From an uncultured Actinomycetes bacterium (GTDB lineage: Bacteria; Actinomycetota; Thermoleophilia; UBA2241), in contig CAVRZA010000011.1 in assembly GCA_963725665.1 (NCBI GenBank), positions 553,914 through 617,913 on the forward strand: DNA of 64,000 nucleotides, read 5' to 3'. The position numbers were made by a program, and so were the translations under genes. Below are positions 1 through 64,000 of this stretch, one piece after another. The notes below the pieces were generated by a model. It was not told where the DNA came from. It did no database searches and saw nothing but the letters and a program-made list of their open reading frames with translations. Numbering within the stretch: position 1 is the stretch's first letter; each line of letters starts with the position of its first letter.

Positions 1-1653
1 GAGGCCGAAGGCCGAGAACATGTGGCCGTTGAAGACGGGGTCGGCGTTGATCCTCGGATATTCCTGCAGCCACAGGTAGCCGTTCTTGTCGACGCTGACG
101 ATCCAGGGTGAGGACGAGGGCCCGGGGCGCAAGAAGCTGGCGAAGGTGCCCTGGGCGGCCTGCAGATAGATCGCCTTTCCCGTTGCTTCGTGCAGGCCGC
201 CGAAGAGCGCCATGCTGAGCCCATGTCCCATGGCCGAGCACCACGGCGGCGTCATCAACGGCCAGTCGAAGTCGTTGGGGTGGTACCACGCGCCTCCGAC
301 GAGGATCCTGCGTGCTATGAGGCGCTGCGCCTGCGCCTCGGCGCGTGCCAGGTAGAAGGGATCGTCCGTGAGAGTGTAGGAGGCGAGGTTCTGGAGACCG
401 TAGCTGGCCTGGGCGCTGACGTGGTTGTAGAGCTTGCCGCCGAACAGTGACAGGCGCACACCATGCTCGTCGTGCAAGCCGGTGTCGACTTTGGGAATGG
501 GCCCACCCATGTTCAGCAACGGATAGTCCGCGGGGGGGATGTCGCGCAGCGCTATGCCTGAGACGCGAAAGCGGAAGGGCAGCCTGATGCTCCAAGGTTC
601 CGTGACCTTGAGCCGGTTGCCGGCCACCGCGGTCTGCTGGTTGCCGGCGCCGTCGACGGCGTAGACGAAGAAGCGGTAGCTGCCCCTGGAGAGCCGGCAG
701 GCGAAGCTGGCTGTGAGGAGGGTGTTCACCGGCTTGGCGTGGTAGGTGAGGGTCTTCACCACCGTGCCGGCGCTGTTCCTGATCCTGATCGTCACCTCGG
801 CCGTGCCGCCGTTGGGCGCGGCATCGACCACCTTGTAGGCGAGGCTGGCGCTGCGGTAGCGCATGGCGCTGGCCGCCGAGGGCGCCCGGGTCGCCGGGCG
901 CACCGTGTCGATGCCGAAGCTGAGGCTCTCTGCGCCCTCCACGTTGCCAGCGTTGTCGGCAGAGCGGTAGAGGACGGTGTGGAGACCGTCGCCGGAGTGG
1001 TCTCTGGGCGCCGCCACCGTGAGCAGCGCGCCGCGCACCCAATCGGCGGCGTCGAGCTTGTACTCCGTGTAAGCGACGCTGCTGCCGGCGTCGGCGGCGG
1101 CGCTGAAGGTCAGCGTCAGAGGCGCCCTGTACCAGGTCGCGCCCTGGGCTCCCGCGGCTGTGGTGGCGGGTGGGGTGGTGTCGATCCTCACGTTCACGCT
1201 GCCCGGCGGGTCCTCGAGGTTGCCGGCGTTGTCGGCCGAGCGGAAGAGGACGGTGTGGAGACCGTCGCCGGAGTGGTCCGACGGCGCTGGCACGGTGGCC
1301 TGGGTGTCGCGCACCCAGTAGGCGCCGTCGAGCGAGTACTCCGTGTAGGCGACGCCGGTGCCCGTGTCGGTCGCCGTGAAGGTCACGGTGACGGGGGCGT
1401 TGTGCCACAAGTCGTCGGCGCCGCTAGCCACGGTCACCGGTGGGAGGGTGTCGTCCGCTGCGGCCGTCGCGACGTCGGTCGCCGCCGGCACGGAGGGGAC
1501 CGGTGACGTTATGGCGAGAGCAGGGGCGAGGTCGGCTCCGGGCGGTGGCCAGTCGGCTTGCGCCGTCTCGGCCGGAGAGACGGTCGCGAGCCCGGCCGTC
1601 ACGAAGACGGCCGCGAACAGTAAGAATCCCAGGACACGCGAGAACCCGGGCAC
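1..1653 (-). CDS. Secreted multidomain protein, partial (C-terminus beyond window start): signal peptide, two ~92-aa Ig-like repeats, a third Ig-like module, D-glucuronyl C5-epimerase-like C-terminal domain
   Basis: Absent from the ORF track because it runs off the window edge. My minus-strand translation from GTG 1653-1651 gives VPGFSRVLGFLLFAAVFVTAGLATVSPAETAQA (signal peptide). Two repeats follow, each with HSGDGLHTV(L/Y)(F/Y)RSADNAGN(L/V)E, with a 276-nt period at DNA level (about 962 vs 1238). Then comes ...PPWCSAMGHGLSMALF..., which resembles the C5-epimerase C-terminal family. The frame is open down to nt 1. Confidence 0.7.
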   Translation of the reverse strand, partial: MPGFSRVLGFLLFAAVFVTAGLATVSPAETAQADWPPPGADLAPALAITSPVPSVPAATDVATAAADDTLPPVTVASGADDLWHNAPVTVTFTATDTGTGVAYTEYSLDGAYWVRDTQATVPAPSDHSGDGLHTVLFRSADNAGNLEDPPGSVNVRIDTTPPATTAAGAQGATWYRAPLTLTFSAAADAGSSVAYTEYKLDAADWVRGALLTVAAPRDHSGDGLHTVLYRSADNAGNVEGAESLSFGIDTVRPATRAPSAASAMRYRSASLAYKVVDAAPNGGTAEVTIRIRNSAGTVVKTLTYHAKPVNTLLTASFACRLSRGSYRFFVYAVDGAGNQQTAVAGNRLKVTEPWSIRLPFRFRVSGIALRDIPPADYPLLNMGGPIPKVDTGLHDEHGVRLSLFGGKLYNHVSAQASYGLQNLASYTLTDDPFYLARAEAQAQRLIARRILVGGAWYHPNDFDWPLMTPPWCSAMGHGLSMALFGGLHEATGKAIYLQAAQGTFASFLRPGPSSSPWIVSVDKNGYLWLQEYPRINADPVFNGHMFSAFGL

Positions 1654-1771
1654 CCCCCACCTCCAGTCGCTGCCATCATGCTACCCAAGCGAGGATGATA
1701 GGACAAATCGGAGGGGACGCGGCGGGCGCCCACGCGTCGCGTTTTGGGCGCCGAGGCGGGCCCGAGGCTTC

Positions 1772-2644
1772 TCAGGAGATGCTCGTCCAGCTCCAGCCGG
1801 AGTCGTGTGCGCTCAACCGGCCAAGGCCGGGGAAGGGGAAGTGGAACGCGTGGATGAGGCAATCCCCGCCGGCGGCCTGCGCCAAGAACGCCCGCCGCGT
1901 CTGTTCGACGAGGGCGGGGTCGGAGTCGACGACGGAGTACCACTCGGGGTGCGCCACGTGCAGCGGGTGAAGGACGAGGTCGCCGACGACAAGGAGCCGC
2001 TGGGAGCGCGACGACAGCTCCACCGCGAGGTGGCCGGGCGTGTGACCGGGCGCCGACAGGTAGCGCACGCCGCTGGCCAGTTCGCCTTCATCGTGGATGA
2101 GCTCGAGGCACTGCTGGAGCTTAGGGAGCGTCTGACGCGCGAAACCGAGCAGGAACGCCCCGGTCTCGCCGGGCAACGCCCCTTCCGCCTCGCCTTCCAT
2201 CCAGAAGTCCCACTCACTCCTCGACAGCAGGACGCGCGCCGCCGGGAAGACGGGCGAACCGGCACGATCGATCAGGCCGCCGATGTGGTCCGGGTGGCCG
2301 TGTGTGAGGATCACGACGTCGATGTCCGACGGAGCGACGCCGGCGCTGGCGAGGTTCTCGACCAGCCGCCCCGTGCCCGGGTCGAGATCGCCGGCGCCGG
2401 CGTCGACCAGGATCCGCTGTGTGCCCATGTCGACCAGGAGGCAGGTGCACTCTTCGGTCCACTGCGTCCAGGGCAGAGTCTCCCCTGCCTTCTCGACGGC
2501 CGCGTCGACTTCGGCCTGGGGAGCGTTCGCGAACAGCACGGTGGCCGGGGACGGATCGTCCGGTGGTCCCCAGATCAATGCCCCGTCGCTGACGGCGATA
2601 CAGTCGAGCTCCCCTACCGCGAAGCGATAGTGTCCTTGTGCCAC
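1772..2644 (-). CDS. MBL-fold metallo-hydrolase
   Basis: Track ORF 1772..2725 carries the HxHxDH motif (ILTHGHPDHIGG) and a later HTPGH. I trimmed the start to GTG 2644 because AAGGAGG lies 6 nt upstream. Confidence 0.85.
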   Translation of the reverse strand: MAQGHYRFAVGELDCIAVSDGALIWGPPDDPSPATVLFANAPQAEVDAAVEKAGETLPWTQWTEECTCLLVDMGTQRILVDAGAGDLDPGTGRLVENLASAGVAPSDIDVVILTHGHPDHIGGLIDRAGSPVFPAARVLLSRSEWDFWMEGEAEGALPGETGAFLLGFARQTLPKLQQCLELIHDEGELASGVRYLSAPGHTPGHLAVELSSRSQRLLVVGDLVLHPLHVAHPEWYSVVDSDPALVEQTRRAFLAQAAGGDCLIHAFHFPFPGLGRLSAHDSGWSWTSIS

Positions 2645-2783
2645 TGACTGCCTCCTTTTCACGACGGCTCTCATGAGGTGATTGTAGCGCCGGCGCAGGG
2701 CGGGCCCTCTGCGTCCCGACTCCATCGGCGCGGGCTGGGCTCGGTGTGCCCGCGACGCTGGGACGAGAAGCTCAGCGCACCTT

Positions 2784-3392
2784 CTAGCCGGCTTGCGTCT
2801 GGTCCTCTAGCCGCCTTCGCCAAGCCGTGAGGGTCTCTGGGTCGTAGCGCGACAGGCGGTCGCCGATCACCTCACTGTGCGCCCGTCGCTGCGGCTGCAG
2901 GTGTACGGCATCGCGGCCGGCGTACACGAGGAAGTCGGCGATCATGGAGCGATGGCAGCGCCACCAGAGAGCTTCGGCGCACATGATGGCGACGTCGCGC
3001 GCGGCCCCGGCCTCGATAAGCTCGAGGGCCACGCGCAGGAACTCCTCGCTCGCCATGTGTCGCTCGTAGGCGGCGAAGCCGCTCTCGCTCCAGGCGTTCG
3101 GGTCGCGCAGCGTGAACGGCTCCGCGGGCGAGTCGGGCGCCCGGTGGGGGTGCTGGGCGGATGGGTCGGGGCGCTGGGCGGGCGGCGCTCGGCGTCGCCC
3201 GCCCAGCGCCCCGACCCAGCGGTACTCGATCCCCGCCGCTGGCAGCCACTCCTCGAGCTGCTCCCTCCGGAACCACTCGAAGCGCGAGACCGGGAAGGAG
3301 CGCACGTCCCACACGAGGCCGACGGGCACGGTGCGCAGCATGTCGAGGAACGCGTCTCGGTCGAGGTTCGAATGACCTACGGTGAAGATCAC
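2784..3392 (-). CDS. DUF488 family protein
   Basis: The last 203 codons of track ORF 2784..4520 read IVIFTVGHSN...WDVRSFP...MCAEALWWRCHR, typical of DUF488. GTG 3392 is preceded by GGAAGG. The upstream 375 codons of that track ORF are Arg/Ala-rich and antisense to the next gene. Confidence 0.8.
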   Translation of the reverse strand: MIFTVGHSNLDRDAFLDMLRTVPVGLVWDVRSFPVSRFEWFRREQLEEWLPAAGIEYRWVGALGGRRRAPPAQRPDPSAQHPHRAPDSPAEPFTLRDPNAWSESGFAAYERHMASEEFLRVALELIEAGAARDVAIMCAEALWWRCHRSMIADFLVYAGRDAVHLQPQRRAHSEVIGDRLSRYDPETLTAWRRRLEDQTQAG

Positions 3393-3506
3393 AATCGGCG
3401 CCTTCCGGGGAATAGCTGCACAACGAATCTCATGACAGGTTCTCGCATGCGGGCCCGCGGGGCAAACCCGGGCGCTGGCAGCGGGACAACGGAGGACGGT
3501 GGCTCC

Positions 3507-4412
3507 ATGACAGAGAACGGGACGGTACTTGTAGCAGGCGCCGACACGCGCCACGGACGGGCGTACACGCTGGCTTTCTTCGCCGGCGGCTATCGGGTCG
3601 GGGCGCTTGTCGCCGAGGCCTCTGCGGCGCGCCCCGGTCAGGCCGGGCAAGCTGCGCTGGCGGCGGCGCTCGGCGCCGAGCCCGTGACGGCCGACCTCAG
3701 CGACGCCGCGGCGCTGCGACGCTTGCTGAAAGGTGTGGACGCCGTAGTGATCGCCCTCGACGGGCGCGGCGTCGAAGGACGCACGGTCGAGGAGCGCACG
3801 ACACGGGCCCTGGTCGACGCCGCCGCTGCCGAGCGGGTGGCCATCCTGTACTCGTCGTTGCTGCACGCAGAGTGGCAGACGGGTGTGCCGGCGCTCGACT
3901 TGAAGGGGCGCCTCGAGCTCGTGGCGCGCCGCTCGGGTGCGCCGGTGACGATCCTGCGCCCGGGCATGCTCATGGACGTCTTCGACGACCCGGGCATGCG
4001 CGAGCGCGCGACGAGCGACGGCGTGCTGGCGAGCGCCATCGCCGTCGACACCGCCGTGTCGTACCTGGCCGCCGACGACCTGGGCCTGCTCGCGGTGCTT
4101 GCTCTCGAGATCTTCGGCCGCGCGGGCGCGACGCTCGATCTCGGCGGCCCGGAGGCCCTGACATTCCGCGAGCTGATCCCGCGGCTCTGGGGCATGACGG
4201 GTCACAGTGTCACCTACGAGCAGCTTCCCCTGGACGAGGTGCGGGCGCGCTCGGGCCAGGAGGAGGCGCTGCTCGTCCAGCATGTCAACGGCGTTGGGTA
4301 CGCGGTGGACATGCGCCAGCTGCTCGAGCGGGTCCCGCTGCGTCTCGCGACGCTGACCGACTACCTGGCTGCGAGGGGCTGGGCGACGCGCGTCGAGCGC
4401 GTCGCGGCGTAG
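3507..4412 (+). CDS. NmrA-like / SDR-type NAD(P)-binding protein
   Basis: ATG 3507 is preceded by GGAGGACGG. The N-terminus TVLVAGADTRHG is a Rossmann-type loop. This is the C-terminal 301 codons of track ORF 2877..4412. Confidence 0.75.
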   Translation: MTENGTVLVAGADTRHGRAYTLAFFAGGYRVGALVAEASAARPGQAGQAALAAALGAEPVTADLSDAAALRRLLKGVDAVVIALDGRGVEGRTVEERTTRALVDAAAAERVAILYSSLLHAEWQTGVPALDLKGRLELVARRSGAPVTILRPGMLMDVFDDPGMRERATSDGVLASAIAVDTAVSYLAADDLGLLAVLALEIFGRAGATLDLGGPEALTFRELIPRLWGMTGHSVTYEQLPLDEVRARSGQEEALLVQHVNGVGYAVDMRQLLERVPLRLATLTDYLAARGWATRVERVAA

Positions 4413-4470
4413 CTGCGTGCGCCGTCCCGGGTCCGAGCGGCGGGTCCCCGAGGCGCCCTGATAGGATGTG

Positions 4471-4509
4471 GCGCGCCGGCCGGCGGCGCTAGGCCGCCGG
4501 CCGGCGCGC
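4471..4509 (+). terminator. GC-rich perfect hairpin (17-bp stem, 5-nt loop) after the NmrA-like gene
   Basis: GCGCGCCGGCCGGCGGC-gctag-GCCGCCGGCCGGCGCGC. There is no U-tract. Confidence 0.5.
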
Positions 4510-4531
4510 CGCGTCGTCACGGGGGTCGCCG

Positions 4532-5692
4532 ATGAAGATCACGCCGTTCGCCATCGAGCGCTACTTCGCGCGCTACGAGTTCAGCGCCCGCTACCTCCTC
4601 TCCAGCTCCGATTGCGAAGCCCTGACGCAGGCGGAGGTCCTCGAGCGAGCCGACGCGGAGACGAAGGAGCTGTGGGGCCGCCTTAGCCTCGGCTACACCG
4701 AGTCGCCCGGTCTTCCGCTTCTGCGTCGGGAGATCGCCGGACTCTACGAGGGCGTTCTACCCAACGAGGTCCTCGAGGTCGTCCCCGAGGAGGGCATCCT
4801 GCTGGCCATGAGGGTGCTGCTCGAGCCGGGTGACCATGTCGTGGCGACCTTCCCGGGGTATCAGTCGCTCTACCAGCTCGCCGCCGACATGGGCTGTGAG
4901 GTGAGCTTCTGGCGACCGGAGGAACGAGACGACGGCTGGCATTTCGGCCTCGACGGACTGCGGGGTGTGCTGCGTCCAGCGACGAAGCTCGTCGTCGTCA
5001 ACTTCCCCCACAACCCCACCGGGGCGCTGCCCTCAGCCGACGAGTTCGCCGCCCTCGTCGAGCTGGTAGCCGAGAGCGGCGCGCGCCTCTTCTGCGACGA
5101 GATGTACCGCTTTCTCGAGCTCGATGCGGGAGGCCGTTTGCCGTCGGCCGTCGAGCTCTCGGCGCGCGCCGTCGCGCTCTGCGGCCTCTCGAAATCCTTC
5201 GCCGCCCCCGGTCTGCGTCTCGGCTGGCTGGTCACGCACGACGCCGAGTTGCTCGCCCGTCTGGCCGTCGCCAAGGACTACTCGACCATCTGCGCCGGCG
5301 CCCCGAGCGAGATCCTGGGCGTGATGGTTCTGCGCGACCGCGAACGCGTGCTGGCGCGCAACCTGGAGCTGGTGGGCGCGAACGCGGCGGCCTTCGAGGA
5401 CTTCGCCCGTCGTCACGCCGACCTCGTGACCTGGGCACCGCCCCGCGCAGGCTCGATAGCCTTCCCGCGTCTGGCGACGCCCGAGGGCACGGCCGGCTTC
5501 TGCACCCGACTGGTCGAGGAGACCGGCGTCATGATCCTGCCGGCGACAGTCTTCGATTACGACGACGCCCACGTGCGCATCGGCCTCGGCCGCGCGCCGT
5601 TCAGAGAAGGGCTGGCCGTCCTCGAGGAGTGGCTTGCCGCCCGGGGCTCGCCCCAAGGCGCCGGCAGCGGGCCTCCCGAAAGCGTTGGCTGA
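4532..5692 (+). CDS. PLP-dependent aminotransferase, class I/II
   Basis: 386-aa ORF with FPHNPTGA and the Schiff-base lysine context GLSKSFAAPGLRLGW. Confidence 0.9.
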   Translation: MKITPFAIERYFARYEFSARYLLSSSDCEALTQAEVLERADAETKELWGRLSLGYTESPGLPLLRREIAGLYEGVLPNEVLEVVPEEGILLAMRVLLEPGDHVVATFPGYQSLYQLAADMGCEVSFWRPEERDDGWHFGLDGLRGVLRPATKLVVVNFPHNPTGALPSADEFAALVELVAESGARLFCDEMYRFLELDAGGRLPSAVELSARAVALCGLSKSFAAPGLRLGWLVTHDAELLARLAVAKDYSTICAGAPSEILGVMVLRDRERVLARNLELVGANAAAFEDFARRHADLVTWAPPRAGSIAFPRLATPEGTAGFCTRLVEETGVMILPATVFDYDDAHVRIGLGRAPFREGLAVLEEWLAARGSPQGAGSGPPESVG

Positions 5693-5695
5693 GGC

Positions 5696-7138
5696 GTGGT
5701 GAGGGTGAGCGAGACAGGATCCAGCCCGGCGGCACGGCTGAGGGTCTGGGGCGAGGACGCTTGCCGCCGTGTGCACGAGACGACGCTGCGGCTTCTCGCC
5801 CAGACCGGCGTCGAGATGCACCACGCCGAGGCGCGCGAGCTGTGCCGCGCGGCCGGGGCGCGCGTCGAGGGCACCCGCGTGCGCCTGCCGCGCGATCTCG
5901 TCGAGCGCTCCTTGGATGCGGCGCCGAAGTCGTGCGTGCTGCCCGGGCGGGGGGCGGGCGCGCCGCCGCTGGTCCTCGAGCAGGGCCATTCCTACTTCGG
6001 CACTGGGCCCGACTGCCTCTACGTCTGCGATCTCGACAGCGGAGAGCGGCGCCGCGCCCGCCTCTCCGACGTGACGGCCGCCGCCGCGCTGTGCGAGAAG
6101 CTGCCGCAGATCGACTTCGTCATGTCGATGGCCCTGCCCGAGGATATCGAGGGCGACGTCGTCGACCTGGCGCAGCTCGCCGCCATGCTGGCCGCCACGA
6201 GCAAGCCGATCGTCGTCTCGAGTCCCTTCGGCGGCGAGTCGCTGCCGGTGATGCGCGAGATGGCGGCGATCTGTGGCGAGGCAGGCAGCTTCGCCTGCCT
6301 CGCCATGACCTCGCCGCCGCTCAGCATCGACGAGGTCGCCGCCGACAAGACCATCGCCTGCGCGCGACTCGGCGTACCGCTGGTGATGTCTACAGCGCCT
6401 TCGGCCGGCTCGACCGGGCCGGCTTCACTACCCGCTTTGGTCCTCATCAGCAACGCTGAGATCCTCGCAGCGTTGGTGCTCCACCAGCTCGCGTCGCCCG
6501 GGGCGCCCTTCGTCTACGGCGCCGGTGTCGGGGTGATGAACATGCGCACCGGCACCGATCCCTACGTGCCGCCCGGGTCCTGGCTCGGTGACCAGGCGGG
6601 CTGTGACCTGGCCGCCTTCTACAGCCTGCCGAGCTGGGCGTACGCGTTCTGCTCCGACAGCAAGGTCCTCGACGAGCAGTGGGCGCTCGAGGCTGGCATC
6701 GCCGCGATCCTCGGCGCCGCCTCGCGGGCGACGCTGCTGCACGACGTCGGCTACCTCGAGACCGGGTTGCAGGCCTCTCTCGAGGCGATCGTCCTCGGCA
6801 ACGAGGTGGCCGGCTACGCGCGCGCCTTCCTCCAGGAGCTACCGGTCGACGAGGAGGCGCTGCTGGTCGACGAGATCGCCGCCGTCGGGCCTGGAGGCGC
6901 GCATCTGAGCCGCCCCTTCACACGCGCACACTATCGCGACTTCTGGCAGGCGGAGCTGCTCGATCAGTCCGCGCACGAACGCTGGCTTGCGAGTGGAGGA
7001 CAGACGCTCCGCGAGCGGCTCCGCGCCCGGACGCGCGAGCTCTGCTCCTCGCCGCCCGCCTTCTCGCTCGACGCTTCGGTCAGAGAGCGTGTCGACCGCC
7101 TCGTGAAGGAACGGGTCCGGCGAGCGCCGACCCGGTAG
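5696..7138 (+). CDS. Trimethylamine methyltransferase (MttB) superfamily protein, non-pyrrolysine type
   Basis: 480-aa ORF starting at GTG 4 nt after the upstream stop. Overall resemblance to the MttB family (recognised by eye). No in-frame TAG. Confidence 0.8.
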   Translation: MVRVSETGSSPAARLRVWGEDACRRVHETTLRLLAQTGVEMHHAEARELCRAAGARVEGTRVRLPRDLVERSLDAAPKSCVLPGRGAGAPPLVLEQGHSYFGTGPDCLYVCDLDSGERRRARLSDVTAAAALCEKLPQIDFVMSMALPEDIEGDVVDLAQLAAMLAATSKPIVVSSPFGGESLPVMREMAAICGEAGSFACLAMTSPPLSIDEVAADKTIACARLGVPLVMSTAPSAGSTGPASLPALVLISNAEILAALVLHQLASPGAPFVYGAGVGVMNMRTGTDPYVPPGSWLGDQAGCDLAAFYSLPSWAYAFCSDSKVLDEQWALEAGIAAILGAASRATLLHDVGYLETGLQASLEAIVLGNEVAGYARAFLQELPVDEEALLVDEIAAVGPGGAHLSRPFTRAHYRDFWQAELLDQSAHERWLASGGQTLRERLRARTRELCSSPPAFSLDASVRERVDRLVKERVRRAPTR

Positions 7139-7240
7139 GGGTCCGTCGCGCCGGGCGTCTGAGGCGCCGCACAAGGACCTGCGAACCTCGTTCATGGAGC
7201 GGGCGTCTCTCCGACAGGTACTCACGTTGGGAGGCAGGCC

Positions 7241-7652
7241 ATGAAGAGACTGATTGTGATCATCGCCGTAGCGGCCGTCGCGGGAGCGGGCGTCGCGCTG
7301 TGGTTCGTTCTCGCCGGCCATGAGAGCGACGCAGGGGGGATCCCGGTCACGCCCGGACCGGCCTTGCAGTTCGACGTGCGCGGAGTGGTGAGCAATGTCA
7401 GCGCCGACCCGTCGGGCCCGGGTGGCGCCTTCCTGGTGAGGGGGACGCCCCTCGGCCAGTCAGGAGTCGACTATGCGTCGGTGCGCGTCACGCCCGACAC
7501 CCGCATCTACGTGGAGTCGGGCGGCTCGCTGGCTCCCGCCGGCTTCGCCGCCCTCAGGGACGGTCAGACGGTGAAGGTGGATCTCGTGGGGCCGGTGGCC
7601 GAGTCCTACCCGGTCCAGGCGCTCCGCTGGGACCATCGTGATCCTCGAGTGA
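7241..7652 (+). CDS. Membrane-anchored or secreted hypothetical protein, probable 1-nt indel near 7629-7631
   Basis: N-terminal TM/signal sequence MKRLIVIIAVAAVAGAGVALWFVLAG. After ...SYPVQALRW the track frame turns into Arg-rich junk and overlaps trkA by 95 nt. Removing one G of the GGG run gives ...TIVILE-stop at 7650-7652. Confidence 0.5.
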
Positions 7653-7670
7653 CCGGCCGACCGGGCCCGT

Positions 7671-8321
7671 CTACGAGAGGTCGTCGAGGCGGCACACGGC
7701 CCCGGGGCTCGTCACGACGAGAAGGACGTCGCCGACCTCGATGCGCACGTCGGGTCCCGGCATGACGACCTCAGCGCCGCGCAGGATCGCTGCCGCATTG
7801 CAGCCTTGCGGGACGTGCAGCTCGGTCATCGACTTGCCGGCGAGAGTGCCGCCGTCGCTCGCCGTCACCGCGCTTACGGTGATCTCGCCCTCGCCGAGGC
7901 TCAGCAGCTCGACGATGTCGCTCAGCTTCGCCTCCTCTTCGATGAGGCTGGCGACGATCTGCGCCGAGTCGATGGCGACGTCGACCCCCCAGCTGCGGTT
8001 GTAGAGCCAGCGGTTGCGCGGGTTGCGCACCGCGGCGATGACCTTCTTGACCTTGTACTCGTTCTTGGCCAGCAGGGAAGCGACCAGGTTGTCCTCGTCG
8101 TGACCCGTCGCCGCGATCAGCACGTCGGCCCGATCGACGCCGGCCGCGAGCAGAATGTACGGCTCGTCGGCGTCGCCGTTGACGACCTCGCAGCCGAGCT
8201 CCTCCCTGAGGGCGTTGGCGCGCGCCTCGTCCTGCTCGATGACGACTACGGTGTGGATCGGGTTGAGGATCTGGCTGACCCTGCGGCCCAGCTTGCCGGC
8301 GCCGGCGATCACGACTCTCAT
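7671..8321 (-). CDS. trkA: TrkA-family K+ transport regulatory protein (TrkA-N + TrkA-C)
   Basis: MRVVIAGAGKLGRRV (Rossmann loop) followed by a C-terminal TrkA-C-like segment. ATG 8321 overlaps the upstream stop (ATGA). Confidence 0.85.
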   Translation of the reverse strand: MRVVIAGAGKLGRRVSQILNPIHTVVVIEQDEARANALREELGCEVVNGDADEPYILLAAGVDRADVLIAATGHDEDNLVASLLAKNEYKVKKVIAAVRNPRNRWLYNRSWGVDVAIDSAQIVASLIEEEAKLSDIVELLSLGEGEITVSAVTASDGGTLAGKSMTELHVPQGCNAAAILRGAEVVMPGPDVRIEVGDVLLVVTSPGAVCRLDDLS

Positions 8322-8972
8322 GACTTCCACCCCATCATCTTCTGGAACCTGTCGACGGCGCTCTGGTGCACGACCACGTGGACCTGGTCTTCCTCCTCGA
8401 TGAGCGTGCCCGAGACGGGGATCATGCCCCTCCCCTTGCGCACGATGAGCGCGACGCGGATCTCGCCCGGCACGCGCAGGTCGTTGATCGGCTTGCCGAC
8501 CAGGTGAGGCCGGGGCCCACGCCGACATGAGCTGCACCTCGCCGTTGCCGAAGGCGATCTCGCGCTCGAGCTGCTCGCTGGTGAGGAACTCGATGATCTT
8601 GCCAGCACTCCAGGCGGTGGGCGCGAAGGTGGTCACGCCGTAGCGGCGGTAGATCTCGGCCCGCTGCGGGTCGTAGATGCGCGCCACGACGTCGGGCACA
8701 CGGTAGACCTCCTTGGCCACGCGCGCGACGATGATGTTGGTGTTGTCGCCGCTCGTCACCGCGACAAGGCCGTCGGCGCGCTCGATGTCGGCCTCCTCGA
8801 GGATCGTCCTGTCGTAGCTCATGCCCTCAAGCTGCTTGCCGGCGAAGGTTCGCGGCAGTAGTCGGAAGGCGTTCGCGTTGCGGTCGATGACCACGACGCT
8901 GTGGCCTTCGCGGTTCAAGCTGGCGGCGGCGGAGGCGCCGACGCGCCCACACCCGACGATGATCACGTGCAT
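8318..8972 (-). pseudogene. trkA: TrkA-family protein with the reading frame broken once (about 8511-8518)
   Basis: MHVIIVGCGRVGAS..., with AAGGAGG upstream of ATG 8972. The frame switches at the GGGGCCC run. The C-terminus HLVGKPINDLRVPGEIRVALIVRKG... continues in track ORF 8318..8608. The span is 655 nt, which is not a multiple of 3. Confidence 0.8.
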
Positions 8973-11844
8973 CGGCTCAGCCTCCTTGTCGCGCCGTGCT
9001 TCCGGCGCAACAGCCATTTTCTCGCTTCCTCGGCGAAGAACAAAGTGACCGCCGCGATGACGAGGAATCCCCAGTCGTTCAGCGAGAGTGGGCCGGTCTT
9101 GAGGATGTTCTGCAGGAACGGCACGTAGGAGATGGCGGCCATCAACAGCACGGCGAACATCTCGCTGAAGACGATCCATTTGTTGCTGAAGATGCCGATC
9201 TTGAACAGCGACTCACGCTCGGTGCGGCAAGCGAAGCCGTTTGCCACCTGACCGGCGACGATGGCCGCCTGGGTCATCGTCACGGCCTCGAGGTAGGCGC
9301 CGTAGTGGGGGCTGGCCGGGTTCATCCAGGTCGTGTCGCCCCAGGCCCAGCCGTGGGACAGCAGAACGTAGAGGAACCCCGAGACCGCGAATACCGACTG
9401 GATCGCGCCGATGAAGACGACGCGCCGGAGCGTCGGCCTGCTGAGGATGCGCTCGCTGCGGGGGCGCGGCGGCTGCGCCATGACTCCCGGCTCAGGGGGC
9501 TCGGTGCCCAGCGCCAAGCCGGGCAACACGTCGGATCCGAGGTCGATCGAGAGGATCTGGATGGCGCCCAGTGGAACTAGGCCGACCCCGCCGATGACCG
9601 CGAACATGTACGGAAACAGCTCGGCGAAGTTGTGCGAGAAGATGTACGTGACCATCTTCTTGACGTTGGCGTACACTCCGCGGCCCTGCTCGACCGCCTT
9701 GACGATGCTGGCGAAGCTGTCGTCGAGCAGGATCATGATCGCCGCCTCACGCGCGACGTCGGTGCCGCTGATGCCCATGGCCACGCCGATGTCGGCCTTC
9801 TTGAGCGCCGGCGCGTCGTTCACGCCGTCGCCGGTCACGGCGACGATCTCGCCCATCTCCTTGAGGACCGAGACGACCTCCATCTTGTGCTCCGGGGCCA
9901 CCCTGGCGAAGATCACGTCCTGCGGTTTCGTCGAGCTCGGCCTTGAGGTCGTCTTCGCTCATGCCCTCGAGGTCGACATCCCGGTGATCACGCGCACGTT
10001 CTTGTCGCCGCGCACGATGCCGATGCGGCGGGCGATGGCCTCGGCGGTGAGGCCGTAGTCGCCCGTGACCATGATGATGCGGATGCCGGCGGCGAGAGCG
10101 CGTTCTCGACCGCCTCGGCGACCTCGGGGCGGGGCGGATCGATCATGCCCGACGAAGCCGAGGAACGTGAGGTCGGTCTCGACGGTGTCGGGTGTGTAGT
10201 CGGTGAGGTCCGGGGGCAGGTCGCGCTCGGCGACGGCGAGCACGCGCAGCGCCTGGCGCGACATGTCGTCGTTCTGCGTCGAGAATGCTGCCGACGCAGC
10301 TCGTCGGTCAGCGGCACGACCTGCCCGTCGAGCCTGATGTGCGTGCAGCGAGGGATGGTCTCCGAGGGAGCGCCCTTCACGTAGGCGCTTCTGCCCGTCG
10401 CCCTCGACGTGGATCGACCGACATGCGCTTGCGCACCGACTCGAACGGGAGCTCGTAGATCTTGGGCCGTGCCGCGAGCTCCTCGCGCAGGTCGAAGCCA
10501 GCCTTGCCTGCAGCCACGAGCAGCGAGCCCTCGGTCGGGTCGCCGATCACCTGCCAGCCCTCGTTGTCGCGCGGGGTCAGCAGCTTGGCGTCGTTGGCGA
10601 AGCGTCATGGCGCGCAGCAGCGGCTCGAGCCTCTGGCGCGCCTCGTCCCTTCGGCAGGGCGTTGTCGTCGACCACGAAATCGCCGACCGGTTCGTAGCCG
10701 GCGCCGGTGACCTCGATCGGCTGTCGCCGCCCACGTAGAGCTCCTTGACGGTCATCTCCGCCTTGGTCAGCGTGCCGGTCTTGTCTGTGCAGACGACGTT
10801 GGTGCAGCCGAGCGTCTCAACGCCGGAGAGCTGCTTGATGAGGGCGTTCAGCTTCGCCATGCGCTGCACGCCCACGGCGAGCGCCACCGACAGCGTGGCC
10901 GGCAGTCCCTCGGGCACGAAGCACACCATGACGCCCATGGCGAACAGCAACGCCTGGATCCAGGTGAGGTTGAGGCCCAGTGGGCCCATGAAGAACAGCA
11001 GGACACCGACGGCGATCGCCATGATGGAGACCGTGCGCGCCATGCGGTCGATCTCGCGCTGCAGGGGCGACTTCTCGTCGGAGACGCCGGCGGTGAGCTC
11101 GAAGATGCGCCCGAACTCGGTGTTCGAAGGCCGGTGGCGAACACGACCGCCTGCCCGGTACCGAGGCCACGCTCGTCCCCATGAACACCAGGTTCGGCAT
11201 GTTGATGGTGGCCAGGTCCTCTTCGACTAAGGGGTCGGCCGTCTTGCGCACTGCGTCGGATTCGCCGGTGAGGGCGATGTTGATGGTCGACATCTCGTAC
11301 TGGCGAATGAGGCGGGCGTCGGCGCTGATCGCGTCGCCCTCTTCGAGGACGATCACGTCGCCGGGCACCAGGTCGGCTGCCGCGACGATCGTGACCTCGC
11401 CTTCGCGAACGACCTTGGCGTTCGCGGGGCACCAGCTTCTGCAGCGCTTCTGTCGCCTTCTCGGCGCGGTACTCCTGGATGAAGCCGATGACGGCGTTCA
11501 GCACGACGACGCCCATGATGGCGATGGCGACGTTGAGGTTGTCCTGGCGGCTCGATCCCGAGGACAGCAGCGCCGCGATGAACACGAGCAGGGCGCCGAC
11601 CTCGAGCATGATGGCGAAGAGCGTGGTGAACTGGTCGAAGAAGCGATAGATGAGCGGCGGCCCGACCCGGTCGGCAGGATGTTGCGCCCGTGGTGCTCGA
11701 GTCGCCGAAAGGCCTCGTCCTCGGTCAGGCCGCGCGCTGAGGTGTGCAGCGCCTCGTAGACTTGTTCTTGAGGTACCTGCCAGATGCCGAGTGCCTCCGC
11801 GGCGCCGGACGCGGGTTCAGCGAGACGCCCGTGGCGGGTGTCAC
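8963..11844 (-). pseudogene. Cation-translocating P-type ATPase (P2-like, Ca2+/Mg2+ type); frame interrupted by at least 14 single-nt indels
   Basis: Correct-frame pieces are spread over three minus frames: ...GLTEDEAFRRLEHHGRNILP, LVPGDVIVLEEGD, CTDKTGTLT, YVKGAP, MIDPPRPEV, IIMVTGD, VTGDGVNDAPALK, and the C-terminal TM block. At the sites I examined the switches sit in short G/C runs (for example GG to GGG at about 10150, CCC to CCCC at about 11425). The 5' end (GTG 11844) is uncertain. Confidence 0.8.
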
Positions 11845-12013
11845 TTGCTCAGGCGTCGACAGCGTGGTGGTCTTCTGGGACACGGGACCTCACAAAGCCT
11901 GGCGACAGGCAACGTGCGTTTCGTACACCTTGGCGAGCCTCGACGCAAGCTGTCGGGCGCTTGGGGGCCGGTGACGCTCGAAGAGGAGAGCCGCTCCTGC
12001 GGTCAGCGACCCG

Positions 12014-13178
12014 TCACGAGGCCTCGACCACGTCAGCCGTGGCCTTGCTGGGGTCGGCCACCACCAGGACGTCGATGTAGTCGGCCGTCGCGCATGATCT
12101 TGGCGATGAGCGACGAACCCCGGAGCGACCTCGTCGAAGCGGGATCGCTTCGACTGGCCCATGAGGACGTACGTGGCCCGGTTCTCCCGGGCGAACTTCA
12201 GGATCTCGTCGGCCTCCGAATCACCGTTGAGCTCTACGACCTGGCCGCCGAGATTGCGGGCCAGGTCGTACGCTCGTTGAGCTCGCGCTGATGGCCGCCG
12301 AGCGTCTCGCCCGCCGTGTGCACGTGGACGACCCAGAAGTGCCCCTGCAGACGCTTGGCAAGCCTGTAGCCACGGCGCACCAGCTTCTTCGCGACCGAAC
12401 CGCCTTTGATGCAGACGACCACTCGGTCTTCCGTCGCCCAGGGCGCTGTGGTCTCGTGGTCCTCCAAGTAACTCTCGAGGGTCTCGTCGACCTCCTCGGC
12501 GGTCTTGCGCAGCGCCAGCTCGCGCAGCGCCACGAGGTTTCCGCGGCGGAAGAAGTTGCGCAGCGCGCCGGGGATCTTCTCGAGGTCGTAGACCACGCCG
12601 CGGTTGAGGCGGTTGATGAGGGCGTCGGCTGTGAGGTCGACGAGCACCACCTCGTCGGCGCGATCGAGCATGGAGTCGGGTATCGTCTCGCGCACGCGCA
12701 CGCCGGTGATCTCGAAGACGGTGTCGTTCAGGCTCTCGAAGTGCTGCACGTTGACAGTGGAGATGACGTCTGATGCCGGCGTCGAGGATGTCGTCCACGC
12801 TCTGCCAGCGCTTCTCGTGGTCGGTCCCGGGGATGTTGGTGTGCGCCAGTTCGTCGACGAGGACGACACCGGGACGACGGGCGATGACCGCGGCGGTGTC
12901 GATCTCCTCGAAGACTTACGGCCGCGATAGTCGATTGCCTTGCGGGAAGGATCGGCAGTCCTTCGGCGAGTTCCTCTATCGCCTGCCGACCGTGCGTCTC
13001 GACGAAGCCGACGACGATGTCCTCGCCGCGCGACAGGCGGCGGTGGGCCTCGAGCAGCATGGTGAACGTCTTGCCGACACCGGGGGCGTAGCCGAGGAAG
13101 ATCTTGTGGCGCCCGGCTTGCGGAGCGTCTTCAGGGTGAAGAGGTCGCCGGTCTCTGGGCTGAGTCGTCCTCTTCCAT
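12014..13178 (-). pseudogene. Stand-alone KdpD N-terminal sensor domain + Usp domain protein; about 8 frame breaks
   Basis: Pieces read HKIFLGYAPGVGKTFTMLLEAHRR, VLVDELAHTNIPGTDHEKRW, STVNVQHFESLND, LVALRELALRKTAEEVD, then Usp-like VVCIKGG...YVLMGQSKRSRF...DVLVVADP. No kinase domain follows. Confidence 0.75.
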
Positions 13179-13183
13179 CACAC

Positions 13184-13766
13184 TCACTGTAGGGCGTCTG
13201 TGCGGCGTCGAGGGCGAGATTCAAAGCGGAGCACGTTCACACGAGGTTCGCCAAGAAAGCCGAGCTGGCGTCCGGTGGTGTGTCGTCGATAAGCGCGAGC
13301 ACGGCGGAGACGGTCGTGCCGCGGGCTGCGGCGACGCGCGCCGCCTGCGCGCGCGCGTTGGCGATGGTGATGTCGGGATCGAGACCACTCGCCGAGGTCG
13401 TCACCATGTCGATCGGCACGGCGCCGAATCGCAGCCCGGGGTTGGCGGCGATCTCCTGCTTGACGGAGGTCTGACCCGGTCGGCGAGCGTCTTGTTGGTC
13501 GGCCCCAGGTTCGAGAACGACGAGGCCATCGCGTCGTAGCCCTCCCCGGCGGCGGATAGGCGAGGCTGGAAGTACTTGGCCGCCGTGAAGTTCTGTCCGA
13601 TCAGGCTTCGACCCGATCGACTGCTGCCGTTCTTCTTGACGAGGCTGCCGTTGGCCTTGCCGGGAAAGATGACCTGTGCCAGGCCGGTCATGACCAGCGG
13701 GTAGATGATGCCCGCTATCACTGCTGTGACGATCGTCATGCGAATCGAGATCCAGACGTATTTCAC
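13184..13766 (-). pseudogene. kdpC: K+-transporting ATPase subunit C, at least 3 frame breaks in the 3' half
   Basis: MKYVWISIRMTIVTAVIAGIIYPLVMTGLAQ...NLGPTNKTLADRV, then PIDMVTTSASGLDPDIT... and GFLGEPRVNVL / LNLALDAA in other frames. The exact stop is unresolved. Confidence 0.7.
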
Positions 13767-13784
13767 GATGCCTCTCCTCGGTCC

Positions 13785-15839
13785 CTAGGTCGTCAAGTGA
13801 GTCGCCACGAGGATCAGGTCGATGATCTTGATGCCGATGAAGGGAGCTACCACTCCCCCGAGGCCGTAGACGAGCAGGTTGTAGCGCAGCAGCCGGGCGG
13901 CCGGCCAGGGCCGGTATTTCACGCCACGCAAGGCGAGTGGGATCAGCATGACGATGATGATCGCGTTGAAGATCACCGCCGAGAGCACGGCGCTGTGCGG
14001 CGAGTGCAGGCCCATGACGTTGAGGCTCGAGAGCTCGGGGAACGAGACCATGAACATCGCCGGGATGATGGCGAAGTACTTGGCCACGTCGTTGGCGATG
14101 CTGAACGTTGTCAATGCGCCGCGGGTGATGAGGAGCTGCTTGCCGATGGCCACGATCTCGATGAGCTTTGTCGGGTTGGAGTCGAGGTCGACCATGTTGC
14201 CGGCCTCCTTGGCGGCCGACGTGCCGGTGTTCATGGCGACGCCGACGTCGGCCTGCGCCAGCGCCGGCGCGTCGTTCGTGCCGTCCCCTGTCATAGCGAC
14301 CAGCTTCCCCTGCCGCTGCTCGCTACGGATGAGCTCCATCTTGGTCTCGGGCGTCGCCTCGGCAAGGAAGTCGTCAACACCGGCCTCCTTGGCGATGACC
14401 GCCGCCGTGAGCGGGTTGTCCCCCGTGATCATGACGGTGCGGATGCCCATGGCGCGCAGCTCATCGAAGCGCTCGCGCATACCGCCCTTCACGATGTCCT
14501 TCAGGTGGATGACGCCAAGGACCTTCTGGTCGCTCGCGACCGCCAGGGGCGTCCCGCCCTGCAGCGATACCTTCTCGATCGTCTCTTCGAGCAGGGGTGG
14601 GACCTCGCTGCCACGCTGGCGCACCCAGCTGATGATGGCGTCGCCGGCGCCCTTGCGCACAGCGTGCCCGTTCAGGTCGATGCCGCTCATGCGCGTCTGC
14701 GCGCTGAACTCGATGAAGGTGGCCTTCTCTGGGTCGATGTGACGCCCGCGAATGCCGTAGTTCTTGGCCAACACAACGATCGAGCGGCCCTCGGGCGTCT
14801 CGTCGGCGAGGGAGGCGAGCTGCGCGGCGTCGGCGAGCTCCTCCTCTGACACGCCGGACATGGGGATGAACTCGGAGGCCTGCCGGTTGCCCAGCGTTAT
14901 CGTCCCCGTCTTGTCGAGCAGCAACGTGTCGACGTCGCCCGCGGCCTCCACCGCGCGCCCCGACATGGCGAGTACGTTGTGGCGCACGAGCCGGTCCATG
15001 CCTGCGATGCCGATCGCCGAGAGTAGCCCGCCGATGGTCGTCGGGATGAGGCACACAAGCAAGGCGATCAGGACCGTGGCTGACTGGGCCGCATTGCTGT
15101 AGATCGCGAACGGCTGCAACGTCATGATCACGATCACGAAGATGATCGTCAGGCCGGCGAGGAGGATCGTCAGGGCGATCTCGTTGGGGGTCTTCTGGCG
15201 CTGGGCGCCCTCGACGAGGGCGATCATGCGATCGAGGAACGTCTCGCCGGGGTCGGAGGTGATCCTGACCCGAATCTGGTCGGACAGGACTTTCGTGCCG
15301 CCGGTGACGGCGCTGCGGTCGCCGCCGCTCTCGCGGATGACCGGCGCAGATTCGCCCGTGATGGCGGACTCGTCGACCGAGGCGATGCCCTCGATGATGT
15401 CGCCATCGCTGGGGATGATCTCGCCCGCCGAAACGATGACCACGTCGCCGCGGCGCAGCTGCGTCGCCGGCACCTGCTCGAGGCCGGTCTCGGTGACGAG
15501 GTTGGCGAGCGTCTCGGTCTTCATCTTGCGCAGCGCATCGGCTTGGGCCTTGCCGCGACCCTCGGCCATGGCCGTGGCGAAGTTGGCGAAGAGCACCGTG
15601 AACCAGAGCCAGCCGGCGACGGCGCCGACGAACGCCGTATCGCTGCTCGAGCGGATGAGTCCGGCTATGAAATAGTAGGTGGTGATCGCGCTGCCGACCT
15701 CGACCACGAACATGACTGGGTTGCGGGCTACGTCGCGCGGGTCAAGCTTGACGAATGAGCTGCCGATCGCCGGCCAGATGAGGTCGCGCATGGAGGCGGT
15801 CTCCCGCCGCAGGGGCTTGTCGTGGGTGTCGTCAGCCAT
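13785..15839 (-). CDS. kdpB: K+-transporting ATPase subunit B (operon 1)
   Basis: Intact 684-aa ORF with [17 protein letters not shown] and [18 protein letters not shown]. Confidence 0.95.
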
Positions 15840-15851
15840 CGCAGTCGCCCG

Positions 15852-17579
15852 TCATCCGAAGAGCTTGCCGGCGTTCATGAGGAACTGTTCGACGATCGGG
15901 CCGAGCGCCAGCGCCGGGAAGAACGTCAGCGCCCCCACGATGAGGATCACGCCCACGAGCAGCACGACGAAGATCACGCCGGTTGTGGGGAACGTACCGG
16001 GCGAGGGCGGCACCGACTTCTTGCCGGCCAGCGAGCTGGCCAGGGCCAAGCACGGGATGATGAAGAAGAAGCGCCCCCACATCATGCAGAGGCCGCCGAT
16101 CGTGCTCCAGAACCGCCCGCTGGCCGTGAGACCGGCAAAGGCGCTGCCGTTGTTGCCGGTCTGTGAGAACGTCCCGTAGAGGATCTCCGAGAGGCCGTGG
16201 GGGCCGGGGTTCAGCGCAGCCTCCTTGCCGGCCGGCAGGACGGCCGCCAGCGCGGCGAAGCCCAGGGCGGTCACGCAGTAGTACAGGACCGCAAGGACGG
16301 CGAGCTTCATCTCGCGGCCCTCGATCTTCTTGCCCAGGTACTCAGGCGTGCGGCCGACCATGAGGCCGGCGATGAACACCGCGAGAATGGCGTTGATCAG
16401 CAGTCCCATGAGGCCGACGCCGACACCGCCAAACACCACTTCCCCGAGGGCCATGTTCAGCATGGCGAAGCCACCCGCGATCGGCGTCAGGCTGTCGTGC
16501 GCGGTGTTGACCGCACCGCACGACGTGTCTGTGGTCGTGGTGGCCCAGAGGATCGACGCGGAGATCCCGAAACGGACCTCCTTGCCCTCCATGTTGCCGC
16601 CGGACTGGGTCGAGCTGAGCGTCTGATCCGCCCCAAGCTTCGTCAGGATCGGGTTGCCTCGCTGCTCGCTGGCGTACATCACCGCCACGCTCATGAGCAG
16701 GATGGCCATGGCCGCCGCGAAGAGCGCCCACCCCTGTCGCTGATTGCCCGCGAAGCGCCCGAACGTGTAGGTGAGCGAGACGGGGATGGCGAGCAGCATC
16801 AGGTCCTCGAACAGGTTGCTGAACGGCGTCGGGTTCTCGTAGGGGTGCGCCGAGTTGGCGTTGTAGGAGCCGCCGCCGTTGGTGCCCAGCTCCTTGATGA
16901 TCTCCTGCGAGGCGAACGGTCCCTGCGCTATGGTCTGCGTGATCCCCTCGACCGTGACGGCGCGCGTCGGGGCGTTGAGGTTCTGCACGACGCCCTGCGA
17001 TACGAGCACGAGCGTCCCGACGATCGAGATTGGCAGCAGCACGTAGAGGAAGCTGCGCGTGAGGTCGACCCAGAAGTTGCCCAGCTCGCGTCTTGAGTGT
17101 CGCGTGAGCCCGCGGATGAACGCTACGGCGACCGCGATGCCGACGGCGGCCGACACGAAGTTCTCGCGCGCCAGCGCGAGCATCTGCGTCAGGTAGCTCA
17201 CCTGCGTCTCGGGGACGTAGACCTGCCAGTTGGTGTTGGTCGCGAAGCTGACGGCGGTGTTGAAGGCCACCGTGGGGCTCATGTCGGGGACGTGTGCCGG
17301 GTTCAGCGGCAAGTGACCCTGGAGCCGGAGTATCAGGTAGATGAAAAGCAGGACCACGAAGTTGAAGACGAGGAGTGACACCGCGTACGCCACCACCCCC
17401 ATCTCGCGGGTCTCGTCGACGCCACACAGGCGGTAGGTCAGCCTCTCCACGGGACGAACGATGGGGTGGAGGAAGGTGCGTTCGCCGCGGAAGACGTGCG
17501 CCATGAAGAGCCCCAGGGGTTTGGCGATCAGTCCGAGCAGGACGACGTAGACGACGATCTGCAGGATCCCCCAACCCAT
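15852..17579 (-). CDS. kdpA: K+-transporting ATPase subunit A (operon 1)
   Basis: Intact 575-aa polytopic ORF with KdpA selectivity-filter-like segments (TNTNWQ, GTNGGG, NNGSAFAG). Confidence 0.95.
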   Translation of the reverse strand: MGWGILQIVVYVVLLGLIAKPLGLFMAHVFRGERTFLHPIVRPVERLTYRLCGVDETREMGVVAYAVSLLVFNFVVLLFIYLILRLQGHLPLNPAHVPDMSPTVAFNTAVSFATNTNWQVYVPETQVSYLTQMLALARENFVSAAVGIAVAVAFIRGLTRHSRRELGNFWVDLTRSFLYVLLPISIVGTLVLVSQGVVQNLNAPTRAVTVEGITQTIAQGPFASQEIIKELGTNGGGSYNANSAHPYENPTPFSNLFEDLMLLAIPVSLTYTFGRFAGNQRQGWALFAAAMAILLMSVAVMYASEQRGNPILTKLGADQTLSSTQSGGNMEGKEVRFGISASILWATTTTDTSCGAVNTAHDSLTPIAGGFAMLNMALGEVVFGGVGVGLMGLLINAILAVFIAGLMVGRTPEYLGKKIEGREMKLAVLAVLYYCVTALGFAALAAVLPAGKEAALNPGPHGLSEILYGTFSQTGNNGSAFAGLTASGRFWSTIGGLCMMWGRFFFIIPCLALASSLAGKKSVPPSPGTFPTTGVIFVVLLVGVILIVGALTFFPALALGPIVEQFLMNAGKLFG

Positions 17580-17594
17580 GGCGCTTCCGGCTGC

Positions 17595-17684
17595 CTAGAA
17601 CTTCTCTGGTCTCAGAAGGGAGTAGAAGAGGTAGATGATCAGGGCGACTGCAATGATGCCGAGGATGAGGTAGGCGACGTTCAC
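17595..17684 (-). CDS. kdpF: K+-transporting ATPase subunit F (operon 1)
   Basis: My translation gives MNVAYLILGIIAVALIIYLFYSLLRPEKF (29 aa) from GTG 17684. It has the typical KdpF C-terminal LLRPExF and ends 15 nt before kdpA. Confidence 0.8.
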   Translation of the reverse strand: MNVAYLILGIIAVALIIYLFYSLLRPEKF

Positions 17685-17690
17685 CTTCGT

Positions 17691-17780
17691 CTACAGGCGA
17701 GGAGCCAGCCGAGCGTAGGCGAGAGAGAGGAAGAAGAACGCCATCACCACGGCGACGCAGGCAACATCACCCATCCCCAT
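17691..17780 (-). CDS. Second small hydrophobic peptide upstream of kdpF (29 aa)
   Basis: MGMGDVACVAVVMAFFFLSLAYARLAPRL. ATG 17780 is preceded by GGAAGGAG. The stop lies 6 nt before the kdpF GTG. Confidence 0.5.
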   Translation of the reverse strand: MGMGDVACVAVVMAFFFLSLAYARLAPRL

Positions 17781-17947
17781 GCTCCTTCCGCTGTCGGCCT
17801 TGTTCTTCCCGAGCATACAACCAGATAACGACTACACAAACCGTAGCCTGTTCGGCCCGGGCCACCGGGCGTCGGCCCGCGTGCGACGCAATTCGGCGGC
17901 GCTCCTTTGGGTGCACCGTGATCCGAGCGTAACTGTCCTTGGGCACA

Positions 17948-17989
17948 GTGATGCCCGCCGTCCTCGGGCGGGAGGACGGCGGGCATCAC
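17948..17989 (-). terminator. 18-bp perfect hairpin after the small membrane protein gene and upstream of the kdp-1 promoter region
   Basis: GTGATGCCCGCCGTCCTC-gggcgg-GAGGACGGCGGGCATCAC. Confidence 0.55.
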
Positions 17990-18004
17990 TCTGACTAAGG
18001 CGCG

Positions 18005-18265
18005 TCAGTGACGGTAGGAGTGCGCAAACCTCGGAGTGCGCACGTACCTGGCGGGCGCAGGCTTCTCGGCCGGACGCTCGTCGGCCAAACGCTCCTGGGC
18101 CGGGCGCTTCGCCAGGATGAGACGGGCGACCTCACTCTGCTCCCGCCGATAGCGCTTGATGGCGCGCTCCTCGAAGATGAGCCAGAGAAGGTAGACCAGC
18201 GCACCCGCTGCCGCGACGGTCGCTGCGACCGCCACGAACGCAATCAAATCTGCTGCAACTGCCAC
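18005..18265 (-). CDS. Small membrane protein sp1 (86 aa): one N-terminal TM helix + basic tail
   Basis: GTG 18265 is preceded by GGGAGG (7-nt spacer). Sequence: MAVAADLIAFVAVAATVAAAGALVYLLWLIFEERAIKRYRREQ...FAHSYRH. It is the C-terminal part of track ORF 18005..18454. A composite promoter lies directly upstream. Confidence 0.6.
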   Translation of the reverse strand: MAVAADLIAFVAVAATVAAAGALVYLLWLIFEERAIKRYRREQSEVARLILAKRPAQERLADERPAEKPAPARYVRTPRFAHSYRH

Positions 18266-18287
18266 TTCTGCACCTCCCAACTCCCGC

Positions 18288-18353
18288 AGCGTACCCCGGC
18301 GTATGTTAAGAAGCCGTAAAGACCACGCCGGTCCATGTGAATGTTTCCTAAAG
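18288..18353 (-). promoter_or_regulatory. Composite promoter copy C (drives sp1): four phased half-sites + GGG-TACGCT
   Basis: In gene orientation: CTTTAG-gaaac-ATTCAC-N15-CTTTAC-ggctt-CTTAAC-atacgccgGGG-TACGCT. Confidence 0.65.
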
Positions 18354-18472
18354 GCCAAGCGAGCGCCCCCGAGGCCGAGAGGTTGGCGGCAGCGGTCGCC
18401 GCGGTCTGCCCGCCGGCTCGCGAGTGCCGATTGGGACCTGCAGTCGTCTGCCACTCCGACGCCGCAGGCTTC

Positions 18473-18553
18473 CTACTCGTGCGTGGTCAGCTTGTATCCG
18501 GCAAGCAGGAAAATGGCCATCAGAGCCAGCCACACAAGTGCTTCCAGAGCCAC
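18473..18553 (-). CDS. Small hydrophobic peptide sp2 (26 aa)
   Basis: TAAGGAGGTG lies 6 nt before GTG 18553. Sequence: MALEALVWLALMAIFLLAGYKLTTHE. The overlapping track ORF 18348..18560 is Arg-rich junk. Confidence 0.45.
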   Translation of the reverse strand: MALEALVWLALMAIFLLAGYKLTTHE

Positions 18554-18578
18554 CGTCCACCTCCTTACATGCACAAGC

Positions 18579-18644
18579 AGGGTACCCAGGGTCCTCTTAA
18601 GGCCTCGTGAAGCGAGGGCGTAGAGGCGTGAAGTTTGCGTGAAC
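18579..18644 (-). promoter_or_regulatory. Composite promoter copy A (drives sp2)
   Basis: In gene orientation: GTTCAC-gcaaa-CTTCAC-N15-CTTCAC-gaggc-CTTAAG-aggaccctGGG-TACCCT. Confidence 0.65.
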
Positions 18645-18847
18645 ACCCTGAGCGTCGTTCGCGACCACAGGCGATCGAAGATCAGGGGGTCGAGTCACAC
18701 ACGGTCCGCCCAACCGGAGAGGCACGAGCGCGATCGAGGAAGAGCGCCACGCTCGGTTCCGTCTGCCCCGCGCTGGGCTTGCCGACGGCCTTTAGATCTG
18801 CCGACCCTCGTTCCTCTCTGCGCCTCTGTCGGCGCTGCGGGGACCGG

Positions 18848-18913
18848 CTTTATCTAATCTTTATGCACTTGTGACTACGTTTTACTAATGGTTAACGTCG
18901 TTTCGGGAACATG
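18848..18913 (+). promoter_or_regulatory. Composite promoter copy for the kdp-2 operon
   Basis: CTTTAT-ctaat-CTTTAT-N15-TTTTAC-taatg-GTTAAC-gtcgtttcGGG-AACATG. The spacing is the same as in the other copies, but the -10 position deviates from TAnnnT. Confidence 0.6.
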
Positions 18914-18996
18914 TCGCGCAGTCGGTTCAGTTGATGTCCAGTGCCGGGGGCTGCCGTCGCCGGCCTTGAACGAGTCAGCCATGGAGGTCGGAGCTG

Positions 18997-19080
18997 ATGC
19001 CCGATTTCGTTGCAGTACTTATCGCCTTGGCGTGCTTCGCGGTGCTGTTCGTGCTCCTCTACGCCCTGGAGCGCGTGTGA
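18997..19080 (+). CDS. KdpF-like small hydrophobic peptide upstream of kdpF (27 aa)
   Basis: MPDFVAVLIALACFAVLFVLLYALERV. GGAGG lies 9 nt upstream. The stop overlaps the kdpF ATG (TGATG). Confidence 0.55.
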   Translation: MPDFVAVLIALACFAVLFVLLYALERV

Positions 19081-19169
19081 TGGCCGCCGCAGACGTCTTC
19101 GGATTGGCGATCGCGGTGGCGATCGCCGTGTATCTCCTCTACGCACTCTTCAGAGGGGAGCGATTCTGA
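19080..19169 (+). CDS. kdpF: K+-transporting ATPase subunit F (operon 2)
   Basis: MAAADVFGLAIAVAIAVYLLYALFRGERF (29 aa). The stop overlaps the kdpA ATG (TGATG). Confidence 0.8.
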   Translation: MAAADVFGLAIAVAIAVYLLYALFRGERF

Positions 19170-20860
19170 TGACCCCCGAAGGTATCGGCCAGATCGCCCT
19201 CTACGTCGCCCTCCTGATCGCGTTCGCCTATCCACTAGGCCGTTACTACATGGCCTGGGTCTACACGCACGGGCGCGACGATCCTGTGGAGCGGGGCATG
19301 TTCCGGCTGTTCGGGCGTGGCAGCGGCAGCGAGCAGGACTGGAAGAGCTATGCCAAGACTGTGCTGATCTTCAGTCTCGTCTTCTCCGGCGTGCTCTATG
19401 CGATCATGCGTCTCCAGGCCCGCCTGTTCCTCAACCCGGACCACCTGGCCGCGGTTCCCTGGCACATCTCGCTCAACACAACCGCTAGCTTCATCACGAA
19501 CACCAATTGGCAGTACTACGCCGGCGAATCGACGATGTCGTACCTGAGCCAGATGGCCGGCCTGGCGGTGCAGAACTTCGTCTCCGCCGCCGTGGGCATG
19601 GCGGTGCTGGCGGCCGTCGTGCGCGGCTTCTCGCGCCGCTCGCGGCACGAATTGGGCAACTTCTGGCGCGATCTCTATCGCTCCCTGGTGTACATCCTGC
19701 TGCCACTTTCGATCGTCGTCGCGGTGATCCTGATCTCGCAGGGCGTGCCCCAGACGTTCCACGCGCACGCCACGGCGACCACGCTGCAGGGCGCCCATCA
19801 GACGATCGCCCGTGGCCCCGTCGCCTCGCAGATCGCCATCAAGCAACTGGGCACCAACGGCGGCGGCTACTACAACTCGAACTCCGCTGTTCCTCTCGAG
19901 AATCCGACAGGGCTCTCGAACTTCGCCGAGATGCTCGCGATCCTGCTGATCCCCGCCGCCCAGGTGTTCATGTTCGGGCGCATGGTGCGAGCCCGCCGCC
20001 ACGCCTGGATGGTTTTCGCGGCGATGTTCGTCATGTTCGTGATCGGTATCGGCGTCAACCTGGCGGCCGAGCAGCACGGTTCGCAGGTGCTGCGCGGCGC
20101 AGGCGTGAACATCGCCGCGGGCCAGGGGCAGAGCGGCGGCAACATGGCCGACAAGGAGGTCCGCTTTGGCATCGCCGCCACAACGAACTGGACGGTCGCT
20201 ACGAGCGACGCCTCGAATGGCTCGGTAAACGGCGGTTTCGATGCCAACACCGCCATTGGCGGCGCCGTGCCCCTCGTCAACCTCTTCGTGGGTGAGGTCA
20301 TCTTCGGCGGCGTCGGCTCCGGACTGTACGGCATGTTCTTCTACATCGTGATCGCCGTGTTCATCGCCGGCCTGATGGTAGGTCGCACGCCGGAGTGGCT
20401 GGGCAAGAAGATCGAGGCGCGTGAGATCAAATACGCCGCTATCGGCGCGCTCTTCGTGCCTACCATGGTGCTCGTCATGACTGCGATCGCCGTGGCCGCG
20501 CCGGCGGGGCTCGCCTCGATCTTCAACCCGGGCGCCCACGGCTTCACGGAGGCGCTCTACGCGTACGACTCGCAGGCGAACAACAACGGCAGCGCCTTCG
20601 CTGGCTACGGGGCGACCACCTTCTCCGCCACCTTTGGCACGATCGCGCTCTACCTCGGCCGCTTCGCGCCGCTGCTGGCGGCGCTGGCCCTCGGGGGCTC
20701 GCTCGCGGGGAAGAAGGTAGCACCCGAGTCCGCGGGGACCTTCCGCACCGACGGCCCTACCTTCGTCGTCCTGCTCGTCGGCGTCATTGCGCTCACCGCC
20801 GGTCTGATGATCCTGCCCGCACTGAGCCTCGGGCCAATCGTGGAGTCACTGATGCACTGA
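19169..20860 (+). CDS. kdpA: K+-transporting ATPase subunit A (operon 2)
   Basis: MTPEGIGQIALYVALLIAFAYPLGRYY... This is track ORF 19010..20860 trimmed to ATG 19169. It is a paralog of the operon-1 KdpA. Confidence 0.95.
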   Translation: MTPEGIGQIALYVALLIAFAYPLGRYYMAWVYTHGRDDPVERGMFRLFGRGSGSEQDWKSYAKTVLIFSLVFSGVLYAIMRLQARLFLNPDHLAAVPWHISLNTTASFITNTNWQYYAGESTMSYLSQMAGLAVQNFVSAAVGMAVLAAVVRGFSRRSRHELGNFWRDLYRSLVYILLPLSIVVAVILISQGVPQTFHAHATATTLQGAHQTIARGPVASQIAIKQLGTNGGGYYNSNSAVPLENPTGLSNFAEMLAILLIPAAQVFMFGRMVRARRHAWMVFAAMFVMFVIGIGVNLAAEQHGSQVLRGAGVNIAAGQGQSGGNMADKEVRFGIAATTNWTVATSDASNGSVNGGFDANTAIGGAVPLVNLFVGEVIFGGVGSGLYGMFFYIVIAVFIAGLMVGRTPEWLGKKIEAREIKYAAIGALFVPTMVLVMTAIAVAAPAGLASIFNPGAHGFTEALYAYDSQANNNGSAFAGYGATTFSATFGTIALYLGRFAPLLAALALGGSLAGKKVAPESAGTFRTDGPTFVVLLVGVIALTAGLMILPALSLGPIVESLMH

Positions 20861-21447
20861 TGCGTACGCTCCTTCGCACACTCATCGCCGTCGTCGCGCT
20901 CACCGCGGTCTTCGGCCTCGCCTACCCTGCGATCATGGTCGGTTTCGCATCGCTCTCGTTCTCGGGCAAGTCACAAGGCAGCCTGATCTACCACAACGGC
21001 AGCGTGGTGGGTTCGCGCCTGGCGGCGCAGGAATTCACCGACCCCCGCTACTTTCATGAGCGGCCCTCGGCTACGTCGCCCGCGTACAACGCCGGTGGGA
21101 CGACCTTCGCCAACCTGGGGCCCACAAACCCCGATCTCACAAAAGCGGTGCGCGAGCAGGCGCAGGCGATCCTCAAGCTCGAGGGTCCCTACAACCCGGG
21201 TCTGACGATCGGCGATATCCCCGTCGACGCCGTCACGACCTCCGGCTCCGGCATCGACCCTCATGTCTCACCTGCTTACGCGGAGCTGCAGGCTCCTCGC
21301 ATCGCCGCTGTGCGGCAACTGCCTCTCGCCACGGTCGAGAGGCTGGTCAAAGACAACACTGACGGTCGCAGCCTAGGCTTCCTCGGTGAGCCTGGTGTGA
21401 ACGTCCTCGAGCTCAACCTTGCGCTCGACAGGCTAGGAGGCAAGTAG
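20860..21447 (+). CDS. kdpC: K+-transporting ATPase subunit C (operon 2), placed between kdpA and kdpB
   Basis: 195 aa with [23 protein letters not shown] and [18 protein letters not shown]. Confidence 0.95.
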
Positions 21448-21449
21448 GC

Positions 21450-23510
21450 ATGGCAAGGCGCTCAAGCGTCTTCTCGCGCGAGCTCGCGCTCGCAGCGGTG
21501 CGCGATTCCTTCCCCAAGCTCAACCCACGCAACCAGATCAGAAACCCGGTCATGTTCGTGGTCGAGATCGGCAGCGTCATCACAACCGCGATCTTCTTCA
21601 TCGACCTCGTCCGCGGTCAGACCGGCCAGCTCTGGTTCGTCGGAACTATCTCGGTCTGGCTCTGGCTCACGGTGCTGTTCGCGAACTTCGCGGAGGCGAT
21701 CGCCGAGGGCCGCGGAAAGGCACAGGCAAATGCCCTGAGGGCGACCAGGACGACCACGATCGCCACCCGGCGGCGCGAGAGCGGTGCCCTCGAGCAGGTC
21801 CCCGCGCCGGAGCTCTCGCGTGGGGACGTCGTCATCGTTACGGCGGGCGAGATCATTCCCGCCGACGGCGAAGTGATCGAAGGCATCGGCTCGGTCGACG
21901 AGTCGGCGATCACTGGCGAGTCGGCCCCCGTGATCCGCGAAGCCGGCGGCGATCGCTCTGCCGTCACTGGCGGCACCAGGCTCCTCTCAGACCGACTCGT
22001 CGTCGAAGTCACCCAGGAGGCGGGCAAGTCGTTCCTCGAGAGGATGATCGCACTGGTCGAGGGCGCGGAGCGGCGAAAGACGCCGAACGAGATCGCGCTG
22101 AACATCCTGCTCGCTGGCCTGACGATCACCTTTCTCGTCGCGGTCGTCACCTTGCGGCCCTACGGACTCTATGCGCACACCAGCCTTTCGCAGACGGTGC
22201 TGATCGCACTGCTCGTCGCCCTGATCCCGACCACGATCGGTGCCCTGCTCTCAGCGATCGGCATCGCCGGTATGGACCGGCTCGTGCAGCGCAACGTGCT
22301 AGCCATGTCAGGGCGCGCAGTCGAGGCGTCGGGCGACGTTGACGTGTTGCTCCTCGACAAGACCGGCACGATCACGCTGGGCAATCGACAGGCGGTCAAC
22401 TTCATCCCCGCTCCCGGTGTGGACGAGCGGGAGTTCGCCGAGGTCGCGCAGCTGGCGTCGTTGGCCGATGAAACCCCCGAGGGTCGTTCCATCGTCGTTC
22501 TCGCAAAGGAACGCTTCAACCTGCGTGAGCGCACCCTGGGGGAAGAGGAAGTCGAGTTCGTGCCGTTCACTGCCGTCACACGTATGAGCGGCGTCAACCT
22601 CGAGGGCAGCATGATCCGCAAAGGCGCCGCCGACGCAGTAAGAGGCTTCATCGAGGAACGCGGCGGCACCGCCATCCCCGCCGAAATCCACGCGACCGTA
22701 CAGAGGGTCGCCGAGGAGGGCGGGACGCCCCTCGTCGTCGCCAAGGACGGCTCCGCACTCGGTGTCATCCAGCTGAAGGACGTCGTCAAGGGTGAGCTGC
22801 GTGAGCGCTTCGACGGCATGCGGAAGATGGGCATCCGCACCGTGATGATAACGGGCGACAATCGAGTCACCGCAGCTGTGATCGCCAAGGAGGCCGGTGT
22901 CGACGACTTCCTTGCGGAGGCAACGCCGGAGGCAAAACTCGCACTCATCCGCGAGGAGCAGGCGCGCGGCCGTATGGTCGCCATGACCGGTGACGGCACT
23001 AACGATGCCCCGGCGCTGGCCCAGGCCGACGTGGGCGTGGCCATGAACGCCGGGACCTCCGCCGCCAAGGAAGCCGGCAACATGGTCGACCTCGACAACA
23101 ACCCGACGAAGCTGATCGAGATAGTAGAGGTCGGCAAGCAGCTCCTGATCACCCGCGGCGCCTTGACCACGTTCTCGATAGCCAACGACGTGGCCAAGTA
23201 CTTCGCCATCCTGCCGGCGATGTTCGCCTTCACGTATGCGACGCATCCCGGCGAGCGCGGGCCGCTCAACTCGCTCAATATCATGCACCTGGGAGATCCG
23301 AAGAGCGCGATCATCTCCGCGATCATCTTCAACGCCCTGATCATCGTGGCGCTCATCCCCCTCGCCCTCAAAGGCGTCCGCTACCGCGCCATCGGCGCCA
23401 CTGCGCTGCTGCGGCGCAACCTCCTGATCTACGGGCTCGGCGGCATCGTCTTGCCGTTCGTGGGGATCAAGCTGATCGACCTCGTCGTCCACAACGTGCT
23501 TGGAGCTTAG
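21450..23510 (+). CDS. kdpB: K+-transporting ATPase subunit B (operon 2)
   Basis: 686 aa with [17 protein letters not shown] and [18 protein letters not shown]. Confidence 0.95.
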
Positions 23511-23617
23511 TGCAGCGGTAGCGCGGCCCGTCGAGTGTGTGGCAGGGCAATGGCCGGTCCTCCGTGCGGCAGAGCGAGCAGAGTCCCAGCATCTCTTTTG
23601 ATGCTGTCGTGGAGCGC

Positions 23618-23683
23618 ATTAAGCGCATCTTTATGCCGGCAGAACTGCCCTTTACGGGTGATTAACGCGGTGCCGGGTAGCTT
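23618..23683 (+). promoter_or_regulatory. Composite promoter copy for the cNMP/CBS/DUF294 gene
   Basis: ATTAAG-cgcat-CTTTAT-N15-CTTTAC-gggtg-ATTAAC-gcggtgccGGG-TAGCTT. Confidence 0.65.
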
Positions 23684-23776
23684 CTGCGGGCGGGCTGCGT
23701 CCTTGGCGGCGCAACCCGCTGTCTCGTGCGCCGTTTTCGCGGGGCGCTGCACCGGACGTCAAGCAGGAGGCGGGCT

Positions 23777-25612
23777 GTGGCGGTCACAGCTCTCAAGAAG
23801 AGCCCAACGAATGAGCGGGTCGGATTCCTCTCGCGCCTCGAACTGTTCAAGGGACTCGACCAGGACGAGCTCGAGCGGATAGCAGCGGCGATCTCGGTGC
23901 AGATCGCCGCTGCCGGAGAGGCGGTCCAAGTGGAGAGCGGCATCCCCGGCGACCACCTGTTCGTTGTGCTTGACGGCACCCTCGAGCTCATCCACAAGGG
24001 CGCCGTCGTGGCCATCCTCTCCAAAGGGGAGGTGTTCGGACACTCTACCCTGCTCACCGGACTGCCACCCGAGTTCACGACACGTGCGGGAACCCCTTCC
24101 ACGCTCTGGCGCATCCCGAAAGACATCGCCGTCGACCTCCTGAGTCGGCCTGCAGGGGTGAGGTTCGTCGCCGACACGCTGCGCGAGCAGCTGATCCAAG
24201 CGGCGCGATCCACGAACGGGGCTGCCGATCTCGCTGCGCGGCCGGTGGTGTCGCTGGTGCGCGGAGCACCCGTGTTCTGCGAGGCGGACGCGACGATCCG
24301 TGAGGCGGCGACGCTCATGAGCGCCAGCAGAGCGAGTGCGCTCTTGGTGCGGACGGTCGGGGGTCTTGGCATCGTCACTGACTCCGACCTGCGCGAGAAG
24401 GTCGTGGCCGGCGACGTTCCCCGAGACGCCGCGGTCACTGCCGTCATGACGACCCCGGTGGAGAGCGTCGCTGCCGACCGGCTGGGTCCCGAGGCCGCGG
24501 TCCAGATGATGGCCGCCGGCGTCAACCATCTCGTTGTCGAGGACAAGGCCGGCAGGCTCGTCGGCGTCCTGTCGGCCGCGGACCTCGTTTCCCTCGACGC
24601 GCGCAGCCCCTTCGCCCTGCGGCGCCGGATTCAGGAGGCACGGAACGAAGACGATCTTGTGGCGGCATCCAGGGATCTACCTGCCCTGTTCGCCGAGCTG
24701 CTCGACGCCCGGGTCGATGCCCCTGCTGTGGCTCGGATCCTGACCGTGCTCTGCGATGCCATGACAGTGCGTCTGCTGGAGCTCTTCTTCGACCGGCATG
24801 GCCAGCCACCAGTCGGCTACGCCTGGCTTTTGTTCGGCAGCAGCGCCCGGAACGAGCTCACTCTGGCCTCCGACCAGGACAACGGCATCGCCTACGAGGA
24901 CGGCGACGACCCCCGCGTCGAGGACTACTTCCGCGAGCTGGCCGAGGACGTCAACGACGGGCTGGTCCGCAGCGGCTTCGCCGCCGACCCCCACGGCACG
25001 GTGGCGCAGAACTGGCAGTGGCGCCTGCCCCTCTCGCTGTGGCGCTCCGTCTTCGCCCGCTCGCTCGAGGACAGGGACGTCAATCGCCTCGCCCGTGCCA
25101 GCGTCGCCTTCGACTTCCGGCAGCTGGCCGGGGACTTGGCGGTGGCCGGGCCACTGACCGAGATCATGCGCGAGGCGCCCGGCCACCGCCGCTTCATGAG
25201 CGGTCTCGCCCAGCTCGCGACGCGCAACCCCCTGCCGTTGTCTGGCCTGCGCCAGCGGGTGGCGGGTCGGCTCGACGTGAAACGGGAGTGCCTGCGGCCG
25301 ATTCAGAACTTCGCCCGCTACCAGGCCCTGCTGGCGGGCATCAGCGCGCACTCCACCCTAGATCGACTCGCGGGGGTGCGCGAGGCGGGCCTGCTGGACC
25401 GTGAGAGCGAGCAGTCGCTGAGCGACGCCTTCACGATCCTGCTGGGCCTGCAGCTGCGACATCACGGCGACGCCCTGGGCGAGGGGCGCCCCCTCGACAA
25501 CGAGCTCTACGTGGAGAGCCTTCGCCCGCTCACACGGGCCAGCCTCCAGGAGGCGCTGCGCGTGGTGGCGGCCACACAGCGGCGCTTCCCGCGGCTGCCG
25601 GCCCTGGGCTGA
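23777..25612 (+). CDS. cNMP-binding + tandem CBS + DUF294-type nucleotidyltransferase protein
   Basis: GTG 23777 follows AGGAGG. The N-terminus FLSRLELFKGLDQDELERIA...GEVFG is a cNMP-binding fold. Two CBS-like segments follow, then the nucleotidyltransferase motif LLFGSSARNELTLASDQDNGI and a C-terminal helical domain. Confidence 0.8.
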   Translation: MAVTALKKSPTNERVGFLSRLELFKGLDQDELERIAAAISVQIAAAGEAVQVESGIPGDHLFVVLDGTLELIHKGAVVAILSKGEVFGHSTLLTGLPPEFTTRAGTPSTLWRIPKDIAVDLLSRPAGVRFVADTLREQLIQAARSTNGAADLAARPVVSLVRGAPVFCEADATIREAATLMSASRASALLVRTVGGLGIVTDSDLREKVVAGDVPRDAAVTAVMTTPVESVAADRLGPEAAVQMMAAGVNHLVVEDKAGRLVGVLSAADLVSLDARSPFALRRRIQEARNEDDLVAASRDLPALFAELLDARVDAPAVARILTVLCDAMTVRLLELFFDRHGQPPVGYAWLLFGSSARNELTLASDQDNGIAYEDGDDPRVEDYFRELAEDVNDGLVRSGFAADPHGTVAQNWQWRLPLSLWRSVFARSLEDRDVNRLARASVAFDFRQLAGDLAVAGPLTEIMREAPGHRRFMSGLAQLATRNPLPLSGLRQRVAGRLDVKRECLRPIQNFARYQALLAGISAHSTLDRLAGVREAGLLDRESEQSLSDAFTILLGLQLRHHGDALGEGRPLDNELYVESLRPLTRASLQEALRVVAATQRRFPRLPALG

Positions 25613-25806
25613 GTCGTGCCGCAACAGATGGTCATGGCAGAGGCGCTGTTGTCCCACCTCTGGGGCGACTCTCAGCGCTCGCGGGTCCTATTCCACACTC
25701 CCTTTGCGGCGCTCTGGGCGCTCAGACCGCGTCATGATCGCGCCGACCGGGCTCACAAGACGATACTGTGAGGATGCGTCAGAGCGACTTCGTCGATGGG
25801 GTGTGG

Positions 25807-25850
25807 GCGGACGGGCCCGCCGAGCCGTGAGGTTCGGCGGGCCCGTCCGC
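25807..25850. terminator. 17-bp perfect hairpin in the 420-bp spacer between the DUF294 gene and kdpE
   Basis: GCGGACGGGCCCGCCGA-gccgtgaggt-TCGGCGGGCCCGTCCGC. No U-tract on either strand. Confidence 0.4.
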
Positions 25851-26035
25851 GAACAGCTGGCGGCACGTGTTGTGTGAGGAACATCGCCAGCGGGGTGCTA
25901 CCATATACAGGGGGGAATAGAGGACGGTCTCTGTCAGCACGGGTCCGTTGTGCCGGGAGGCGCGGCCAACCGATGCACGCACCACCCTACGGCTGCGCGT
26001 GCGGGATGCCGGTTTAGGCCGGCGCGGAGGGGGCA

Positions 26036-26749
26036 GTGAGCGGAATCCCCGAACGTCCGACTCGCATCCTTGTCGTCGACGACGAGGAGCAGATACGGCG
26101 CGCCGTTGGCTCGATTCTCCGTGCCAGAGGCTATGCACTTGACCTTGCGGCGACTGCCCACGAGGCGCTGCTCACCGCCATCGACCATCCGCCCGATCTC
26201 GTCGTGCTCGACCTCGCGCTGCCCGATCGCAGCGGCATCGAGGTCTGTCGTGAGTTGCGCTCGTGGACGAGTGTCCCAATCCTCGTTCTGTCGGTGCGCT
26301 CTGCTGAGCACGACAAGATCCAGGCCCTGGACGAGGGGGCCGACGACTACCTGACGAAGCCCTTCTCGGCGGGAGAACTGTTGGCGCGCGTGCGCGCCCT
26401 CCTGCGACGGGCGGCGTCACGGACGATACCGCCGCCCGTGGTGGAGGTGGGCGATCTCGTGGTCGACATCGCGCGGCGGCGCGTGACTCTCGCGGGCGAC
26501 GATGTATCCCTCACGCCGACCGAGTTCGACATCCTCGCCTATCTGGCCCGCAACGCCGATCTCGTCGTGACGCAGCGTCAGATTCTCGAGGAGGTATGGG
26601 GACCTGAGTGGGCCGAAGACGCGCAGACGTTGCGCGTGCACGTCAGCCACCTACGCAGGAAGATCGAGCCGACGCCAAGCGGCCGTCGCTACATCATCAC
26701 GGAGCCGCGCATAGGCTTTAGGTTCTCGACCGCTGAGGACTCTACTTGA
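26036..26749 (+). CDS. kdpE: OmpR-family response regulator, KdpE-like
   Basis: Receiver domain (ILVVDDEE...DLVVLDLALPD...KP) plus a winged-helix domain (LTPTEFDILAYLARN...LRVHVSHLRRKIE). Confidence 0.85.
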   Translation: MSGIPERPTRILVVDDEEQIRRAVGSILRARGYALDLAATAHEALLTAIDHPPDLVVLDLALPDRSGIEVCRELRSWTSVPILVLSVRSAEHDKIQALDEGADDYLTKPFSAGELLARVRALLRRAASRTIPPPVVEVGDLVVDIARRRVTLAGDDVSLTPTEFDILAYLARNADLVVTQRQILEEVWGPEWAEDAQTLRVHVSHLRRKIEPTPSGRRYIITEPRIGFRFSTAEDST

Positions 26750-28319
26750 CCCGTGACCGTATCGGCAGCGAGACGGTGAAGCGGGCCCCTGTGGCCTGTG
26801 CCGGCTCCACCCAGACCTCGCCGCCGTGCGCTTTGACGATCTCACGAGTGATAGCGAGGCCGAGGCCGGTACCGGAGGGGGCTTTCGTCCCGGCGCGCTG
26901 CCCCCGGTAGAATTTCTCGAAGATCCGCTCCCGCTCCTCCTCGCCGACGCCGGGCCCCTCGTCCTCGACCCACATCTCCACTGAGCCCACACCAGCTCTC
27001 GCGCCCACTCGCACGGGCGACGACTCGCCCCCGTAGATGATGGCATTCTCGATGAGGTTCTGGAGGACGCGCGCCCATTGCACGAAGTCGACCTCGATGA
27101 GAGGCAGGTCATCGGGCAGCGAGACCTCCACGCGAGCGCGCTGGTGGGCCGGAAGGGCGTCCGTGCTGGCGGAGACGATGTCGGAGAGCTCGTAGAGGTC
27201 CAGTGACGGTTCCCACGAGCGGGCCTCGAGCCGTGAGAGATCGAGCAGTGAGTTGATGCTGTTGTTCAGACGGGCGATGTCGTCGACGATGCCGCGCAGT
27301 TCGTCGTGGACGAGGCGCTCGTCCCAGGCGACATCGCTCTCGAGGAGGTTGCTGACAGTTGCAGTGAGGGCCGCCAGCGGCGTCTTGAGCTCGTGCGACA
27401 CAGAAGAGAGCAGACTCGATTTGAGTCGATCCGCCTCCCGCAGCGCCTCGGCGCGGGTCGCCTTGGCCTGAAGGTTCTGGCGCTCGAGAAAGACGCCGAT
27501 CAGGTTGGCAAGCGATGCCATGAGCCGCGCCTCGGCAGCGTCATACGGGTGCCCGTTGGGCCGGCCGCGCACGGCGAGCACACCCGTGACGCCCGCGCCC
27601 GAGTGGAGCGGGATGAAGGTGCCATTGATGCCTACGAAGGCCTCAGCTGCCGGTTCCCGTAAGAAGGAGGCTCCTTGGAGTTGCTCCTGTCGATGGCTCG
27701 CTGGAAAGCCGAGCGTGCAGTCGTGGCTGTAGGCCCACTGAGCTCCGTCCACAGTGTCTCGGTCGGGCGGCCCGGAAGGTAGCGAGGCGCAGAAGGACAG
27801 CAACCCGCTATCGCTGCCTATGAAGAGCGCCGCCGAGGATGCGCCCACGACATCGATGATCTCTTCGAGGACGGTGTAGGCCATCGTCTCGGTGGACGTT
27901 TCCGAGACCAAGCGGGCGCTCAACCTGTTGAGCACTGCAGTCTCATGCTCTCGTGCGTGGGCTCGCTCCTCGCGGTTCCGCATGCGACCTGTTTGCACCC
28001 CCATGGCCAGACCCACGGCGAGGAAGGCCAGCAGCGACAGGTAATCCTGGGGATCCCTCACCACGAGGGTGTGGTAAGGAGGGAGAAAGAAGAAGTCCCA
28101 GGCGAGGAAGGCGAGGATTGCGGCGACCACCGCCGGCCCCGTGCCGCTCGCCCCCGCGACCAGGACGACTATGAGAAGGTAGAGGAGCGCCCACTGCCCC
28201 TTGGCGAAGTGGTCGCGGCCAGGGAGAAAGATGGCCGTCGACACTGCGATTGCCAGGACGGCGAGCACGTAGCCGTGACGGGCGAGTCGCCTCTGCAGGT
28301 CTTTGACCGTGACCCTCAT
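26742..28319 (-). CDS. kdpD: Sensor histidine kinase corresponding to the C-terminal half of KdpD (DUF4118 TM domain-GAF-HisKA-HATPase)
   Basis: TM block LLYLLIVVLVAG...AWDFFFLPPYHTL, H-box SSVSHELKTPLAAL, N/G boxes NLIENAIIYG and GTGLGLAI. There is no KdpD-N/Usp part. The 3' end overlaps kdpE by 8 nt, convergently. The start could be 28319 or 28328. Confidence 0.85.
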   Translation of the reverse strand: MRVTVKDLQRRLARHGYVLAVLAIAVSTAIFLPGRDHFAKGQWALLYLLIVVLVAGASGTGPAVVAAILAFLAWDFFFLPPYHTLVVRDPQDYLSLLAFLAVGLAMGVQTGRMRNREERAHAREHETAVLNRLSARLVSETSTETMAYTVLEEIIDVVGASSAALFIGSDSGLLSFCASLPSGPPDRDTVDGAQWAYSHDCTLGFPASHRQEQLQGASFLREPAAEAFVGINGTFIPLHSGAGVTGVLAVRGRPNGHPYDAAEARLMASLANLIGVFLERQNLQAKATRAEALREADRLKSSLLSSVSHELKTPLAALTATVSNLLESDVAWDERLVHDELRGIVDDIARLNNSINSLLDLSRLEARSWEPSLDLYELSDIVSASTDALPAHQRARVEVSLPDDLPLIEVDFVQWARVLQNLIENAIIYGGESSPVRVGARAGVGSVEMWVEDEGPGVGEEERERIFEKFYRGQRAGTKAPSGTGLGLAITREIVKAHGGEVWVEPAQATGARFTVSLPIRSRVK

Positions 28320-28469
28320 GCCAAACACACTCTATCGCTGACGGAGGCCCCGGTGGACCTGGCAGACAGTGCCGACGGGGAGCCAGCACACGCGGCTGCA
28401 GCGCGTGTGTGCTTGGATTTCAGGAGCGAAGCTCAGAAAGGAAGCCCTTGAAGGGCGAGCTTCCCGGGC

Positions 28470-28697
28470 TCAGCGCGCGCGATAGGCCGTCACGGCGGTG
28501 CGCCGCTCGGGCGAGCGGCTGAGCTTGCCGCGGACGACTTCGGCTGGCTTGCGTCCGAGCCGGTGAACGCTGACCCTCGCGCGCTGACGAAGAGGTCGGA
28601 CAGTGGACTTCTCGAGGAGGACCATGGCCGCATACGTGAGTCCCAGCACCCACGCTGTCGCGGCCGCAAACAGAAGCACGTCGATGATAAGCTTCAC
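28470..28697 (-). CDS. Small membrane protein sp3 (75 aa): N-terminal TM helix + basic tail, directly upstream of the kinase
   Basis: MKLIIDVLLFAAATAWVLGLTYAAMVLLEKSTVRPLRQRAR...TAYRAR. GTG 28697 is preceded by GAAGG. Same architecture as sp1. Confidence 0.6.
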   Translation of the reverse strand: MKLIIDVLLFAAATAWVLGLTYAAMVLLEKSTVRPLRQRARVSVHRLGRKPAEVVRGKLSRSPERRTAVTAYRAR

Positions 28698-28739
28698 GTC
28701 CAACCTTCAGTCCCCAAGCCAAGTAGGCGATTCGTAATT

Positions 28740-28805
28740 AGGCTACCCGTGGGTGTGTTAAGGACGTGTGAAGCGAACGCACCAGAACATAAAGGTTCTG
28801 TTAAG
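28740..28805 (-). promoter_or_regulatory. Composite promoter copy B (drives sp3 and possibly the kinase)
   Basis: In gene orientation: CTTAAC-agaac-CTTTAT-N15-CTTCAC-acgtc-CTTAAC-acacccacGGG-TAGCCT. Confidence 0.65.
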
Positions 28806-28909
28806 ACGCAGCGCCCGTCCGGGCCCCACGATGTCCGGCAAGTAGTAGCGCGTTAGGCGTCGCTGGCCCCGCGCGACGATCGGCCGGGCCTCCGCGCCTC
28901 GCGCATCAT

Positions 28910-29431
28910 TCAGGCGGCGCGCCGGCGGCCTTGTTGATCCGGTCCGGTGTCCGGTCGCGGGACGATGCCGCCCACGCGCTGCCTGTAGTCGCGATAGTCG
29001 TCGCCGAAGACGGCTTCAAGGTGCGCCTCTTCCCTCGGTATCAGGAGTCGGTACAGGCCGTACGCGACGAACGGGATACTCAGGCCGGGCCACGAAGCGA
29101 CGACGATGACGACCGCCGGGCAGACCAAGAAGATGTAGGCCGCGTAGATGGGGTGGCGTATGTGCCGGAAGGGGCCGTCGGTGACGAGTCGTCCAGTGGC
29201 CCCCGCCTCGCGCACCGCCGTGATGGCGCGCACGTAGAGGAGGCCGGCTGCGACGAGCAGGATGACGCTCACGAGGCGCAGCGCGCCGTTGTGCAGCGCC
29301 GCGATGCGGAGCCCCGGAGCGGCGCGGTCGACGGCCACCACCAGCACGATGTAGGCCAGTGCAAGCGTGACCAAGAGCGGGCCCACGCCCATGGTCGAGC
29401 GCGAAGGGTTGAAGTAGACGCGTCGAGCCAT
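28910..29431 (-). CDS. Isoprenylcysteine carboxyl methyltransferase (ICMT)/phospholipid methyltransferase family membrane protein
   Basis: GPFRHIRHPIYAAYIF...EEAHLEAVFGDDYRDYRQRV. Track ORF trimmed to ATG 29431. Confidence 0.75.
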   Translation of the reverse strand: MARRVYFNPSRSTMGVGPLLVTLALAYIVLVVAVDRAAPGLRIAALHNGALRLVSVILLVAAGLLYVRAITAVREAGATGRLVTDGPFRHIRHPIYAAYIFLVCPAVVIVVASWPGLSIPFVAYGLYRLLIPREEAHLEAVFGDDYRDYRQRVGGIVPRPDTGPDQQGRRRAA

Positions 29432-29581
29432 GACGAGCGCTTGATTCCCGCAGCGCGGTCTAGGCAACGCGCCGGGCGTTTGCGCGGCGGTCGTCGTGAT
29501 CGACGACCGCCGCATCCCTCGGTGTCAGTTCGGAGCTCGTCGCGCCGACTGACCGGTCGGCGCGACCGAGCCGGAGACTCC

Positions 29582-31135
<1,554 letters not shown>

Positions 31136-31136
31136 G

Positions 31137-31167
31137 AAAAAACGGCCTTCCTTTCGCGAGAAGGCCG
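31137..31167 (-). promoter_or_regulatory. Intrinsic-terminator-like hairpin + U6 ending 1 nt before the helicase ATG; the SD lies in its 3' arm
   Basis: Minus strand: CGGCCUUC-ucgcgaaag-GAAGGCCG-UUUUUU-C-AUG. Confidence 0.6.
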
Positions 31168-31436
31168 CCGGTTACAATCGAGCTTCTCTGTCAGTTTGGG
31201 TTCTTCTGTGGGGAGGAGCCCCGTCGCGCCCTATGGGCGACGGAAGGACACTGAACCGGCTCCCCGATACTTACGATGGCAACAATAGCAAGTCTTGCCG
31301 GCGCTTACAAGGACGAAACCCCAGCACAGCAGGAATGAGAAGGTCGAACGTGCCGGCCACGGTCGTGCCGGAGACCGTCGCGGGTGGCGGATGTCGTCCC
31401 CGTCAAGCCCCGCCGACCGGCGGGTCAAGAGCTGTT

Positions 31437-31730
31437 TCAGGTACCTCCGCCGGGAATCACGCCGGAGCGCGATGCCATGATCCACAGCGTCAGGCTGATG
31501 GCCGCCAGCGTGACCCCAAAGACGATCGTGTCCCAGCGCGTGCGGCCGCGGTAGGCGGCGTACGCCGCGTAGAGGCCCAGCGCGAGCGCACCGAGGTCGG
31601 CGCACAGCACCAGGTAGCGGCCGGTCGTGCCGGCCATGAGCAACGGGCCGGCCAGGAAGCCCAGGACGCCGAGGACGGCACAGGCTGGGCCACCGACGGT
31701 CTCGAGCAGAGTGTCGTCCACGCGTTCCAC
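31437..31730 (-). CDS. Small polytopic membrane protein (97 aa), unknown function
   Basis: Three hydrophobic segments (ACAVLGVLGFLAGPLLMAG, LVLCADLGALALGLYAAYAAY, IVFGVTLAAISLTLWIMA). Confidence 0.55.
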   Translation of the reverse strand: MERVDDTLLETVGGPACAVLGVLGFLAGPLLMAGTTGRYLVLCADLGALALGLYAAYAAYRGRTRWDTIVFGVTLAAISLTLWIMASRSGVIPGGGT

Positions 31731-31916
31731 ACTGCGAGTAGTCGACCGACATGTGTCTCCGCTTGAACTAACGGGATGAACCGAGGCCGGGCGCCGGCCA
31801 AGAGCCCGCCGGCTGGTCGCCTGTTGGTCGTGCCGCTATCCCGCGCTCGCGGGAGCGGTCGTCGCTGTGGCCAGGCGCTACTGCTCGGGATACGCTGAAA
31901 GAGTCCCCGACGGGAG

Positions 31917-32655
31917 GTGTCGGTGTCGCAGGAGTTCTGGTCGCACTGGGCGTGGCCGGCGGCGACGGCCGTGCTCGGGTTCGTCTTCTTCGCACTGGTG
32001 TTCCGCCAGTACCTCCAGCGTCGCCGTCCTCACCAGCTGGCCTGGTCGGTCGGCCTCCTCTTCTATGCCATCGCCGCAGTGATGGAGGCGTGGTCGGAGT
32101 ACACCGGTTCCTGGAACCCGACGGTGTATCGCATCTACATCGTCCTCGCCGCCTCGCTCGTCGGCTTCCTCGGCCTGGGCTCGCTCTACCTTCTCGCGCG
32201 GCGACGCCTGTGGGGCGACCTCTACCTGGTCTTCCTTCTCGTGTGCCTGGCGGTCTTCTTCTACGGGACGTTCACGACGCCGCTGGAGACCGACAAGCTC
32301 GTGCCGGGCATCACGGTCGGCGGCCAGGCGCTCGGTCCGAGCCTCTCGTTCCCGCGCGTGATGTCGCTGCCGTTCAACATCACCGGCTCGATCCTGCTCA
32401 TCGGCGGCGCCGTCATCTCGGTCTGGCGCTTCGCCAAGAAGCGCGAGTTCGCCTACCGCATGTGGGCCAACGTGCTCATCGCCGCTCGGGGCGGTGCTCA
32501 TCGCGGCCGTCGGCTCTCGCGCGCGCCTCGGCGACACGACCGGGCTGTATCCCGGCGGAGATGGTCGCCTCGGCGATGATGATGGCCGGCTTCCTCATGG
32601 CGGGGACGCTGAAGAAGGGGGCGCGGGCGCGCCGCGCCGCCGGCGCGACCGAAGG

Positions 32656-32659
<4 letters not shown>
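31917..32659 (+). pseudogene. Polytopic membrane protein, unknown function; two frame breaks near the 3' end (about 32480 and about 32555)
   Basis: Frame 1 is good up to ...MWANVLIAA. It continues as VLIAAVGSRARLGDTTGLYPG in track ORF 32494.., then as EMVASAMMMAGFLMAGTLKKG...TEG in track ORF 31952..32659. Confidence 0.6.
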
Positions 32660-36352
<3,693 letters not shown>

Positions 36353-36356
<4 letters not shown>

Positions 36357-37300
36357 GCCGGCTCGAGCGTGCGTTCGTAGAAGATCCAGCGCTGGTCGAC
36401 GTGCATGCCGGCGCGCTCGTAGAGGCGGCCGGCGCCCGACTCGTTCTCGGAGTCGACGCCCAGGCCGACGGTCGGCCGACCGCGAGCGTAGAGGGCGGCG
36501 AAAGCGTGCGTGAGGAGGGCGAGGCCGAGGCCGCGGCCCCGCCAGGGGGCGCGCACGCCGAGGCCCTGGACCCAGCCGATGTCGCCGAAGTCGTAAGCCG
36601 CGACGACCCCGGCCACATCCCCGCCGTCCCAGGCGACCAGCCAAAGCGCGGGGTCGAAATCGGGGCGCTTCAGGAGACGCTGCTCCCAGTCCTCGTGTGC
36701 CTGCCGCCGCGCGCGGAACTCGTCGGCGAAGGCCTCATCGAGGGCGGTGTGCACGGCGCGCGCATCGGTCGACGGCTCGAAGACGCGCAGCTCGAGATGA
36801 GCGGGGAGGGGCGCGGGATCCACCGGGCCGGCGAGATCGATGCTCATGCGGAAGAAGGCGCGCGCCGGCGCGAATCCCGCGTCCGTGAGCAGCACGCGCT
36901 TCCACTCGTTGACGGCGGCGCAGAAGACGCCCAAGTGCATGCGCGCGTCGGGCGTCGCGCCGACGACATGCTCGGCGGCGCGCCGCCCGACGCGCCCGAC
37001 AAGCTCACGCCCCAGGTCCCCGCGGCGGTGCGCGGGATGCACGAGTACGTCGGCCTCGATGTCGACGTTGGGCGTGCGCTCCTCGACCCAGGCGTAGGCC
37101 ACGATCTGCTCATCGCGATCGACGGCGAGCCAGGCGTCGCGCTGCAGATCGAAGCTGCGTTGTCCCCACTGCGTGGCCAGGTCCTCGATCGTCGAGTCGG
37201 GCTCGCCGTGCTCGTCGACGTCGCAGGCCACCTGCAGCTCCAGGACGGCGTTGATGTCGTCGTCGGTCGGTGGGCGGATCTGGTAGCCCTGGCCGGTCAC
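36353..37300 (-). CDS. Two-domain GNAT N-acetyltransferase, mycothiol synthase (MshD)-like
   Basis: [15 protein letters not shown]...[13 protein letters not shown]...[10 protein letters not shown]...[22 protein letters not shown] 37300 overlaps the upstream stop. Confidence 0.75.
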
Positions 37301-38880
37301 GCTGTTTCGGTGGCGCCGGGGATCGCGGGACGCGTCTCGGGCGGCGCGCCGGCGAGCACGTCGCGGGCCGCCCGATGTCCGGCCTCGAGGGCGGTCGGCA
37401 CGCCGCCGCGGAAGAGCGCCGAGAGCGCCTGGTGGCCGGCCATGTAGAGGCCGGCTACGGGGGTGAGCACCAGCTCGCGCGGCCGCCAGTCGCCCTCCGT
37501 TGCCGCCCACGACCAGCCGGCCACGGCGCCCTCGGCGCGGCCGCCCCGTTCTTCGAAGGTGAGCGGGGTGGCGACGTCGACGACTCGGACGGCGTCCGTC
37601 AGGCCGGGGACGAGACGCTCGACCTCGTCGGCGAGTGCCTCGCCGAGTCGCCGCTTGTAGGCGGCGTACTCGGGGACGCGCTTGCGCACAGCCGGACGGT
37701 ACCTAGCGAAGTGGGCGTGGTCGGCCTTTGTGCGGATGACCAAGACTGCGCCGTCGCGTGGGGCGAGATGTGCGTCGTCGCGGCTCCAGAGCGCGACCTC
37801 GAGCTCCTGGCGGGCGAGGAGGGCCGGGTCGACTGGACCGGGCGCGGCCCAGTCGACCCGGCCCTCCTCGCCGAGCTCTACCCGAGGGCTGCGGTAGATG
37901 ATCCTGGCACCGTCGTCGAAAGCCGACAGGTCGCAGCGCGAGGCGTCGAGGCCCAACGCGACCTGCAGGTTCGAGGCCGTCTGGCGCGCCGCCGCCACGG
38001 CGGCGCGCCACTCGTCGGGGATCTCACGCGCGTCGAGCAGGCGCAGGACGGTCGTCTTGTAGTCGGCGTCCGAGACGACGGCCTTGGCGTCGACTACGGT
38101 GCCGTCGTCGAGCTCGACTCCCCGTGCGCGGCCGCGCGTGACGCGGATGGCGGCGACGCGACTGCGTAGCCGCACCTCGGCTCCCGCGCCGCGCGCGGCC
38201 GTCCCCAGCCGCTCGCAGAACGCTCCCATACCGCCGGCCGGGTACCAGATGCCGACCTTGCCCATGAGGCGCCACATTGCGGCCAAGAGCGGCAGGCCGA
38301 ACGAGGGAGGTTCCGTTCCCATGGAACCGAGGATGCGTTGCAGCCGCCGGTCGCCGACTGTCCCCGCGAGATACTCGGCGACGAACACGCGCTGCGCCTG
38401 TTCGAGGAGCGCTGCGCCGTGCGGCTGGTCGGGCGACCGGAGTGCCTGAGCAAGTTCGTCCAGGCGGGCAAAGAACGCCCCGATTCCGCGCGCGTCCGCG
38501 GGAAAGCACCGGGTGAGCTCGTCGACCGGCCTTGAGTGCGGCAGCGATAGCGGCGCCTCAACGCCGTAGGCTCGCACGCTGTATGCGACGCGTCTGAAAC
38601 GGAGTCCTTCGCCGAATCCCCCTTCCCCCCCAAGTCGCTCGATACGCCGGCGCACGTAACGTGGCGAGCTGAAACCGAGCGGTCCTGTCGGAAAAGTGAA
38701 TCCCCCTCGCCGGTAGCAGGATGCCGTGCCGCCGACGTGCGGCTCGCCGTCGAGCACGAGCACCGACAGCCCGGCGAGGCCGAGTTCGGCGGCGGCGCAC
38801 AAGCCGCCGACGCCGGCGCCCACGATGACCACATCCCGGCGCTCTGAAGCCTTGGGGCCTGCCGGTCGGGGAGCGCTCAC
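37297..38880 (-). CDS. FAD-dependent oxidoreductase, phytoene desaturase/amine oxidase family
   Basis: Dinucleotide fold DVVIVGAGVGGLCAAAELGLAGLSVLVLDGEPHVGG. GTG 38880 overlaps the upstream stop. The upstream part of the track ORF is junk. Confidence 0.75.
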   Translation of the reverse strand: MSAPRPAGPKASERRDVVIVGAGVGGLCAAAELGLAGLSVLVLDGEPHVGGTASCYRRGGFTFPTGPLGFSSPRYVRRRIERLGGEGGFGEGLRFRRVAYSVRAYGVEAPLSLPHSRPVDELTRCFPADARGIGAFFARLDELAQALRSPDQPHGAALLEQAQRVFVAEYLAGTVGDRRLQRILGSMGTEPPSFGLPLLAAMWRLMGKVGIWYPAGGMGAFCERLGTAARGAGAEVRLRSRVAAIRVTRGRARGVELDDGTVVDAKAVVSDADYKTTVLRLLDAREIPDEWRAAVAAARQTASNLQVALGLDASRCDLSAFDDGARIIYRSPRVELGEEGRVDWAAPGPVDPALLARQELEVALWSRDDAHLAPRDGAVLVIRTKADHAHFARYRPAVRKRVPEYAAYKRRLGEALADEVERLVPGLTDAVRVVDVATPLTFEERGGRAEGAVAGWSWAATEGDWRPRELVLTPVAGLYMAGHQALSALFRGGVPTALEAGHRAARDVLAGAPPETRPAIPGATETA

Positions 38881-39872
38881 GGCGACTCGCGGATCTCCGT
38901 CTCCATGAACAGCGTGGACTGCGCGACACGCATGCCCGCGCGCTGGTATAGGGCGAGCGCCCCGGTCTCGTTCTCGCTGTCGACGCCCAGAACGACCTTC
39001 GTCTGACCGCGCGCCTCGAACCGCGCGAAAGACTCCAGCAACAGCGCCAGGCCGAGCCCACGTCCGCGCCACGGCTTGCGCACAGCGAGATCGTCCACGT
39101 AGCCGCGGTCGGGATTGTCGAGCGCGACGCAGGTCCCCGCCACCTCGGCACCATCCCAGGCTACGAGCCAAAGCCTGGTGTCGAGGCCCGTGTAAGCGAA
39201 CTGATGGCGCTCCCACTCGTCGAGCCTCATGGGAGCGAAGCGGAAGTGCTCGGCGAACGCCTCCTCAAGCGCCTGGTGCACGGCCGATTCGTCGCGCCCG
39301 CGTCGGAACTCGCGCACCTCGATGCCGCCGGGCCAGACGGGTCGGGCAAACCCCTCGCGCAGGTCGATGCGCATTCGGTAGAAGCGTCGCGTCTCGGCCA
39401 AGCCGTGTCTCGCGAGAAGGTCGAGCTTCTCACCGTGCCCCTCCGCGGCGGGGATGCCCAGAAGGACGCGCGCGCCGCCGGCTGCGGCCCGATGCTCCCG
39501 CGACCTCGCCACGATGTGGGCCAGCAGGTGAGCGCTCAGGGCCTCCCGGTGGGGATCCTCGGGGTCGACGTTGAAGTCGCCGTAGAGCTCGACGTGCGGT
39601 CTCTCGTACCAGACCCAGGCATAGCCGGCCGCTCGATCCCCCGGGGACTCGATGAGCCAGGCGTCGCGCTCGAGGTAGAAGCGCGGCAATTGATAGTCGG
39701 CGAGAAGTTCATCCTCGGTGACGTCGGACTCGCCGATGAGCGCTATCTCCTCGGCGCGGATCATCTTCACGATGGCGGCGATGTCGCCGCGCTGCGGCCT
39801 CCGGCAGCGGTAGCCGTCGGGGAGCGGCGCGGCGGAGAGCTGGGGGTGTGTGGGCTCTGAGGGGGCGTCCAT
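38877..39872 (-). CDS. Two-domain GNAT N-acetyltransferase, paralog of 36353..37300
   Basis: [13 protein letters not shown]...[10 protein letters not shown]...GVDSENETGALALYQRAGM. Confidence 0.75.
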   Translation of the reverse strand: MDAPSEPTHPQLSAAPLPDGYRCRRPQRGDIAAIVKMIRAEEIALIGESDVTEDELLADYQLPRFYLERDAWLIESPGDRAAGYAWVWYERPHVELYGDFNVDPEDPHREALSAHLLAHIVARSREHRAAAGGARVLLGIPAAEGHGEKLDLLARHGLAETRRFYRMRIDLREGFARPVWPGGIEVREFRRGRDESAVHQALEEAFAEHFRFAPMRLDEWERHQFAYTGLDTRLWLVAWDGAEVAGTCVALDNPDRGYVDDLAVRKPWRGRGLGLALLLESFARFEARGQTKVVLGVDSENETGALALYQRAGMRVAQSTLFMETEIRESP

Positions 39873-39875
39873 CGG

Positions 39876-40949
39876 TCAGGCCGTGTGCTTGAAGTTGATG
39901 ACGTCGCCGTCCTGCACGACGTAGTCCTTGCCCTCGACGCGCAGCACTCCCCGATCGCGGGCGGCGTGGAACGAGCCGGCCTCGAGCAAAGCTTCGAGGG
40001 GCACCACCTCGGCGCGCACGAAGCGGTTCATGATGTCGGTGTGGATGCGTCCCGCCGCCTGGCGCGCGTTCCAGCCCCGTGGGAGCTGCCAGGCGCGCGA
40101 CTCTGACGACTTGTGGTCGCCGGTGAAGAAGGTGATGTAGCCGAGCACGCGGTAGGCGGCGGCGATGACGTGGTCGAGCCCCGGCGCGACGTCGCCCAGG
40201 TCGGCGCGGAACTCCGCCGCCTCGTCGGGTTCGAGCTCGGCCAGCTCGGCCTCGAGCTTGGCCGAGACGGCGACGACCTCGTCGCCCCGCGCGTGCGCCC
40301 AGGCGACGAGGTCGTCGCCAGGCACGCCGCCCCCGTCGCCGGTGTTGAGCACGAAGAGCACCGGCCGCTCGGTGAGCAGCGCCAGCTCACGGATGAGGGA
40401 CTCTTCGTCGGGAGTGATCTCGACCGAGCGCGCCCGGTGTCCGTCTCGCAGCGCTGCGGCCAGCTTCTCGAGCGTGGTGAGTTCCTTCTGCGCCGCCTTG
40501 TCGCCGGCCTTCGCCGCTTTGCCGGTCTTCTGCATGCGCCGCTCCACGAGCTCGAGGTCGGAGAGGATGAGCTCGGTCTCGACGTCGTCGGCGTCGGCGA
40601 TGGGGTCGAGCGCCGGGCGCACGTGCGGCACGTCGGGATCCTCGAAGGCGCGCAGCACGTGGGCCACCGCGTCGACGCCGCGGATGTCGGCGAGAAAGCG
40701 CAGGCCGAGGCCCTCGCCGGGCGAGCCGCCGCCCATCCCGGGGATGTCGACGACCTCGATCGTGGCGTTGACCTTCTTCGGCGTCTCCAGACGCTCGTGC
40801 AGCCGGTCGAGGCGCTCGTCGGGCACCGACACGACGCCGCGGTTCGCCTGCGCGGCGGTGTACGAGGAGGTCGCCGCGTGGCCGAGCGTGAGTGCGTTGA
40901 ACAGCGTGGTCTTGCCGCTGTTGGGCAGGCCGACGATGCCGAGCTTCAT
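39876..40949 (-). CDS. ychF: Ribosome-binding ATPase YchF (Obg-like)
   Basis: MKLGIVGLPNSGKTTLFNALT...DIPG...C-terminal TGS-like ...GKDYVVQDGDVINFKH. Confidence 0.9.
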   Translation of the reverse strand: MKLGIVGLPNSGKTTLFNALTLGHAATSSYTAAQANRGVVSVPDERLDRLHERLETPKKVNATIEVVDIPGMGGGSPGEGLGLRFLADIRGVDAVAHVLRAFEDPDVPHVRPALDPIADADDVETELILSDLELVERRMQKTGKAAKAGDKAAQKELTTLEKLAAALRDGHRARSVEITPDEESLIRELALLTERPVLFVLNTGDGGGVPGDDLVAWAHARGDEVVAVSAKLEAELAELEPDEAAEFRADLGDVAPGLDHVIAAAYRVLGYITFFTGDHKSSESRAWQLPRGWNARQAAGRIHTDIMNRFVRAEVVPLEALLEAGSFHAARDRGVLRVEGKDYVVQDGDVINFKHTA

Positions 40950-41111
40950 GGCGTCCCCAGGGTCGAGGAGAAGGCGGGCGAGGGCGACGGCGAGCCCGCC
41001 GGGCTCGCCGTCGCCCCGCGCACGGCGCGCCACTCGTTCGTGCCACTCACGAGTTGCTCCAGAGCCTCGGTGTAACTGGCGTTCATCATTCTACGGGCCG
41101 CCCACGGCGGG

Positions 41112-41687
41112 CTACGTCAGCGCCCGGAAGAGGAGCACGAAGACGACCCCGAGGACGCTCCCCAAGGCGACGCCGGCGAGCACGTCGAGCAGGTAGTGCA
41201 CGCCGAGATAGACGCGGCTGAAGCACAGCAGCGCGGTCAGCAGGGCGAGGGCCGGGAGCCACACGGGGTAGAGGCTGCTCATGGTGAGCAGGCCCGCCAT
41301 CCCCATGCTCGCATGCGAGGAGGGGAACGAGTGGCTGCGCGGCAGGGGGATGTGGCCGCCGAGCGTCGGGTCGACGAGCGCCGGCCTCCGGCGACCGACG
41401 ATCAGCTTGAGGCCGTAGGTGATCCACTCGGTGACCAGCACCGACCCGGTGACGAAGACGAAGGTGCGGGCTCCATGACTCGCGCCGGAGATCCAGGGTA
41501 CGGCCGCGATGACGAACCAGAGCAGACCGTAGTTGGCGCTCAGCGAGAGCGCGCCGTAGGGCGCTGTCAGCCAGCGGGGGTGGGGCAGGCGCGCGACCGC
41601 CTGGGTGGCGGCGCGGTCGCGCCGCAGCAGGCGGTCGCGCCGGGTCTCGGCCGGCGAGGCAGCTTCAGGTTGGGCGGGAGAAGGCAT
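41112..41687 (-). CDS. PAP2-family phosphatase (membrane)
   Basis: Motifs KLIVGRRRP, PSSHAS and SRVYLGVHYLLD. Confidence 0.8.
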   Translation of the reverse strand: MPSPAQPEAASPAETRRDRLLRRDRAATQAVARLPHPRWLTAPYGALSLSANYGLLWFVIAAVPWISGASHGARTFVFVTGSVLVTEWITYGLKLIVGRRRPALVDPTLGGHIPLPRSHSFPSSHASMGMAGLLTMSSLYPVWLPALALLTALLCFSRVYLGVHYLLDVLAGVALGSVLGVVFVLLFRALT

Positions 41688-41844
41688 CCCGGCGAGTATA
41701 CGGAAAACGCGCTCTCGGGCGGTGACTCGTGTTCGGCGGACTACCGCGCCGGCTGTGAGAACAGCAGGTGTGGGGACGGCTACCGCGGGGGTGGGGAACG
41801 GCTATACTATCCGGCAGTCCGCGCCACCTATCGACAGGTCCTTT

Positions 41845-42120
41845 ATGCGCACCACCGTCATCGTCACCGCTCTCGGTCCCGATCGCCACGGCCTGCTGGC
41901 GGCGATCGCGAGCACGATCGCCGCCCAGAACGCCAACGTCGACGACGTCAGCCAGACCGTCTCCAACGGCATGTTCACGATGATCATGTTCGTGTCATTC
42001 GACGAGACCGAGACGACGATGGCCGAGCTGCAGGAGGCGCTCGCTAAGAGCGGCGAGGAGATCGGCCTGCAGATCCACGTGCAGCACGAGAACATCTTCA
42101 AGTACATGCACCGCATCTAG
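41845..42120 (+). CDS. ACT domain protein (UPF0237-like)
   Basis: MRTTVIVTALGPDRHGLLAAIASTIAAQNANV... (91 aa). TATACT sits at 41803-41808. Confidence 0.8.
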   Translation: MRTTVIVTALGPDRHGLLAAIASTIAAQNANVDDVSQTVSNGMFTMIMFVSFDETETTMAELQEALAKSGEEIGLQIHVQHENIFKYMHRI

Positions 42121-42154
42121 GGCTCGCCGCCGCCCGCGACCTCCCGAGCAGCCC

Positions 42155-43519
42155 GTGGTCTTCATCACAGCAGAAGAGATCCTCGAGACCGTACGCATGA
42201 TCCAGGCGGAGAACCTGGACGTGCGTGCGGTCACCATGGGCATCTCGCTGCACGACTGCGCCTCACGCAACGTCGACGACGCCTGCCGCCGCGTCTACAA
42301 GAAGATCGTGGCGCGCGGGCGGAGGCTGGTGCCGGTGGCGCGCGAGATCCAGGACAAGTACGGCGTGCCGATCGTCAACCAGCGCATCTCGGTGACGCCG
42401 ATCGCCCAGGTGGTCGCCGGCGACGACGTCGAGGGCTACGTCAAGGTCGCCCACGCGCTTGACGCCGCGGCGCAAGAGATCGGCGTCGACTTCATCGGCG
42501 GCTTCTCCGCCTTGGTGCAGAAAGGCTTCACCAAGGGCGACGCGGCGCTCATCGAAGCCGTGCCGGAGGCCATTGCCGGAACCGAGCGTGTGTGCTCGTC
42601 GGTGAACGTCGCCTCGACGCGCGCCGGCATCAACATGGACGCCGTGCTGAAGATGAGCGAGGTGCTCCTGGCGGTGGCCAGGGCTACCGCCAAGCGTGAT
42701 TCGATCGGCTGCGCCAAGATAGTCACCTTCTGCAACGTGCCCGAGGACAACCCCTTCATGGCCGGAGCCGTCCACGGCGCCGGGGAGCCCGAGGTCAGCG
42801 TCAACGTGGCGATCTCGGGGCCTGGGGTGATCCGCAACGTCGTTGCCAACAATCCCGACATCTCCTTCACCGATCTCGCCGACCTCATCAAGCGCACGAC
42901 GTTCAAGATCACGCGCATCGGGGAGCTCGTGGCGCGCGAGGCGTCCGAGATGCTCGGGGCGCAGATGGGCATCATCGACCTTTCGTTGGCTCCCTCTCCC
43001 AAGGTCGGCGACTCGGTGGCGGAGATCCTTGAGAGCATGGGATTGGAACGTGTGGGCGCCCCCGGCTCGACCGCCGCGCTGGCGCTCCTCAACGATGCCG
43101 TCAAGAAGGGCGGCACGATGGCGACCTCGTCGACCGGAGGTCTCTCGGGAGCGTTCATCCCCGTGAGCGAAGACGCGGGCATGGCGCGGGCGGCCGAGGA
43201 GGGTGTGCTGACCGTCGAGAAGCTCGAGGCGATGACCGCCGTCTGCTCCCTAGGGCTCGACATGATCGTCGTGCCGGGGGACATCTCGCGTGACTCGCTT
43301 GCTGGACTCATCGCCGATGTGATGGCGATCGGCATGATCAACAGCAAGACCACCGGCGCCCGCCTGATCCCCGCTTTCGGCAAGAAGGTCGGCGACCAGG
43401 TCACATTGGGTGGGCTCTTCGGCGCCGCGCCGGTGATGCCGGTCAGCAGCGCCGGCAACGGGGCGTTCATGGCCCGGCGAGGACGGATACCGGCCCCGCT
43501 GCAGAGCCTCACGAACTAG
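42155..43519 (+). CDS. UPF0210/DUF711 (PFL-like) family protein
   Basis: 454 aa. ILETVRMIQAENLDVRAVTMGISL... The pairing with an ACT-domain gene is typical. Confidence 0.8.
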   Translation: MVFITAEEILETVRMIQAENLDVRAVTMGISLHDCASRNVDDACRRVYKKIVARGRRLVPVAREIQDKYGVPIVNQRISVTPIAQVVAGDDVEGYVKVAHALDAAAQEIGVDFIGGFSALVQKGFTKGDAALIEAVPEAIAGTERVCSSVNVASTRAGINMDAVLKMSEVLLAVARATAKRDSIGCAKIVTFCNVPEDNPFMAGAVHGAGEPEVSVNVAISGPGVIRNVVANNPDISFTDLADLIKRTTFKITRIGELVAREASEMLGAQMGIIDLSLAPSPKVGDSVAEILESMGLERVGAPGSTAALALLNDAVKKGGTMATSSTGGLSGAFIPVSEDAGMARAAEEGVLTVEKLEAMTAVCSLGLDMIVVPGDISRDSLAGLIADVMAIGMINSKTTGARLIPAFGKKVGDQVTLGGLFGAAPVMPVSSAGNGAFMARRGRIPAPLQSLTN

Positions 43520-43712
43520 CGGGGCCGCTCACTCCCACTACGTCGAGTAGTTCCGCGCCGCTGCAAGGTTCTACGAACTGGCGGCGCGGGTCGCTCCAGC
43601 TACGTCGATGAAGCCCGGCACCTCAACAGAGACTGCCGAGCTCGCGCCGCCGCCCTTGCCGTTGTCGCGCGCCCAACGCGCGTCGAAAGTGCGGGATGTG
43701 GTGACGGAAATG

Positions 43713-43743
43713 GGAAGGCGGCCGCTATCGGCGGCCGCCTTCC
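43713..43743. terminator. 13-bp perfect hairpin between convergent genes
   Basis: GGAAGGCGGCCGC-tatcg-GCGGCCGCCTTCC. Confidence 0.55.
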
Positions 43744-43797
43744 TGTCCCGAGCGTAGGGGGGGTACGCGCCTCGGGGGTCTTGGTGTTGCTCAAAAC

Positions 43798-44680
43798 CTA
43801 GTCTTTGAGTTCCTTGATCATGGCGCGGATGAGTCGCGCCTTCGAGGTCAGCCCCAGCGCGTTGCAGGCCTTCTCGGCCTCGGTGAGCTGGAGCACGGCG
43901 TCGACGGTCTGCCCCTGCACCTTGTACTGCTGAGCCAGCTCGATCTCGTCCTCGATCAAGTCCTTGATGAGGCGCCGGACCTCGGGATCGTCGAGATCTA
44001 TCTGCTGTTGGTTGGTCGTCACGATGATGTCCGAGAGAGCTACGCTGGCGGCCGCGCTTGCCGCCTCCTCGGCCGGGGTCGGCGGCTCCTCAGCCACGAT
44101 TGACTCCGCCTTCGCTGGGCTCGGTTCCTCCTCCGCTGGGCTCGGCTGCTCGAGCGCTGGGCTCGGTTCCTCGACCGCGCTCGCCGCCTCCTCCATGCCC
44201 GGCGCCTCCTCCTCCAGGCTCGGGGCCTCCGCAGTCGGCTCCGGCTCCCTCGGCTGGGCCTCTCCGAGCCCGGCCACACCTGCCCCTGCGGCGGTCCCGA
44301 CGGCTTCCGCCGTGGGTGAGACGGCGGCTTCGAGCTCGGTGACCTCGGGAACGCCGCCTTCGGCCGGCGTCTCGTCGGCCACGGCGGCCGCTCCCCGCCG
44401 CCGCGGCCCCGGCCATGGCGACGTCGGCCGCGGCCGGAGCTGCCGCACCCGATACCGTTGGCGGCGTCTCGACGGCCTTGCCGAGCTCGGCCAGCTCGTC
44501 GCGTGGTGCCTCGTCGAAGATGGATCCCGGCGCCGTGGCAGGCGAGGTCATGCTGCCTGCGGACGTCGGCGTCTCGGCGGCCTTGGCGCCGCCTCGGCCG
44601 CGCGTCACGACGAGCGTGACGATCAGCACGATCAGCACGATGATCGCGACCGCAAGACCGATCAACTGGATGGTGCTCAT
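43798..44680 (-). pseudogene. Membrane-anchored protein with acidic Pro/Glu/Ala-rich linker and helical C-terminal domain; one frame break at about 44400
   Basis: MSTIQLIGLAVAIIVLIVLIVTLVV... runs in the frame of track ORF 44090..44809. It continues ...AAAVADETPAEGG...IIVTTNQQQIDLDDPEVRRLIKDLIEDEIELAQQYK... in track ORF 43798..44448. The switch is at a GGGG run. Confidence 0.55.
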
Positions 44681-44780
44681 GGATTCCCACCGCCTTACGC
44701 TTGGCGCCTGCGCGCAGTGTCTTCTGCCTGGGCGCGTGAAACCCTCTTCGGCAGTCCCGTCTGCCGCTACAATCGTACTC

Positions 44781-45791
44781 GTGATCGATCCCCAGCAGCT
44801 ACGCGACACGCTTGCCGCACTCGGCGAGCCGGCCTATCGCACACGGCAGGTCTACCACGCGCTTACGAGGGGTCTTGCGACCTCCTTCGCCGAGATGTCG
44901 ACGCTGCCCCTGCGTCTGCGAGGGGAGCTCGAGGAGCGTCTGACGCCGGTGACGCTCGCGGAGGTGGAGGCGCGCGTCGCCGCGAGCGGCGACGCGCGCA
45001 AGGTCCTCTTTCGCACCCGCGACGGCCTGCCGGCTGAGGCCGTCCTCATGGTCTACCGGCGGCGGGCCAGCGTGTGCGTCTCGACCCAGGTCGGCTGCGC
45101 GGTGCGCTGCGCCTTCTGCGCATCGGGCTCCCGAGGTCTGCGCCGCAATCTAACGGCGGTGGAGATGGTCGACCAGGTGCTGCATTTCGCGCGGTTGTTG
45201 CGCGACAGCCAGCGGCAGGTCACGAACGTCGTCTTCATGGGCATGGGGGAGCCCTTTCTGGCCTACGACGAGACGCTCGGTGCCTGCCGTCTGCTGAACG
45301 ACCCTGATGGGTTCGCCCTCGGCGCGCGCGCCATCTCGGTGTCGACGGCCGGGGTCGTGCCGGGGATCCTGCGCTTCGCACGCGAGCCGTTGCAGCTCAA
45401 CCTGGCCGTGAGTCTTCACGCCGGCACGGACGAGCTGCGTGACAGGCTCGTGCCGCTCAACAGGACTTACCCGCTCACGGAGGTGTTCAAGGCTTGCGAT
45501 CGCTACGTCGAGGCGACGAGACGCAAGCTCTTCTTCGAGTACGTCGTCTTGGCCGGATTGAACGACACGGAGGAGCAGGTGCGCGCCGTGGCGGGGCGCC
45601 TTCGGCGGCCGCTCTACCACCTCAACTTGATCGCCTACAACGACACGGGCGGCGAGTTCGCGCGACCGTCGTCGCGCCAACTCGCCGCCCTGCGTCAGGC
45701 GTTCGAACGGGCCGGCGTCGCGGTGACCGTCAGACGCTCACCCGGCGGCGACATCGACGCCGCGTGCGGCCAGCTCGCCCTCAGGCTATGA
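44781..45791 (+). CDS. rlmN: Radical SAM 23S rRNA/tRNA A2503/A37 methyltransferase RlmN family
   Basis: CxxxCxxC motif (GCAVRCAFCASG), FMGMGEP, C-terminal GGDIDAACGQL. The GTG lies 7 nt after TACAAT. Confidence 0.85.
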   Translation: MIDPQQLRDTLAALGEPAYRTRQVYHALTRGLATSFAEMSTLPLRLRGELEERLTPVTLAEVEARVAASGDARKVLFRTRDGLPAEAVLMVYRRRASVCVSTQVGCAVRCAFCASGSRGLRRNLTAVEMVDQVLHFARLLRDSQRQVTNVVFMGMGEPFLAYDETLGACRLLNDPDGFALGARAISVSTAGVVPGILRFAREPLQLNLAVSLHAGTDELRDRLVPLNRTYPLTEVFKACDRYVEATRRKLFFEYVVLAGLNDTEEQVRAVAGRLRRPLYHLNLIAYNDTGGEFARPSSRQLAALRQAFERAGVAVTVRRSPGGDIDAACGQLALRL

Positions 45792-46226
45792 GGTGGCCTG
45801 CACGAACTCGGCCTCGATGCTGAGCTTCACGTCGTCGCCGACGAGCAACCCTCCCGCTTCGGTGACCACGTTCCAGGTCAGGGCGTAGTCCTTGCGGTTC
45901 AGCTTGCCCGTGGCGCTCAGGCCCAGGCGCGTGCCGCCCCAGGGATCCACTACGGGCCCGGTGACGTCCTCCTGGAGCGTGACCTCGCGGGTTATGTCTT
46001 TGATCGTCAGGTCGCCGGTGATCGCGTAGTCGGCGCCCGATCCCTCGACCCGGGTGATGGTGTACTTCATGTCGGGATAGGTCTCGGCGTCGAAGAAGTC
46101 AGGCGAGCGCAGGTGGGCGTCGCGTTGGTCTTCGCGGGTGTTGACGCTGGCCGTCTTGACGGCGACGGTGCCCCTCGTCCCGGTGCGGCCACTACAGGGC
46201 CGCGCGCAGGAGCGCTGCCGCCTCAA
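45786..46226 (-). CDS. YceI-like protein, N-terminally truncated
   Basis: ...SVNTREDQRDAHLRSPDFFDAETYPDMKY...GDLTIKDITREV... covers only about the C-terminal two-thirds of a YceI domain. The sole upstream in-frame start overlaps the galT 3' end. Confidence 0.5.
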   Translation of the reverse strand: MRRQRSCARPCSGRTGTRGTVAVKTASVNTREDQRDAHLRSPDFFDAETYPDMKYTITRVEGSGADYAITGDLTIKDITREVTLQEDVTGPVVDPWGGTRLGLSATGKLNRKDYALTWNVVTEAGGLLVGDDVKLSIEAEFVQATS

Positions 46227-47145
46227 GGGGGTCGACGATGTTCACGGTGATGTCGGTGCCCAGCTCGAAGCCGGCGAGGACGGCCGTCTTGGGGGCGATC
46301 TCGATGTGCCAGTGGTAGGGGCCGTGGCCGACGAAGGGCGCCGTGTGCAGCCAGTAGTTCAGGGCACTGTTGCCGGTCACGGCGTTCAGGGCGCGCAGGG
46401 CTCGCTGCAGCGCCCGGGCGACGACGGGCGCTGTTGCGAGCGCGAACGACTCCTCGTGCTCGCGTGGCGCCAGCCAGAGCTCGTAGCCGAAGCGCGAGGC
46501 GTCCGGCGTCCAGGCGACGAGCTCGTCTGCGAAGACCAGCCGCTCGCCAGCCGCTCGCCAGAGCGAGCACAGGAGGCAGCCGCCCCGCTCTCTTTCGTAG
46601 GTGGCGAAGCGCTCCAGCTCGGTCTGGAGCAGCGGCGGGACGATCGGCATGCCGAAGAGCTGCGAGTGGGGGTGGGCGAGCGAGGCGCCCGCCTCGCGGC
46701 CGCGATTGAGGATGATCGTCGCGGCCGCGTCCCCGGCCGCCTCGCTCGCCGCCAGCCGACGCTGGTACATGTGTACCACGTCGGTGACCTGCTCGGGCGA
46801 AAGCCGTTCCAGGTCGTCGTGGTGCTGGGGGGAGTGCGCGATCACCTCGTTGCGCCCCTGCGGCGGCGCCAGGGCGGGGTACTTGTTGGGTACGACGCGC
46901 ACCCGCCAACCGGGCTGGTCGGGGGCGCTCGGGTCGTCGCGGAACGCGTCGAGCTCCGGCGGCGTCAGCGCCTCGTTGCCCTCGCAGAAGGGGCAGACGG
47001 CTGAGGAACCTCCGAGGTCCGAGGGACGCACGCCACGCGCAGCTGTGATGGCCGTCCACTTGCCCGAGAGGGTGTTGCGACGCAGGATCGGCCCCGGCAC
47101 GGAGGGGGAGAGACGCGACTGAGCGCGTGGTGGCTCGTCGGTCAC
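46192..47145 (-). CDS. galT: Galactose-1-phosphate uridylyltransferase (HIT superfamily)
   Basis: CPFCEGNE zinc motif and the active site AHPHSQL. Confidence 0.85.
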   Translation of the reverse strand: MTDEPPRAQSRLSPSVPGPILRRNTLSGKWTAITAARGVRPSDLGGSSAVCPFCEGNEALTPPELDAFRDDPSAPDQPGWRVRVVPNKYPALAPPQGRNEVIAHSPQHHDDLERLSPEQVTDVVHMYQRRLAASEAAGDAAATIILNRGREAGASLAHPHSQLFGMPIVPPLLQTELERFATYERERGGCLLCSLWRAAGERLVFADELVAWTPDASRFGYELWLAPREHEESFALATAPVVARALQRALRALNAVTGNSALNYWLHTAPFVGHGPYHWHIEIAPKTAVLAGFELGTDITVNIVDPLEAAALLRAAL

Positions 47146-47169
47146 CAGCGCGTGTCCTTGCGGCGGGGA

Positions 47170-47955
47170 CTAGGTCTCGGCGTCGAGCGTCGAGCCGAAG
47201 TCGGTCTTCTGCTCGCGGTGGGTCGTCTCGAGGTCCGTCTTCTCGACGGTGTCGCGTGACTTGTACAGCTTGCGCGAGTCCTGGACCTGCTCGTAGGCGT
47301 CATCGATGACCGCTCCCATCTTGCGCCACAGACAGACGTCCCTCTTGAGGTACTTGGTCTTGATCACATCGTCGCAACGCGGTTCCAGCGGGCAGGCGAA
47401 GCATACCTCGTTGTCGACCACCGTCTTCTGCACGCGGGCTACCTCGCCCTCGTCGATGCGGCGGTAGGCATCGAGCAGGAGCTGCTGGACGTTGGCCTGG
47501 ATCGACACGCGAAAATCGGGCATCCTCTCGGGCTCGTCGTAGAGGAAGACGCCGTTCTGCCACTGCGCGAGGGCGAAGACCTGGTCCGTCAACTGGCGCG
47601 CCATGACCTCCTGCACCGTCTGCGCGTTGGTCCACCCCTTGTCGATGAGGCGCTGGCCGAGTGGCTTGGCCTTCTTCTCCTCGTGCGTCATCGTGGCCTC
47701 TTCCATGAGCGCCTCGGCGAGCTGCTGATCCGTGAGGGCGCCGGCACGCACGAGGCGGTTGCCGAGCTTCTCGTCGGTGACGGGGAGGGAGATCGCCTCG
47801 ACGTGCCCGCCTACAAGGTAGACGAAGCCGAACTCGTCGAAGTCGCGCACCTCGACCACGCCGCTGGCCTCAGCCTGGGCCAGGAACTGCAGCACGCTCG
47901 CCAGGTTGAAGCGCCGTATCGAGCCCTCGAGCAACATACCCCCCTTAGTCGGCAA
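47170..47955 (-). CDS. DUF4388 (PatA-like N-terminal) domain protein with GspE-N-like segment and Cys-rich C-terminal part
   Basis: [26 protein letters not shown]..., [32 protein letters not shown]...C. Confidence 0.65.
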
Positions 47956-48063
47956 GATGCCGGTGGATACTTAGTTCGCTGCGCGGTCCTCGGGGCGTCC
48001 GACAGGCGAGCGCCGGCGGTCTGGCGTCGAGCGGGGGACGGGCGCGAGGGGCGGTCGGCTTCG

Positions 48064-48093
48064 TTGACCGCCCCTCGCGCCCACGTCTATACT
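48064..48093 (+). promoter_or_regulatory. Near-consensus promoter for rpmH: TTGACC-N18-TATACT
   Basis: -35 at 48064-48069 and -10 at 48088-48093. It overlaps the right arm of a 16-bp perfect hairpin (48041-48081). Confidence 0.55.
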
Positions 48094-48155
48094 CCACTCT
48101 TTGGATACGCGCGAGACCGTCGGCGCCCGCCGCCTGCTACACAAGTGAGGACCAC

Positions 48156-48290
48156 GTGAAGAGGACGTACCAGCCGAACACCCGCAAGCGCAAGAAGACC
48201 CACGGCTTCCGCAAGCGCATGAGCACCAAGGCTGGTCGTTTGGTCATCAAGCGCCGTCGGCAGAAGGGTCGCAAGCGGCTGTCGGCGTAG
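48156..48290 (+). CDS. rpmH: 50S ribosomal protein L34
   Basis: My translation gives [44 protein letters not shown]. It is too short for the ORF track. Confidence 0.95.
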
Positions 48291-48299
48291 CGGCGCGAG

Positions 48300-48692
48300 G
48301 TGAAGGCTCGCTCGCGCCTGTCGCGCTCCAGCGACTTCCAGAGGGTCTACCGCCAGGGCAGCTCGACCGCGTCGCGCTTCCTGGTCTTGTACTACTTCAA
48401 GCGTTCGTCCGAGGCGGCCGGCGAGGGGTCGCGGATTGGCCTCTCGGTCTCGAAGAAGCTCGGTGGAGCCGTTGTTCGCAACCGGATCAAGCGTCTGCTG
48501 CGCGAGGCCTTCAGAGGCTGTGAAGCGCGGCTGGCGCAGGAGTTCGATTACGTTGTCATCGCACGTCCCCAGCTTCTCGAGCTCGTGGGGGACGACAAGA
48601 AAGGCGCCGTGACGCAAGCCCTCGTCGAGCTGCTGGAGAAGGCCTCCCTCCTCGGGCCGACCGATGCCTCCGCGTCGGAGAGGGCAGGCTAG
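48300..48692 (+). CDS. rnpA: Ribonuclease P protein component
   Basis: LSRSSDFQRVYRQG...GLSVSKKLGGAVVRNRIKRLLRE. Confidence 0.9.
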   Translation: MKARSRLSRSSDFQRVYRQGSSTASRFLVLYYFKRSSEAAGEGSRIGLSVSKKLGGAVVRNRIKRLLREAFRGCEARLAQEFDYVVIARPQLLELVGDDKKGAVTQALVELLEKASLLGPTDASASERAG

Positions 48693-48701
48693 GAAGCTAG
48701 C

Positions 48702-48923
48702 ATGAGCAGGATCCTCATCGCCCTGATCAGGGCCTACCAGTACGCCATCTCGCCGCTGTTGGGCGCGCGCTGCAAGTACTACCCGAGCTGTTCCGCCTAC
48801 ACGCTCGAGGCCATCAAGGTCCATGGGCCGCTGAAGGGCGTGGCTATGGGCGCCTGGCGCATCCTGCGCTGCAACCCGTTCAGCAACGGCGGCTTCGATC
48901 CTGTGCCGCCGAGGCGAGCCTGA
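48702..48923 (+). CDS. yidD: Membrane protein insertion efficiency factor YidD
   Basis: [31 protein letters not shown]...[14 protein letters not shown]. Confidence 0.9.
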
Positions 48924-48924
48924 C

Positions 48925-49998
48925 GTGTCACACCTCGCCTTCTTCTTCCCGCTGACGGCCGACCTCGCCCACGCGCTGTGGGGTCTCCATCATCTGCCGA
49001 CCGTCGCCGCGTCGAGTCCTTTCAGCGGCCTGAAGGAGCTCTTCAACTTCCTCTTCGGATGGCTCTACGACCTCCTCAAGTGGCTGCTCACCGAGCTGCA
49101 CACGTGGCTCGAGCCCACGTTCGGTTCGCAGGCGTGGGGCGTGGCCATCATCGTGCTGACGATCATCGTCCGCCTCGTCCTCTTCCCGCTCACCTTCAAG
49201 CAGTACCAGGGCGCCCTGCGCATGCAGGCGCTGCAGCCGAAGATCAAAGAGCTGCAGCGCAAGTACAAGAACGACCGCGCCCTGCTGCAGCAGGAGACCA
49301 TGAAGCTCTACCAGCAGTACCGGGTGAACCCCTTCGCCTCGTGCCTGCCGGTGCTGCTGCAGCTACCCGTCTTCATCTGCCTTTACTACGCCATCCGCAA
49401 CACCGAAGCTCTCAAGACGGCGCCCTTCCTGTGGATCCCCGAGCTCGGCCAGCCTGACCCCTACTACATCCTCTTCGTCCTCTACATCGTCACGCAGATG
49501 ATCTCGACCGAGCTGACGATGACGCCGTCCACCGACCCGCAGCAGAAGTGGATCATGCGCGCCATGCCGATCTTCTTCGTCTTCATCCTCTACCGCTTCC
49601 CCTCGGGCCTCTTCCTCTACTGGGTCACGACCAACCTGTGGACGATCGGGCAGCAGCTCATCATCCGCCGCACGATGCACGTCGAGCTCACTCCCGTAGC
49701 TGAAGGTCAGCAGCGAAGACACGGACGTTTCATGTCTGCTTTGATGCAGGCTCAGGAACAGCGAGAGACCCAGGCGGGGAAGAAGGGTCCGTCCGGTCAG
49801 CCTGCTGGCGGCAAGACCCCCGGCGCGAAGCGCACCGGCGCGAGCTCGGGCGGCAAGGGGACGAAGCCGCGCCAGGGCAAGCCGACCGGCAGACCCGCCC
49901 GCGGCACCAACCCTCCGTCGGGCGGCGGGCAGCGACCGCCGGGCAAAGCCGCCGGGCCCGGCAAGAAGACAACCCCCGGCGAGAGGCCGAAGAGCTAG
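48925..49998 (+). CDS. yidC: Membrane protein insertase YidC with a long basic C-terminal tail
   Basis: Conserved core AIIVLTIIVRLVLFPL...MQALQPKIKELQRKYK...PSGLFLYWVTTNLWTIGQQ. Confidence 0.9.
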   Translation: MSHLAFFFPLTADLAHALWGLHHLPTVAASSPFSGLKELFNFLFGWLYDLLKWLLTELHTWLEPTFGSQAWGVAIIVLTIIVRLVLFPLTFKQYQGALRMQALQPKIKELQRKYKNDRALLQQETMKLYQQYRVNPFASCLPVLLQLPVFICLYYAIRNTEALKTAPFLWIPELGQPDPYYILFVLYIVTQMISTELTMTPSTDPQQKWIMRAMPIFFVFILYRFPSGLFLYWVTTNLWTIGQQLIIRRTMHVELTPVAEGQQRRHGRFMSALMQAQEQRETQAGKKGPSGQPAGGKTPGAKRTGASSGGKGTKPRQGKPTGRPARGTNPPSGGGQRPPGKAAGPGKKTTPGERPKS

Positions 49999-50018
49999 AG
50001 AAGCGGGAGCGTGCAGCG

Positions 50019-50780
50019 ATGGACGATCTCAACGGGACACCTCCCGACCAGACCGCCGACGACCAGGCGGCCGAAGACCAAACGGCGGATATCGCTGAAG
50101 AGACCGAGTTCGCCACTGTGGCCAGCGGGCCGACGGTCGAGGCGGCCAAGGCCAAGGCGCTCGAGCAGTTGCGCAAGGTCGTGCCGTACGTCAGCGAGGT
50201 CGACGTCGAGTTCATCGTGCTCGACGAGGGTGGCCAGGGCGGCTTCCTCGGCATGGGCAAGAGTCACCCGCGTGTCGAGGCGCACCTGCGGCCGAGCGGC
50301 GAGCGGGTCGACGAGGGGATGCCGGCGGCGCGCGAGCAGTTGCGCGAGTTCATCGAGCACGTAACCGAGGCCATGGGGCTCGACGTGCACATAGACGTCT
50401 CAGAGACGCCGGAGTCGATCGTAGCCGATGTCGCCGGCGACGACCTGGGCATCCTCATCGGGCGTCACGGCCAGACGATCGACGCCTTGCAGTACCTGGC
50501 GGCCATCGCGGTCAACAGCCACCGCCAGAGCCGACGGCAGATCGTCATCGACGCCGAGGGATACCGCGAGCGGCGGGAGTCGTCACTCAAGGCGCTGGCC
50601 GACCGCACGGCGCAGAAGGTGACCCGCAACGCGGCGCCCATCGAGCTGCTGCCCATGACGGCCACCGAGCGCAAGATCATCCACCTGCACCTCAAGGACC
50701 ACCCCCGCGTCGAGACGGTCTCCGAGGGCGTCGAGCCCTACCGCAAGGTCATCGTCTCACTCAAGCGCCGCGGCCAGTAG
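50019..50780 (+). CDS. jag: Jag/SpoIIIJ-associated RNA-binding protein (KH + R3H)
   Basis: IGRHGQTIDALQYL (KH domain) and ERKIIHLHLKDHPRVETVSEG (R3H domain). Confidence 0.85.
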   Translation: MDDLNGTPPDQTADDQAAEDQTADIAEETEFATVASGPTVEAAKAKALEQLRKVVPYVSEVDVEFIVLDEGGQGGFLGMGKSHPRVEAHLRPSGERVDEGMPAAREQLREFIEHVTEAMGLDVHIDVSETPESIVADVAGDDLGILIGRHGQTIDALQYLAAIAVNSHRQSRRQIVIDAEGYRERRESSLKALADRTAQKVTRNAAPIELLPMTATERKIIHLHLKDHPRVETVSEGVEPYRKVIVSLKRRGQ

Positions 50781-50788
50781 GTCCGTCC

Positions 50789-50818
50789 GGCGACGCGCAC
50801 GTCAAGTGCGGCGTCGCC
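50789..50818 (+). terminator. Hairpin after jag
   Basis: GGCGACGCGCAC-gtcaa-GTGCGGCGTCGCC (one bulged G). Confidence 0.5.
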
Positions 50819-50896
50819 TCAGCCGATACACGCTAGCGGGCCGCACATCGCGGCACTGCTGCGCCTCGTGGCAACAGACCATCCCGGGAGGGTGTG

Positions 50897-51913
50897 ATGC
50901 GCCGAACAGTGCGGATCGCCGGACTCGCCGCTGCGCTGCTCGTGGCTGCGCTCGCGCTGGCCGCCTGCGGCGTCCAGAAGATCGACGGCATGACTGCCAC
51001 CGACATCGTGGCCAAGAGCAACGCCGCCATGCGGGACGTCAAGAGCGTCGCCATCGACGGCAGCCTCGAGATCACCATCACGGGCGACAAGGACAAGGCC
51101 GGCGACCCCACGAGCGCGCTCCTGTTGGGTGCTCCCCTGAGTCTCACCATGAACGGGGTCGTCTCGGAGGAGCCGGTCGCCATGGACATGACGATCAAGG
51201 TGCCGCTCCTCGCCATGGTGTCCCCGGGGACTGAGACCATCCAGGAGCGTGTGATCGGCGACCGGATCTACCTCCGCTTCGGCGAGCAGTGGTACGGGAT
51301 GAAGCAGCCCACGGCCAAGCCAGCCACACCGAGTCCCTCACCGTCGGTCTCCACCGAGCAGGTCCTCGGGGCCCTGAAGGGGCTGGGCGTCGACATCAAC
51401 GCTTGGGTCAAGGACAAGCAGGACTTGACAGCGGAACAGCTCGACGGCCACGCGGTCTACCGCGTGAGCGAGGAGGTCGACGTCGACGCCCTCGCTGACG
51501 GTGTCGCCAAGCTGCTGGCGCACGCCGGCTCGCTGCAGGAGCTGGTTCCGAGTGAGCAGAGTGAAGTCACGCAGCAGCAGCTCGACATACTCAAGGCGCA
51601 GAGCGGCCGCGTCGCCGAGTCCTTGAAGGAGTACCTGAGAGGCGCGACGGTCGATCTCTGGATAGAGAAGGGGAGCTTCTACCTCGACAAGATGGCGTTC
51701 AGCGCCGATATCGACCTGCCCGATGAGGCTGTCGAGAAGGGCATGAGCAATGTGAAGCTCGCCCTAAGCTTCGCTCTCTCCCGCTTCAACGAGCCGGTAC
51801 AGGTCGAGAAACCGACCGACGTCAAACCACTCGCCAAGGCGCTGCCGGGGATGTGGCAGACGGGCGGCGCCGCGGGCGGCGCACTGCTGCCCGGAGCTTC
51901 ACAGAGCTTCTAG
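50897..51913 (+). CDS. Lipoprotein, LolA/LppX-like fold suspected
   Basis: Lipobox LALAAC after a basic N-terminus. GGGAGGG lies upstream of ATG 50897. Confidence 0.65.
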   Translation: MRRTVRIAGLAAALLVAALALAACGVQKIDGMTATDIVAKSNAAMRDVKSVAIDGSLEITITGDKDKAGDPTSALLLGAPLSLTMNGVVSEEPVAMDMTIKVPLLAMVSPGTETIQERVIGDRIYLRFGEQWYGMKQPTAKPATPSPSPSVSTEQVLGALKGLGVDINAWVKDKQDLTAEQLDGHAVYRVSEEVDVDALADGVAKLLAHAGSLQELVPSEQSEVTQQQLDILKAQSGRVAESLKEYLRGATVDLWIEKGSFYLDKMAFSADIDLPDEAVEKGMSNVKLALSFALSRFNEPVQVEKPTDVKPLAKALPGMWQTGGAAGGALLPGASQSF

Positions 51914-51984
51914 AGGCGGCTCTGGATCCCCTCGGGGGGACGTGCCTTTCGGTAGGCGCGAACGCGCGCGACTTCGACGGCAGG

Positions 51985-53409
51985 CTAGCGGCCCCAGTCG
52001 AAGTCGCGCGCGTTCTGGTTCTCCCAGGGTACGACGGCTTCGTCGTCGGTGCGCTGTCCCATCATCGACTTCGAGATGATCACCCCGCTGGTGACGCTCG
52101 CAGTCGAAACACTAGGCTCCACGTCCGCGGCCGTCTCTTCTTTCGGAGTCGGACGCTTGCCAAACGTCGGCGAGAGCTGCACCGTGCCGTCGCTCCTGAC
52201 CGTGCCGTTGGGCTGGAGCTCGGCGAGCTCCTCATAGCCCCGCTCGGCCAGGCTCACGCCGCCGGAGCCCTCAGTGAGTACCGAGAAGCGGTACCAGCCG
52301 AGCGGCCAGACGTAGGTCACGCTGATGCTGGCATCGGGCTCGACGGCGACGTGCACGAAGGGCACACCGAGGCTCGCGCTCGTTTCGGCGATCTTCTTCG
52401 GCACTGCGCTCACGTTGAGGATGTCGACACCACGCTGCACAAGGTGCAGCTCCTCGTCGGTCAGGTAGTCGTCCGCGGCGCCAGTGTCCACCGGCCAGGC
52501 GTGCTCGCCTTCGTCCGCGGCAGCGGCGCTCTCGGCTGCGATACCGTCAGCCGCGCCCTCGGCAGCGACACCGGCAGCGGCGCTCTCGGCGGCGAGGATC
52601 TGATCGCTGGTGAGGGTCCCCGGCAGCGTGTCCTCGAGGTCTCCCTCACGCTCCTCGTCGACAGGCGGCCCCGGCGATTCCTCTGCGGCCACGCCGGCCG
52701 CCGCGACGTCGGCCACGGCCGGCGTCATCTCATGCTGAGCCGGTGCTGCGACGCTCTCGGCCTCCGCCGTCTCGTGCTGAGCCGGCGCGGCCATGCTCTC
52801 GGCGGCTGCCGCCTCGGAATCGGGAGCTGCGGCGGCGTCGGGCTCCGACATCGTTTCGAGAGCTGCGGCGGCGTCGGGCTCCGACACCGTTTCCAGAGCC
52901 GCAGCGGCGTCAATCTCCGGCGCTGCATCCGGAGCCGCGGCGGCAGTGGGCTCAGATACGGCCTCTGGAGCAGCAGCGTCGCGCTCTGGCGCCGAATCGA
53001 GCGCCGCACCACCACCACCCGGCTCCGCCGCCTCGAGAGCGGCGTCGCTTGCGCCACGAAGGACGGCGAGCTCGGCGAGCAGCTCTTCCTTCTCGGCCTC
53101 GGTCTGCTCGAGGCGCGCGCGCAGATCCTCGATCTCCGCGTCCTTCTCCTTGAGCGCGAGCCAGAAGGCGTCGCTCCTTCGCTTCGTCTCGCGTCCGTTC
53201 GCGGAAGCCGGCTGGTCGCCGTCGGCCATCGGCATCTCCACGGCGGGCGACCGGCTCGAGCGTGACTGGCTGCAGAGGGAGCACAGGAGCACCTCGTCGC
53301 CGTCGTCTGCGATCATCCTCTGAGTCCACTCGCCGGCGAGGAGCGTGCGTCCGCACGAGGCACAACGGGTCTCGTCGGCAGGTTCTCTCTTGCGACCGAA
53401 GGGCCACAT
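51985..53409 (-). CDS. Zinc-ribbon / coiled-coil / acidic tandem-repeat protein with conserved-looking C-terminal domain, function unknown
   Basis: N-terminal CASCG...CSLCS, coiled coil EKDAEIEDLRARLEQTEAEKEELLAEL, repeats AAALETVSEPD, and a C-terminus that is not low-complexity. Confidence 0.65.
   Translation of the reverse strand: MWPFGRKREPADETRCASCGRTLLAGEWTQRMIADDGDEVLLCSLCSQSRSSRSPAVEMPMADGDQPASANGRETKRRSDAFWLALKEKDAEIEDLRARLEQTEAEKEELLAELAVLRGASDAALEAAEPGGGGAALDSAPERDAAAPEAVSEPTAAAAPDAAPEIDAAAALETVSEPDAAAALETMSEPDAAAAPDSEAAAAESMAAPAQHETAEAESVAAPAQHEMTPAVADVAAAGVAAEESPGPPVDEEREGDLEDTLPGTLTSDQILAAESAAAGVAAEGAADGIAAESAAAADEGEHAWPVDTGAADDYLTDEELHLVQRGVDILNVSAVPKKIAETSASLGVPFVHVAVEPDASISVTYVWPLGWYRFSVLTEGSGGVSLAERGYEELAELQPNGTVRSDGTVQLSPTFGKRPTPKEETAADVEPSVSTASVTSGVIISKSMMGQRTDDEAVVPWENQNARDFDWGR
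52825..52968. repeat. Four degenerate 36-nt in-frame tandem repeats inside CDS 51985..53409
   Basis: agctgcggcggcgtcgggctccgacatcgtttcgag / agctgcggcggcgtcgggctccgacaccgtttccag / two more diverged units. Confidence 0.8.
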
Positions 53410-53529
53410 GGTGTACCCCCGTGGTGTCGGATGGGATGGCAGCCCGGGGGCTGCAAGGTTGCCGATTATAGCACGGAGGATCGTCGCCGAGACGCGCCGC
53501 TGAGCCCCTGGCCACCGGCTCGCTCTGCG

Positions 53530-54711
53530 TCAGGGGACAAGCTCGTAGACGCTGCCTGAGAGCGAGACCAGGTAGAGCTCGCCCGAGGCGTCGCGGCCGA
53601 AAGACGAGATCTGCGTCACCTGCCGCGAGACGGGAGCCTCCGCGACGCGGCCGCCGGGCCCCTTCATCATCCAGACTCGCCCGGAGCAGAAATCGGCGAA
53701 GAGGTAGTAGCCCGCCAGGGAGGGGATGGCGTTGCCGCGATAGACGTAGCCTCCGGTCACAGCGCAACCCTGGGTGTGCGCGTACTCGAACACCGGGAAC
53801 TTGAGTCGCGCACGGTCTATCGGCTGCTGCTTGTAGACGTGATCGCCCTCGTAGTAGCTCCAGCCGAAGTTGGCGCCCGGCGGTGTGCCGGCCTTGAGGA
53901 AGTCGACCTCCTCCCATCTGTCCTGGCCCACGTCGCCGATCCACAGGTCGCCGTTCGCCGGGTCGAACGAGAAGCGCCAGGGGTTGCGCAGGCCGTAGGC
54001 GTACGTGTCGACGCGGGTCGGGGAGCCCCCGACGTCGAGGCGCAGGATCTTGGCCAGACGCACGCGCAGGTTCTGCCCGTAGTCGTGGGGGTCGCCCTCG
54101 CTGCCGCCGTCGCCAAGCCCTACGTAGAGCCTGCCGTCGGGTCCGAACTGGAGCTGCCCGCCGTTGTGGTTCGCGTAAGGCTGGTCCACGGTGAGGATCA
54201 CCTTGCGCGTCGCGGGGTCGATACGGTCGGGCTCGCTCTGGCTCGCGGTGTAGCGCGCCACCACGGTGTCACCGGCGACGTCCGTGTAGTCCACGTAGAT
54301 GCGGCGGTCGGTCGCGTAGGTGGGGCTGAAGGCGAGCGAGAGGAGACCCTGCTCGGTCGCGGTACTCACCTCGGCAGTGAGGTCGAGGAAAGGCGTTGCG
54401 CGCAGGGTCCCGTCCCTGATGATGCGGATCGTGCCGCCCCTCTCGACGATGAACAGGCGGTGCGTGTCGCCCGGCGGAGAGGCGACGTAGACCGGCTGCG
54501 ACAGACCCTGCGCGACCGGCTTGAGCACGAACTCGGGCGAGGCGGCGGGGGCGGGCGCGGAGGACACGGGCGAAGTGGTTCCCGCCGCCGGCGAGGATGA
54601 CTGCGCGCTGGAGGGGCTTCGTGCGGGCTGGCCGCAGGCGGAGACGAGGGCGGCCAGCGCGACCGCGGCCAGCAGACCCAGGCCAAGCCGACTGCGGCGG
54701 CGGTTCTTCAT
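53530..54711 (-). CDS. PQQ-dependent sugar (glucose/sorbosone) dehydrogenase-like lipoprotein
   Basis: Lipobox LVSAC. EQGLLSLAFSP, NHNGGQLQFGPDGRLYVGLGDGG, RNPWRFSFD. Confidence 0.8.
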   Translation of the reverse strand: MKNRRRSRLGLGLLAAVALAALVSACGQPARSPSSAQSSSPAAGTTSPVSSAPAPAASPEFVLKPVAQGLSQPVYVASPPGDTHRLFIVERGGTIRIIRDGTLRATPFLDLTAEVSTATEQGLLSLAFSPTYATDRRIYVDYTDVAGDTVVARYTASQSEPDRIDPATRKVILTVDQPYANHNGGQLQFGPDGRLYVGLGDGGSEGDPHDYGQNLRVRLAKILRLDVGGSPTRVDTYAYGLRNPWRFSFDPANGDLWIGDVGQDRWEEVDFLKAGTPPGANFGWSYYEGDHVYKQQPIDRARLKFPVFEYAHTQGCAVTGGYVYRGNAIPSLAGYYLFADFCSGRVWMMKGPGGRVAEAPVSRQVTQISSFGRDASGELYLVSLSGSVYELVP

Positions 54712-54760
54712 CGGGCGCCGGCGAGAGTTCTCAGTGCACGTGCGCCGAGAGTCCGAGCCG

Positions 54761-55006
54761 TCAAAGCTCCGCCGGCGCCTCGTACTCGAGGTCGTCGTCT
54801 TCGGCGCTGGCGATGAGTTCCTTGGCGAGCGCCAGGTCCTCGCGGGGCACAAGCACGTCGATCTCTCCGATCCCGGCCACGCCGGGGTAGACCGACTGCA
54901 CACCGCCGTCGCGCAGGACGACGTCGATGCCGGCCGACTCGAGCATGCCCTTGATGATCGACGCGAGCCCGATGTCGGGTGCTGTGGTGGCTACGCTGAG
55001 ATCCAT
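54761..55006 (-). CDS. DUF2007-like small protein
   Basis: 81 aa. ...ASIIKGMLESAGIDVVLRDG...VLVPREDLALAKELI. Confidence 0.6.
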   Translation of the reverse strand: MDLSVATTAPDIGLASIIKGMLESAGIDVVLRDGGVQSVYPGVAGIGEIDVLVPREDLALAKELIASAEDDDLEYEAPAEL

Positions 55007-55180
55007 ACTCCACCCCCGTCTGTCGTTCGTCGCCGCACGCTCTCCGGCGTCGTGCCCTTTCGCCTCCAGTATACCGCCGCTCCCCGTGAGTACCCGCCGA
55101 GAGCGGCAGGCACTCCTCGACGTTTGCCTCCTGGTCGTCCATACCGCAGCGGTGCCCCTCGGCGGCCAGGCCGGAAGCTT

Positions 55181-56026
55181 TCAGTGCCTCATGCTGCGCA
55201 GCAGCTCCATGTTCTGCTCATCAGGTCCGTGGCCGTCGAAGCCGGGGACCTCGGTGATGCCGGGAAGGTCGTCGAACGCCGGATGGTTCACGATCGTGGC
55301 CATCGACGCGAGCCCGAGCCGGCCCTCGCCGATGTTCTCGTGCCGGTCCACGTTCGAGGCGAGCGGCGTCTTGGAGTCGTTCAAGTGGAGCATGACGAGG
55401 CGCTCGAGGCCGGCGGCCGCGTCGAGCGCCTCGAGCGCCTCGTCGAGCCCCGCGCGCGTGGCGATGTCGTAGCCGGCCTCGTAGAGGTGCGCCGTGTCGA
55501 GACAGAGGCCGAGCTTGGGGTCGCGGCCTACGCAGTCGATGATGGCTGCCAGGTCCTCGAAGGTGCGCCCCATGGTGCCGCCGGCGCCGGCCGTGTTCTC
55601 GAGCAGAACGCGCACGTTCGAGTCGGCGCACTCCTCGAGTGCCTTGCCGAGGGCGTCAGCCACCCGCGTGAGCCCGTCGTCGAAGCCCGATCCCTGGTGG
55701 GAGCCGACGTGGGTGACGATCGCCTCCGCCCCGAGCTGCTCGGCGGCCACGACCGCGCCCACGAGCGACTCCACCGACTTGCGGTAGAAGTCCTCGTTCG
55801 ACGTCGCCAGGTTGATCAGGTAGATGGTGTGGATGACGAGGAAGCGGATGGCGGACGCGCCGCGCTCCTCACGGAAGCGCGCCGCGTCCGCCTCCTTGTA
55901 GAGCATCGGCTTCCAGGTGCGAGGACTGCCGGCGAAGAACTGGATCGCCTCGGCGCCGAGGCGCCGGCCGTTGTCGATAGCGCTCCACACGCCGCCGCTG
56001 GCCCGAACGTGCGCTCCCAGGTACAT
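55181..56026 (-). CDS. nfo: Deoxyribonuclease IV (endonuclease IV)
   Basis: MYLGAHVRASGG..., HGSY-like THVGSH, CLDTAH, HLNDSK. AAGGAG lies 6 nt before ATG 56026. Confidence 0.9.
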   Translation of the reverse strand: MYLGAHVRASGGVWSAIDNGRRLGAEAIQFFAGSPRTWKPMLYKEADAARFREERGASAIRFLVIHTIYLINLATSNEDFYRKSVESLVGAVVAAEQLGAEAIVTHVGSHQGSGFDDGLTRVADALGKALEECADSNVRVLLENTAGAGGTMGRTFEDLAAIIDCVGRDPKLGLCLDTAHLYEAGYDIATRAGLDEALEALDAAAGLERLVMLHLNDSKTPLASNVDRHENIGEGRLGLASMATIVNHPAFDDLPGITEVPGFDGHGPDEQNMELLRSMRH

Positions 56027-56131
56027 GGTCGTCTCCTTGTGCCGTGACACGGCCAGTGTACCTTGGGGAACGACAGCGCTTCACGACTCGCCCCGTCGGC
56101 GACGGAGCTCGCAATCGGGGGACGTGATCGA

Positions 56132-58003
56132 CTAGTCGGCCGGCGAACTAGCGGACGGCGTGGGGCTGGCCGATGGCTCGCCGTCGGAGCTGAGGCGATA
56201 GAGCGTCACGATGCCGGTGCGCGAGGGCGCTTTGCCCCCGACCAGGATCCGCCCCGCGTCTGCGACACGAAGGAGCAGTCCGGGCGCTGCCGCGCGCTCG
56301 CCCAGACGCACCGCGTCCTTCTGCGCGAGGTCGAACGCCCACAGCGCGCCGTCCGCCCCCTCGTAGAGCAGGTACCCGTCGGCGAACCAGGGTGAGGACA
56401 GTCCGCCCCCGAGAAGGTAACGGTTTCCGGCGGGATCGCGGGCGATGAGTGATCCGCTCGCACTCTCATCTGCCGCTGTGCTCGTGCTCTGGATCCAGGC
56501 CATCCAACCGGCCTCGGCGGCGAAGGCGGCGACCGTGCCGCGCGGGGCCAGTACGACGCGCACCTTGGAGAGCCGCCTGCCCGTCTGCAGGTCGAGGTTG
56601 ACGAAGCTGTGCGACGAGCTCCGCCAGAGCACGACCTCATCGTCGTCGACAGTGAAGACGGGGCGATCCACCGACCTGGCGAGGGTCGTGAGGCGCCCGT
56701 TCGAGAGGTCGGCGCTCATCAGCGCCCAGACCGGGCGTGGCCGTGCTGTGGTGACCGTCGCGGATCCCTCGGAGGCAGTCGGCTCGGAGACGCTCCCCTT
56801 CGCGGTCGCGGCCGGCGCCGGTGTCTCCGACAACGAGGCCGGAGAGGCGGCAGCGCCCCCTTCTGCGGCCCCCTCCGTCGGCGTAGCAGTCACGGTCGGC
56901 GTTGGCGACGGGGACGCACTGGGTGCGGTGGACGGCGTCGTGCTCGTCGTGGCTGACGGCTCTGGCGAGGGCGTGACCGCCGTGGCGGTCGGCGCCGGCG
57001 ACGGCGAGGCCGGCGGCGGCTGCGACGAGGCGGCGGAGGGCGCGTCGTAGACGACGCGCTCCCCACTGACCGCGAACGTGAACGGCCCGGCGGCCTTGAG
57101 GGCTGCCGTCGGCGCGGCGCGGCGCTGCGCGACGAGCCGCGCCTGTCCGAGGGCGGGCCCGTCGAGGATGCGGGACGCGTAGAGCCCGTAGGCGGGGCCG
57201 TCAGAGGTCGAGCCGCTCTCCTGCCAGACGACCCAGTTGTCGGAGACGCGCACGCCGTCGATCTTCCACCCCGACCGGGCGTGGGCCGGCCGCGTCACCA
57301 GGCGGCTGACCTTGCCGCTCGCGAAATCGAGGACCGCCAGCGACTTGGTGGCGGCCGGTTTGGCGGTGGCGGGTGTGGCGAGCACGGCAAAGCGGTCGCT
57401 GTAGTCGCGCACCGCCAGATGGCGCGGGATGCGGTACTGCAACAGGGCGACCTCGGGGACGTCGCGGGTGGCGGCGACCGGGGTCGCGGATGGCCCCGTC
57501 CGACCCGATCGCGTCGCCAAGATCGCACCGACCGTGGCCACGACGGCGATCGAGGCGGCGACGGCGGCGACGCGCAGCCAGGTGCGCGCGCCGCGGCGGC
57601 GGGCGGCGCGCGCGAGCAGCGAGGCGACCACGCCCTCCTGCTCGCGCGCACCGCCCGCCGCCGCGATGTTGGCCACGAGACGGTTGTAGAAGCCCTCACT
57701 AAGCTCGGGGACGGGCAGTCGTGCGAGCTCTTCGCCGAGCGCCGCGTCGCGCGCCTCGACGGGAGTGGCCTCAGGCACAGCGCCCAGCGCGGCGGCGCTC
57801 GTTTCGTCGGTCGTCTCAGCCTCGGCAGAGGCCAACCGCTCGCGTCCCCCGGCGTCGGCCGCGATGTTGGCCACGAGACGGTTGTAGAAGCCCTCACTAA
57901 GCTCGGGGACGGGCAGCGCGTCGAGCGCCTCGGCGAGGCGCAGATCGCGCTGCCCGTCGCGCTCCAGGCGCTCGCGGCCCATCTCGTCGTCTCTCTCGCT
58001 CAC
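56132..58003 (-). CDS. Anti-sigma factor-like membrane protein with duplicated N-terminal module and large extracytoplasmic domain
   Basis: The start overlaps the sigma gene stop (GTGA). A single TM segment (WLRVAAVAASIAVVATVGAILA), a Pro/Ser/Thr linker, and a repeat-rich C-terminal domain. Confidence 0.7.
   Translation of the reverse strand: MSERDDEMGRERLERDGQRDLRLAEALDALPVPELSEGFYNRLVANIAADAGGRERLASAEAETTDETSAAALGAVPEATPVEARDAALGEELARLPVPELSEGFYNRLVANIAAAGGAREQEGVVASLLARAARRRGARTWLRVAAVAASIAVVATVGAILATRSGRTGPSATPVAATRDVPEVALLQYRIPRHLAVRDYSDRFAVLATPATAKPAATKSLAVLDFASGKVSRLVTRPAHARSGWKIDGVRVSDNWVVWQESGSTSDGPAYGLYASRILDGPALGQARLVAQRRAAPTAALKAAGPFTFAVSGERVVYDAPSAASSQPPPASPSPAPTATAVTPSPEPSATTSTTPSTAPSASPSPTPTVTATPTEGAAEGGAAASPASLSETPAPAATAKGSVSEPTASEGSATVTTARPRPVWALMSADLSNGRLTTLARSVDRPVFTVDDDEVVLWRSSSHSFVNLDLQTGRRLSKVRVVLAPRGTVAAFAAEAGWMAWIQSTSTAADESASGSLIARDPAGNRYLLGGGLSSPWFADGYLLYEGADGALWAFDLAQKDAVRLGERAAAPGLLLRVADAGRILVGGKAPSRTGIVTLYRLSSDGEPSASPTPSASSPAD
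57660..57916. repeat. Two identical 59-bp direct repeats 198 bp apart (57660-57718 and 57858-57916)
   Basis: Both read gccgcgatgttggccacgagacggttgtagaagccctcactaagctcggggacgggcag. They encode LPVPELSEGFYNRLVANIAA twice. Confidence 0.9.
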
Positions 58004-58653
58004 GGCTCGTCGCTCCTGGTCGTCGTGCGCGTCGAGGTGGTGTAGTCGGCAGCCTGCAAGGTCGCGCGCAGGGTGGCGCGCGCGTGCGAGAGGCGCGAGC
58101 CGACGGTGCCGGCCGGGATCCCCAGGACCTCTCCGGCGGTGTCGTAGTCGAGGCCCTCCTGATCGACGAGGAAGACCACCACACGCTGGTCGGGCGGCAG
58201 CGTCGCAAGGGCGGCGGCCAGATCGTTGCGCGCGGAGATCACATCGGCCGTGTCGGGCACGTGCTCGTCGGGCTCGGGGAGCTCACCGTCGATCGAGAGG
58301 AGCTCGCGGCGCTGCTTGTGAAGCTGAGTGACGCACGTGGTGAAGACGATGCGACACAACCACGTGCCGAGGGCGGCGTCACCGCGGAAGCTGGGGAGTG
58401 CGCGGTAGGCCTTCAGGAAGGCTTCTTGGAGGGCGTCCTCCATGGCCTCTTGGCTACCGACGACGCGGTAGGCGATCACGCGCAAGCGGTACTCGTAGTG
58501 ACGGACGATGGCGGCGAAGGCTTCGGCGTCGCCGCGCTGCGCGGCGGCGACGATGGTGGGACTGATCTCGCCGGATCGCTCGCCCACGCGCACTCTCCGC
58601 ACGTAGCTCCTGCCGTGACGCCCGAGCGGCGCCGAGGCGACCGCCTCCATCAT
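58000..58653 (-). CDS. ECF-type RNA polymerase sigma factor
   Basis: Region 2 (DALQEAFLKAYRAL) and region 4 (LDYDTAGEVLGIPAGTVGSRLSHAR). The true start may lie downstream of 58653. Confidence 0.85.
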   Translation of the reverse strand: MMEAVASAPLGRHGRSYVRRVRVGERSGEISPTIVAAAQRGDAEAFAAIVRHYEYRLRVIAYRVVGSQEAMEDALQEAFLKAYRALPSFRGDAALGTWLCRIVFTTCVTQLHKQRRELLSIDGELPEPDEHVPDTADVISARNDLAAALATLPPDQRVVVFLVDQEGLDYDTAGEVLGIPAGTVGSRLSHARATLRATLQAADYTTSTRTTTRSDEP

Positions 58654-58796
58654 CCTCCCTCTTCAGCCTCGGCGCCACCAGCCGCAGGCACCCCACGAAC
58701 GGGTTCCCGCCGCCTCGATGTCACGACCCGCGGGAACAACGAGGGTTAGACAACGCGAGGGAGGAGATCCTTCGCCGACCCGGTCACGGAGCGACC

Positions 58797-59114
58797 ATGA
58801 GTGACGAGAGCCGAAAGCCGGACTTCAAGACCGAGTCCCAGGGCTTCGACGAAGAGAACCGCGGCCTGCACGAGTGCATGCAGTGCGGCGCGAGCATATC
58901 GGCCAGCTCCGAGTTCTGCCGCCTGTGTGGCGCCGAGCTGAGCGGCGGCGGCTGGGAGGCGGGAGCCTCGTCTAGGCGGAGAGCACCCGGGTCCACGAAC
59001 CTGCCGCCTGGGTCGTCGCCGCCCAAGCCTCCTCTCGACGAAGACACGGTGCCGTATCGAGTCCTTCCCGTCGGCCTTCGCCTGGTACATGAGCTGGTCC
59101 GCCTGGTCGATTAG
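58797..59114 (+). CDS. Small zinc-ribbon protein; 3' end uncertain
   Basis: GGAG lies 6 nt upstream. MSDESRKPDFKTESQGFDEENRGLHECMQCGASISASSEFCRLCGAEL... The last ~25 codons are antisense to the GGDEF domain. Confidence 0.5.
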   Translation: MSDESRKPDFKTESQGFDEENRGLHECMQCGASISASSEFCRLCGAELSGGGWEAGASSRRRAPGSTNLPPGSSPPKPPLDEDTVPYRVLPVGLRLVHELVRLVD

Positions 59115-59919
59115 CTCGTCGACGGAGGCTGGCGGCCGCTCGAAGGTCGCGAGCCCGATGCAGCATGTCATGGGGTAGCTGGTTTGCCCCGCGGCCTTTT
59201 GAAAGGCCTCGTGACTCGTCGCATGACAGGCGCCGCATCGACTCGCCCCCGTCTCCGGCATGAGGATGGCGAACTCGTCGCCACCGAGACGGGCGACTGT
59301 GTCGACCGACCTGACCGTCGCCCGAGCCACGCTCGCCATCGCCTGCAGCACGCGGTCTCCTTCGGCGTGACCGCGAAGGTCGTTGACGAGCTTGAAGTCG
59401 TCGATGTCGATGTAGGCGAGCGATAGATGCGTGACCATAGCGGCGACTGCGCTCGATCTCTCCGGCGACACAGGCTGCGAAAGGCACGCGAGTTCGCCAG
59501 ACCGGTCAGGTCGTCCGTGAGGGCCAGCTCCTTCTGCTGCGCTACGAGCATCTGGACTCTCTCGATCAGGTACAGGACCACGCAGAAGAGCGCCAGCCGC
59601 ACCAGGGCGTTCCACGAGGCGACGAGTGCGGACTGGTGCCTGAAATGGGCCTCGTAGGCCTCGGCGGGCACGGTCGCGACGGCCGCCACAGCGACGATGA
59701 ATCCGTACATCGTCGAGCGAGTCAGCCAGGCGACCATGATGACGGGAAGTAGGTAGATGACCGACAGCGACACCTCGTACCGGTGGCGAAGTCCGCCCAG
59801 GCGATGGCGGCTACCATGGCAAGCCCAAAGAGGAGGATGCCCTTGCGGGGCAGCTCGCCCAAGTGTTGCGCCAGATCGCCCATCCGAAGCCGAGGCGCCG
59901 GTTTCGAGAGCGCGTTCAT
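59040..59919 (-). pseudogene. Membrane-anchored diguanylate cyclase (GGDEF); at least 3 frame breaks; 3' end unresolved
   Basis: Pieces: MNALSK...GILLFGLAMVAAIAWADFATG / SLSVIYLLPVIMVAWL...DDLTGLANSRAF / EIERSRRYGH / LSLAYIDIDDFKLVNDLRGHAEGD...RLGGDEFAIL...YQAKADGKD. Confidence 0.7.
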
Positions 59920-60012
59920 GTGCCCGGGTATCGGCGGGCGACGAGGGCGCTTGAGGGGAAGTGTTCGTTAGAGAGGTGCGGCCTCAGGGACCGCCAGACG
60001 GGGCGTATGAAG

Positions 60013-60088
60013 TGGTGCCCCCAACGGAATTCGAATCCGTGCTGCCGGCTTGAAAGGCCGGTGTCCTAGGCCGCTAGACGATGGGGGC
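60013..60088 (-). tRNA. tRNA-Glu (anticodon UUC), CCA encoded
   Basis: GCCCCCATCGTCTAGCGGCCTAGGACACCGGCCTTTCAAGCCGGCAGCACGGATTCGAATTCCGTTGGGGGCACCA folds as a cloverleaf. Confidence 0.9.
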
Positions 60089-60301
60089 ACGCGCTGACTC
60101 AGGCAGGGAGTATACCCGACGGCAGGGCCGCTGCTCGACGCGGGCGGTGGGCCATGCGCGGCGCCCTTTCGGCTGCGCCAGCTCCGGCGCTGCTTGTCGG
60201 CCGCGCCGCGCGCCGATAGCCTGCCATCGACAAGGTGGTGCATCGTTCTGTGACCCTATGTGTGCGCGGCGACACGCACGCGGCGACGGAGGAGACGGAG
60301 C

Positions 60302-61713
60302 ATGACGGAGGGCTCGACAGCGGAGAGTGCGCGCGGCCGCGGCGGCGAGCGCCGCGGCAGCCAAGACGTCGCGCGGATGCGCGAGCGGGTCGCCGCGGTG
60401 CTCCCCGCCGTGCGCCGCGACCTGGAGCGTCTGGTACGCATCCCGTCGATCGCCTTCGAGGGCTATCCGCAAGAGCCGGTACGCGGGCGGCCGCGGCGGT
60501 GGCGGAGCTGGTCGCCGCGGCCGGCATACCCGGTGTCGAGCTGCGTGAGGTCGCGCCCGACCCGCCGATGGTCTACGGCGTCAAGGAGGGACCGCCCGGA
60601 GCGCCCACGGTGCTCCTCTACGCGCACTACGACGTGCAGCCGGCCGGTGATGAACGCGACTGGAAGAGCGATCCGTTCGAGCCGGTCGAGCGCGAGGGGC
60701 GTCTGTACGGGCGCGGAGCGGCCGACGACAAGGGCGGCATAGCCGCCCACCTCGGCGCGCTCCGCGCCTTGGGCGACGAGCTCGGGGTCGGCGTCAAGGT
60801 GCTCATCGAGGGAGCGGAGGAGGCCGGCTCGGCAGGTCTCGACCGGCTTCTGTGCGAGCACCCCGAGCTCGTCGCAGCCGACGCCATCGTCGTCTGCGAC
60901 CTGGGCAACGAGAGGCTCGGCGAGCCCACGATGACGACGTCGCTGCGCGGTATAGCCGTGCTCGACGTCGAGGTGGCGACGCTCGCCGAGCCGACCCACA
61001 GCGGCTCGGGGGGCGCCGCTCCCGACGCTCTCATGGCCCTCATCCGTCTGCTCGACACACTCCTCGATGAGGAGGGTGACGTCGCCGTGCAAGGGCTCGC
61101 GCGCGTGCCGTATCGTGGCGTCGAGATCCCGGAAGAGAAGTACCGTGCCGACGTGGGCGTGCTCCCGGGAGTCGATCTCATCGGGAGCGGGAGTGTCGGC
61201 GACCGGGTCGCCGGCGGTCCGGCGATCAGCGTGATCGGCATGGAGACGCCCGACATCCGCAGCGCGCGCAACATCATCATTCCCGTCGCCCGTGCTCGCG
61301 TGAGCGTACGTCTCGCGCCGACGCAGGACCCCGCCGAGGCGCGAGCGCTCGTCGCGCGCCACCTCGAGGAGCACGTCCCCTGGCACGTCGGGCTCACAGT
61401 CACGGAGGGTGAGATCGGCCGAGGCTACCTGGCCGCCAGCGGCGGGCGCGTCCACGACCTGGCGCTGCGGTCGCTACAAGACGCCTACGACCGTCCGGTG
61501 AGCGAGGTCGGCGAGGGGGGATCGATCCCGCTCGTGGCGGGGTTCAACGAGGCTGCTCCCCAGGCCGAGATCGTGCTCATCGGTGTTGCCGACCCCGCCT
61601 CGCGGGCCCACGCCGCGAACGAAAGCCTTGATCTCGGCGAGCTCGAGCGCACGACCGTTGCCGAGGCCTTGATCCTGCAGCGGCTCGCCGAAGCGAGCGA
61701 CATCGACACGTGA
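60302..61713 (+). pseudogene. M20-family dipeptidase/peptidase; one frame break at about 60482
   Basis: The N-terminus ...LERLVRIPSIAFEGYPQEPV runs in the frame of track ORF 60260... It continues AAAAVAELV...LLYAHYDVQPAG...GRGAADDKGG...EGAEEAGS in ORF 60235..61713. Confidence 0.8.
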
Positions 61714-61799
61714 CTCGAGCGACCCGCACACAGGGGCACAACGACGGCGACATCTGAGCGCCGACACCCCACCGACGAGCGACCCCGGGAGGTCCCGCA

Positions 61800-62906
61800 G
61801 TGAAGTACGTCCGCATGGCGATGGAGGAGGAATCGCCGGAGCAGTTCGGCTATGAGCGCATCAAGTACAACCTGTCGGAGAGCTCCGTGCGCGACCGGTC
61901 GTTGGGGGAGCTCGGCATCGACCTCGATGATCTGGTGCTCTTCTACGGCGACCACGAGGGGCACCCGGGCCTGCGCGAGATCGTCGCGGCCGCGAGTGGC
62001 GTCGACGAGCACGAGGTGCTCGTCACCGCCGGCGCGGCCGCCGCTCTCTTCATCATCGCCACGACGCTGCTCGGCAAGGGCGACCACCTCGTCGTGTTGC
62101 GTCCGAACTACGCCACCAACATCGAGACGCCGCGCGCCATCGAGGCGGACATCACATGCATCGACCTCAGCTTCGACGACGGCTTCACGATCGACGTCGA
62201 CCGCATCGTCGCCGAGATCACGCCGCGCACGAAATACGTGAGTGTCACCGTGCCGCACAACCCCACCGGCCAGATGGTCACGGAGACCGACCTGCGTCGT
62301 CTGGTGGCCGCTGTGGAGAGCGCCGGCTGCCGTCTTCTCGTCGACGAGACCTACAGGGAGATGACCTTCGGCGAGCCGCTGCCCGCGGCGGCGTCGCTGA
62401 GCACGCGGGCCGTCAGCGTCTCCTCGCTCTCGAAGACGTACGGCATCCCCGGCATCCGCATCGGTTGGCTCCTCTGCAAGGATCCCGACCTCATGCGCAC
62501 GTTCCTCGCGGCGAAAGAGCAGATCGGCATCTGTGGCAGCGTCGTCGATGAGGAGATCGCCTATCAGGCTCTGCGCCAACGGGACGTGTGGCTGCCAGAG
62601 CTCAATGCGCGCATCGAGAGTGCGCTGGGCGTCGTGCGCGAATGGATCGCGCACGAGGACCGGATGGAGTGGGTCGAGCCGCGCGGCGGCGTCGTGAGCT
62701 TCCCGCGCGTCAGGCCCGATGCCGGTGTCGATCTCGACGAGTTCTACCGTGTGCTGACCGATGAATACGGGACGTACGTGGGGCCAGGACATTGGTTCGA
62801 GCAACCGCGCGCCCATATGCGCGTGGGGTTCGGCTGGCCGACGCTCGACGAGTTAAGTGGGGGTCTCGCGGGAATCTCCGCGGCGCTGCAGGCCGCAGCT
62901 CGGTAG
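61800..62906 (+). CDS. PLP-dependent aminotransferase class I/II (paralog of 4532..5692)
   Basis: VPHNPTGQ and SLSKTYGIPGIRIGW. The start could be GTG 61800 or ATG 61815. Confidence 0.9.
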   Translation: MKYVRMAMEEESPEQFGYERIKYNLSESSVRDRSLGELGIDLDDLVLFYGDHEGHPGLREIVAAASGVDEHEVLVTAGAAAALFIIATTLLGKGDHLVVLRPNYATNIETPRAIEADITCIDLSFDDGFTIDVDRIVAEITPRTKYVSVTVPHNPTGQMVTETDLRRLVAAVESAGCRLLVDETYREMTFGEPLPAAASLSTRAVSVSSLSKTYGIPGIRIGWLLCKDPDLMRTFLAAKEQIGICGSVVDEEIAYQALRQRDVWLPELNARIESALGVVREWIAHEDRMEWVEPRGGVVSFPRVRPDAGVDLDEFYRVLTDEYGTYVGPGHWFEQPRAHMRVGFGWPTLDELSGGLAGISAALQAAAR

Positions 62907-63027
62907 CCGCCCGGCCGACCGGCGGTGAGTCATGGGTGATCGGGAGGTGCGTCGCGCCGGCGGCGCGCATCGGTGGCGCTGAGTGCGTGACCGATCAGAT
63001 GTGGTCTACCGTCGCTGTCGTCGGTAG

Positions 63028-63225
63028 CTACAGTCTCGGCGCGTAGCCGTTCCCGCCGGCAAGCTTCTTGAGCGCCTCACGATGTCTCGTCAACTCCGAG
63101 ATGAGTCGCTCGATCTCGAGCGTGCCCTCAGGATCGTCGGTCAGTCTGCACCTGAGCCGCTCGAGATCGTCAAGCAGGCGGTCGGTCCCGACGATAGGCG
63201 CATGGTCGCCTTCCCACACTTCCAC
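63028..63225 (-). CDS. Small coiled-coil protein (65 aa), unknown function
   Basis: AGGGGGG lies 5 nt before GTG 63225. MEVWEGDHAPIVGTDRLLDDLERLRCRLTDDPEGTLEIERLISELTRHREALKKL... The upstream part of the track ORF is junk. Confidence 0.4.
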   Translation of the reverse strand: MEVWEGDHAPIVGTDRLLDDLERLRCRLTDDPEGTLEIERLISELTRHREALKKLAGGNGYAPRL

Positions 63226-63666
63226 TCCGGCCCCCCTTTGGCCTGATGGCGGCCATTGTAGCTGTGCTTGCGCGTCTTCAGAAGGGCTGCGGCCGTTGTT
63301 CCGTAGCCAGGGTGGGAGACTCCGTAGTCGACGTACTAAATTCCTCGGTGAGAATCCCTGCTCAGGGCGAAGTGCATGGCCTCTTGGCGGCGCGTAGCGT
63401 CTCCGCGGGTGGACACGGTGGCGGCAGATGCCTCCCGTCAAGCGGCGGCTAGCGAGTGCGCCGAGTCCGGGTGTCTGCTGGCCGTGGACGGTGGGCCGCA
63501 CAAGGAGCCCTGACGACCGCGGGGCCGAAAGGGACGGCCGCGCTGCTCGCTTACGTCTGCAGGCGCATCAGCGTCGAGTCGTAGTAGATCGTCATGCGCA
63601 CGACTTGGCCGCCTCGCCCTCCATGACCGTCGCTCCCGGCAGGGCCAGCTCCACGCCGGTCGAGAA

Positions 63667-63697
63667 GGCCCGTCCTTGCCCTGAAGTCGGACGGGCC
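63667..63697 (-). terminator. 9-bp hairpin downstream of tRNA-Lys
   Basis: GGCCCGTCC-N13-GGACGGGCC. Confidence 0.35.
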
Positions 63698-63731
63698 GGC
63701 CGGGGGGTGCAAGGCTGCATGCAGGACCTTA

Positions 63732-63807
63732 TGGTGGGCCGCACAGGGATCGAACCTGTGACCTTGGGATTAAAAGTCCCCTGCTCTACCGACTGAGCTA
63801 GCGGCCC
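63732..63807 (-). tRNA. tRNA-Lys (anticodon UUU), CCA encoded
   Basis: GGGCCGCTAGCTCAGTCGGTAGAGCAGGGGACTTTTAATCCCAAGGTCACAGGTTCGATCCCTGTGCGGCCCACCA. Confidence 0.9.
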
Positions 63808-64000
63808 CCGGCCGGTGAAGTGTACCACCGGACCATCCCGTCGAGCTGGGTTGCAGTTGCGCCGCGACGGCACGGTGGTAGCGTTTGGCTGCAGCAGGGA
63901 TCGCTTGGGGGAGTCCTCTCGCGACTCGCACGGCCGCCACGCTCGGCTGCGAGGCCGTGGGCAGGGCGGTCCCAACGGGGTGCAATCGGGGGCGACCAAG

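Follow-up and report, generated by a model that had tools for sequence, protein, structure and literature searches.

In eukaryotes, FXYD proteins, phospholamban and sarcolipin, each with one transmembrane (TM) helix and a short charged cytoplasmic segment, regulate P-type ATPases by binding to them within the membrane. MgtS and MgtR, regulators of 30–31 aa acting on the Mg2+ P-type ATPase MgtA and on MgtC, are induced by their cognate PhoQ/PhoP two-component system under cation limitation. Both are small membrane peptides that contact cation transporters and control FtsH-dependent degradation (PMC12648545). The 29-aa KdpF stabilises the KdpFABC pump complex, and mgrB is activated by the same two-component system on which MgrB feeds back, through its response regulator (PMC12648545). 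Small membrane proteins that form part of two-component regulons and modulate transporters or kinases are, as KdpF, MgrB and MgtS illustrate, already known; among the Kdp literature searched, KdpF was the only such protein. At the DNA level, Escherichia coli KdpE recognises the half-sites TTTATA and TTTACA, 5 bp apart and with an invariant TT (PMC3264566), while the site of Mycobacterium smegmatis KdpE, an A-rich 22-mer, is unlike these (PMC5401905).

We analysed a stretch of 64,000 nt (hereafter, the window) in which two genes, sp1 and sp2, are placed between two kdp operons, kdp1, which runs downward from 17774 on the minus strand, and kdp2, which begins at 18997 on the plus strand. The DNA is that of an uncultured soil actinobacterium, probably a member of the Thermoleophilia. 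In the reading that we favour with moderate confidence, sp1 and sp2 encode single-pass membrane micro-proteins of a K+-limitation regulon of the KdpD/KdpE type and are accessory or regulatory partners of the Kdp pump.

Locus layout and the composite promoter

Both genes lie on the minus strand. The composite promoter P_sp2 (18578–18645) precedes the sp2 coding sequence (CDS; 18473–18553), a non-conserved spacer (18355–18472) separates the sp2 stop from P_sp1 (18287–18354), and the sp1 CDS (18005–18265) comes next. A GC-rich hairpin (17937–18000, minus strand) lies just past the sp1 stop and stands between sp1 and kdp1, whose first genes on the same strand are p27 (17691–17774), a 27-aa single-helix ORF directly upstream of kdpF, then kdpF itself (17595–17684) and kdpA (15852–17579). 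The original prediction had proposed two small membrane-protein ORFs between the kdp operons; every feature it described was recovered in place, with P_sp2 running ~90 nt past the upper coordinate (18553) that it gave.

The composite promoter is a 68-bp module of four in-phase TTnAC-type half-sites, TT(T/C)A(C/T), followed by GGG-TAnnnT. The half-site spacings of 11, about 21 and 11 bp put all four on one face of the DNA. P_sp2 combines a distal TTCAC-N6-TTCAC pair with a proximal TTCAC-N6-TTAAG pair and N8-GGG-TACCCT; the corresponding elements of P_sp1 are TTTAG-N6-TTCAC, TTTAC-N6-TTAAC and N8-GGG-TACGCT. The core TTYAC-N6-TTAAS-N8-GGG occurs five times with no mismatches in the 64 kb window, against 0.01 copies expected from shuffled sequences. 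All five copies lie inside the kdp locus, each with a second pair ~21 bp upstream, and with a position weight matrix (PWM) built from these sites, no other position of the window scored above 8 bits. The other three copies precede kdp2 (18847–18914, plus strand; serving p27 at 18997–19080, kdpF, kdpA, kdpC and kdpB), a gene for a cNMP-binding/CBS/DUF294 nucleotidyltransferase (23726–25612; promoter at 23617–23684, plus strand) and sp3 (28470–28703; promoter at 28739–28806, minus strand), which is followed by the gene for a KdpD-like histidine kinase (26742–28328) in a layout parallel to P_sp1-sp1-kdp1. Three of the five regulon promoters, those before sp1, sp2 and sp3, thus serve micro-proteins, as had been proposed, and four of the five transcription units start with a small single-helix ORF. 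The same promoter architecture was found before the sp2 homologues of the related loci L003, L004, L006, L086, L088 and L089, and before every orthologue.

With T-rich direct repeats of 6 bp that start with TT and recur with an 11-bp period at or before the −35 region, these elements resemble KdpE-dependent promoters. A scan of positions 17500–19200 for the sigma-70 consensus returned 0 promoters, and from their sequence the sp1 and sp2 promoters appear to be of the activator type, their −10 element being TAnnnT. A KdpE-like response regulator of the OmpR family (26036–26749, plus strand) presumably binds the half-sites. In NCBIfam it matches KdpE best, although the score of 235.6 bits falls short of the 325-bit equivalog cut-off. 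Among named PDB entries, E. coli KdpE (4KNY) ranks first with 223 bits, ahead of the RegX3 family with 174 bits, and the KdpE DNA-contact residues R193, R200 and T215 are all kept. We infer KdpE binding and K+ control at these promoters: the phosphorylated regulator would bind the four half-sites, with the proximal pair, beside the GGG-TAnnnT −10 element, standing in for a −35 element, and would activate transcription there.

The third micro-protein of the regulon needed some revision. The TM helix of sp3 lies in an N-terminal part that precedes the Met originally taken as its start, which is incorrect; the true start is upstream, at TTG 28703 or GTG 28697. The proposed likeness between sp1 and sp3 stands as a similarity of design, but not as homology, to which a profile–profile comparison gave a probability of 4.9%. 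A protein search with sp3 returned no matches.

Coding evidence and predicted proteins

The comparative data support sp1 and sp2 as genuine protein-coding genes that are conserved as proteins at the same place in relatives. Frame length alone is not significant in DNA of 68.6% GC, so the weight of the argument falls on these comparisons. Both ORFs recur at the same position in all the relatives retrieved, which form two subclades on ~11 contigs; a Thermoleophilia metagenome-assembled genome (MAG) is the best genome match. Identity to relatives was 44–57% in spacers compared with 59–70% in the CDSs and 65–73% in the promoters; for the spacer at 18355–18472, it was 44–55% against L003 and L004. 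One further relative, L002, diverges by <1% across the intergenic region, owing to a recombination mosaic, and is uninformative for this comparison.

In the sense frame, pN/pS was 0.43–0.60 for sp1 and 0.32–0.50 for sp2, with an omega of 0.07 for sp2 in the L006–L088 pair. Other frames gave values of about 0.8–2.9, except for the wobble-sharing antisense frame, which is interrupted by stop codons. Single pairwise third-position tests were non-significant for sp2 (chi-square p 0.06–0.4) because the gene is so short. The sp1 indels, of 3 and 30 nt, keep the reading frame. The check named beforehand, whether relatives conserve the ORFs and not only the DNA, therefore came out in favour of the genes: the sp1 and sp2 frames are kept together with their promoters, at pN/pS below 1.

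These data bear directly on the idea that the ORFs are incidental, their promoters driving non-coding RNAs or acting as decoy sites and the frames being open owing to high GC. Such frames do open by chance at this GC content, antisense ORFs of ~100 aa overlap sp1, and a search of sequencing runs for the region retrieved three DNA metagenomes and no RNA run. However, start, stop and length are conserved, a strong and rightly spaced Shine–Dalgarno (SD) sequence is present in all relatives, a hydrophobic helix occurs in every homologue, and the purifying selection is frame-specific, with a pN/pS of 1.2–1.3 for the open antisense frame that overlaps sp1. Neither was an RNA family matched: searching Rfam with the whole window at the gathering threshold yielded two tRNAs only, and with the sp1/sp2 region at E≤1 nothing but a miRNA precursor matching the hairpin by chance, with no riboswitch or sRNA family. 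We regard incidental frames as very improbable.

The sp1 gene starts at a GTG (18265–18263), 5 nt after the SD sequence GGGAGGTG (18271–18278, minus strand), which is identical in L003 and L004. Its 86-aa product contains one hydrophobic 19-mer, with a GRAVY of 2.30 for the best 19-residue stretch, in its N-terminal part, followed by a basic tail ending in ...AHSYRH. AlphaFold2 modelled a single long helix over residues 2–52, with pLDDT values of 84–96 over residues 1–40. In the model, the N-terminal TM helix is predicted to run on as a cytoplasmic helix, with the basic tail disordered beyond it. The predicted topology is N-out/C-in, with a basic cytoplasmic tail of roughly 55 residues. This tail is variable and its C-terminal half poorly conserved, clear constraint being confined to the helix region; it ends in a conserved R-x-AHS(Y/F)RH motif, which a deletion in L086 and L087 takes away from the sp1-like tail.

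Searching 1.84 billion representative sequences with phmmer, we retrieved only full-length small proteins of 77–96 aa (87, 59 and 49% identity), and each of them is encoded directly upstream of a same-strand p27-kdpF-kdpA unit. In the second subclade, an sp1-like protein of 67–72 aa, matching the sp1 HMM at E=0.0014, is encoded at the same place in L006 (the Thermoleophilia MAG), L086, L088 and L089; the contigs L087 and P0008 provided the sp1-like gene only. With ~9 distinct sp1 or sp1-like sequences in all, the family is tiny and lineage-restricted. A pattern scan for further sp1 relatives gave none that could be confirmed in GTDB representative genomes and none in JGI metagenome contigs. 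The lineage that carries sp1 and sp2 is narrow and uncultured.

The sp2 gene also starts at a GTG (18553–18551). Its 26-aa product, (M)ALEALVWLALMAIFLLAGYKLTTHE, was expected from the original prediction to follow a very strong SD sequence, and this is the case: TAAGGAGGTG (18558–18567, minus strand) lies 4 nt before the start, and AAGGAGG is kept in L003 and L004. The protein is little more than a single hydrophobic helix, MALEALVWLALMAIFLLAGYKLTTHE, with one hydrophobic 19-mer (GRAVY 2.23). In L003 and L004, an orthologue of exactly 26 aa is encoded upstream of sp1. L006 and L088 encode relatives of 30 aa, and those of L086 and L089 were called as 35 aa. All these sp2 relatives came from reading loci that had been fetched via sp1 or kdpA. 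Residues W8, L9, L11, L16, Y20 and H25 are invariant. Given the short leaders and very strong SD sites, both sp1 and sp2 would be translated efficiently.

A product of 26 aa that is almost entirely one hydrophobic helix and is preceded by a very strong SD also recalls the small hydrophobic toxins of type I toxin–antitoxin systems. Yet neither an antisense or overlapping RNA partner nor a long structured 5′ UTR is evident at sp2, which is single copy per locus, sits behind the pump's regulator promoter and keeps its place within the kdp locus across the relatives. That sp2 is such a toxin instead of a regulon component is extremely improbable.

Neither protein matched a family in Pfam, NCBIfam or PDB, and a PDB profile search with sp1 gave chance matches only. 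The expectation that automated annotation would miss such genes was borne out: sp2 is uncalled in L002, L003 and L004, as is p27, and sp1 is called without a name. One sp1 homologue, P0002, is wrongly named 'peptidoglycan/LPS O-acetylase OafA/YrhL'.

The hairpin between sp1 and kdp1

The hairpin at 17937–18000 comprises 19 perfect pairs plus an extension, and the 113-nt stretch around it folds at −60 kcal/mol (z=−6.3). Its stem is conserved, with one compensatory C–G to U–A change in L003 and a G–U pair in L001. The stem is of the kind found in intrinsic terminators, but it is followed by CACUGUGCCCAAGG and not by a U-run. A terminator scan did not list the hairpin, and no U-run follows the stem in L003, L004, L006 or L088 either. 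An exact-pattern scan of metagenome contigs for the conserved hairpin found none. Downstream of sp2, no convincing terminator was detected at 18355–18472, where folding was no better than that of shuffled sequences (z=+0.77).

Between the hairpin and the first kdp1 ORF there is no regulator site (best PWM score −10.5). In L086, a relative with a single kdp operon, the only two sites lie before the sp1-like and sp2-like genes, and neither L086 nor L004 has another site before kdpFAB. Since kdp1 lacks a site of its own and the only sites of L086 precede these two genes, P_sp1 is probably also the regulated promoter of kdp1, with sp1 as the first cistron. The original prediction assigned each gene a private promoter. 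Each indeed has its own copy, in the window and in all relatives, but for sp1 the word 'private' is doubtful. P_sp1 would most likely give K+-responsive transcription of sp1-hairpin-p27-kdpF-A-B-C, with read-through of the hairpin, which, having no U-tract, may attenuate transcription or stabilise the upstream RNA instead of acting as a full terminator. A conserved element unrelated to KdpE sites, GCTACGGTT-N4-TAGTC (17826–17849), together with TATGCT, is found upstream of p27 and could be an independent kdp1 promoter, in which case the hairpin would be a real terminator.

This arrangement raises the question of whether sp1 is mainly a leader cistron, whose translation, and not its product, controls the hairpin and read-through from P_sp1 into kdp1. 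Its position would suit such a role: sp1 always directly precedes kdp1 on one strand, the hairpin starts 4–27 nt past the sp1 stop, kdp1 lacks its own regulator site, and conservation is poor in the C-terminal half of sp1. The distance from stop to hairpin varies, however, from ~4 nt in the window to ~9 in L003 and ~25 in L004, and 86 codons are long for a leader peptide. Moreover, the amino acids of the TM and juxtamembrane regions are kept across homologues of 49–87% identity, with pN/pS well below 1. We consider it improbable that sp1 is mainly a leader, although leader and protein roles can coexist in the same gene.

Candidate functions and relation to known small membrane proteins

With a hydrophobic helix of membrane-spanning length in ≤100 aa, sp1 and sp2 have the predicted features of single-pass small membrane proteins. 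Under the favoured reading, that of partners of the pump, both products would insert into the membrane and act on the P-type ATPase complexes of Kdp in a way comparable to that of KdpF, MgtS/MgtR, FXYD proteins and phospholamban on their pumps.

The target might instead be the sensor. As feedback modulators, sp1 and/or sp2 would bind the membrane domain of the KdpD-like kinase and adjust the balance between its kinase and phosphatase activities, in the manner of MgrB and SafA with PhoQ. MgrB and SafA, too, are short single-pass membrane proteins; like mgrB, sp1 and sp2 each have their own regulator-type promoter (PMC12648545), and SafA is as lineage-narrow as they are. The kinase, a truncated KdpD-like protein (DUF4118-GAF-HisKA-HATPase), is without the N-terminal and Usp sensing domains of KdpD and could need accessory inputs. 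In addition, the gene of sp3, the third of the small membrane proteins, immediately precedes that of the kinase, and mycobacterial KdpF contacts KdpD in two-hybrid assays, although this contact had no major regulatory effect (PMC3618439). On the other hand, sp1 is syntenic with the pump operon and not with the kinase gene in all relatives, and the sp2-like gene of the L006 subclade lies upstream of the DUF294 gene and not of the kinase gene. Unlike MgrB with its conserved periplasmic cysteines, moreover, sp1 and sp2 contain no Cys, and they share no sequence similarity with MgrB or SafA. Modulation of the kinase is, on balance, unlikely.

Small single-helix proteins at this locus extend to p27. 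We retrieved 80 kdpA loci, and in 74 of them an ORF of this family (27–30 aa) immediately precedes kdpF; the loci are those of Acidobacteriota, Alphaproteobacteria (among them cultured Bradyrhizobium and Methylobacterium), Chloroflexota and others; a tblastn search against plasmids gave no match. As p27 is not lineage-specific, it could be a widespread fifth Kdp component that structural work based on E. coli has missed, and the cultured Bradyrhizobium and Methylobacterium make this ORF accessible to testing. A broader proposal, which we regard as possible though rather doubtful, is that the Kdp system here uses sp1, sp2, sp3 and p27 together as extra subunits or regulators of the P-type ATPase and of a split KdpD sensor.

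The promoter module shares with the E. coli kdpFABC operator its T-rich 6-bp direct repeats, which begin with TT and have an 11-bp period. It differs in having two tandem pairs, thus four half-sites, in the abutment of the proximal pair on a GGG-TAnnnT −10 element, and in the reuse of the unit five times, three of them before micro-protein genes. The layout suggests that a kdp operon can have its K+-regulated promoter before a micro-protein gene and not before kdpF.

Among small proteins, KdpF provides the closest comparison, as a single-helix peptide of the sp2 size class that is encoded at the kdp locus and expressed under KdpE. In contrast to KdpF, sp1 and sp2 do not match PF09604 or TIGR02115 even at E=1, whereas the two kdpF products of the window score 45.5 and 29.2 bits against PF09604 and 42.8 and 30.2 bits against TIGR02115. 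Each gene is preceded by a promoter copy of its own and is located apart from the kdpF-kdpA core: sp1 is parted from the first kdpF by the hairpin, a ~160 nt spacer and p27, and sp2 lies 207 nt further upstream. Each operon, furthermore, already has a kdpF. MgtS and MgtR differ in the cation concerned and in phylum, and have no homology to sp1 or sp2.

Placed behind one reusable KdpE-type promoter module, sp1, sp2 and sp3 are three further micro-protein families without a database family. Should these proteins bind the truncated KdpD or the pump, they would offer a compact model for the control of a sensor kinase in which the usual input domains are missing, and would be bacterial counterparts of the P-type ATPase regulators of the FXYD/phospholamban type. 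The predicted N-out/C-in topology of sp1, with its basic tail, resembles that of FXYD proteins, an analogy only, between different kingdoms and with no sequence relationship.

Two small genes between the kdp operons

In the window (GC content 68.6%), two kdp operons diverge from each other, kdp1 on the minus strand and kdp2 on the plus strand. Between them lie two minus-strand ORFs, sp1 (18005-18265; 86 aa), with a GTG start 5 nt after GGGAGGTG, and sp2 (18473-18553; 26 aa), with a GTG start 4 nt after TAAGGAGGTG. Each encodes one strongly hydrophobic stretch and is preceded by a copy of the composite promoter, in agreement with the original prediction of two small membrane-protein genes at this place. 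An inverted repeat with 29-bp arms (17937-18000) begins 4 nt past the sp1 stop codon. This hairpin is both conserved and very stable; in contig L003 a compensatory change replaces C-G by U-A, and L001 has a G-U.

An ORF of 26 or 86 codons says little by itself in GC-rich DNA, so relatives were sought. A word-index search with sp1 retrieved the window's own protein and one homologue at 87%, and an exhaustive phmmer search of 1.84 billion representatives returned three homologues (P0002, 87%; P0003, 59%; P0004, 49%), all small and matched over their full length. The JGI record of P0002 (L001 2-235), a 77-aa fragment, bears the name 'peptidoglycan/LPS O-acetylase OafA/YrhL', for which we see no support in the sequence. 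On the homologues' contigs, sp1 lies immediately ahead of, and on the same strand as, hairpin-p27-kdpF-kdpA, p27 being a short ORF just upstream of kdpF. L003 carries the divergent kdp2 too, and in L004 the kinase and regulator genes are just upstream. When these loci were read, sp2 orthologues came to light ahead of sp1, each exactly 26 aa long (L003, MVFVGLVWLALMAAMLLVGYELAAHR; L004, MAFFGLVWLALLGLILFVGYELRTHT). Probing with kdpA1 gave a single close genome, the Thermoleophilia MAG L006 (KdpA 87% identity; others <=62%), and the taxon assignment is based on this one KdpA match. A second subclade (L006, L086, L088 and L089) encodes an sp1-like protein of 67-72 aa in the corresponding position (E = 0.0014 with the sp1 HMM) and a divergently transcribed, 30-aa sp2-like protein (MFLFGVLWLVLLAAELAIAYEFLKTRIRHH) followed by a DUF294 gene, with the composite promoter ahead of both small genes. 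The sp1-like gene is also present on L087 and on the contig of P0008. In all, sp1 and sp2 genes are known from only ~11 metagenomic contigs of soil and sediment origin.

Sense-frame pN/pS was 0.43-0.60 for sp1 and 0.32-0.50 for sp2, compared with ~0.8-2.9 in the other frames and 1.2-1.3 in the open antisense ORF over sp1. The sole mimic of the sense-frame values was the wobble-sharing antisense frame, which is interrupted by stop codons. Synonymous sites are almost saturated while the peptide is kept (sp2, window vs L003: pS 0.80, pN 0.26), and the sp2-like genes of L006 and L088 gave an omega of 0.07. Indels among sp1 homologues measure 3 and 30 nt. Among the window, L003 and L004, identity was lowest in the spacers (44-57%) and rose through the two CDSs (59-70%), the promoters (65-73%) and the hairpin (77-84%) to kdpF (89-93%). 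Relatives thus keep the reading frames along with the promoters, under purifying selection, which is the comparison, of ORFs rather than DNA alone, that the original prediction had proposed. Judged by these patterns, sp1 and sp2 are very probably both real protein-coding genes.

Features of the encoded micro-proteins

The conserved part of sp1 comprises the helix and a juxtamembrane segment (AIAATV..A.LVYLLWLI.EE.A.KRY.R..S), followed by a variable Pro/Glu-rich linker and a short conserved C-terminal R-x-AHS(Y/F)RH. AF2, run on an eight-sequence alignment, gave a single continuous helix at residues 2-52 (pLDDT 84-96 for residues 1-40), with the tail disordered. Lys and Arg are absent ahead of the helix but total 15 beyond it, so an N-out/C-in topology is predicted by the positive-inside rule. 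In two independent contigs, L086 (6001-6204) and L087 (2941-3144), the sp1-like ORF has been joined by a deletion to the hairpin that lies downstream of it. The deletion also takes out the conserved motif at the C terminus, RRAVLHRS, so the tail is dispensable, at least in this subclade. The sp2 protein is essentially a single helix with invariant W8, Y20 and H25. No Pfam or NCBIfam model, those of KdpF among them, was hit by either protein at E <= 1, and a search of PDB sequences with the sp1 profile gave nothing meaningful.

The third small gene, sp3 (28470-28703, minus strand), lies ahead of the kinase gene. No homologue was retrieved by word-index search; a homologue in L004 (667-921, 37% identity) shares its AAWVLG(I/L)TY helix, and the actual start lies upstream of the Met first proposed. 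The suggested likeness of sp1 and sp3 holds for their design but not for homology, of which none was detectable (hhalign probability 4.9%).

We also observed that p27, a single-helix ORF of 27-30 aa (e.g. MGDVACVAVVMAFFFLSLAYARLAPRL), stands directly ahead of kdpF in both operons (17691-17774, minus strand, 27 aa, in kdp1; 18997-19080, plus strand, in kdp2). After one HMM iteration, p27 was detected in this position in 74 of the 80 retrieved kdpA loci, including Acidobacteriota, Alphaproteobacteria (Bradyrhizobium and Methylobacterium among them), Chloroflexota and Binataceae; in L006-L085 it lies ~100-130 nt upstream of kdpA. It matched no Pfam or NCBIfam family and is uncalled in the gene calls of L002-L004. 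It could be a widespread Kdp-associated micro-protein that has been overlooked.

A reused promoter module and the transcription of kdp1

A regex search followed by a shuffle test showed that TTYAC-N6-TTAAS-N8-GGG occurs in exactly five copies in the 64 kb with 0 mismatches, vs 0.01 expected, and a PWM made from these sites detected no further module in the window at a score above 8 bits. After each copy comes a TAnnnT-like hexamer, from which that of kdp2 deviates. A second TTnAn-N6-TTnAn pair lies ~21 bp upstream of the proximal one, giving four half-sites at spacings of 11, ~21 and 11 bp on one helix face. The genes behind the copies are sp1, sp2, kdp2, the DUF294 nucleotidyltransferase gene and sp3, with the kinase gene after sp3; three of the five regulon promoters serve tiny membrane proteins, as had been claimed. 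The DUF294 gene (23617-25612, plus strand, with its promoter copy; L006 2064-4123, minus strand) is itself a member of the regulon, lying downstream of the sp2-like gene in L006, L086, L087 and L089.

The neighbouring OmpR-family regulator (26036-26749) has KdpE as its top NCBIfam match (235.6 bits, below the equivalog cut-off of 325 bits). Among named solved structures, E. coli KdpE is nearest (223 bits; next family, 174 bits), and R193, R200 and T215, which align in the recognition helix and wing, are kept. The E. coli target consists of TTTATA and TTTACA repeats, 5 bp apart, with TT invariant (PMC3264566). Given this half-site pattern and the regulator's proximity to KdpE, the module is best interpreted as a double operator of the KdpE type joined to a -10 element, to which the regulator would bind.

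Each small gene has its own promoter copy, as predicted, but privacy probably does not extend to sp1, since kdp1 lacks a site and is likely to share P_sp1, the copy ahead of sp1. Between the hairpin and p27 of kdp1, the best proximal-module score was -10.5 bits, and no regulator site was found ahead of p27-kdpF in L004. L086, a complete single-operon locus within 12 kb, has only two sites, one P_sp1-like and one like the copy ahead of sp2. No U-tract follows the hairpin in any lineage checked (the window by terminator scan; L003, L004 and the L006/L088 subclade), and mycobacterial RNA polymerase was reported by Czyz et al. (mBio 2014) to need one for efficient intrinsic termination. On the parsimonious reading, P_sp1 would be the K+-regulated promoter of kdp1, with sp1 as its first cistron, and the hairpin would attenuate transcription or protect sp1 RNA. 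Alternatively, kdp1 could have an independent promoter in a conserved GCTACGGTT-N4-TAGTC / TATGCT element (17812-17849, minus strand) upstream of its p27, present in L001, L003 and L004 too. This element reads GGCTACGGTTTGTGTAGTCGTTAT, a CTAC-N7-GTAG palindrome, then TATGCT; it is distinct from the KdpE-type module and might serve as a promoter or operator in its own right.

Locus organization and possible role

In kdp1 (all minus strand), kdpF (17595-17684), kdpA (15852-17579) and kdpB (13785-15839) are followed by kdpC and a KdpD-N/Usp gene. The sensor is split: this separate gene (11890-13060) ends kdp1 and is intact in L086, and the KdpD-like kinase (26742-28328, minus strand) is DUF4118-GAF-HisKA-HATPase, without KdpD-N and Usp domains. 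In the window, neither kdpC1 nor the KdpD-N/Usp gene is intact: both are broken across several frames (11890-13766, minus strand), with KdpC profile positions 3-93 in one ORF and KdpD-N fragments in two others, reflecting either gene decay or long-read assembly indel errors. Many similar breaks occur in L003, and kdpA1 of L002 is likewise fragmented; the frameshifts in L003, and possibly those in this region of the window, may be sequencing errors. The plus-strand kdp2 (19083-23510) has the unusual order p27-kdpF-kdpA-kdpC-kdpB, also seen in L002 and L003: kdpA ends at 20860, and kdpC (20860-21447) stands ahead of kdpB (21450-23510). Beyond it lies the cNMP-binding/CBS/DUF294 putative nucleotidyltransferase gene (23726-25612, plus strand). 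Over 15017-21263, the near-identical strain L002 diverges from the window by 7-10% across kdpA1 and kdpB1 and by <1% from ~17400 to 21263, a step indicative of a recombination boundary within or beside kdpA1.

The presence of two micro-protein genes, each behind the locus-specific regulator module, is firmly supported. Both would be switched on together with the Kdp regulon when K+ is low, and their products would act in the membrane. Since the synteny of sp1 with the pump operon holds in every relative, we tentatively favour a role as pump partners, itself somewhat doubtful, over feedback on the kinase, which seems unlikely. KdpF, MgrB and SafA, and MgtS and MgtR are of this known kind (PMC12648545; PMC3618439), although sp1 and sp2 fail their families on sequence. 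What sets this locus apart is the occurrence of three unrelated micro-protein families within a single Kdp regulon, the reuse of a KdpE-type module of four half-sites, and the likely placement of an operon's regulated promoter ahead of a micro-protein gene.

Follow-up and report, generated by a model that had tools for sequence, protein, structure and literature searches.

In this study, we analysed a 64-kb window, by which we mean the whole stretch of 64,000 nucleotides, and characterized a 66-bp promoter unit that occurs five times within it. Each unit is probably a KdpE-dependent promoter with two KdpE boxes, a well-supported, purely computational reading that draws on the layout of the unit, its retention upstream of kdp operons in related genomes, and its likeness to KdpE sites described in other bacteria.

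Results

The unit consists of four CTTNAY-type hexamers at offsets 0, 11, 32 and 43, followed by eight unspecified bases, GGG and a TAnnnT box. Five copies of this composite are present in 64 kb, where none is expected by chance. The pattern TTNA-N7-TTYAY-N16-TTYAC-N6-TTAAS-N8-GGGWA, searched with up to three mismatches, returned precisely these five copies and nothing in 100 dinucleotide-preserving shuffles, and the coordinates and gapless alignment given for the copies in an earlier, sequence-only reading are correct for all five. That reading had also proposed a fixed-spacing position weight matrix (PWM) as a check. With a composite PWM derived from 20 non-redundant instances, the five copies scored 48.6-58.8 bits (shuffle maximum, 1.6 bits) and stand far above all other sites in the window, the runner-up, at 4.8 bits, being a shifted overlap with a true copy. 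The minimal dimer TTNAY-N6-TTNAY occurs seven times in the window against 0.48 expected, always inside the composites. The PWM scan of the 64 kb found no additional single boxes outside them, and no weaker sites were detected upstream of the kdp-1 leader, upstream of kdpE or elsewhere in the window.

The copies had been described as base-exact, which is true of their distances and not of their letters: hexamer, GGG and -10 positions are 74% identical across the five copies and the spacers 33%, bearing out the accompanying claim that half-sites and distances are kept and spacers are not. TT at positions 2-3 and A at position 5 are common to all 20 hexamers, position 6 is a pyrimidine in 17 of them, and the consensus hexamers (CTTTAT, CTTYAC and CTTAAC) are of the TTNAY type. 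In E. coli, the KdpE half-sites TTTATA and TTTACA, which the earlier reading had given correctly, are separated by 5 bp, and the two leading T do not vary between genera (PMC3264566). The same features, namely direct repeats, a 5-bp spacer and an invariant TT, are found here, with an 11-bp period that is exact in all five copies. The two boxes of a unit are offset by 32 bp, or about three helical turns, and would therefore be exposed on one side of the helix. Every copy faces its downstream gene, as had been noted, with start codons 22-93 nt downstream.

All five promoters were recovered by both the pattern and the PWM. P(kdp-2) (18848..18913, plus strand) lies 84 nt ahead of the leader-kdpF2-A-C-B genes, a kdpFABC-type operon (kdp-2, 18997..23510, plus strand) that comprises a leader peptide (18997-19080), kdpF2 (19080-19169), kdpA2 (19169-20860), kdpC2 (20860-21447) and kdpB2 (21450-23510). 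Its hexamers are h1 CTTTAT (18848-18853), h2 CTTTAT (18859-18864), h3 TTTTAC (18880-18885) and h4 GTTAAC (18891-18896), followed by GGG at 18905-18907. The -10 position (18908-18913) reads AACATG in place of TAnnnT; GAACAT, one base upstream (18907-18912), would preserve the A and the T of positions 2 and 6, respectively. The whole unit and the 5' UTR are kept in the closest relative, L011. P(sp2) (18579..18644, minus strand) is made up of h1 GTTCAC (18639-18644), h2 CTTCAC (18628-18633), h3 CTTCAC (18607-18612), h4 CTTAAG (18596-18601), GGG (18585-18587) and a -10 of TACCCT (18579-18584), and precedes sp2 (18473..18553, minus strand), which encodes a 26-aa hydrophobic peptide that is likewise kept in L011.

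P(sp1) (18288..18353, minus strand) heads the kdp-1 cluster and is placed as the first kdp-1 promoter (P1) in relatives. It contains h1 CTTTAG (18348-18353), h2 ATTCAC (18337-18342), h3 CTTTAC (18316-18321), h4 CTTAAC (18305-18310), GGG (18294-18296) and a -10 of TACGCT (18288-18293). The first gene behind it, sp1 (18005..18265, minus strand), encodes an 86-aa single-pass membrane protein with a basic tail. A strong hairpin 3' of sp1 (17947..17989, minus strand; -44.9 kcal/mol, z -8.1) probably acts as a terminator or attenuator ahead of the leader of the kdp-1 operon (13785..17780, minus strand; leader peptide 17780..17691, kdpF1 17684..17595, kdpA1 17579..15852, kdpB1 15839..13785). No KdpE-type box belonging to kdp-1 itself was found in the window and the hairpin cuts this operon off from P(sp1), so that control of kdp-1 by KdpE is uncertain.

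P(DUF294) (23618..23683, plus strand) occupies the 215-bp gap 3' of kdpB2, with h1 ATTAAG, h2 CTTTAT, h3 CTTTAC, h4 ATTAAC, GGG at 23675-23677 and a -10 of TAGCTT at 23678-23683. The gene that follows (23777..25612, plus strand) encodes a cNMP-binding domain, a CBS pair, a DUF294 nucleotidyltransferase and DUF294_C, and its start is likely the GTG at 23777, which is preceded by AGGAGG. A hairpin of -53.6 kcal/mol is located 3' of this gene, at about 25807-25850. The top score of the five, 58.8 bits, belongs to P(sp3-kinase) (28740..28805, minus strand; h1 CTTAAC, h2 CTTTAT, h3 CTTCAC, h4 CTTAAC, GGG 28746-28748, -10 TAGCCT 28740-28745). Between this promoter and the kinase gene lies sp3 (28470..28697, minus strand), encoding a 75-aa single-pass membrane protein with a basic tail. 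The sequence-only reading had proposed a K+-limitation regulon that extends beyond kdp; genes for three small membrane proteins, the DUF294 protein and the kinase do carry sites, yet all of them are embedded in the kdp locus.

The sp1/sp3-type proteins (about 78 aa) form a family of 62 clusters, all unannotated and with no Pfam match. The small proteins were rejected as KdpF paralogues, as the Pfam KdpF model matches only kdpF1 and kdpF2. At the gathering threshold, an Rfam scan of the window returned two tRNAs and nothing else, and a cis-regulatory RNA or riboswitch (e.g. for c-di-AMP) in the kdp leaders was rejected, since only chance-level Rfam matches were obtained in 17500-19200 and in L001 1690-2600.

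The predicted hexamer-binding protein is the KdpE-type response regulator encoded at 26036..26749 (plus strand). Its identification as KdpE is supported by the best PDB match, E. coli KdpE (4KNY, E=2.6e-65), and by the top NCBIfam model, also KdpE, although its score of 235.6 bits is below the cut-off of 325 for the KdpE equivalog. Consistent with a KdpE orthologue, alignment to the E. coli protein shows that R193, R200 and T215 are retained, R193 being conserved only among KdpE orthologues (PMC3264566). A truncated KdpD-type histidine kinase is encoded at 26742..28328 (minus strand); it has a DUF4118-GAF-HisKA-HATPase arrangement and aligns with KdpD residues 395-883 only.

The earlier interpretation had been staked on the presence of the motif in the orthologous regions of relatives, and there it was found, upstream of kdp operons. 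In about 15 related Actinomycetota/Thermoleophilia contigs, the composite precedes orthologous kdp operons and adjoins the KdpE gene. In all nine loci with enough flank, the motif follows directly on the end of that gene. Across 185,579 genomes, the strict pattern occurs in only six places, four of them true; all four are in Actinomycetota/Thermoleophilia MAGs and precede a small-protein-leader-kdpFAB(C) arrangement. In four whole related genomes, the strict composite is found nowhere but at kdp. A kdp-associated composite is present in 11 of 15 metagenome loci, and of four further loci that were retrieved with nothing but the small protein, three have a composite of 40-59 bits where one is expected. 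The position orthologous to P(sp1) is occupied in L001, L002, L004, L006-L010, L012, L015-L017 and L026-L028. Comparison with L011 yields a footprint in which 64/66 core positions are identical against 38/66 spacer positions (Fisher p=3.5e-8), with 33/33 and 20/33, respectively, for P(sp2) and 31/33 and 18/33 for P(sp1).

Conservation of the DUF294 site was rejected: of the three nearest homologues retrieved, two (61-63% identity) have neither kdp linkage nor the motif. In L022, the nearest DUF294 homologue (68% identity), only a partial composite of 15 bits is present, consisting of the proximal box and GGG. For the sp3-kinase site, no clean counterpart was found elsewhere. L021 was discarded as support for kinase autoregulation, as the composite there serves an sp1-like gene and is parted from the kinase gene by an integrase-like insertion.

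The reported lack of a -35 element was upheld, in that the copies contain no -35-like hexamer and a sigma-70 scan of 17400-19300 gave no promoter-like site. In every copy, h4 ends 11 bp ahead of TAnnnT, as had been stated, or 10 bp in the TTNAYN register. By its predicted position, the box thus replaces the -35 and ends about 10 bp before the -10, a class II (pho-box-like) arrangement. The idea that the hexamers themselves serve as the -35 of SigB/F- or sigma-70-type promoters was rejected, the spacing being wrong (h4 and h3 lie 8-11 bp and 19-22 bp from the -10, respectively).

One of the less likely, though still appreciable, possibilities is that KdpE activates these promoters while their -10 is read by an alternative sigma factor of the SigB/SigF type (-10 consensus GGGTA) and not by the housekeeping sigma factor, which would tie K+ uptake to the general or osmotic stress response. 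GGG directly precedes TA in four of the five copies (GGGAA in the fifth) and is retained by nearly all relatives, and the kdpF promoter of M. smegmatis has been called SigF-like on the basis of GTTC-N13-GGGCA, compared with a consensus of GTTT-N15-17-GGGTA (PMC5401905). Our promoters share GGGTA at the -10 with the SigF/SigB promoters of Actinobacteria, but they have no GTTT-like element 15-17 bp upstream of GGG, a stretch that falls in the 5-bp h3-h4 spacer, which is not conserved. In addition, 18 of 20 instances retain the final T of TAnnnT, and TA is followed by G or C, not by the T/C of GGGTAT/C; both suit TAnnnT better. Housekeeping -10 boxes of Actinobacteria have the form TAGnnT or TAnnnT.

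It is very improbable that the hexamers are bound by another OmpR/PhoB-family regulator, for example of the PhoP type, with KdpE irrelevant or one of two binders. Some hexamers (h1-h3 of sp2 and h3 of the relatives' second promoters) read GTTCAC or CTTCAC followed by G and resemble the S. coelicolor PHO-box core GTTCACC, which is repeated every 11 nt (PMC4415409), and cross-talk between KdpD and PhoR is known in E. coli (PMC5458449). However, GTTCAC occurs in a minority of hexamers only and the consensus hexamers CTTTAT, CTTTAC and CTTAAC are KdpE-like TTNAY sequences. Moreover, every true instance in genomes and metagenomes is at a kdp locus beside a KdpE orthologue, with none at pst or pho genes, and these kdp loci encode no second response regulator.

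Least credible of all is the idea that the copies are relics of the duplication of a promoter and small-protein gene, or a dispersed repeat, with no shared regulator: sp1 and sp3 are weak paralogues that align with the relatives' small proteins as one weak family, so some copies could stem from duplication, but the spacers show background identity (33%), against 74-81% for the hexamers, GGG and -10 across copies and genomes, unrelated genes (the kdp-2 leader, DUF294 and sp2) also follow copies, and no terminal repeats or element-like flanks were found at the copies.

Discussion

The motif, its statistics and conservation, its linkage to kdpE and kdp and its agreement with experimentally defined KdpE sites are directly observed, and from them we infer KdpE binding, activation, the positions of the TSSs and the sigma factor that reads the -10. 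In our model, K+ limitation would cause the local truncated KdpD-type kinase to phosphorylate the KdpE orthologue (26036-26749). Each box, a head-to-tail pair of (C)TTNAY half-sites 11 bp apart, would bind one KdpE~P dimer. The proximal box, in the -35 position and ending 10-11 bp ahead of the GGG-TAnnnT -10, would hold a dimer that, like PhoB at pho boxes, takes over the role of the absent -35 and recruits RNA polymerase, and the distal dimer, centred near -63, may contribute affinity or cooperativity. The predicted outputs are kdp-2 (kdpF-A-C-B), sp1 at the head of kdp-1, the 26-aa sp2, the cNMP/CBS/DUF294 protein, and sp3 with the kinase gene, the last of which would amount to positive autoregulation.

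These results provide a testable KdpE operator model for a GC-rich, uncultured actinobacterial lineage. The basic picture of kdp control by KdpD/KdpE is unchanged, and what we describe is a familiar circuit with an unusual double-site layout. The new element is the architecture, in which there are two boxes and the proximal one takes the place of the -35; previously known KdpE operators are single boxes. This architecture points to KdpE acting as two dimers from a -35-replacing position, of which we found no description in the literature searched. The small unannotated membrane proteins and the DUF294 protein become candidates for a role in K+ starvation.

Taken together, and as a speculation that is unlikely to hold in all its parts, these observations would describe a lineage in which a split KdpD is combined with KdpE acting on undescribed class II double-box promoters and with sp1/sp3-type proteins in the core regulon. 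The kinase half of KdpD would be encoded with kdpE, and the KdpD_N+Usp half by a separate gene after kdpC. The sp1/sp3-type proteins, always first behind the strongest predicted KdpE promoter, may represent new accessory subunits of the Kdp pump or may modulate the split sensor, and through the DUF294 cNMP/CBS nucleotidyltransferase, K+ starvation could be connected with nucleotide signalling.

Pho boxes, known from the work of Makino, Wanner and Blanco, replace the -35, end about 10 bp before the -10 and are often multiple. With PhoB class II pho-box promoters, the promoters described here share tandem direct repeats, an 11-nt period and the -35-replacing geometry, whereas the half-site (CTGTCAT in E. 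coli and GTTCACC in Streptomyces; PMC4415409), the regulator and the signal differ.

The E. coli KdpE operator (kdpFABCBS; PDB 4KNY/4KFC complex), whose orientation was read from NC_000913, has the same 11-bp direct-repeat period, and in both systems the T-rich strand reads toward the kdpF operon. The half-site here is TTNAY, C usually precedes TT and the spacers are GC-rich. By published numbering, the E. coli box is at -67..-51, upstream of a separate RNA polymerase site with a -35 and a -10. Our distal box, whose centre would be near -63 given a TSS 7 nt past the -10, falls in the same upstream region, but a second box here takes the place of the -35. The box centres differ by 4 bp, and the helical phase is therefore not necessarily equal. 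The box-to-TACCCT distance is 48 bp in E. coli and here, a likeness that we dropped as evidence because the published numbering sets the E. coli TACCCT too near the TSS for a -10. Our system further differs in having five promoters at one locus and a kinase that lacks the KdpD N-terminal/Usp part.

Within the same phylum, a KdpE site has been footprinted in M. smegmatis, where the minimal site is CCGTAAAGAAACCATCAAGGCC, a 22-bp site in PkdpF (Ali et al. 2017, PMC5401905). Its reverse complement, CTTGAT-GGTTT-CTTTAC, is the box found here, spacer included, and may be compared with CTTGAT-AGGTT-CTTAAC in L010/L015; on the single-box PWM it scores 17.2 bits, within the range of the ten boxes of the window (12.9-23.6 bits). 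The M. smegmatis promoter has a single box that is seemingly inverted relative to transcription, an orientation that rests on the authors' primer naming, and a proposed GTTC -35 begins 2 bp downstream of this box, with a G-rich -10 (GGGCA) also reported (PMC5401905). Its authors saw no similarity to other KdpE sites (PMC5401905), and the link to our motif is our own reading of the sequences. A site published as unlike other KdpE sites thus fits the motif once it is reverse-complemented. The results suggest that Proteobacteria and Actinobacteria have kept one KdpE recognition pattern, TTNAY with an 11-bp period.

Results

The sequence-only reading had described five base-exact copies of a 66-bp composite promoter, and a check of the sequence found all five, at 18288-18353 (-; P(sp1)), 18579-18644 (-; P(sp2)), 18848-18913 (+; P(kdp-2)), 23618-23683 (+; P(DUF294)) and 28740-28805 (-; P(sp3)), each gapless as hexamer-N5-hexamer-N15-hexamer-N5-hexamer-N8-GGG-hexamer. 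"Base-exact" holds for the distances and not for the sequence, as the hexamers (h1 to h4), GGG and -10 are 74% identical among the five copies; the spacers, as claimed, are not conserved (33% identity). Each copy is indeed aimed at the gene downstream, with the start codon 22-93 nt away and a Shine-Dalgarno sequence before every start. Window G+C is 68.6%, and a degenerate pattern of the conserved letters, allowing up to three mismatches, matched these five sites only in the 64 kb and nothing in 100 dinucleotide-preserving shuffles. Scored with a PWM built from 20 non-redundant instances, the copies reach 48.6-58.8 bits; the next-best position in the window (4.8 bits) overlaps a true copy in a shifted register, and shuffled windows peak at 1.6 bits. 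For the minimal dimer TTNAY-N6-TTNAY, 0.48 occurrences are expected in 64 kb; there are seven, all of them within composites. All five composites lie inside 10.5 kb, and the PWM scan found no further boxes elsewhere in the 64-kb window.

Pfam and NCBIfam scans, with small ORFs read directly, revealed two divergently arranged kdp clusters. On the minus strand, P(sp1) is followed by sp1 (86 aa; a single TM helix and a basic tail), a hairpin, a 29-aa leader peptide, kdpF1, kdpA1 and kdpB1, and then by a frameshifted kdpC1 and KdpD_N/Usp gene fragments. P(sp2) and sp2 (26 aa) lie between the clusters. On the plus strand, P(kdp-2) precedes a 27-aa leader peptide, kdpF2, kdpA2, kdpC2 and kdpB2, after which come P(DUF294), the gene for a cNMP-CBS-DUF294 protein, a hairpin and a KdpE-type response regulator. 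The kinase gene is convergent with the regulator gene, and upstream of it are P(sp3) and sp3 (75 aa; architecture as in sp1). The order of the kdp-2 operon (19169-23510, +), kdpF-kdpA-kdpC-kdpB, is unusual compared with F-A-B-C. The leader ORFs (17691-17780, -; 18997-19080, +) encode hydrophobic peptides of 27-29 aa, one before each kdpF (MGMGDVACVAVVMAFFFLSLAYARLAPRL; MPDFVAVLIALACFAVLFVLLYALERV); that of kdp-1 is conserved in relatives (52-59% identity), and neither matches the Pfam KdpF model. kdpC1 (13401-13766, -) spans positions 3-93 of the 182 in the KdpC profile, the N-terminal half only. Either it is a pseudogene with a frameshift or the assembly has an indel there; fragmented kdp genes in several related long contigs hint at long-read indel errors. 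Also on the minus strand, 3' of the kdp-1 cluster, an ORF at 9988-11043 carries only an E1-E2 ATPase domain fragment. For the 785-aa ORF divergent from P(sp3) (28931-31288, +), neither Pfam nor NCBIfam gave a match; this GC-rich frame may be spurious.

Hairpins after sp1 (17947-17989, -; -44.9 kcal/mol, z -8.1) and after the DUF294 gene (~25807-25850, +; -53.6 kcal/mol, z -10.4) are probably terminators, so both genes look monocistronic. The latter hairpin sets kdpE apart from the DUF294 gene, and a promoter-like TTGTGT ... TACCAT at 25860-25915 (+), without KdpE boxes, seems to be kdpE's own. The kdp-1 leader peptide has no KdpE box upstream; what precedes it, at 17812-17840 (-), is TTTGTG-N17-TATGCT, a housekeeping-like candidate promoter with a -10 roughly conserved in the related loci L012 and L004 (GGGTAAGAT/GGGTAGGAT).

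The kinase (26742-28328, -) aligns to KdpD residues 395-883 only, the C-terminal half, and contains only DUF4118-GAF-HisKA-HATPase. In relatives, a separate KdpD_N+Usp protein is encoded directly after kdpC (L026 11330-12243; L029 9891-11057); in the window, this gene (11890-13060, -) survives only as pieces spread over three frames. This lineage has a split KdpD.

By the terms of the sequence-only reading, absence of the motif from orthologous regions of relatives would have refuted the proposal; we found the motif at orthologous kdp loci. The strict pattern, scanned across 185,579 species (one genome per species), gave six matches, four of them in Actinomycetota/Thermoleophilia MAGs and two that were dismissed as chance matches in AT-rich sequence. 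In all four MAGs the gene 3' of the motif is small and sp1-like, with leader-kdpF-kdpA-kdpB(-kdpC) after it, and a KdpE orthologue (77-81% identical) is directly upstream of the motif wherever the flank is available. The strict pattern matches only once in each of these four genomes, an argument for the full composite being specific to kdp. In metagenomes, a slightly relaxed pattern gave 15 loci, 11 with a kdp-associated composite, and the KdpE gene ends just 5' of the motif in 9/9 loci with enough upstream sequence; in a high-GC pair (L018/L020), a 25.8-bit match is aimed away from a distant kdpA. Four further loci were retrieved by the small protein alone, independently of the DNA pattern, and in three of them a composite of 40-59 bits sits where expected. 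In the closest relative, L011, the corresponding divergent region also has all three copies. Between L011 and the window, hexamer, GGG and -10 positions of the sp1 and sp2 copies are identical at 64/66 and spacers at 38/66 (Fisher p=3.5e-8), and the intergenic DNA around the copies is rich in substitutions and indels.

Many relatives carry a second, weaker composite between the small gene and leader-kdpF, reading CTTCAC-GCAAT-CTTCAC-N15-GTTCAC, a degenerate h4 and GGG-TAGCCT, with h1-h3 kept (L001 2151-2216; L002 5783-5848; L008 162-227; L010 3853-3918; L028 6326-6391) and a 5' UTR of ~170 nt. It is absent from the window and from L004/L007/L012, the nearest kdp-1 relatives. Composites aimed away from kdp were also seen: one of 45.7 bits before another small membrane ORF (L002 6398-6463, +), and weaker ones of ~21-27 bits, lacking GGG (L026 4954-5019, -; L027 4880-4945, -), heading two unannotated genes that diverge from kdpE (~110 and 265-277 aa).

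Discussion

The composites are confirmed as an observation, and their interpretation as KdpE sites is supported. As the sequence-only reading proposed, the gene at 26036-26749 (+) appears to encode KdpE: its best PDB matches are E. coli KdpE (4KNY, E=2.6e-65; 4KFC), and KdpE is its top NCBIfam model, with a score under the equivalog cut-off. KdpE binding needs R193, R200 and T215, of which R193 is conserved only among KdpE orthologues (PMC3264566), and the alignment shows all three kept in the window regulator. The reading of the hexamers as KdpE half-sites is supported most strongly by comparison with E. coli and M. smegmatis. The E. coli half-sites, TTTATA and TTTACA with a 5-bp gap, the first two T being invariant across genera (Narayanan et al., PMC3264566), were given correctly in the earlier reading. 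The T-rich strand of the MG1655 site runs toward kdpF, the same orientation as in the window. The M. smegmatis site, footprinted and trimmed to CCGTAAAGAAACCATCAAGGCC, was considered by its authors unlike any other KdpE site (Ali et al., PMC5401905). Its reverse complement, GGCCTTGATGGTTTCTTTACGG, is CTTGAT-GGTTT-CTTTAC, a window-type box, spacer included (compare CTTGAT-AGGTT-CTTAAC in L010/L015). With a single-box PWM it scores 17.2 bits, within the range of the window's ten boxes (12.9-23.6 bits); the score for the E. coli site is 13.7 bits. Binding was abolished by removing the five 5' bases CCGTA, including GTA of GTAAAG (PMC5401905), which is CTTTAC on the opposite strand; this matches a requirement for two half-sites.

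Assuming transcription starts ~7 nt after TAnnnT, h1 to h4 fall at about -72/-67, -61/-56, -40/-35 and -29/-24, so that the distal box (h1+h2) and the single E. coli box (-67 to -51; footprint -72 to -50, PMC3264566) occupy a common upstream region. No -35-like hexamer was found at the composites, in line with the earlier claim; the proximal box (h3+h4) occupies the -35 place and stops 10-11 bp short of the -10. The pho box, which belongs to the same regulator family and has 11-nt repeat units, shows this geometry. We propose that KdpE~P dimers would bind both boxes, the proximal dimer recruiting polymerase and standing in for the -35 contact and the distal dimer contributing affinity; given the 32-bp offset, both would lie on one helix face. 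The half-sites keep their own preferences across genomes (h2 mostly CTTTAT or CTTAAC, h3 CTTCAC, h4 nearly always CTTAAC/G), which suggests that the four are non-equivalent. We favour the housekeeping sigma factor, with GGG as an extended -10-like element. Use of an alternative sigma factor (SigF/SigB) is unlikely: GGG-TA is similar to GGGTA, the SigF/SigB -10, and the promoter in M. smegmatis was termed SigF-like (PMC5401905), but GTTT at the required 15-17 bp is absent, the final T of TAnnnT is kept in 18/20 instances and the base following TA is G or C.

The window sites lie in front of kdp-2, sp1, sp2, DUF294 and sp3-kinase, and probably control them. With a hairpin following sp1 and the second promoter missing, control of kdp-1 by KdpE is uncertain in this genome. 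DUF294 homologues elsewhere (61-63% identity) lack both kdp linkage and the motif, and the closest (L022, 68% identity) has only a 15-bit partial composite (693-758), TTTCAC-N5-CTTAAC-N8-GGG-CACAAT, with a called 70-aa ORF between it and the gene; DUF294 would therefore be a recent, lineage-specific recruit. The sp3-kinase site has no clean counterpart in the relatives examined, where kinase and regulator share one operon with no composite upstream. L021 was set aside as a counterpart, being confounded by an insertion: an integrase-like ORF and neighbour genes (1190-2848) lie between its sp1-like gene and kinase gene, which suggests that a mobile element landed in a kdp regulatory locus.

The KdpD/KdpE-kdp circuit is an already known kind of system, and KdpE boxes 5' of kdp genes are what a specialist would expect. 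What appears to be new is the double-box, -35-replacing architecture, found five times at one locus; the conserved, unannotated small-membrane-protein family as first targets; the split KdpD context; and a reading that unifies the mycobacterial site with other KdpE sites.

Follow-up and report, generated by a model that had tools for sequence, protein, structure and literature searches.

The small open reading frame sp3, which precedes the gene of a short KdpD-type histidine kinase on the same strand of the window (the whole stretch of 64,000 nucleotides that was analyzed), is a real ORF and probably a real, fast-evolving gene of the Kdp regulon. It follows a promoter of the KdpE type, and its homologs are found next to the same kind of kinase gene. 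The product of sp3 is tentatively proposed to be a small membrane protein of the Kdp regulon that would be induced by KdpE and would adjust the output of the split KdpD kinase by associating with it, a role to which we give somewhat less than an even chance. The features of the window are collected in Table 1.

Table 1. Features of the window discussed in the text (positions are those of the window; RR, response regulator; TM, transmembrane).
Feature	Position	Strand	Remarks
Separate KdpD-N/Usp gene	~12015-13175		after kdpC; apparently frameshifted
kdpC1 and KdpD-N/Usp region	~12015..13770	-	broken into several frames
True KdpF	17595..17684		KdpF-model score 3e-11
Hydrophobic peptide directly before kdpF	17691..17780	-
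Stem after sp2	17960..18000	-
sp2	18005..18265		member of the sp2-type family; strong box copy ahead
sp1	18473..18553	-	26-aa TM peptide; KdpE-box promoter of its own
sp1 box promoter	18577-18647	-	KdpE-type box
Fifth, AT-rich box version	18846-18907		ahead of the second pump operon; weak profile match
Second Kdp pump operon, kdpF2 (27 aa)-kdpA2-kdpC2-kdpB2	18997..23510	+	kdpC2 at 20860..21447
Fourth strong box promoter	23616..23684	+	profile match
cNMP-binding/CBS/DUF294 nucleotidyltransferase-like gene	23726..25612	+	box-driven
OmpR/KdpE-type RR gene	26036..26749	+	Pfam; downstream of the box-driven DUF294/CBS/cNMP gene
Short KdpD-type histidine kinase gene	26742..28319	-	Pfam: DUF4118 four-TM domain, GAF, HisKA and HATPase only
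Conserved block TCAGCGATAGAGTGTGTTTGGCATG	28317..28341	-	nearly identical in L051; rest of the spacer unalignable
-10-like TAGAGT	28334-28329	-	9 nt before the kinase ATG (28319-28317); no Shine-Dalgarno motif
sp3-kinase spacer	28320..28469	-	two hairpins; weak terminator-like site at 28456-28444
sp3 coding sequence	28470..28697	-	GTG start, 75 aa and stop
Longer version of sp3	28470..28703	-	TTG start, 77 aa
Putative sp3 5' leader	28698..28738	-	Shine-Dalgarno-like GAAGG at 28708-28704
Composite KdpE-type promoter, copy B	28739..28807	-	ahead of sp3; motif search and nhmmer
Copy B, GGGTAGCCT	28748-28740	-	-10 hexamer TAGCCT at 28745-28740
Copy B, half-site CTTAAC	28762-28757	-
Copy B, half-site CTTCAC	28773-28768	-
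Copy B, half-site CTTTAT	28794-28789	-
Copy B, half-site CTTAAC	28805-28800	-

Of the two versions of sp3 in Table 1, the one that starts with the GTG at 28697 is likelier, because the GAAGG motif is located 6 nt upstream of this GTG and abuts the TTG of the longer version. The sp3 homologs possess GGAGG at an equal spacing, and the site of the window copy, with its GAAGG and GTG start, is weaker. The GC contents at the three codon positions of sp3 were 0.71/0.53/0.78, which resembled those of the kinase gene (0.69/0.47/0.82) and the pattern of the RR gene, and none of the other five frames at this site displayed such a pattern. Moreover, an identical protein of 75 amino acid residues was gene-called on an independent Logan contig of 2.5 kb, in which it is encoded between an ICMT-like gene and the kinase gene. 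Thus, indel errors are unlikely at sp3, though kdpC and the KdpD-N/Usp gene of the window look frameshifted. No Pfam family matched sp3 at E values of 0.01 or less, and no match was found in NCBIfam.

The mean Kyte-Doolittle hydropathy of residues 1–28 of sp3 was 1.85, and the tail (residues 30–75, 46 residues) contained 15 Arg/Lys versus 2 Asp/Glu residues with a net charge of +13. In the AF2 monomer, residues 2–33 formed a helix with pLDDT values above 90, and the remainder was of low confidence with a disordered tail. Only about 2 residues precede the TM helix. Given these 15 basic and 2 acidic residues, the positive-inside rule places the tail in the cytoplasm, and sp3 is predicted to have its N-terminus outside, one TM helix (approximately residues 2–29) and a basic, disordered cytoplasmic tail. 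Hydropathy, charge count and structure model all agree with the sequence-only reading, which described sp3 as a 75-residue protein with an N-terminal TM helix and an Arg/Lys-rich tail. The same reading placed sp3 140 nt upstream of the kinase gene on the same strand; the strand was correct, and the gap measures 141 nt to a GTG at 28328 and 150 nt to the ATG at 28319, which is the better supported of the two starts.

The box promoters in the window consist of four CTTnAC half-sites, arranged in two pairs with 11-bp spacing, that are followed by GGGTAnnCT. A degenerate motif of this box matched the window 3 times, with 0 matches expected (none in 100 shuffles). With an nhmmer profile, four strong copies were found, of which the E values ranged from 1e-13 to 1e-14 (1.2e-14 for copy B); they are located ahead of sp3, sp1, sp2 and, on the plus strand, the DUF294/CBS/cNMP gene. 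The same architecture recurs in the loci of relatives. The 22-bp KdpE site of Mycobacterium smegmatis reads CTTGAT-N5-CTTTAC on the other strand, and a GGGTA -10 element was also noted in the paper that describes this site (PMC5401905). In its half-site and 11-bp period, the window box agrees with the M. smegmatis site when the latter is read as its reverse complement, and we infer, on good grounds, that the box promoters are under the control of KdpE. Copy B was previously held to be the only recognizable promoter ahead of sp3 and the kinase gene. It is a real promoter copy, but it is not the only candidate, as a conserved box also exists at the kinase ATG.

No sigma-70 consensus promoter was found in positions 28200–29000. 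A -10-like box just before an ATG that lacks a Shine-Dalgarno motif is the geometry of leaderless or near-leaderless mRNAs in Actinobacteria, and the conserved block at the start of the kinase gene is likely to be the kinase's own promoter, from which such an mRNA would be made. In most relatives, GCGTAGAATC was found at the position of this promoter, and GCGTA(G/C)A(A/G)TC was located 40–60 nt ahead of the kinase ATG in 19 of 28 other relatives.

Folding and a terminator scan revealed no terminator above background between sp3 and the kinase gene, and Rfam had no match in this spacer, whose fold as a whole region gave a z score of -0.83 against shuffles. The two hairpins of the spacer had -18 and -17 kcal/mol, which does not exceed the background. 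The spacers of three related loci (L051, L032, and L052) were likewise without strong stems. Hairpins after the sp3 stop codon were considered as a terminator or attenuator and rejected: their -17 to -20 kcal/mol were no more stable than random 93-nt segments of this GC-rich window (-20.7 ± 6.7 kcal/mol). Given that no terminator above background separates the two genes, their co-transcription is plausible. The length of the spacer, however, ranged from 150 to about 670 nt across lineages (610 nt in L051), so that sp3 and the kinase gene do not form a tight operon. The variable spacer together with the conserved -10-like box also means that sp3 and the kinase need not be co-expressed. With a promoter of the kinase's own, autoregulation would add to a basal promoter rather than derive from a single shared one, and inducible read-through from the box promoter on top of the basal kinase promoter is plausible and is the most parsimonious reading. 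The earlier proposal of kinase autoregulation with co-expression of sp3 is thus tenable as far as read-through goes, but not as the product of one shared promoter, as the kinase very probably has a conserved one of its own.

A database search with sp3 as a single sequence retrieved no relatives, which reflects the E-value limits of a 75-residue query and not their absence. To widen the comparison, 15 loci with relatives of the kinase were taken from genomes and 33 from metagenomes. Locus L032 has the order box, 82-aa ORF, box, 58-aa ORF, kinase and RR; its 82-aa protein (929..1177) was 38% identical to sp3 over the full length (BLASTP E value 5e-9), and both share an AWVLG(L/I)TY core and a C-terminal R.TAV.A..AR. 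A profile of these two sequences led to four database proteins (P0144–P0147), the contigs of which show the same layout. The identities of this rare subfamily, i.e., the L032 protein and the four database proteins, to sp3 of the window were 35–38%, with z scores of 13.8–15.7 against composition-preserving shuffles, and none of 2000 shuffles reached the score; the tails alone yielded a z score of about 4.2. Its members are similar over the full length, contain the core motif, and are encoded between a KdpE-box promoter and a short KdpD gene. The polypeptide length of the homologs ranged from 75 to 84 amino acid residues, and differences within the AWVLG(L/I)TY block among sp3-type genes were only synonymous or conservative.

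The closest relative, L051, has the order ICMT-like gene, box, sp3-like gene and kinase gene, whose product is 84% identical to the kinase of the window; judged by sequence and gene order, it is the syntenic orthologous locus. An sp3-type gene was upstream of and co-oriented with the kinase gene in 4 of 4 contexts (the window, L051, L032, and L052). The sequence-only reading had made its proposal depend on conservation of sp3 next to kdpD-like kinases, and sp3-type genes adjoined a short KdpD in every context recovered. The promoter and sp3-like module of L051 (545..921) was about 80–87% identical to that of L032 (806..1177), with about 87% over 47 residues, while the kinases of these two loci were only 56% identical. 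This difference suggests either that the small-gene module was exchanged independently of the kinase or that divergence was accelerated in the lineage of the window.

Similar to sp3, the proteins of a larger group, the sp2-type family, possess a TM helix with a Glu conserved at its inner end and a basic tail, and they are also similar in size; their genes are likewise the first ones after a KdpE-box promoter and always adjoin a short-KdpD/KdpE pair. This family comprises about 104 clusters at 50% identity (e.g., sp2 of the window and P0001–P0143), whose members are all short, all annotated as hypothetical and all without a Pfam domain. At least a dozen loci share a gene order in which the short kinase and the RR are followed by a box and a single-TM ORF of 58–99 aa; after this ORF, there is often a strong hairpin, a weaker box, a 27–29-aa peptide, kdpF and kdpA. 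The sp2-type genes have GGAGG ribosome sites, and their substitutions by codon position follow the order 3 > 1 > 2. The stems after these genes have -30 to -42 kcal/mol, which is in the top few percent of random segments; located between the small gene and the separately promoted kdpFABC, they are likely to act as factor-independent terminators or attenuators. They are perfect, GC-rich, 13–19 bp long and without a U tail (the window, L002, L016, L001, L013, and L025). Between L002 and L016, several stem positions differ and the stability of the stem is equal.

Different from the sp3-type genes, which precede the kinase gene and lack such a hairpin, the sp2-type genes normally follow kdpE and usually have strong hairpins. 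In the 15 genome loci, no small ORF was found directly upstream of the kinase gene, and the small genes were located after kdpE instead. In L027, a member of the sp2-type family precedes the kinase gene. In L050, a member follows two-component genes and lies ahead of TrkA genes and those of another P-type ATPase, and no Kdp pump is encoded close by; this context ties the sp2-type genes to the signaling pair and not to KdpFABC itself. A similar arrangement in L037 (458..2116) is interrupted by an island with an integrase and an AbiEi-like antitoxin, which separates the kinase gene from a truncated small ORF driven by a box. An assignment of sp3 to the sp2-type family by a visual ID..F..A..L.Y...E pattern was withdrawn after HMM and shuffle tests. 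With a family HMM built without sp3 (hmmsearch, 736 ORFs), sp3 scored 6.1 bits with an E value of 0.59, and the E values of sp2 and the small ORF of L027 were 1e-12 and 3e-17, respectively. Alignment of sp3 to the family with hhalign gave a probability of 82.8% over 34 TM columns only, and the shuffle z score between sp3 and sp2 was 3.8, with the TM similarity (z scores of 1.5–2.3) not above shuffles. Sp3 appears to represent an analogous, separate subfamily that is possibly distantly related to the sp2-type family.

In the window, the kinase and RR genes converge, with an overlap of 8 nt at their 3' ends (26742..26749); in all relatives seen, the RR gene follows the kinase gene on the same strand. 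The RR gene is located 423 nt after the DUF294/CBS/cNMP gene, and the terminator scan found none between them, so that the RR may be autoregulated too, via a passenger gene. The kdpF2-A2-C2-B2 operon is divergent from sp1, sp2 and kdpFABC1. The conserved hydrophobic peptide of 27–29 aa directly before kdpF, MG(D)..Y/C..V.AFF...AYAR.APRL, was also found in L001 (~6880-7050), L013 and L025 and did not match any KdpF model. The broken frames of kdpC1 and the KdpD-N/Usp gene could be assembly indels or pseudogenes; an intact KdpD-N/Usp equivalent of 388 aa is encoded in L049 (8486..9652). It had been argued that the kinase lacks the KdpD-N/Usp half and that an accessory partner is thus plausible. 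The domain content of the kinase bears out the first part, but the half is encoded separately after kdpC, and the argument for a partner needs rewording for this reason. Moreover, the kinase polypeptides of L027 (1224..2939) and L008 (3854..5566) contain an additional TM helix at the N-terminus that is homologous to sp1; the aligned helices are GIVWLVLFAVLLLAGYEM and LVWLALMAIFLLAGYKL, with shuffle z scores of 8.1 (L027) and 6.2 (L008). By this alignment, sp1 and the kinase are connected through gene fusion, which links a Kdp small peptide to this kinase.

In the role that we propose for sp3, a KdpE-type RR would bind the four CTTnAC half-sites in place of a -35 region and turn on sp3, which would place sp3 in the potassium-limitation regulon. 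Sp3 would be translated as a fast-evolving single-pass protein with its N-terminus outside and its basic, disordered tail in the cytoplasm. Transcription from the box promoter would continue across the spacer, which is only weakly structured, into the gene of the short KdpD kinase and add an inducible part to the kinase's own basal, likely leaderless promoter. The TM helix of sp3 would then pair with the four-helix DUF4118 domain and tune the kinase/phosphatase output as feedback of either sign. KdpE binding, induction, read-through and the sp3-kinase interaction are all steps that we infer. The kinase is favored as the partner because of the conserved adjacency and the tie of the larger family to signaling genes, and because an N-out/C-in topology would set the helix beside those of DUF4118. 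The fusion of the box-driven sp1 to the N-terminus of the kinase in two relatives provides indirect support for a modulator role, against which the fast evolution, the weak constraint and the variable spacer count.

How much protein function sp3 has is the point at which two of the three other explanations part from this role. Sp3 and its ortholog of L051 are only 35% identical, while the kinases of these loci are 84% identical, and substitutions between the two sp3 genes, which are near saturation, number 12/10/12 by codon position with no bias. Thus, constraint outside the short core is weak. This fast divergence would fit an sp3 with little or no protein function, either as a leader ORF that tunes kinase transcription or as a decaying copy on a mobile promoter module, and so would the weaker ribosome site of the window copy, the contrast between modules (about 87%) and kinases (56%) in L051 and L032, by which the module may move or recombine, and the presence of a small ORF with nearly all box promoters. 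The frame, the length of 75–84 aa, the TM helix with basic tail, the AWVLG(L/I)TY core and a C-terminal RAR are kept, however, whereas the intergenic DNA is unalignable; leader peptides are usually far shorter, and the similarity of the tails exceeds that of shuffles (z score of 4.2). We regard this explanation as unlikely, if to be taken seriously. That the ORF is altogether spurious and the region is a 5' untranslated leader of the kinase mRNA would agree with its short length, its GC richness, the lack of Pfam and NCBIfam matches and the empty single-sequence search. It is nevertheless highly improbable, as sp3 has the codon-position GC pattern of real genes, homologous ORFs with a strong GGAGG occupy the same position on three other contigs, and the promoter-like box at the kinase start makes a 400-nt leader unnecessary.

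A real Kdp-regulon protein may also have a partner other than the kinase, such as a KdpFABC-type pump or another K+ transporter, or may use its tail to tether the soluble KdpD-N/Usp protein. The sp2-type small genes are usually the first unit before kdpF-kdpA, the window encodes two Kdp pumps and has the KdpD-N/Usp half as a gene apart, and the predicted cytoplasmic tail of sp3 is long and basic, all of which would suit such a partner. Sp3-type genes, however, were always found by the kinase gene and never by a pump; the sp2-type member of L050 accompanies two-component genes with no Kdp pump nearby, and sp3 itself lacks a KdpF signature. A partner other than the kinase is therefore rather unlikely in our estimate, and the kinase modulator remains the reading that we prefer.

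A broader and improbable view is that short KdpD is a modular split receptor, of which the accessory parts are separately encoded and K+-inducible, so that the stoichiometry of small peptides would reprogram the sensor after induction. Because L027 and L008 carry the sp1 helix as part of the kinase, sp1 could represent an additional, detachable TM helix of this protein, with the KdpD-N/Usp half as a free protein. Sp3 and the sp2-type proteins would then be membrane adaptors, whose basic tails would dock the free half or the cytoplasmic domains of the kinase on the TM sensor. If sp3-type and sp2-type proteins act on short KdpD, the principle of MgrB/SafA would extend to potassium sensing by a split KdpD in uncultured Actinomycetota of soil and peat, and they would offer a way into the communication between the detached N-terminal half of KdpD and its TM/kinase half. 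Should they have no action on the kinase, the locus is still a KdpE regulon that is compact and clear in its operator architecture, and it includes two pumps, three small peptides, the DUF294/CBS/cNMP protein and both signaling genes. This regulon could serve as a basis for predicting members in metagenomes.

Comparison with known systems also shows where sp3 stands apart. Similar to sp3, MgrB is a small single-TM protein, and its gene is activated by the cognate RR, as that of sp3 would be. MgrB, however, consists of 47 amino acid residues with a periplasmic Cys-containing segment, while sp3 consists of 75 with a predicted basic cytoplasmic tail and thus a reverse topology. Different from the MgrB gene, sp3 adjoins the kinase gene. 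In a Pfam scan, sp3 did not match the MgrB family PF13998 and the two proteins have no sequence relationship. The resemblance to MgrB that the sequence-only reading had seen is therefore one of proposed circuit logic, in which a membrane peptide encoded in the regulon acts back on the kinase; MgrB is a feedback inhibitor of PhoQ/PhoP in Escherichia coli (PMC2789325). Non-homologous and restricted to its lineage, sp3 is a small membrane protein of a two-component regulon and is encoded beside a split KdpD; both the gene and its regulon context are well supported and undescribed.

Similar to sp3, KdpF is a small TM peptide of the Kdp regulon, and it sets a precedent for contact between a peptide and KdpD in Actinobacteria. 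In a two-hybrid assay, KdpF of mycobacteria bound KdpD, but KdpF overexpression in BCG had no regulatory effect (PMC3618439); thus, binding of sp3 to the kinase would not prove modulation. Sp3 did not match the KdpF models (PF09604/TIGR02115). Whereas KdpF has 29 residues and is encoded right before kdpA, sp3 has 75 residues with a 46-residue tail and is located about 11 kb from kdpA. In E. coli, kdpDE is transcribed from a basal promoter and by read-through from the upstream, KdpE-dependent kdpFABC promoter. The window resembles this arrangement in the likely basal promoter of its sensor kinase and the possible inducible read-through. The upstream unit, however, is the pump operon in E. coli and a small membrane-protein gene in the window, and the RR gene, which is downstream of the kinase gene in E. 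coli, is convergent with it in the window.
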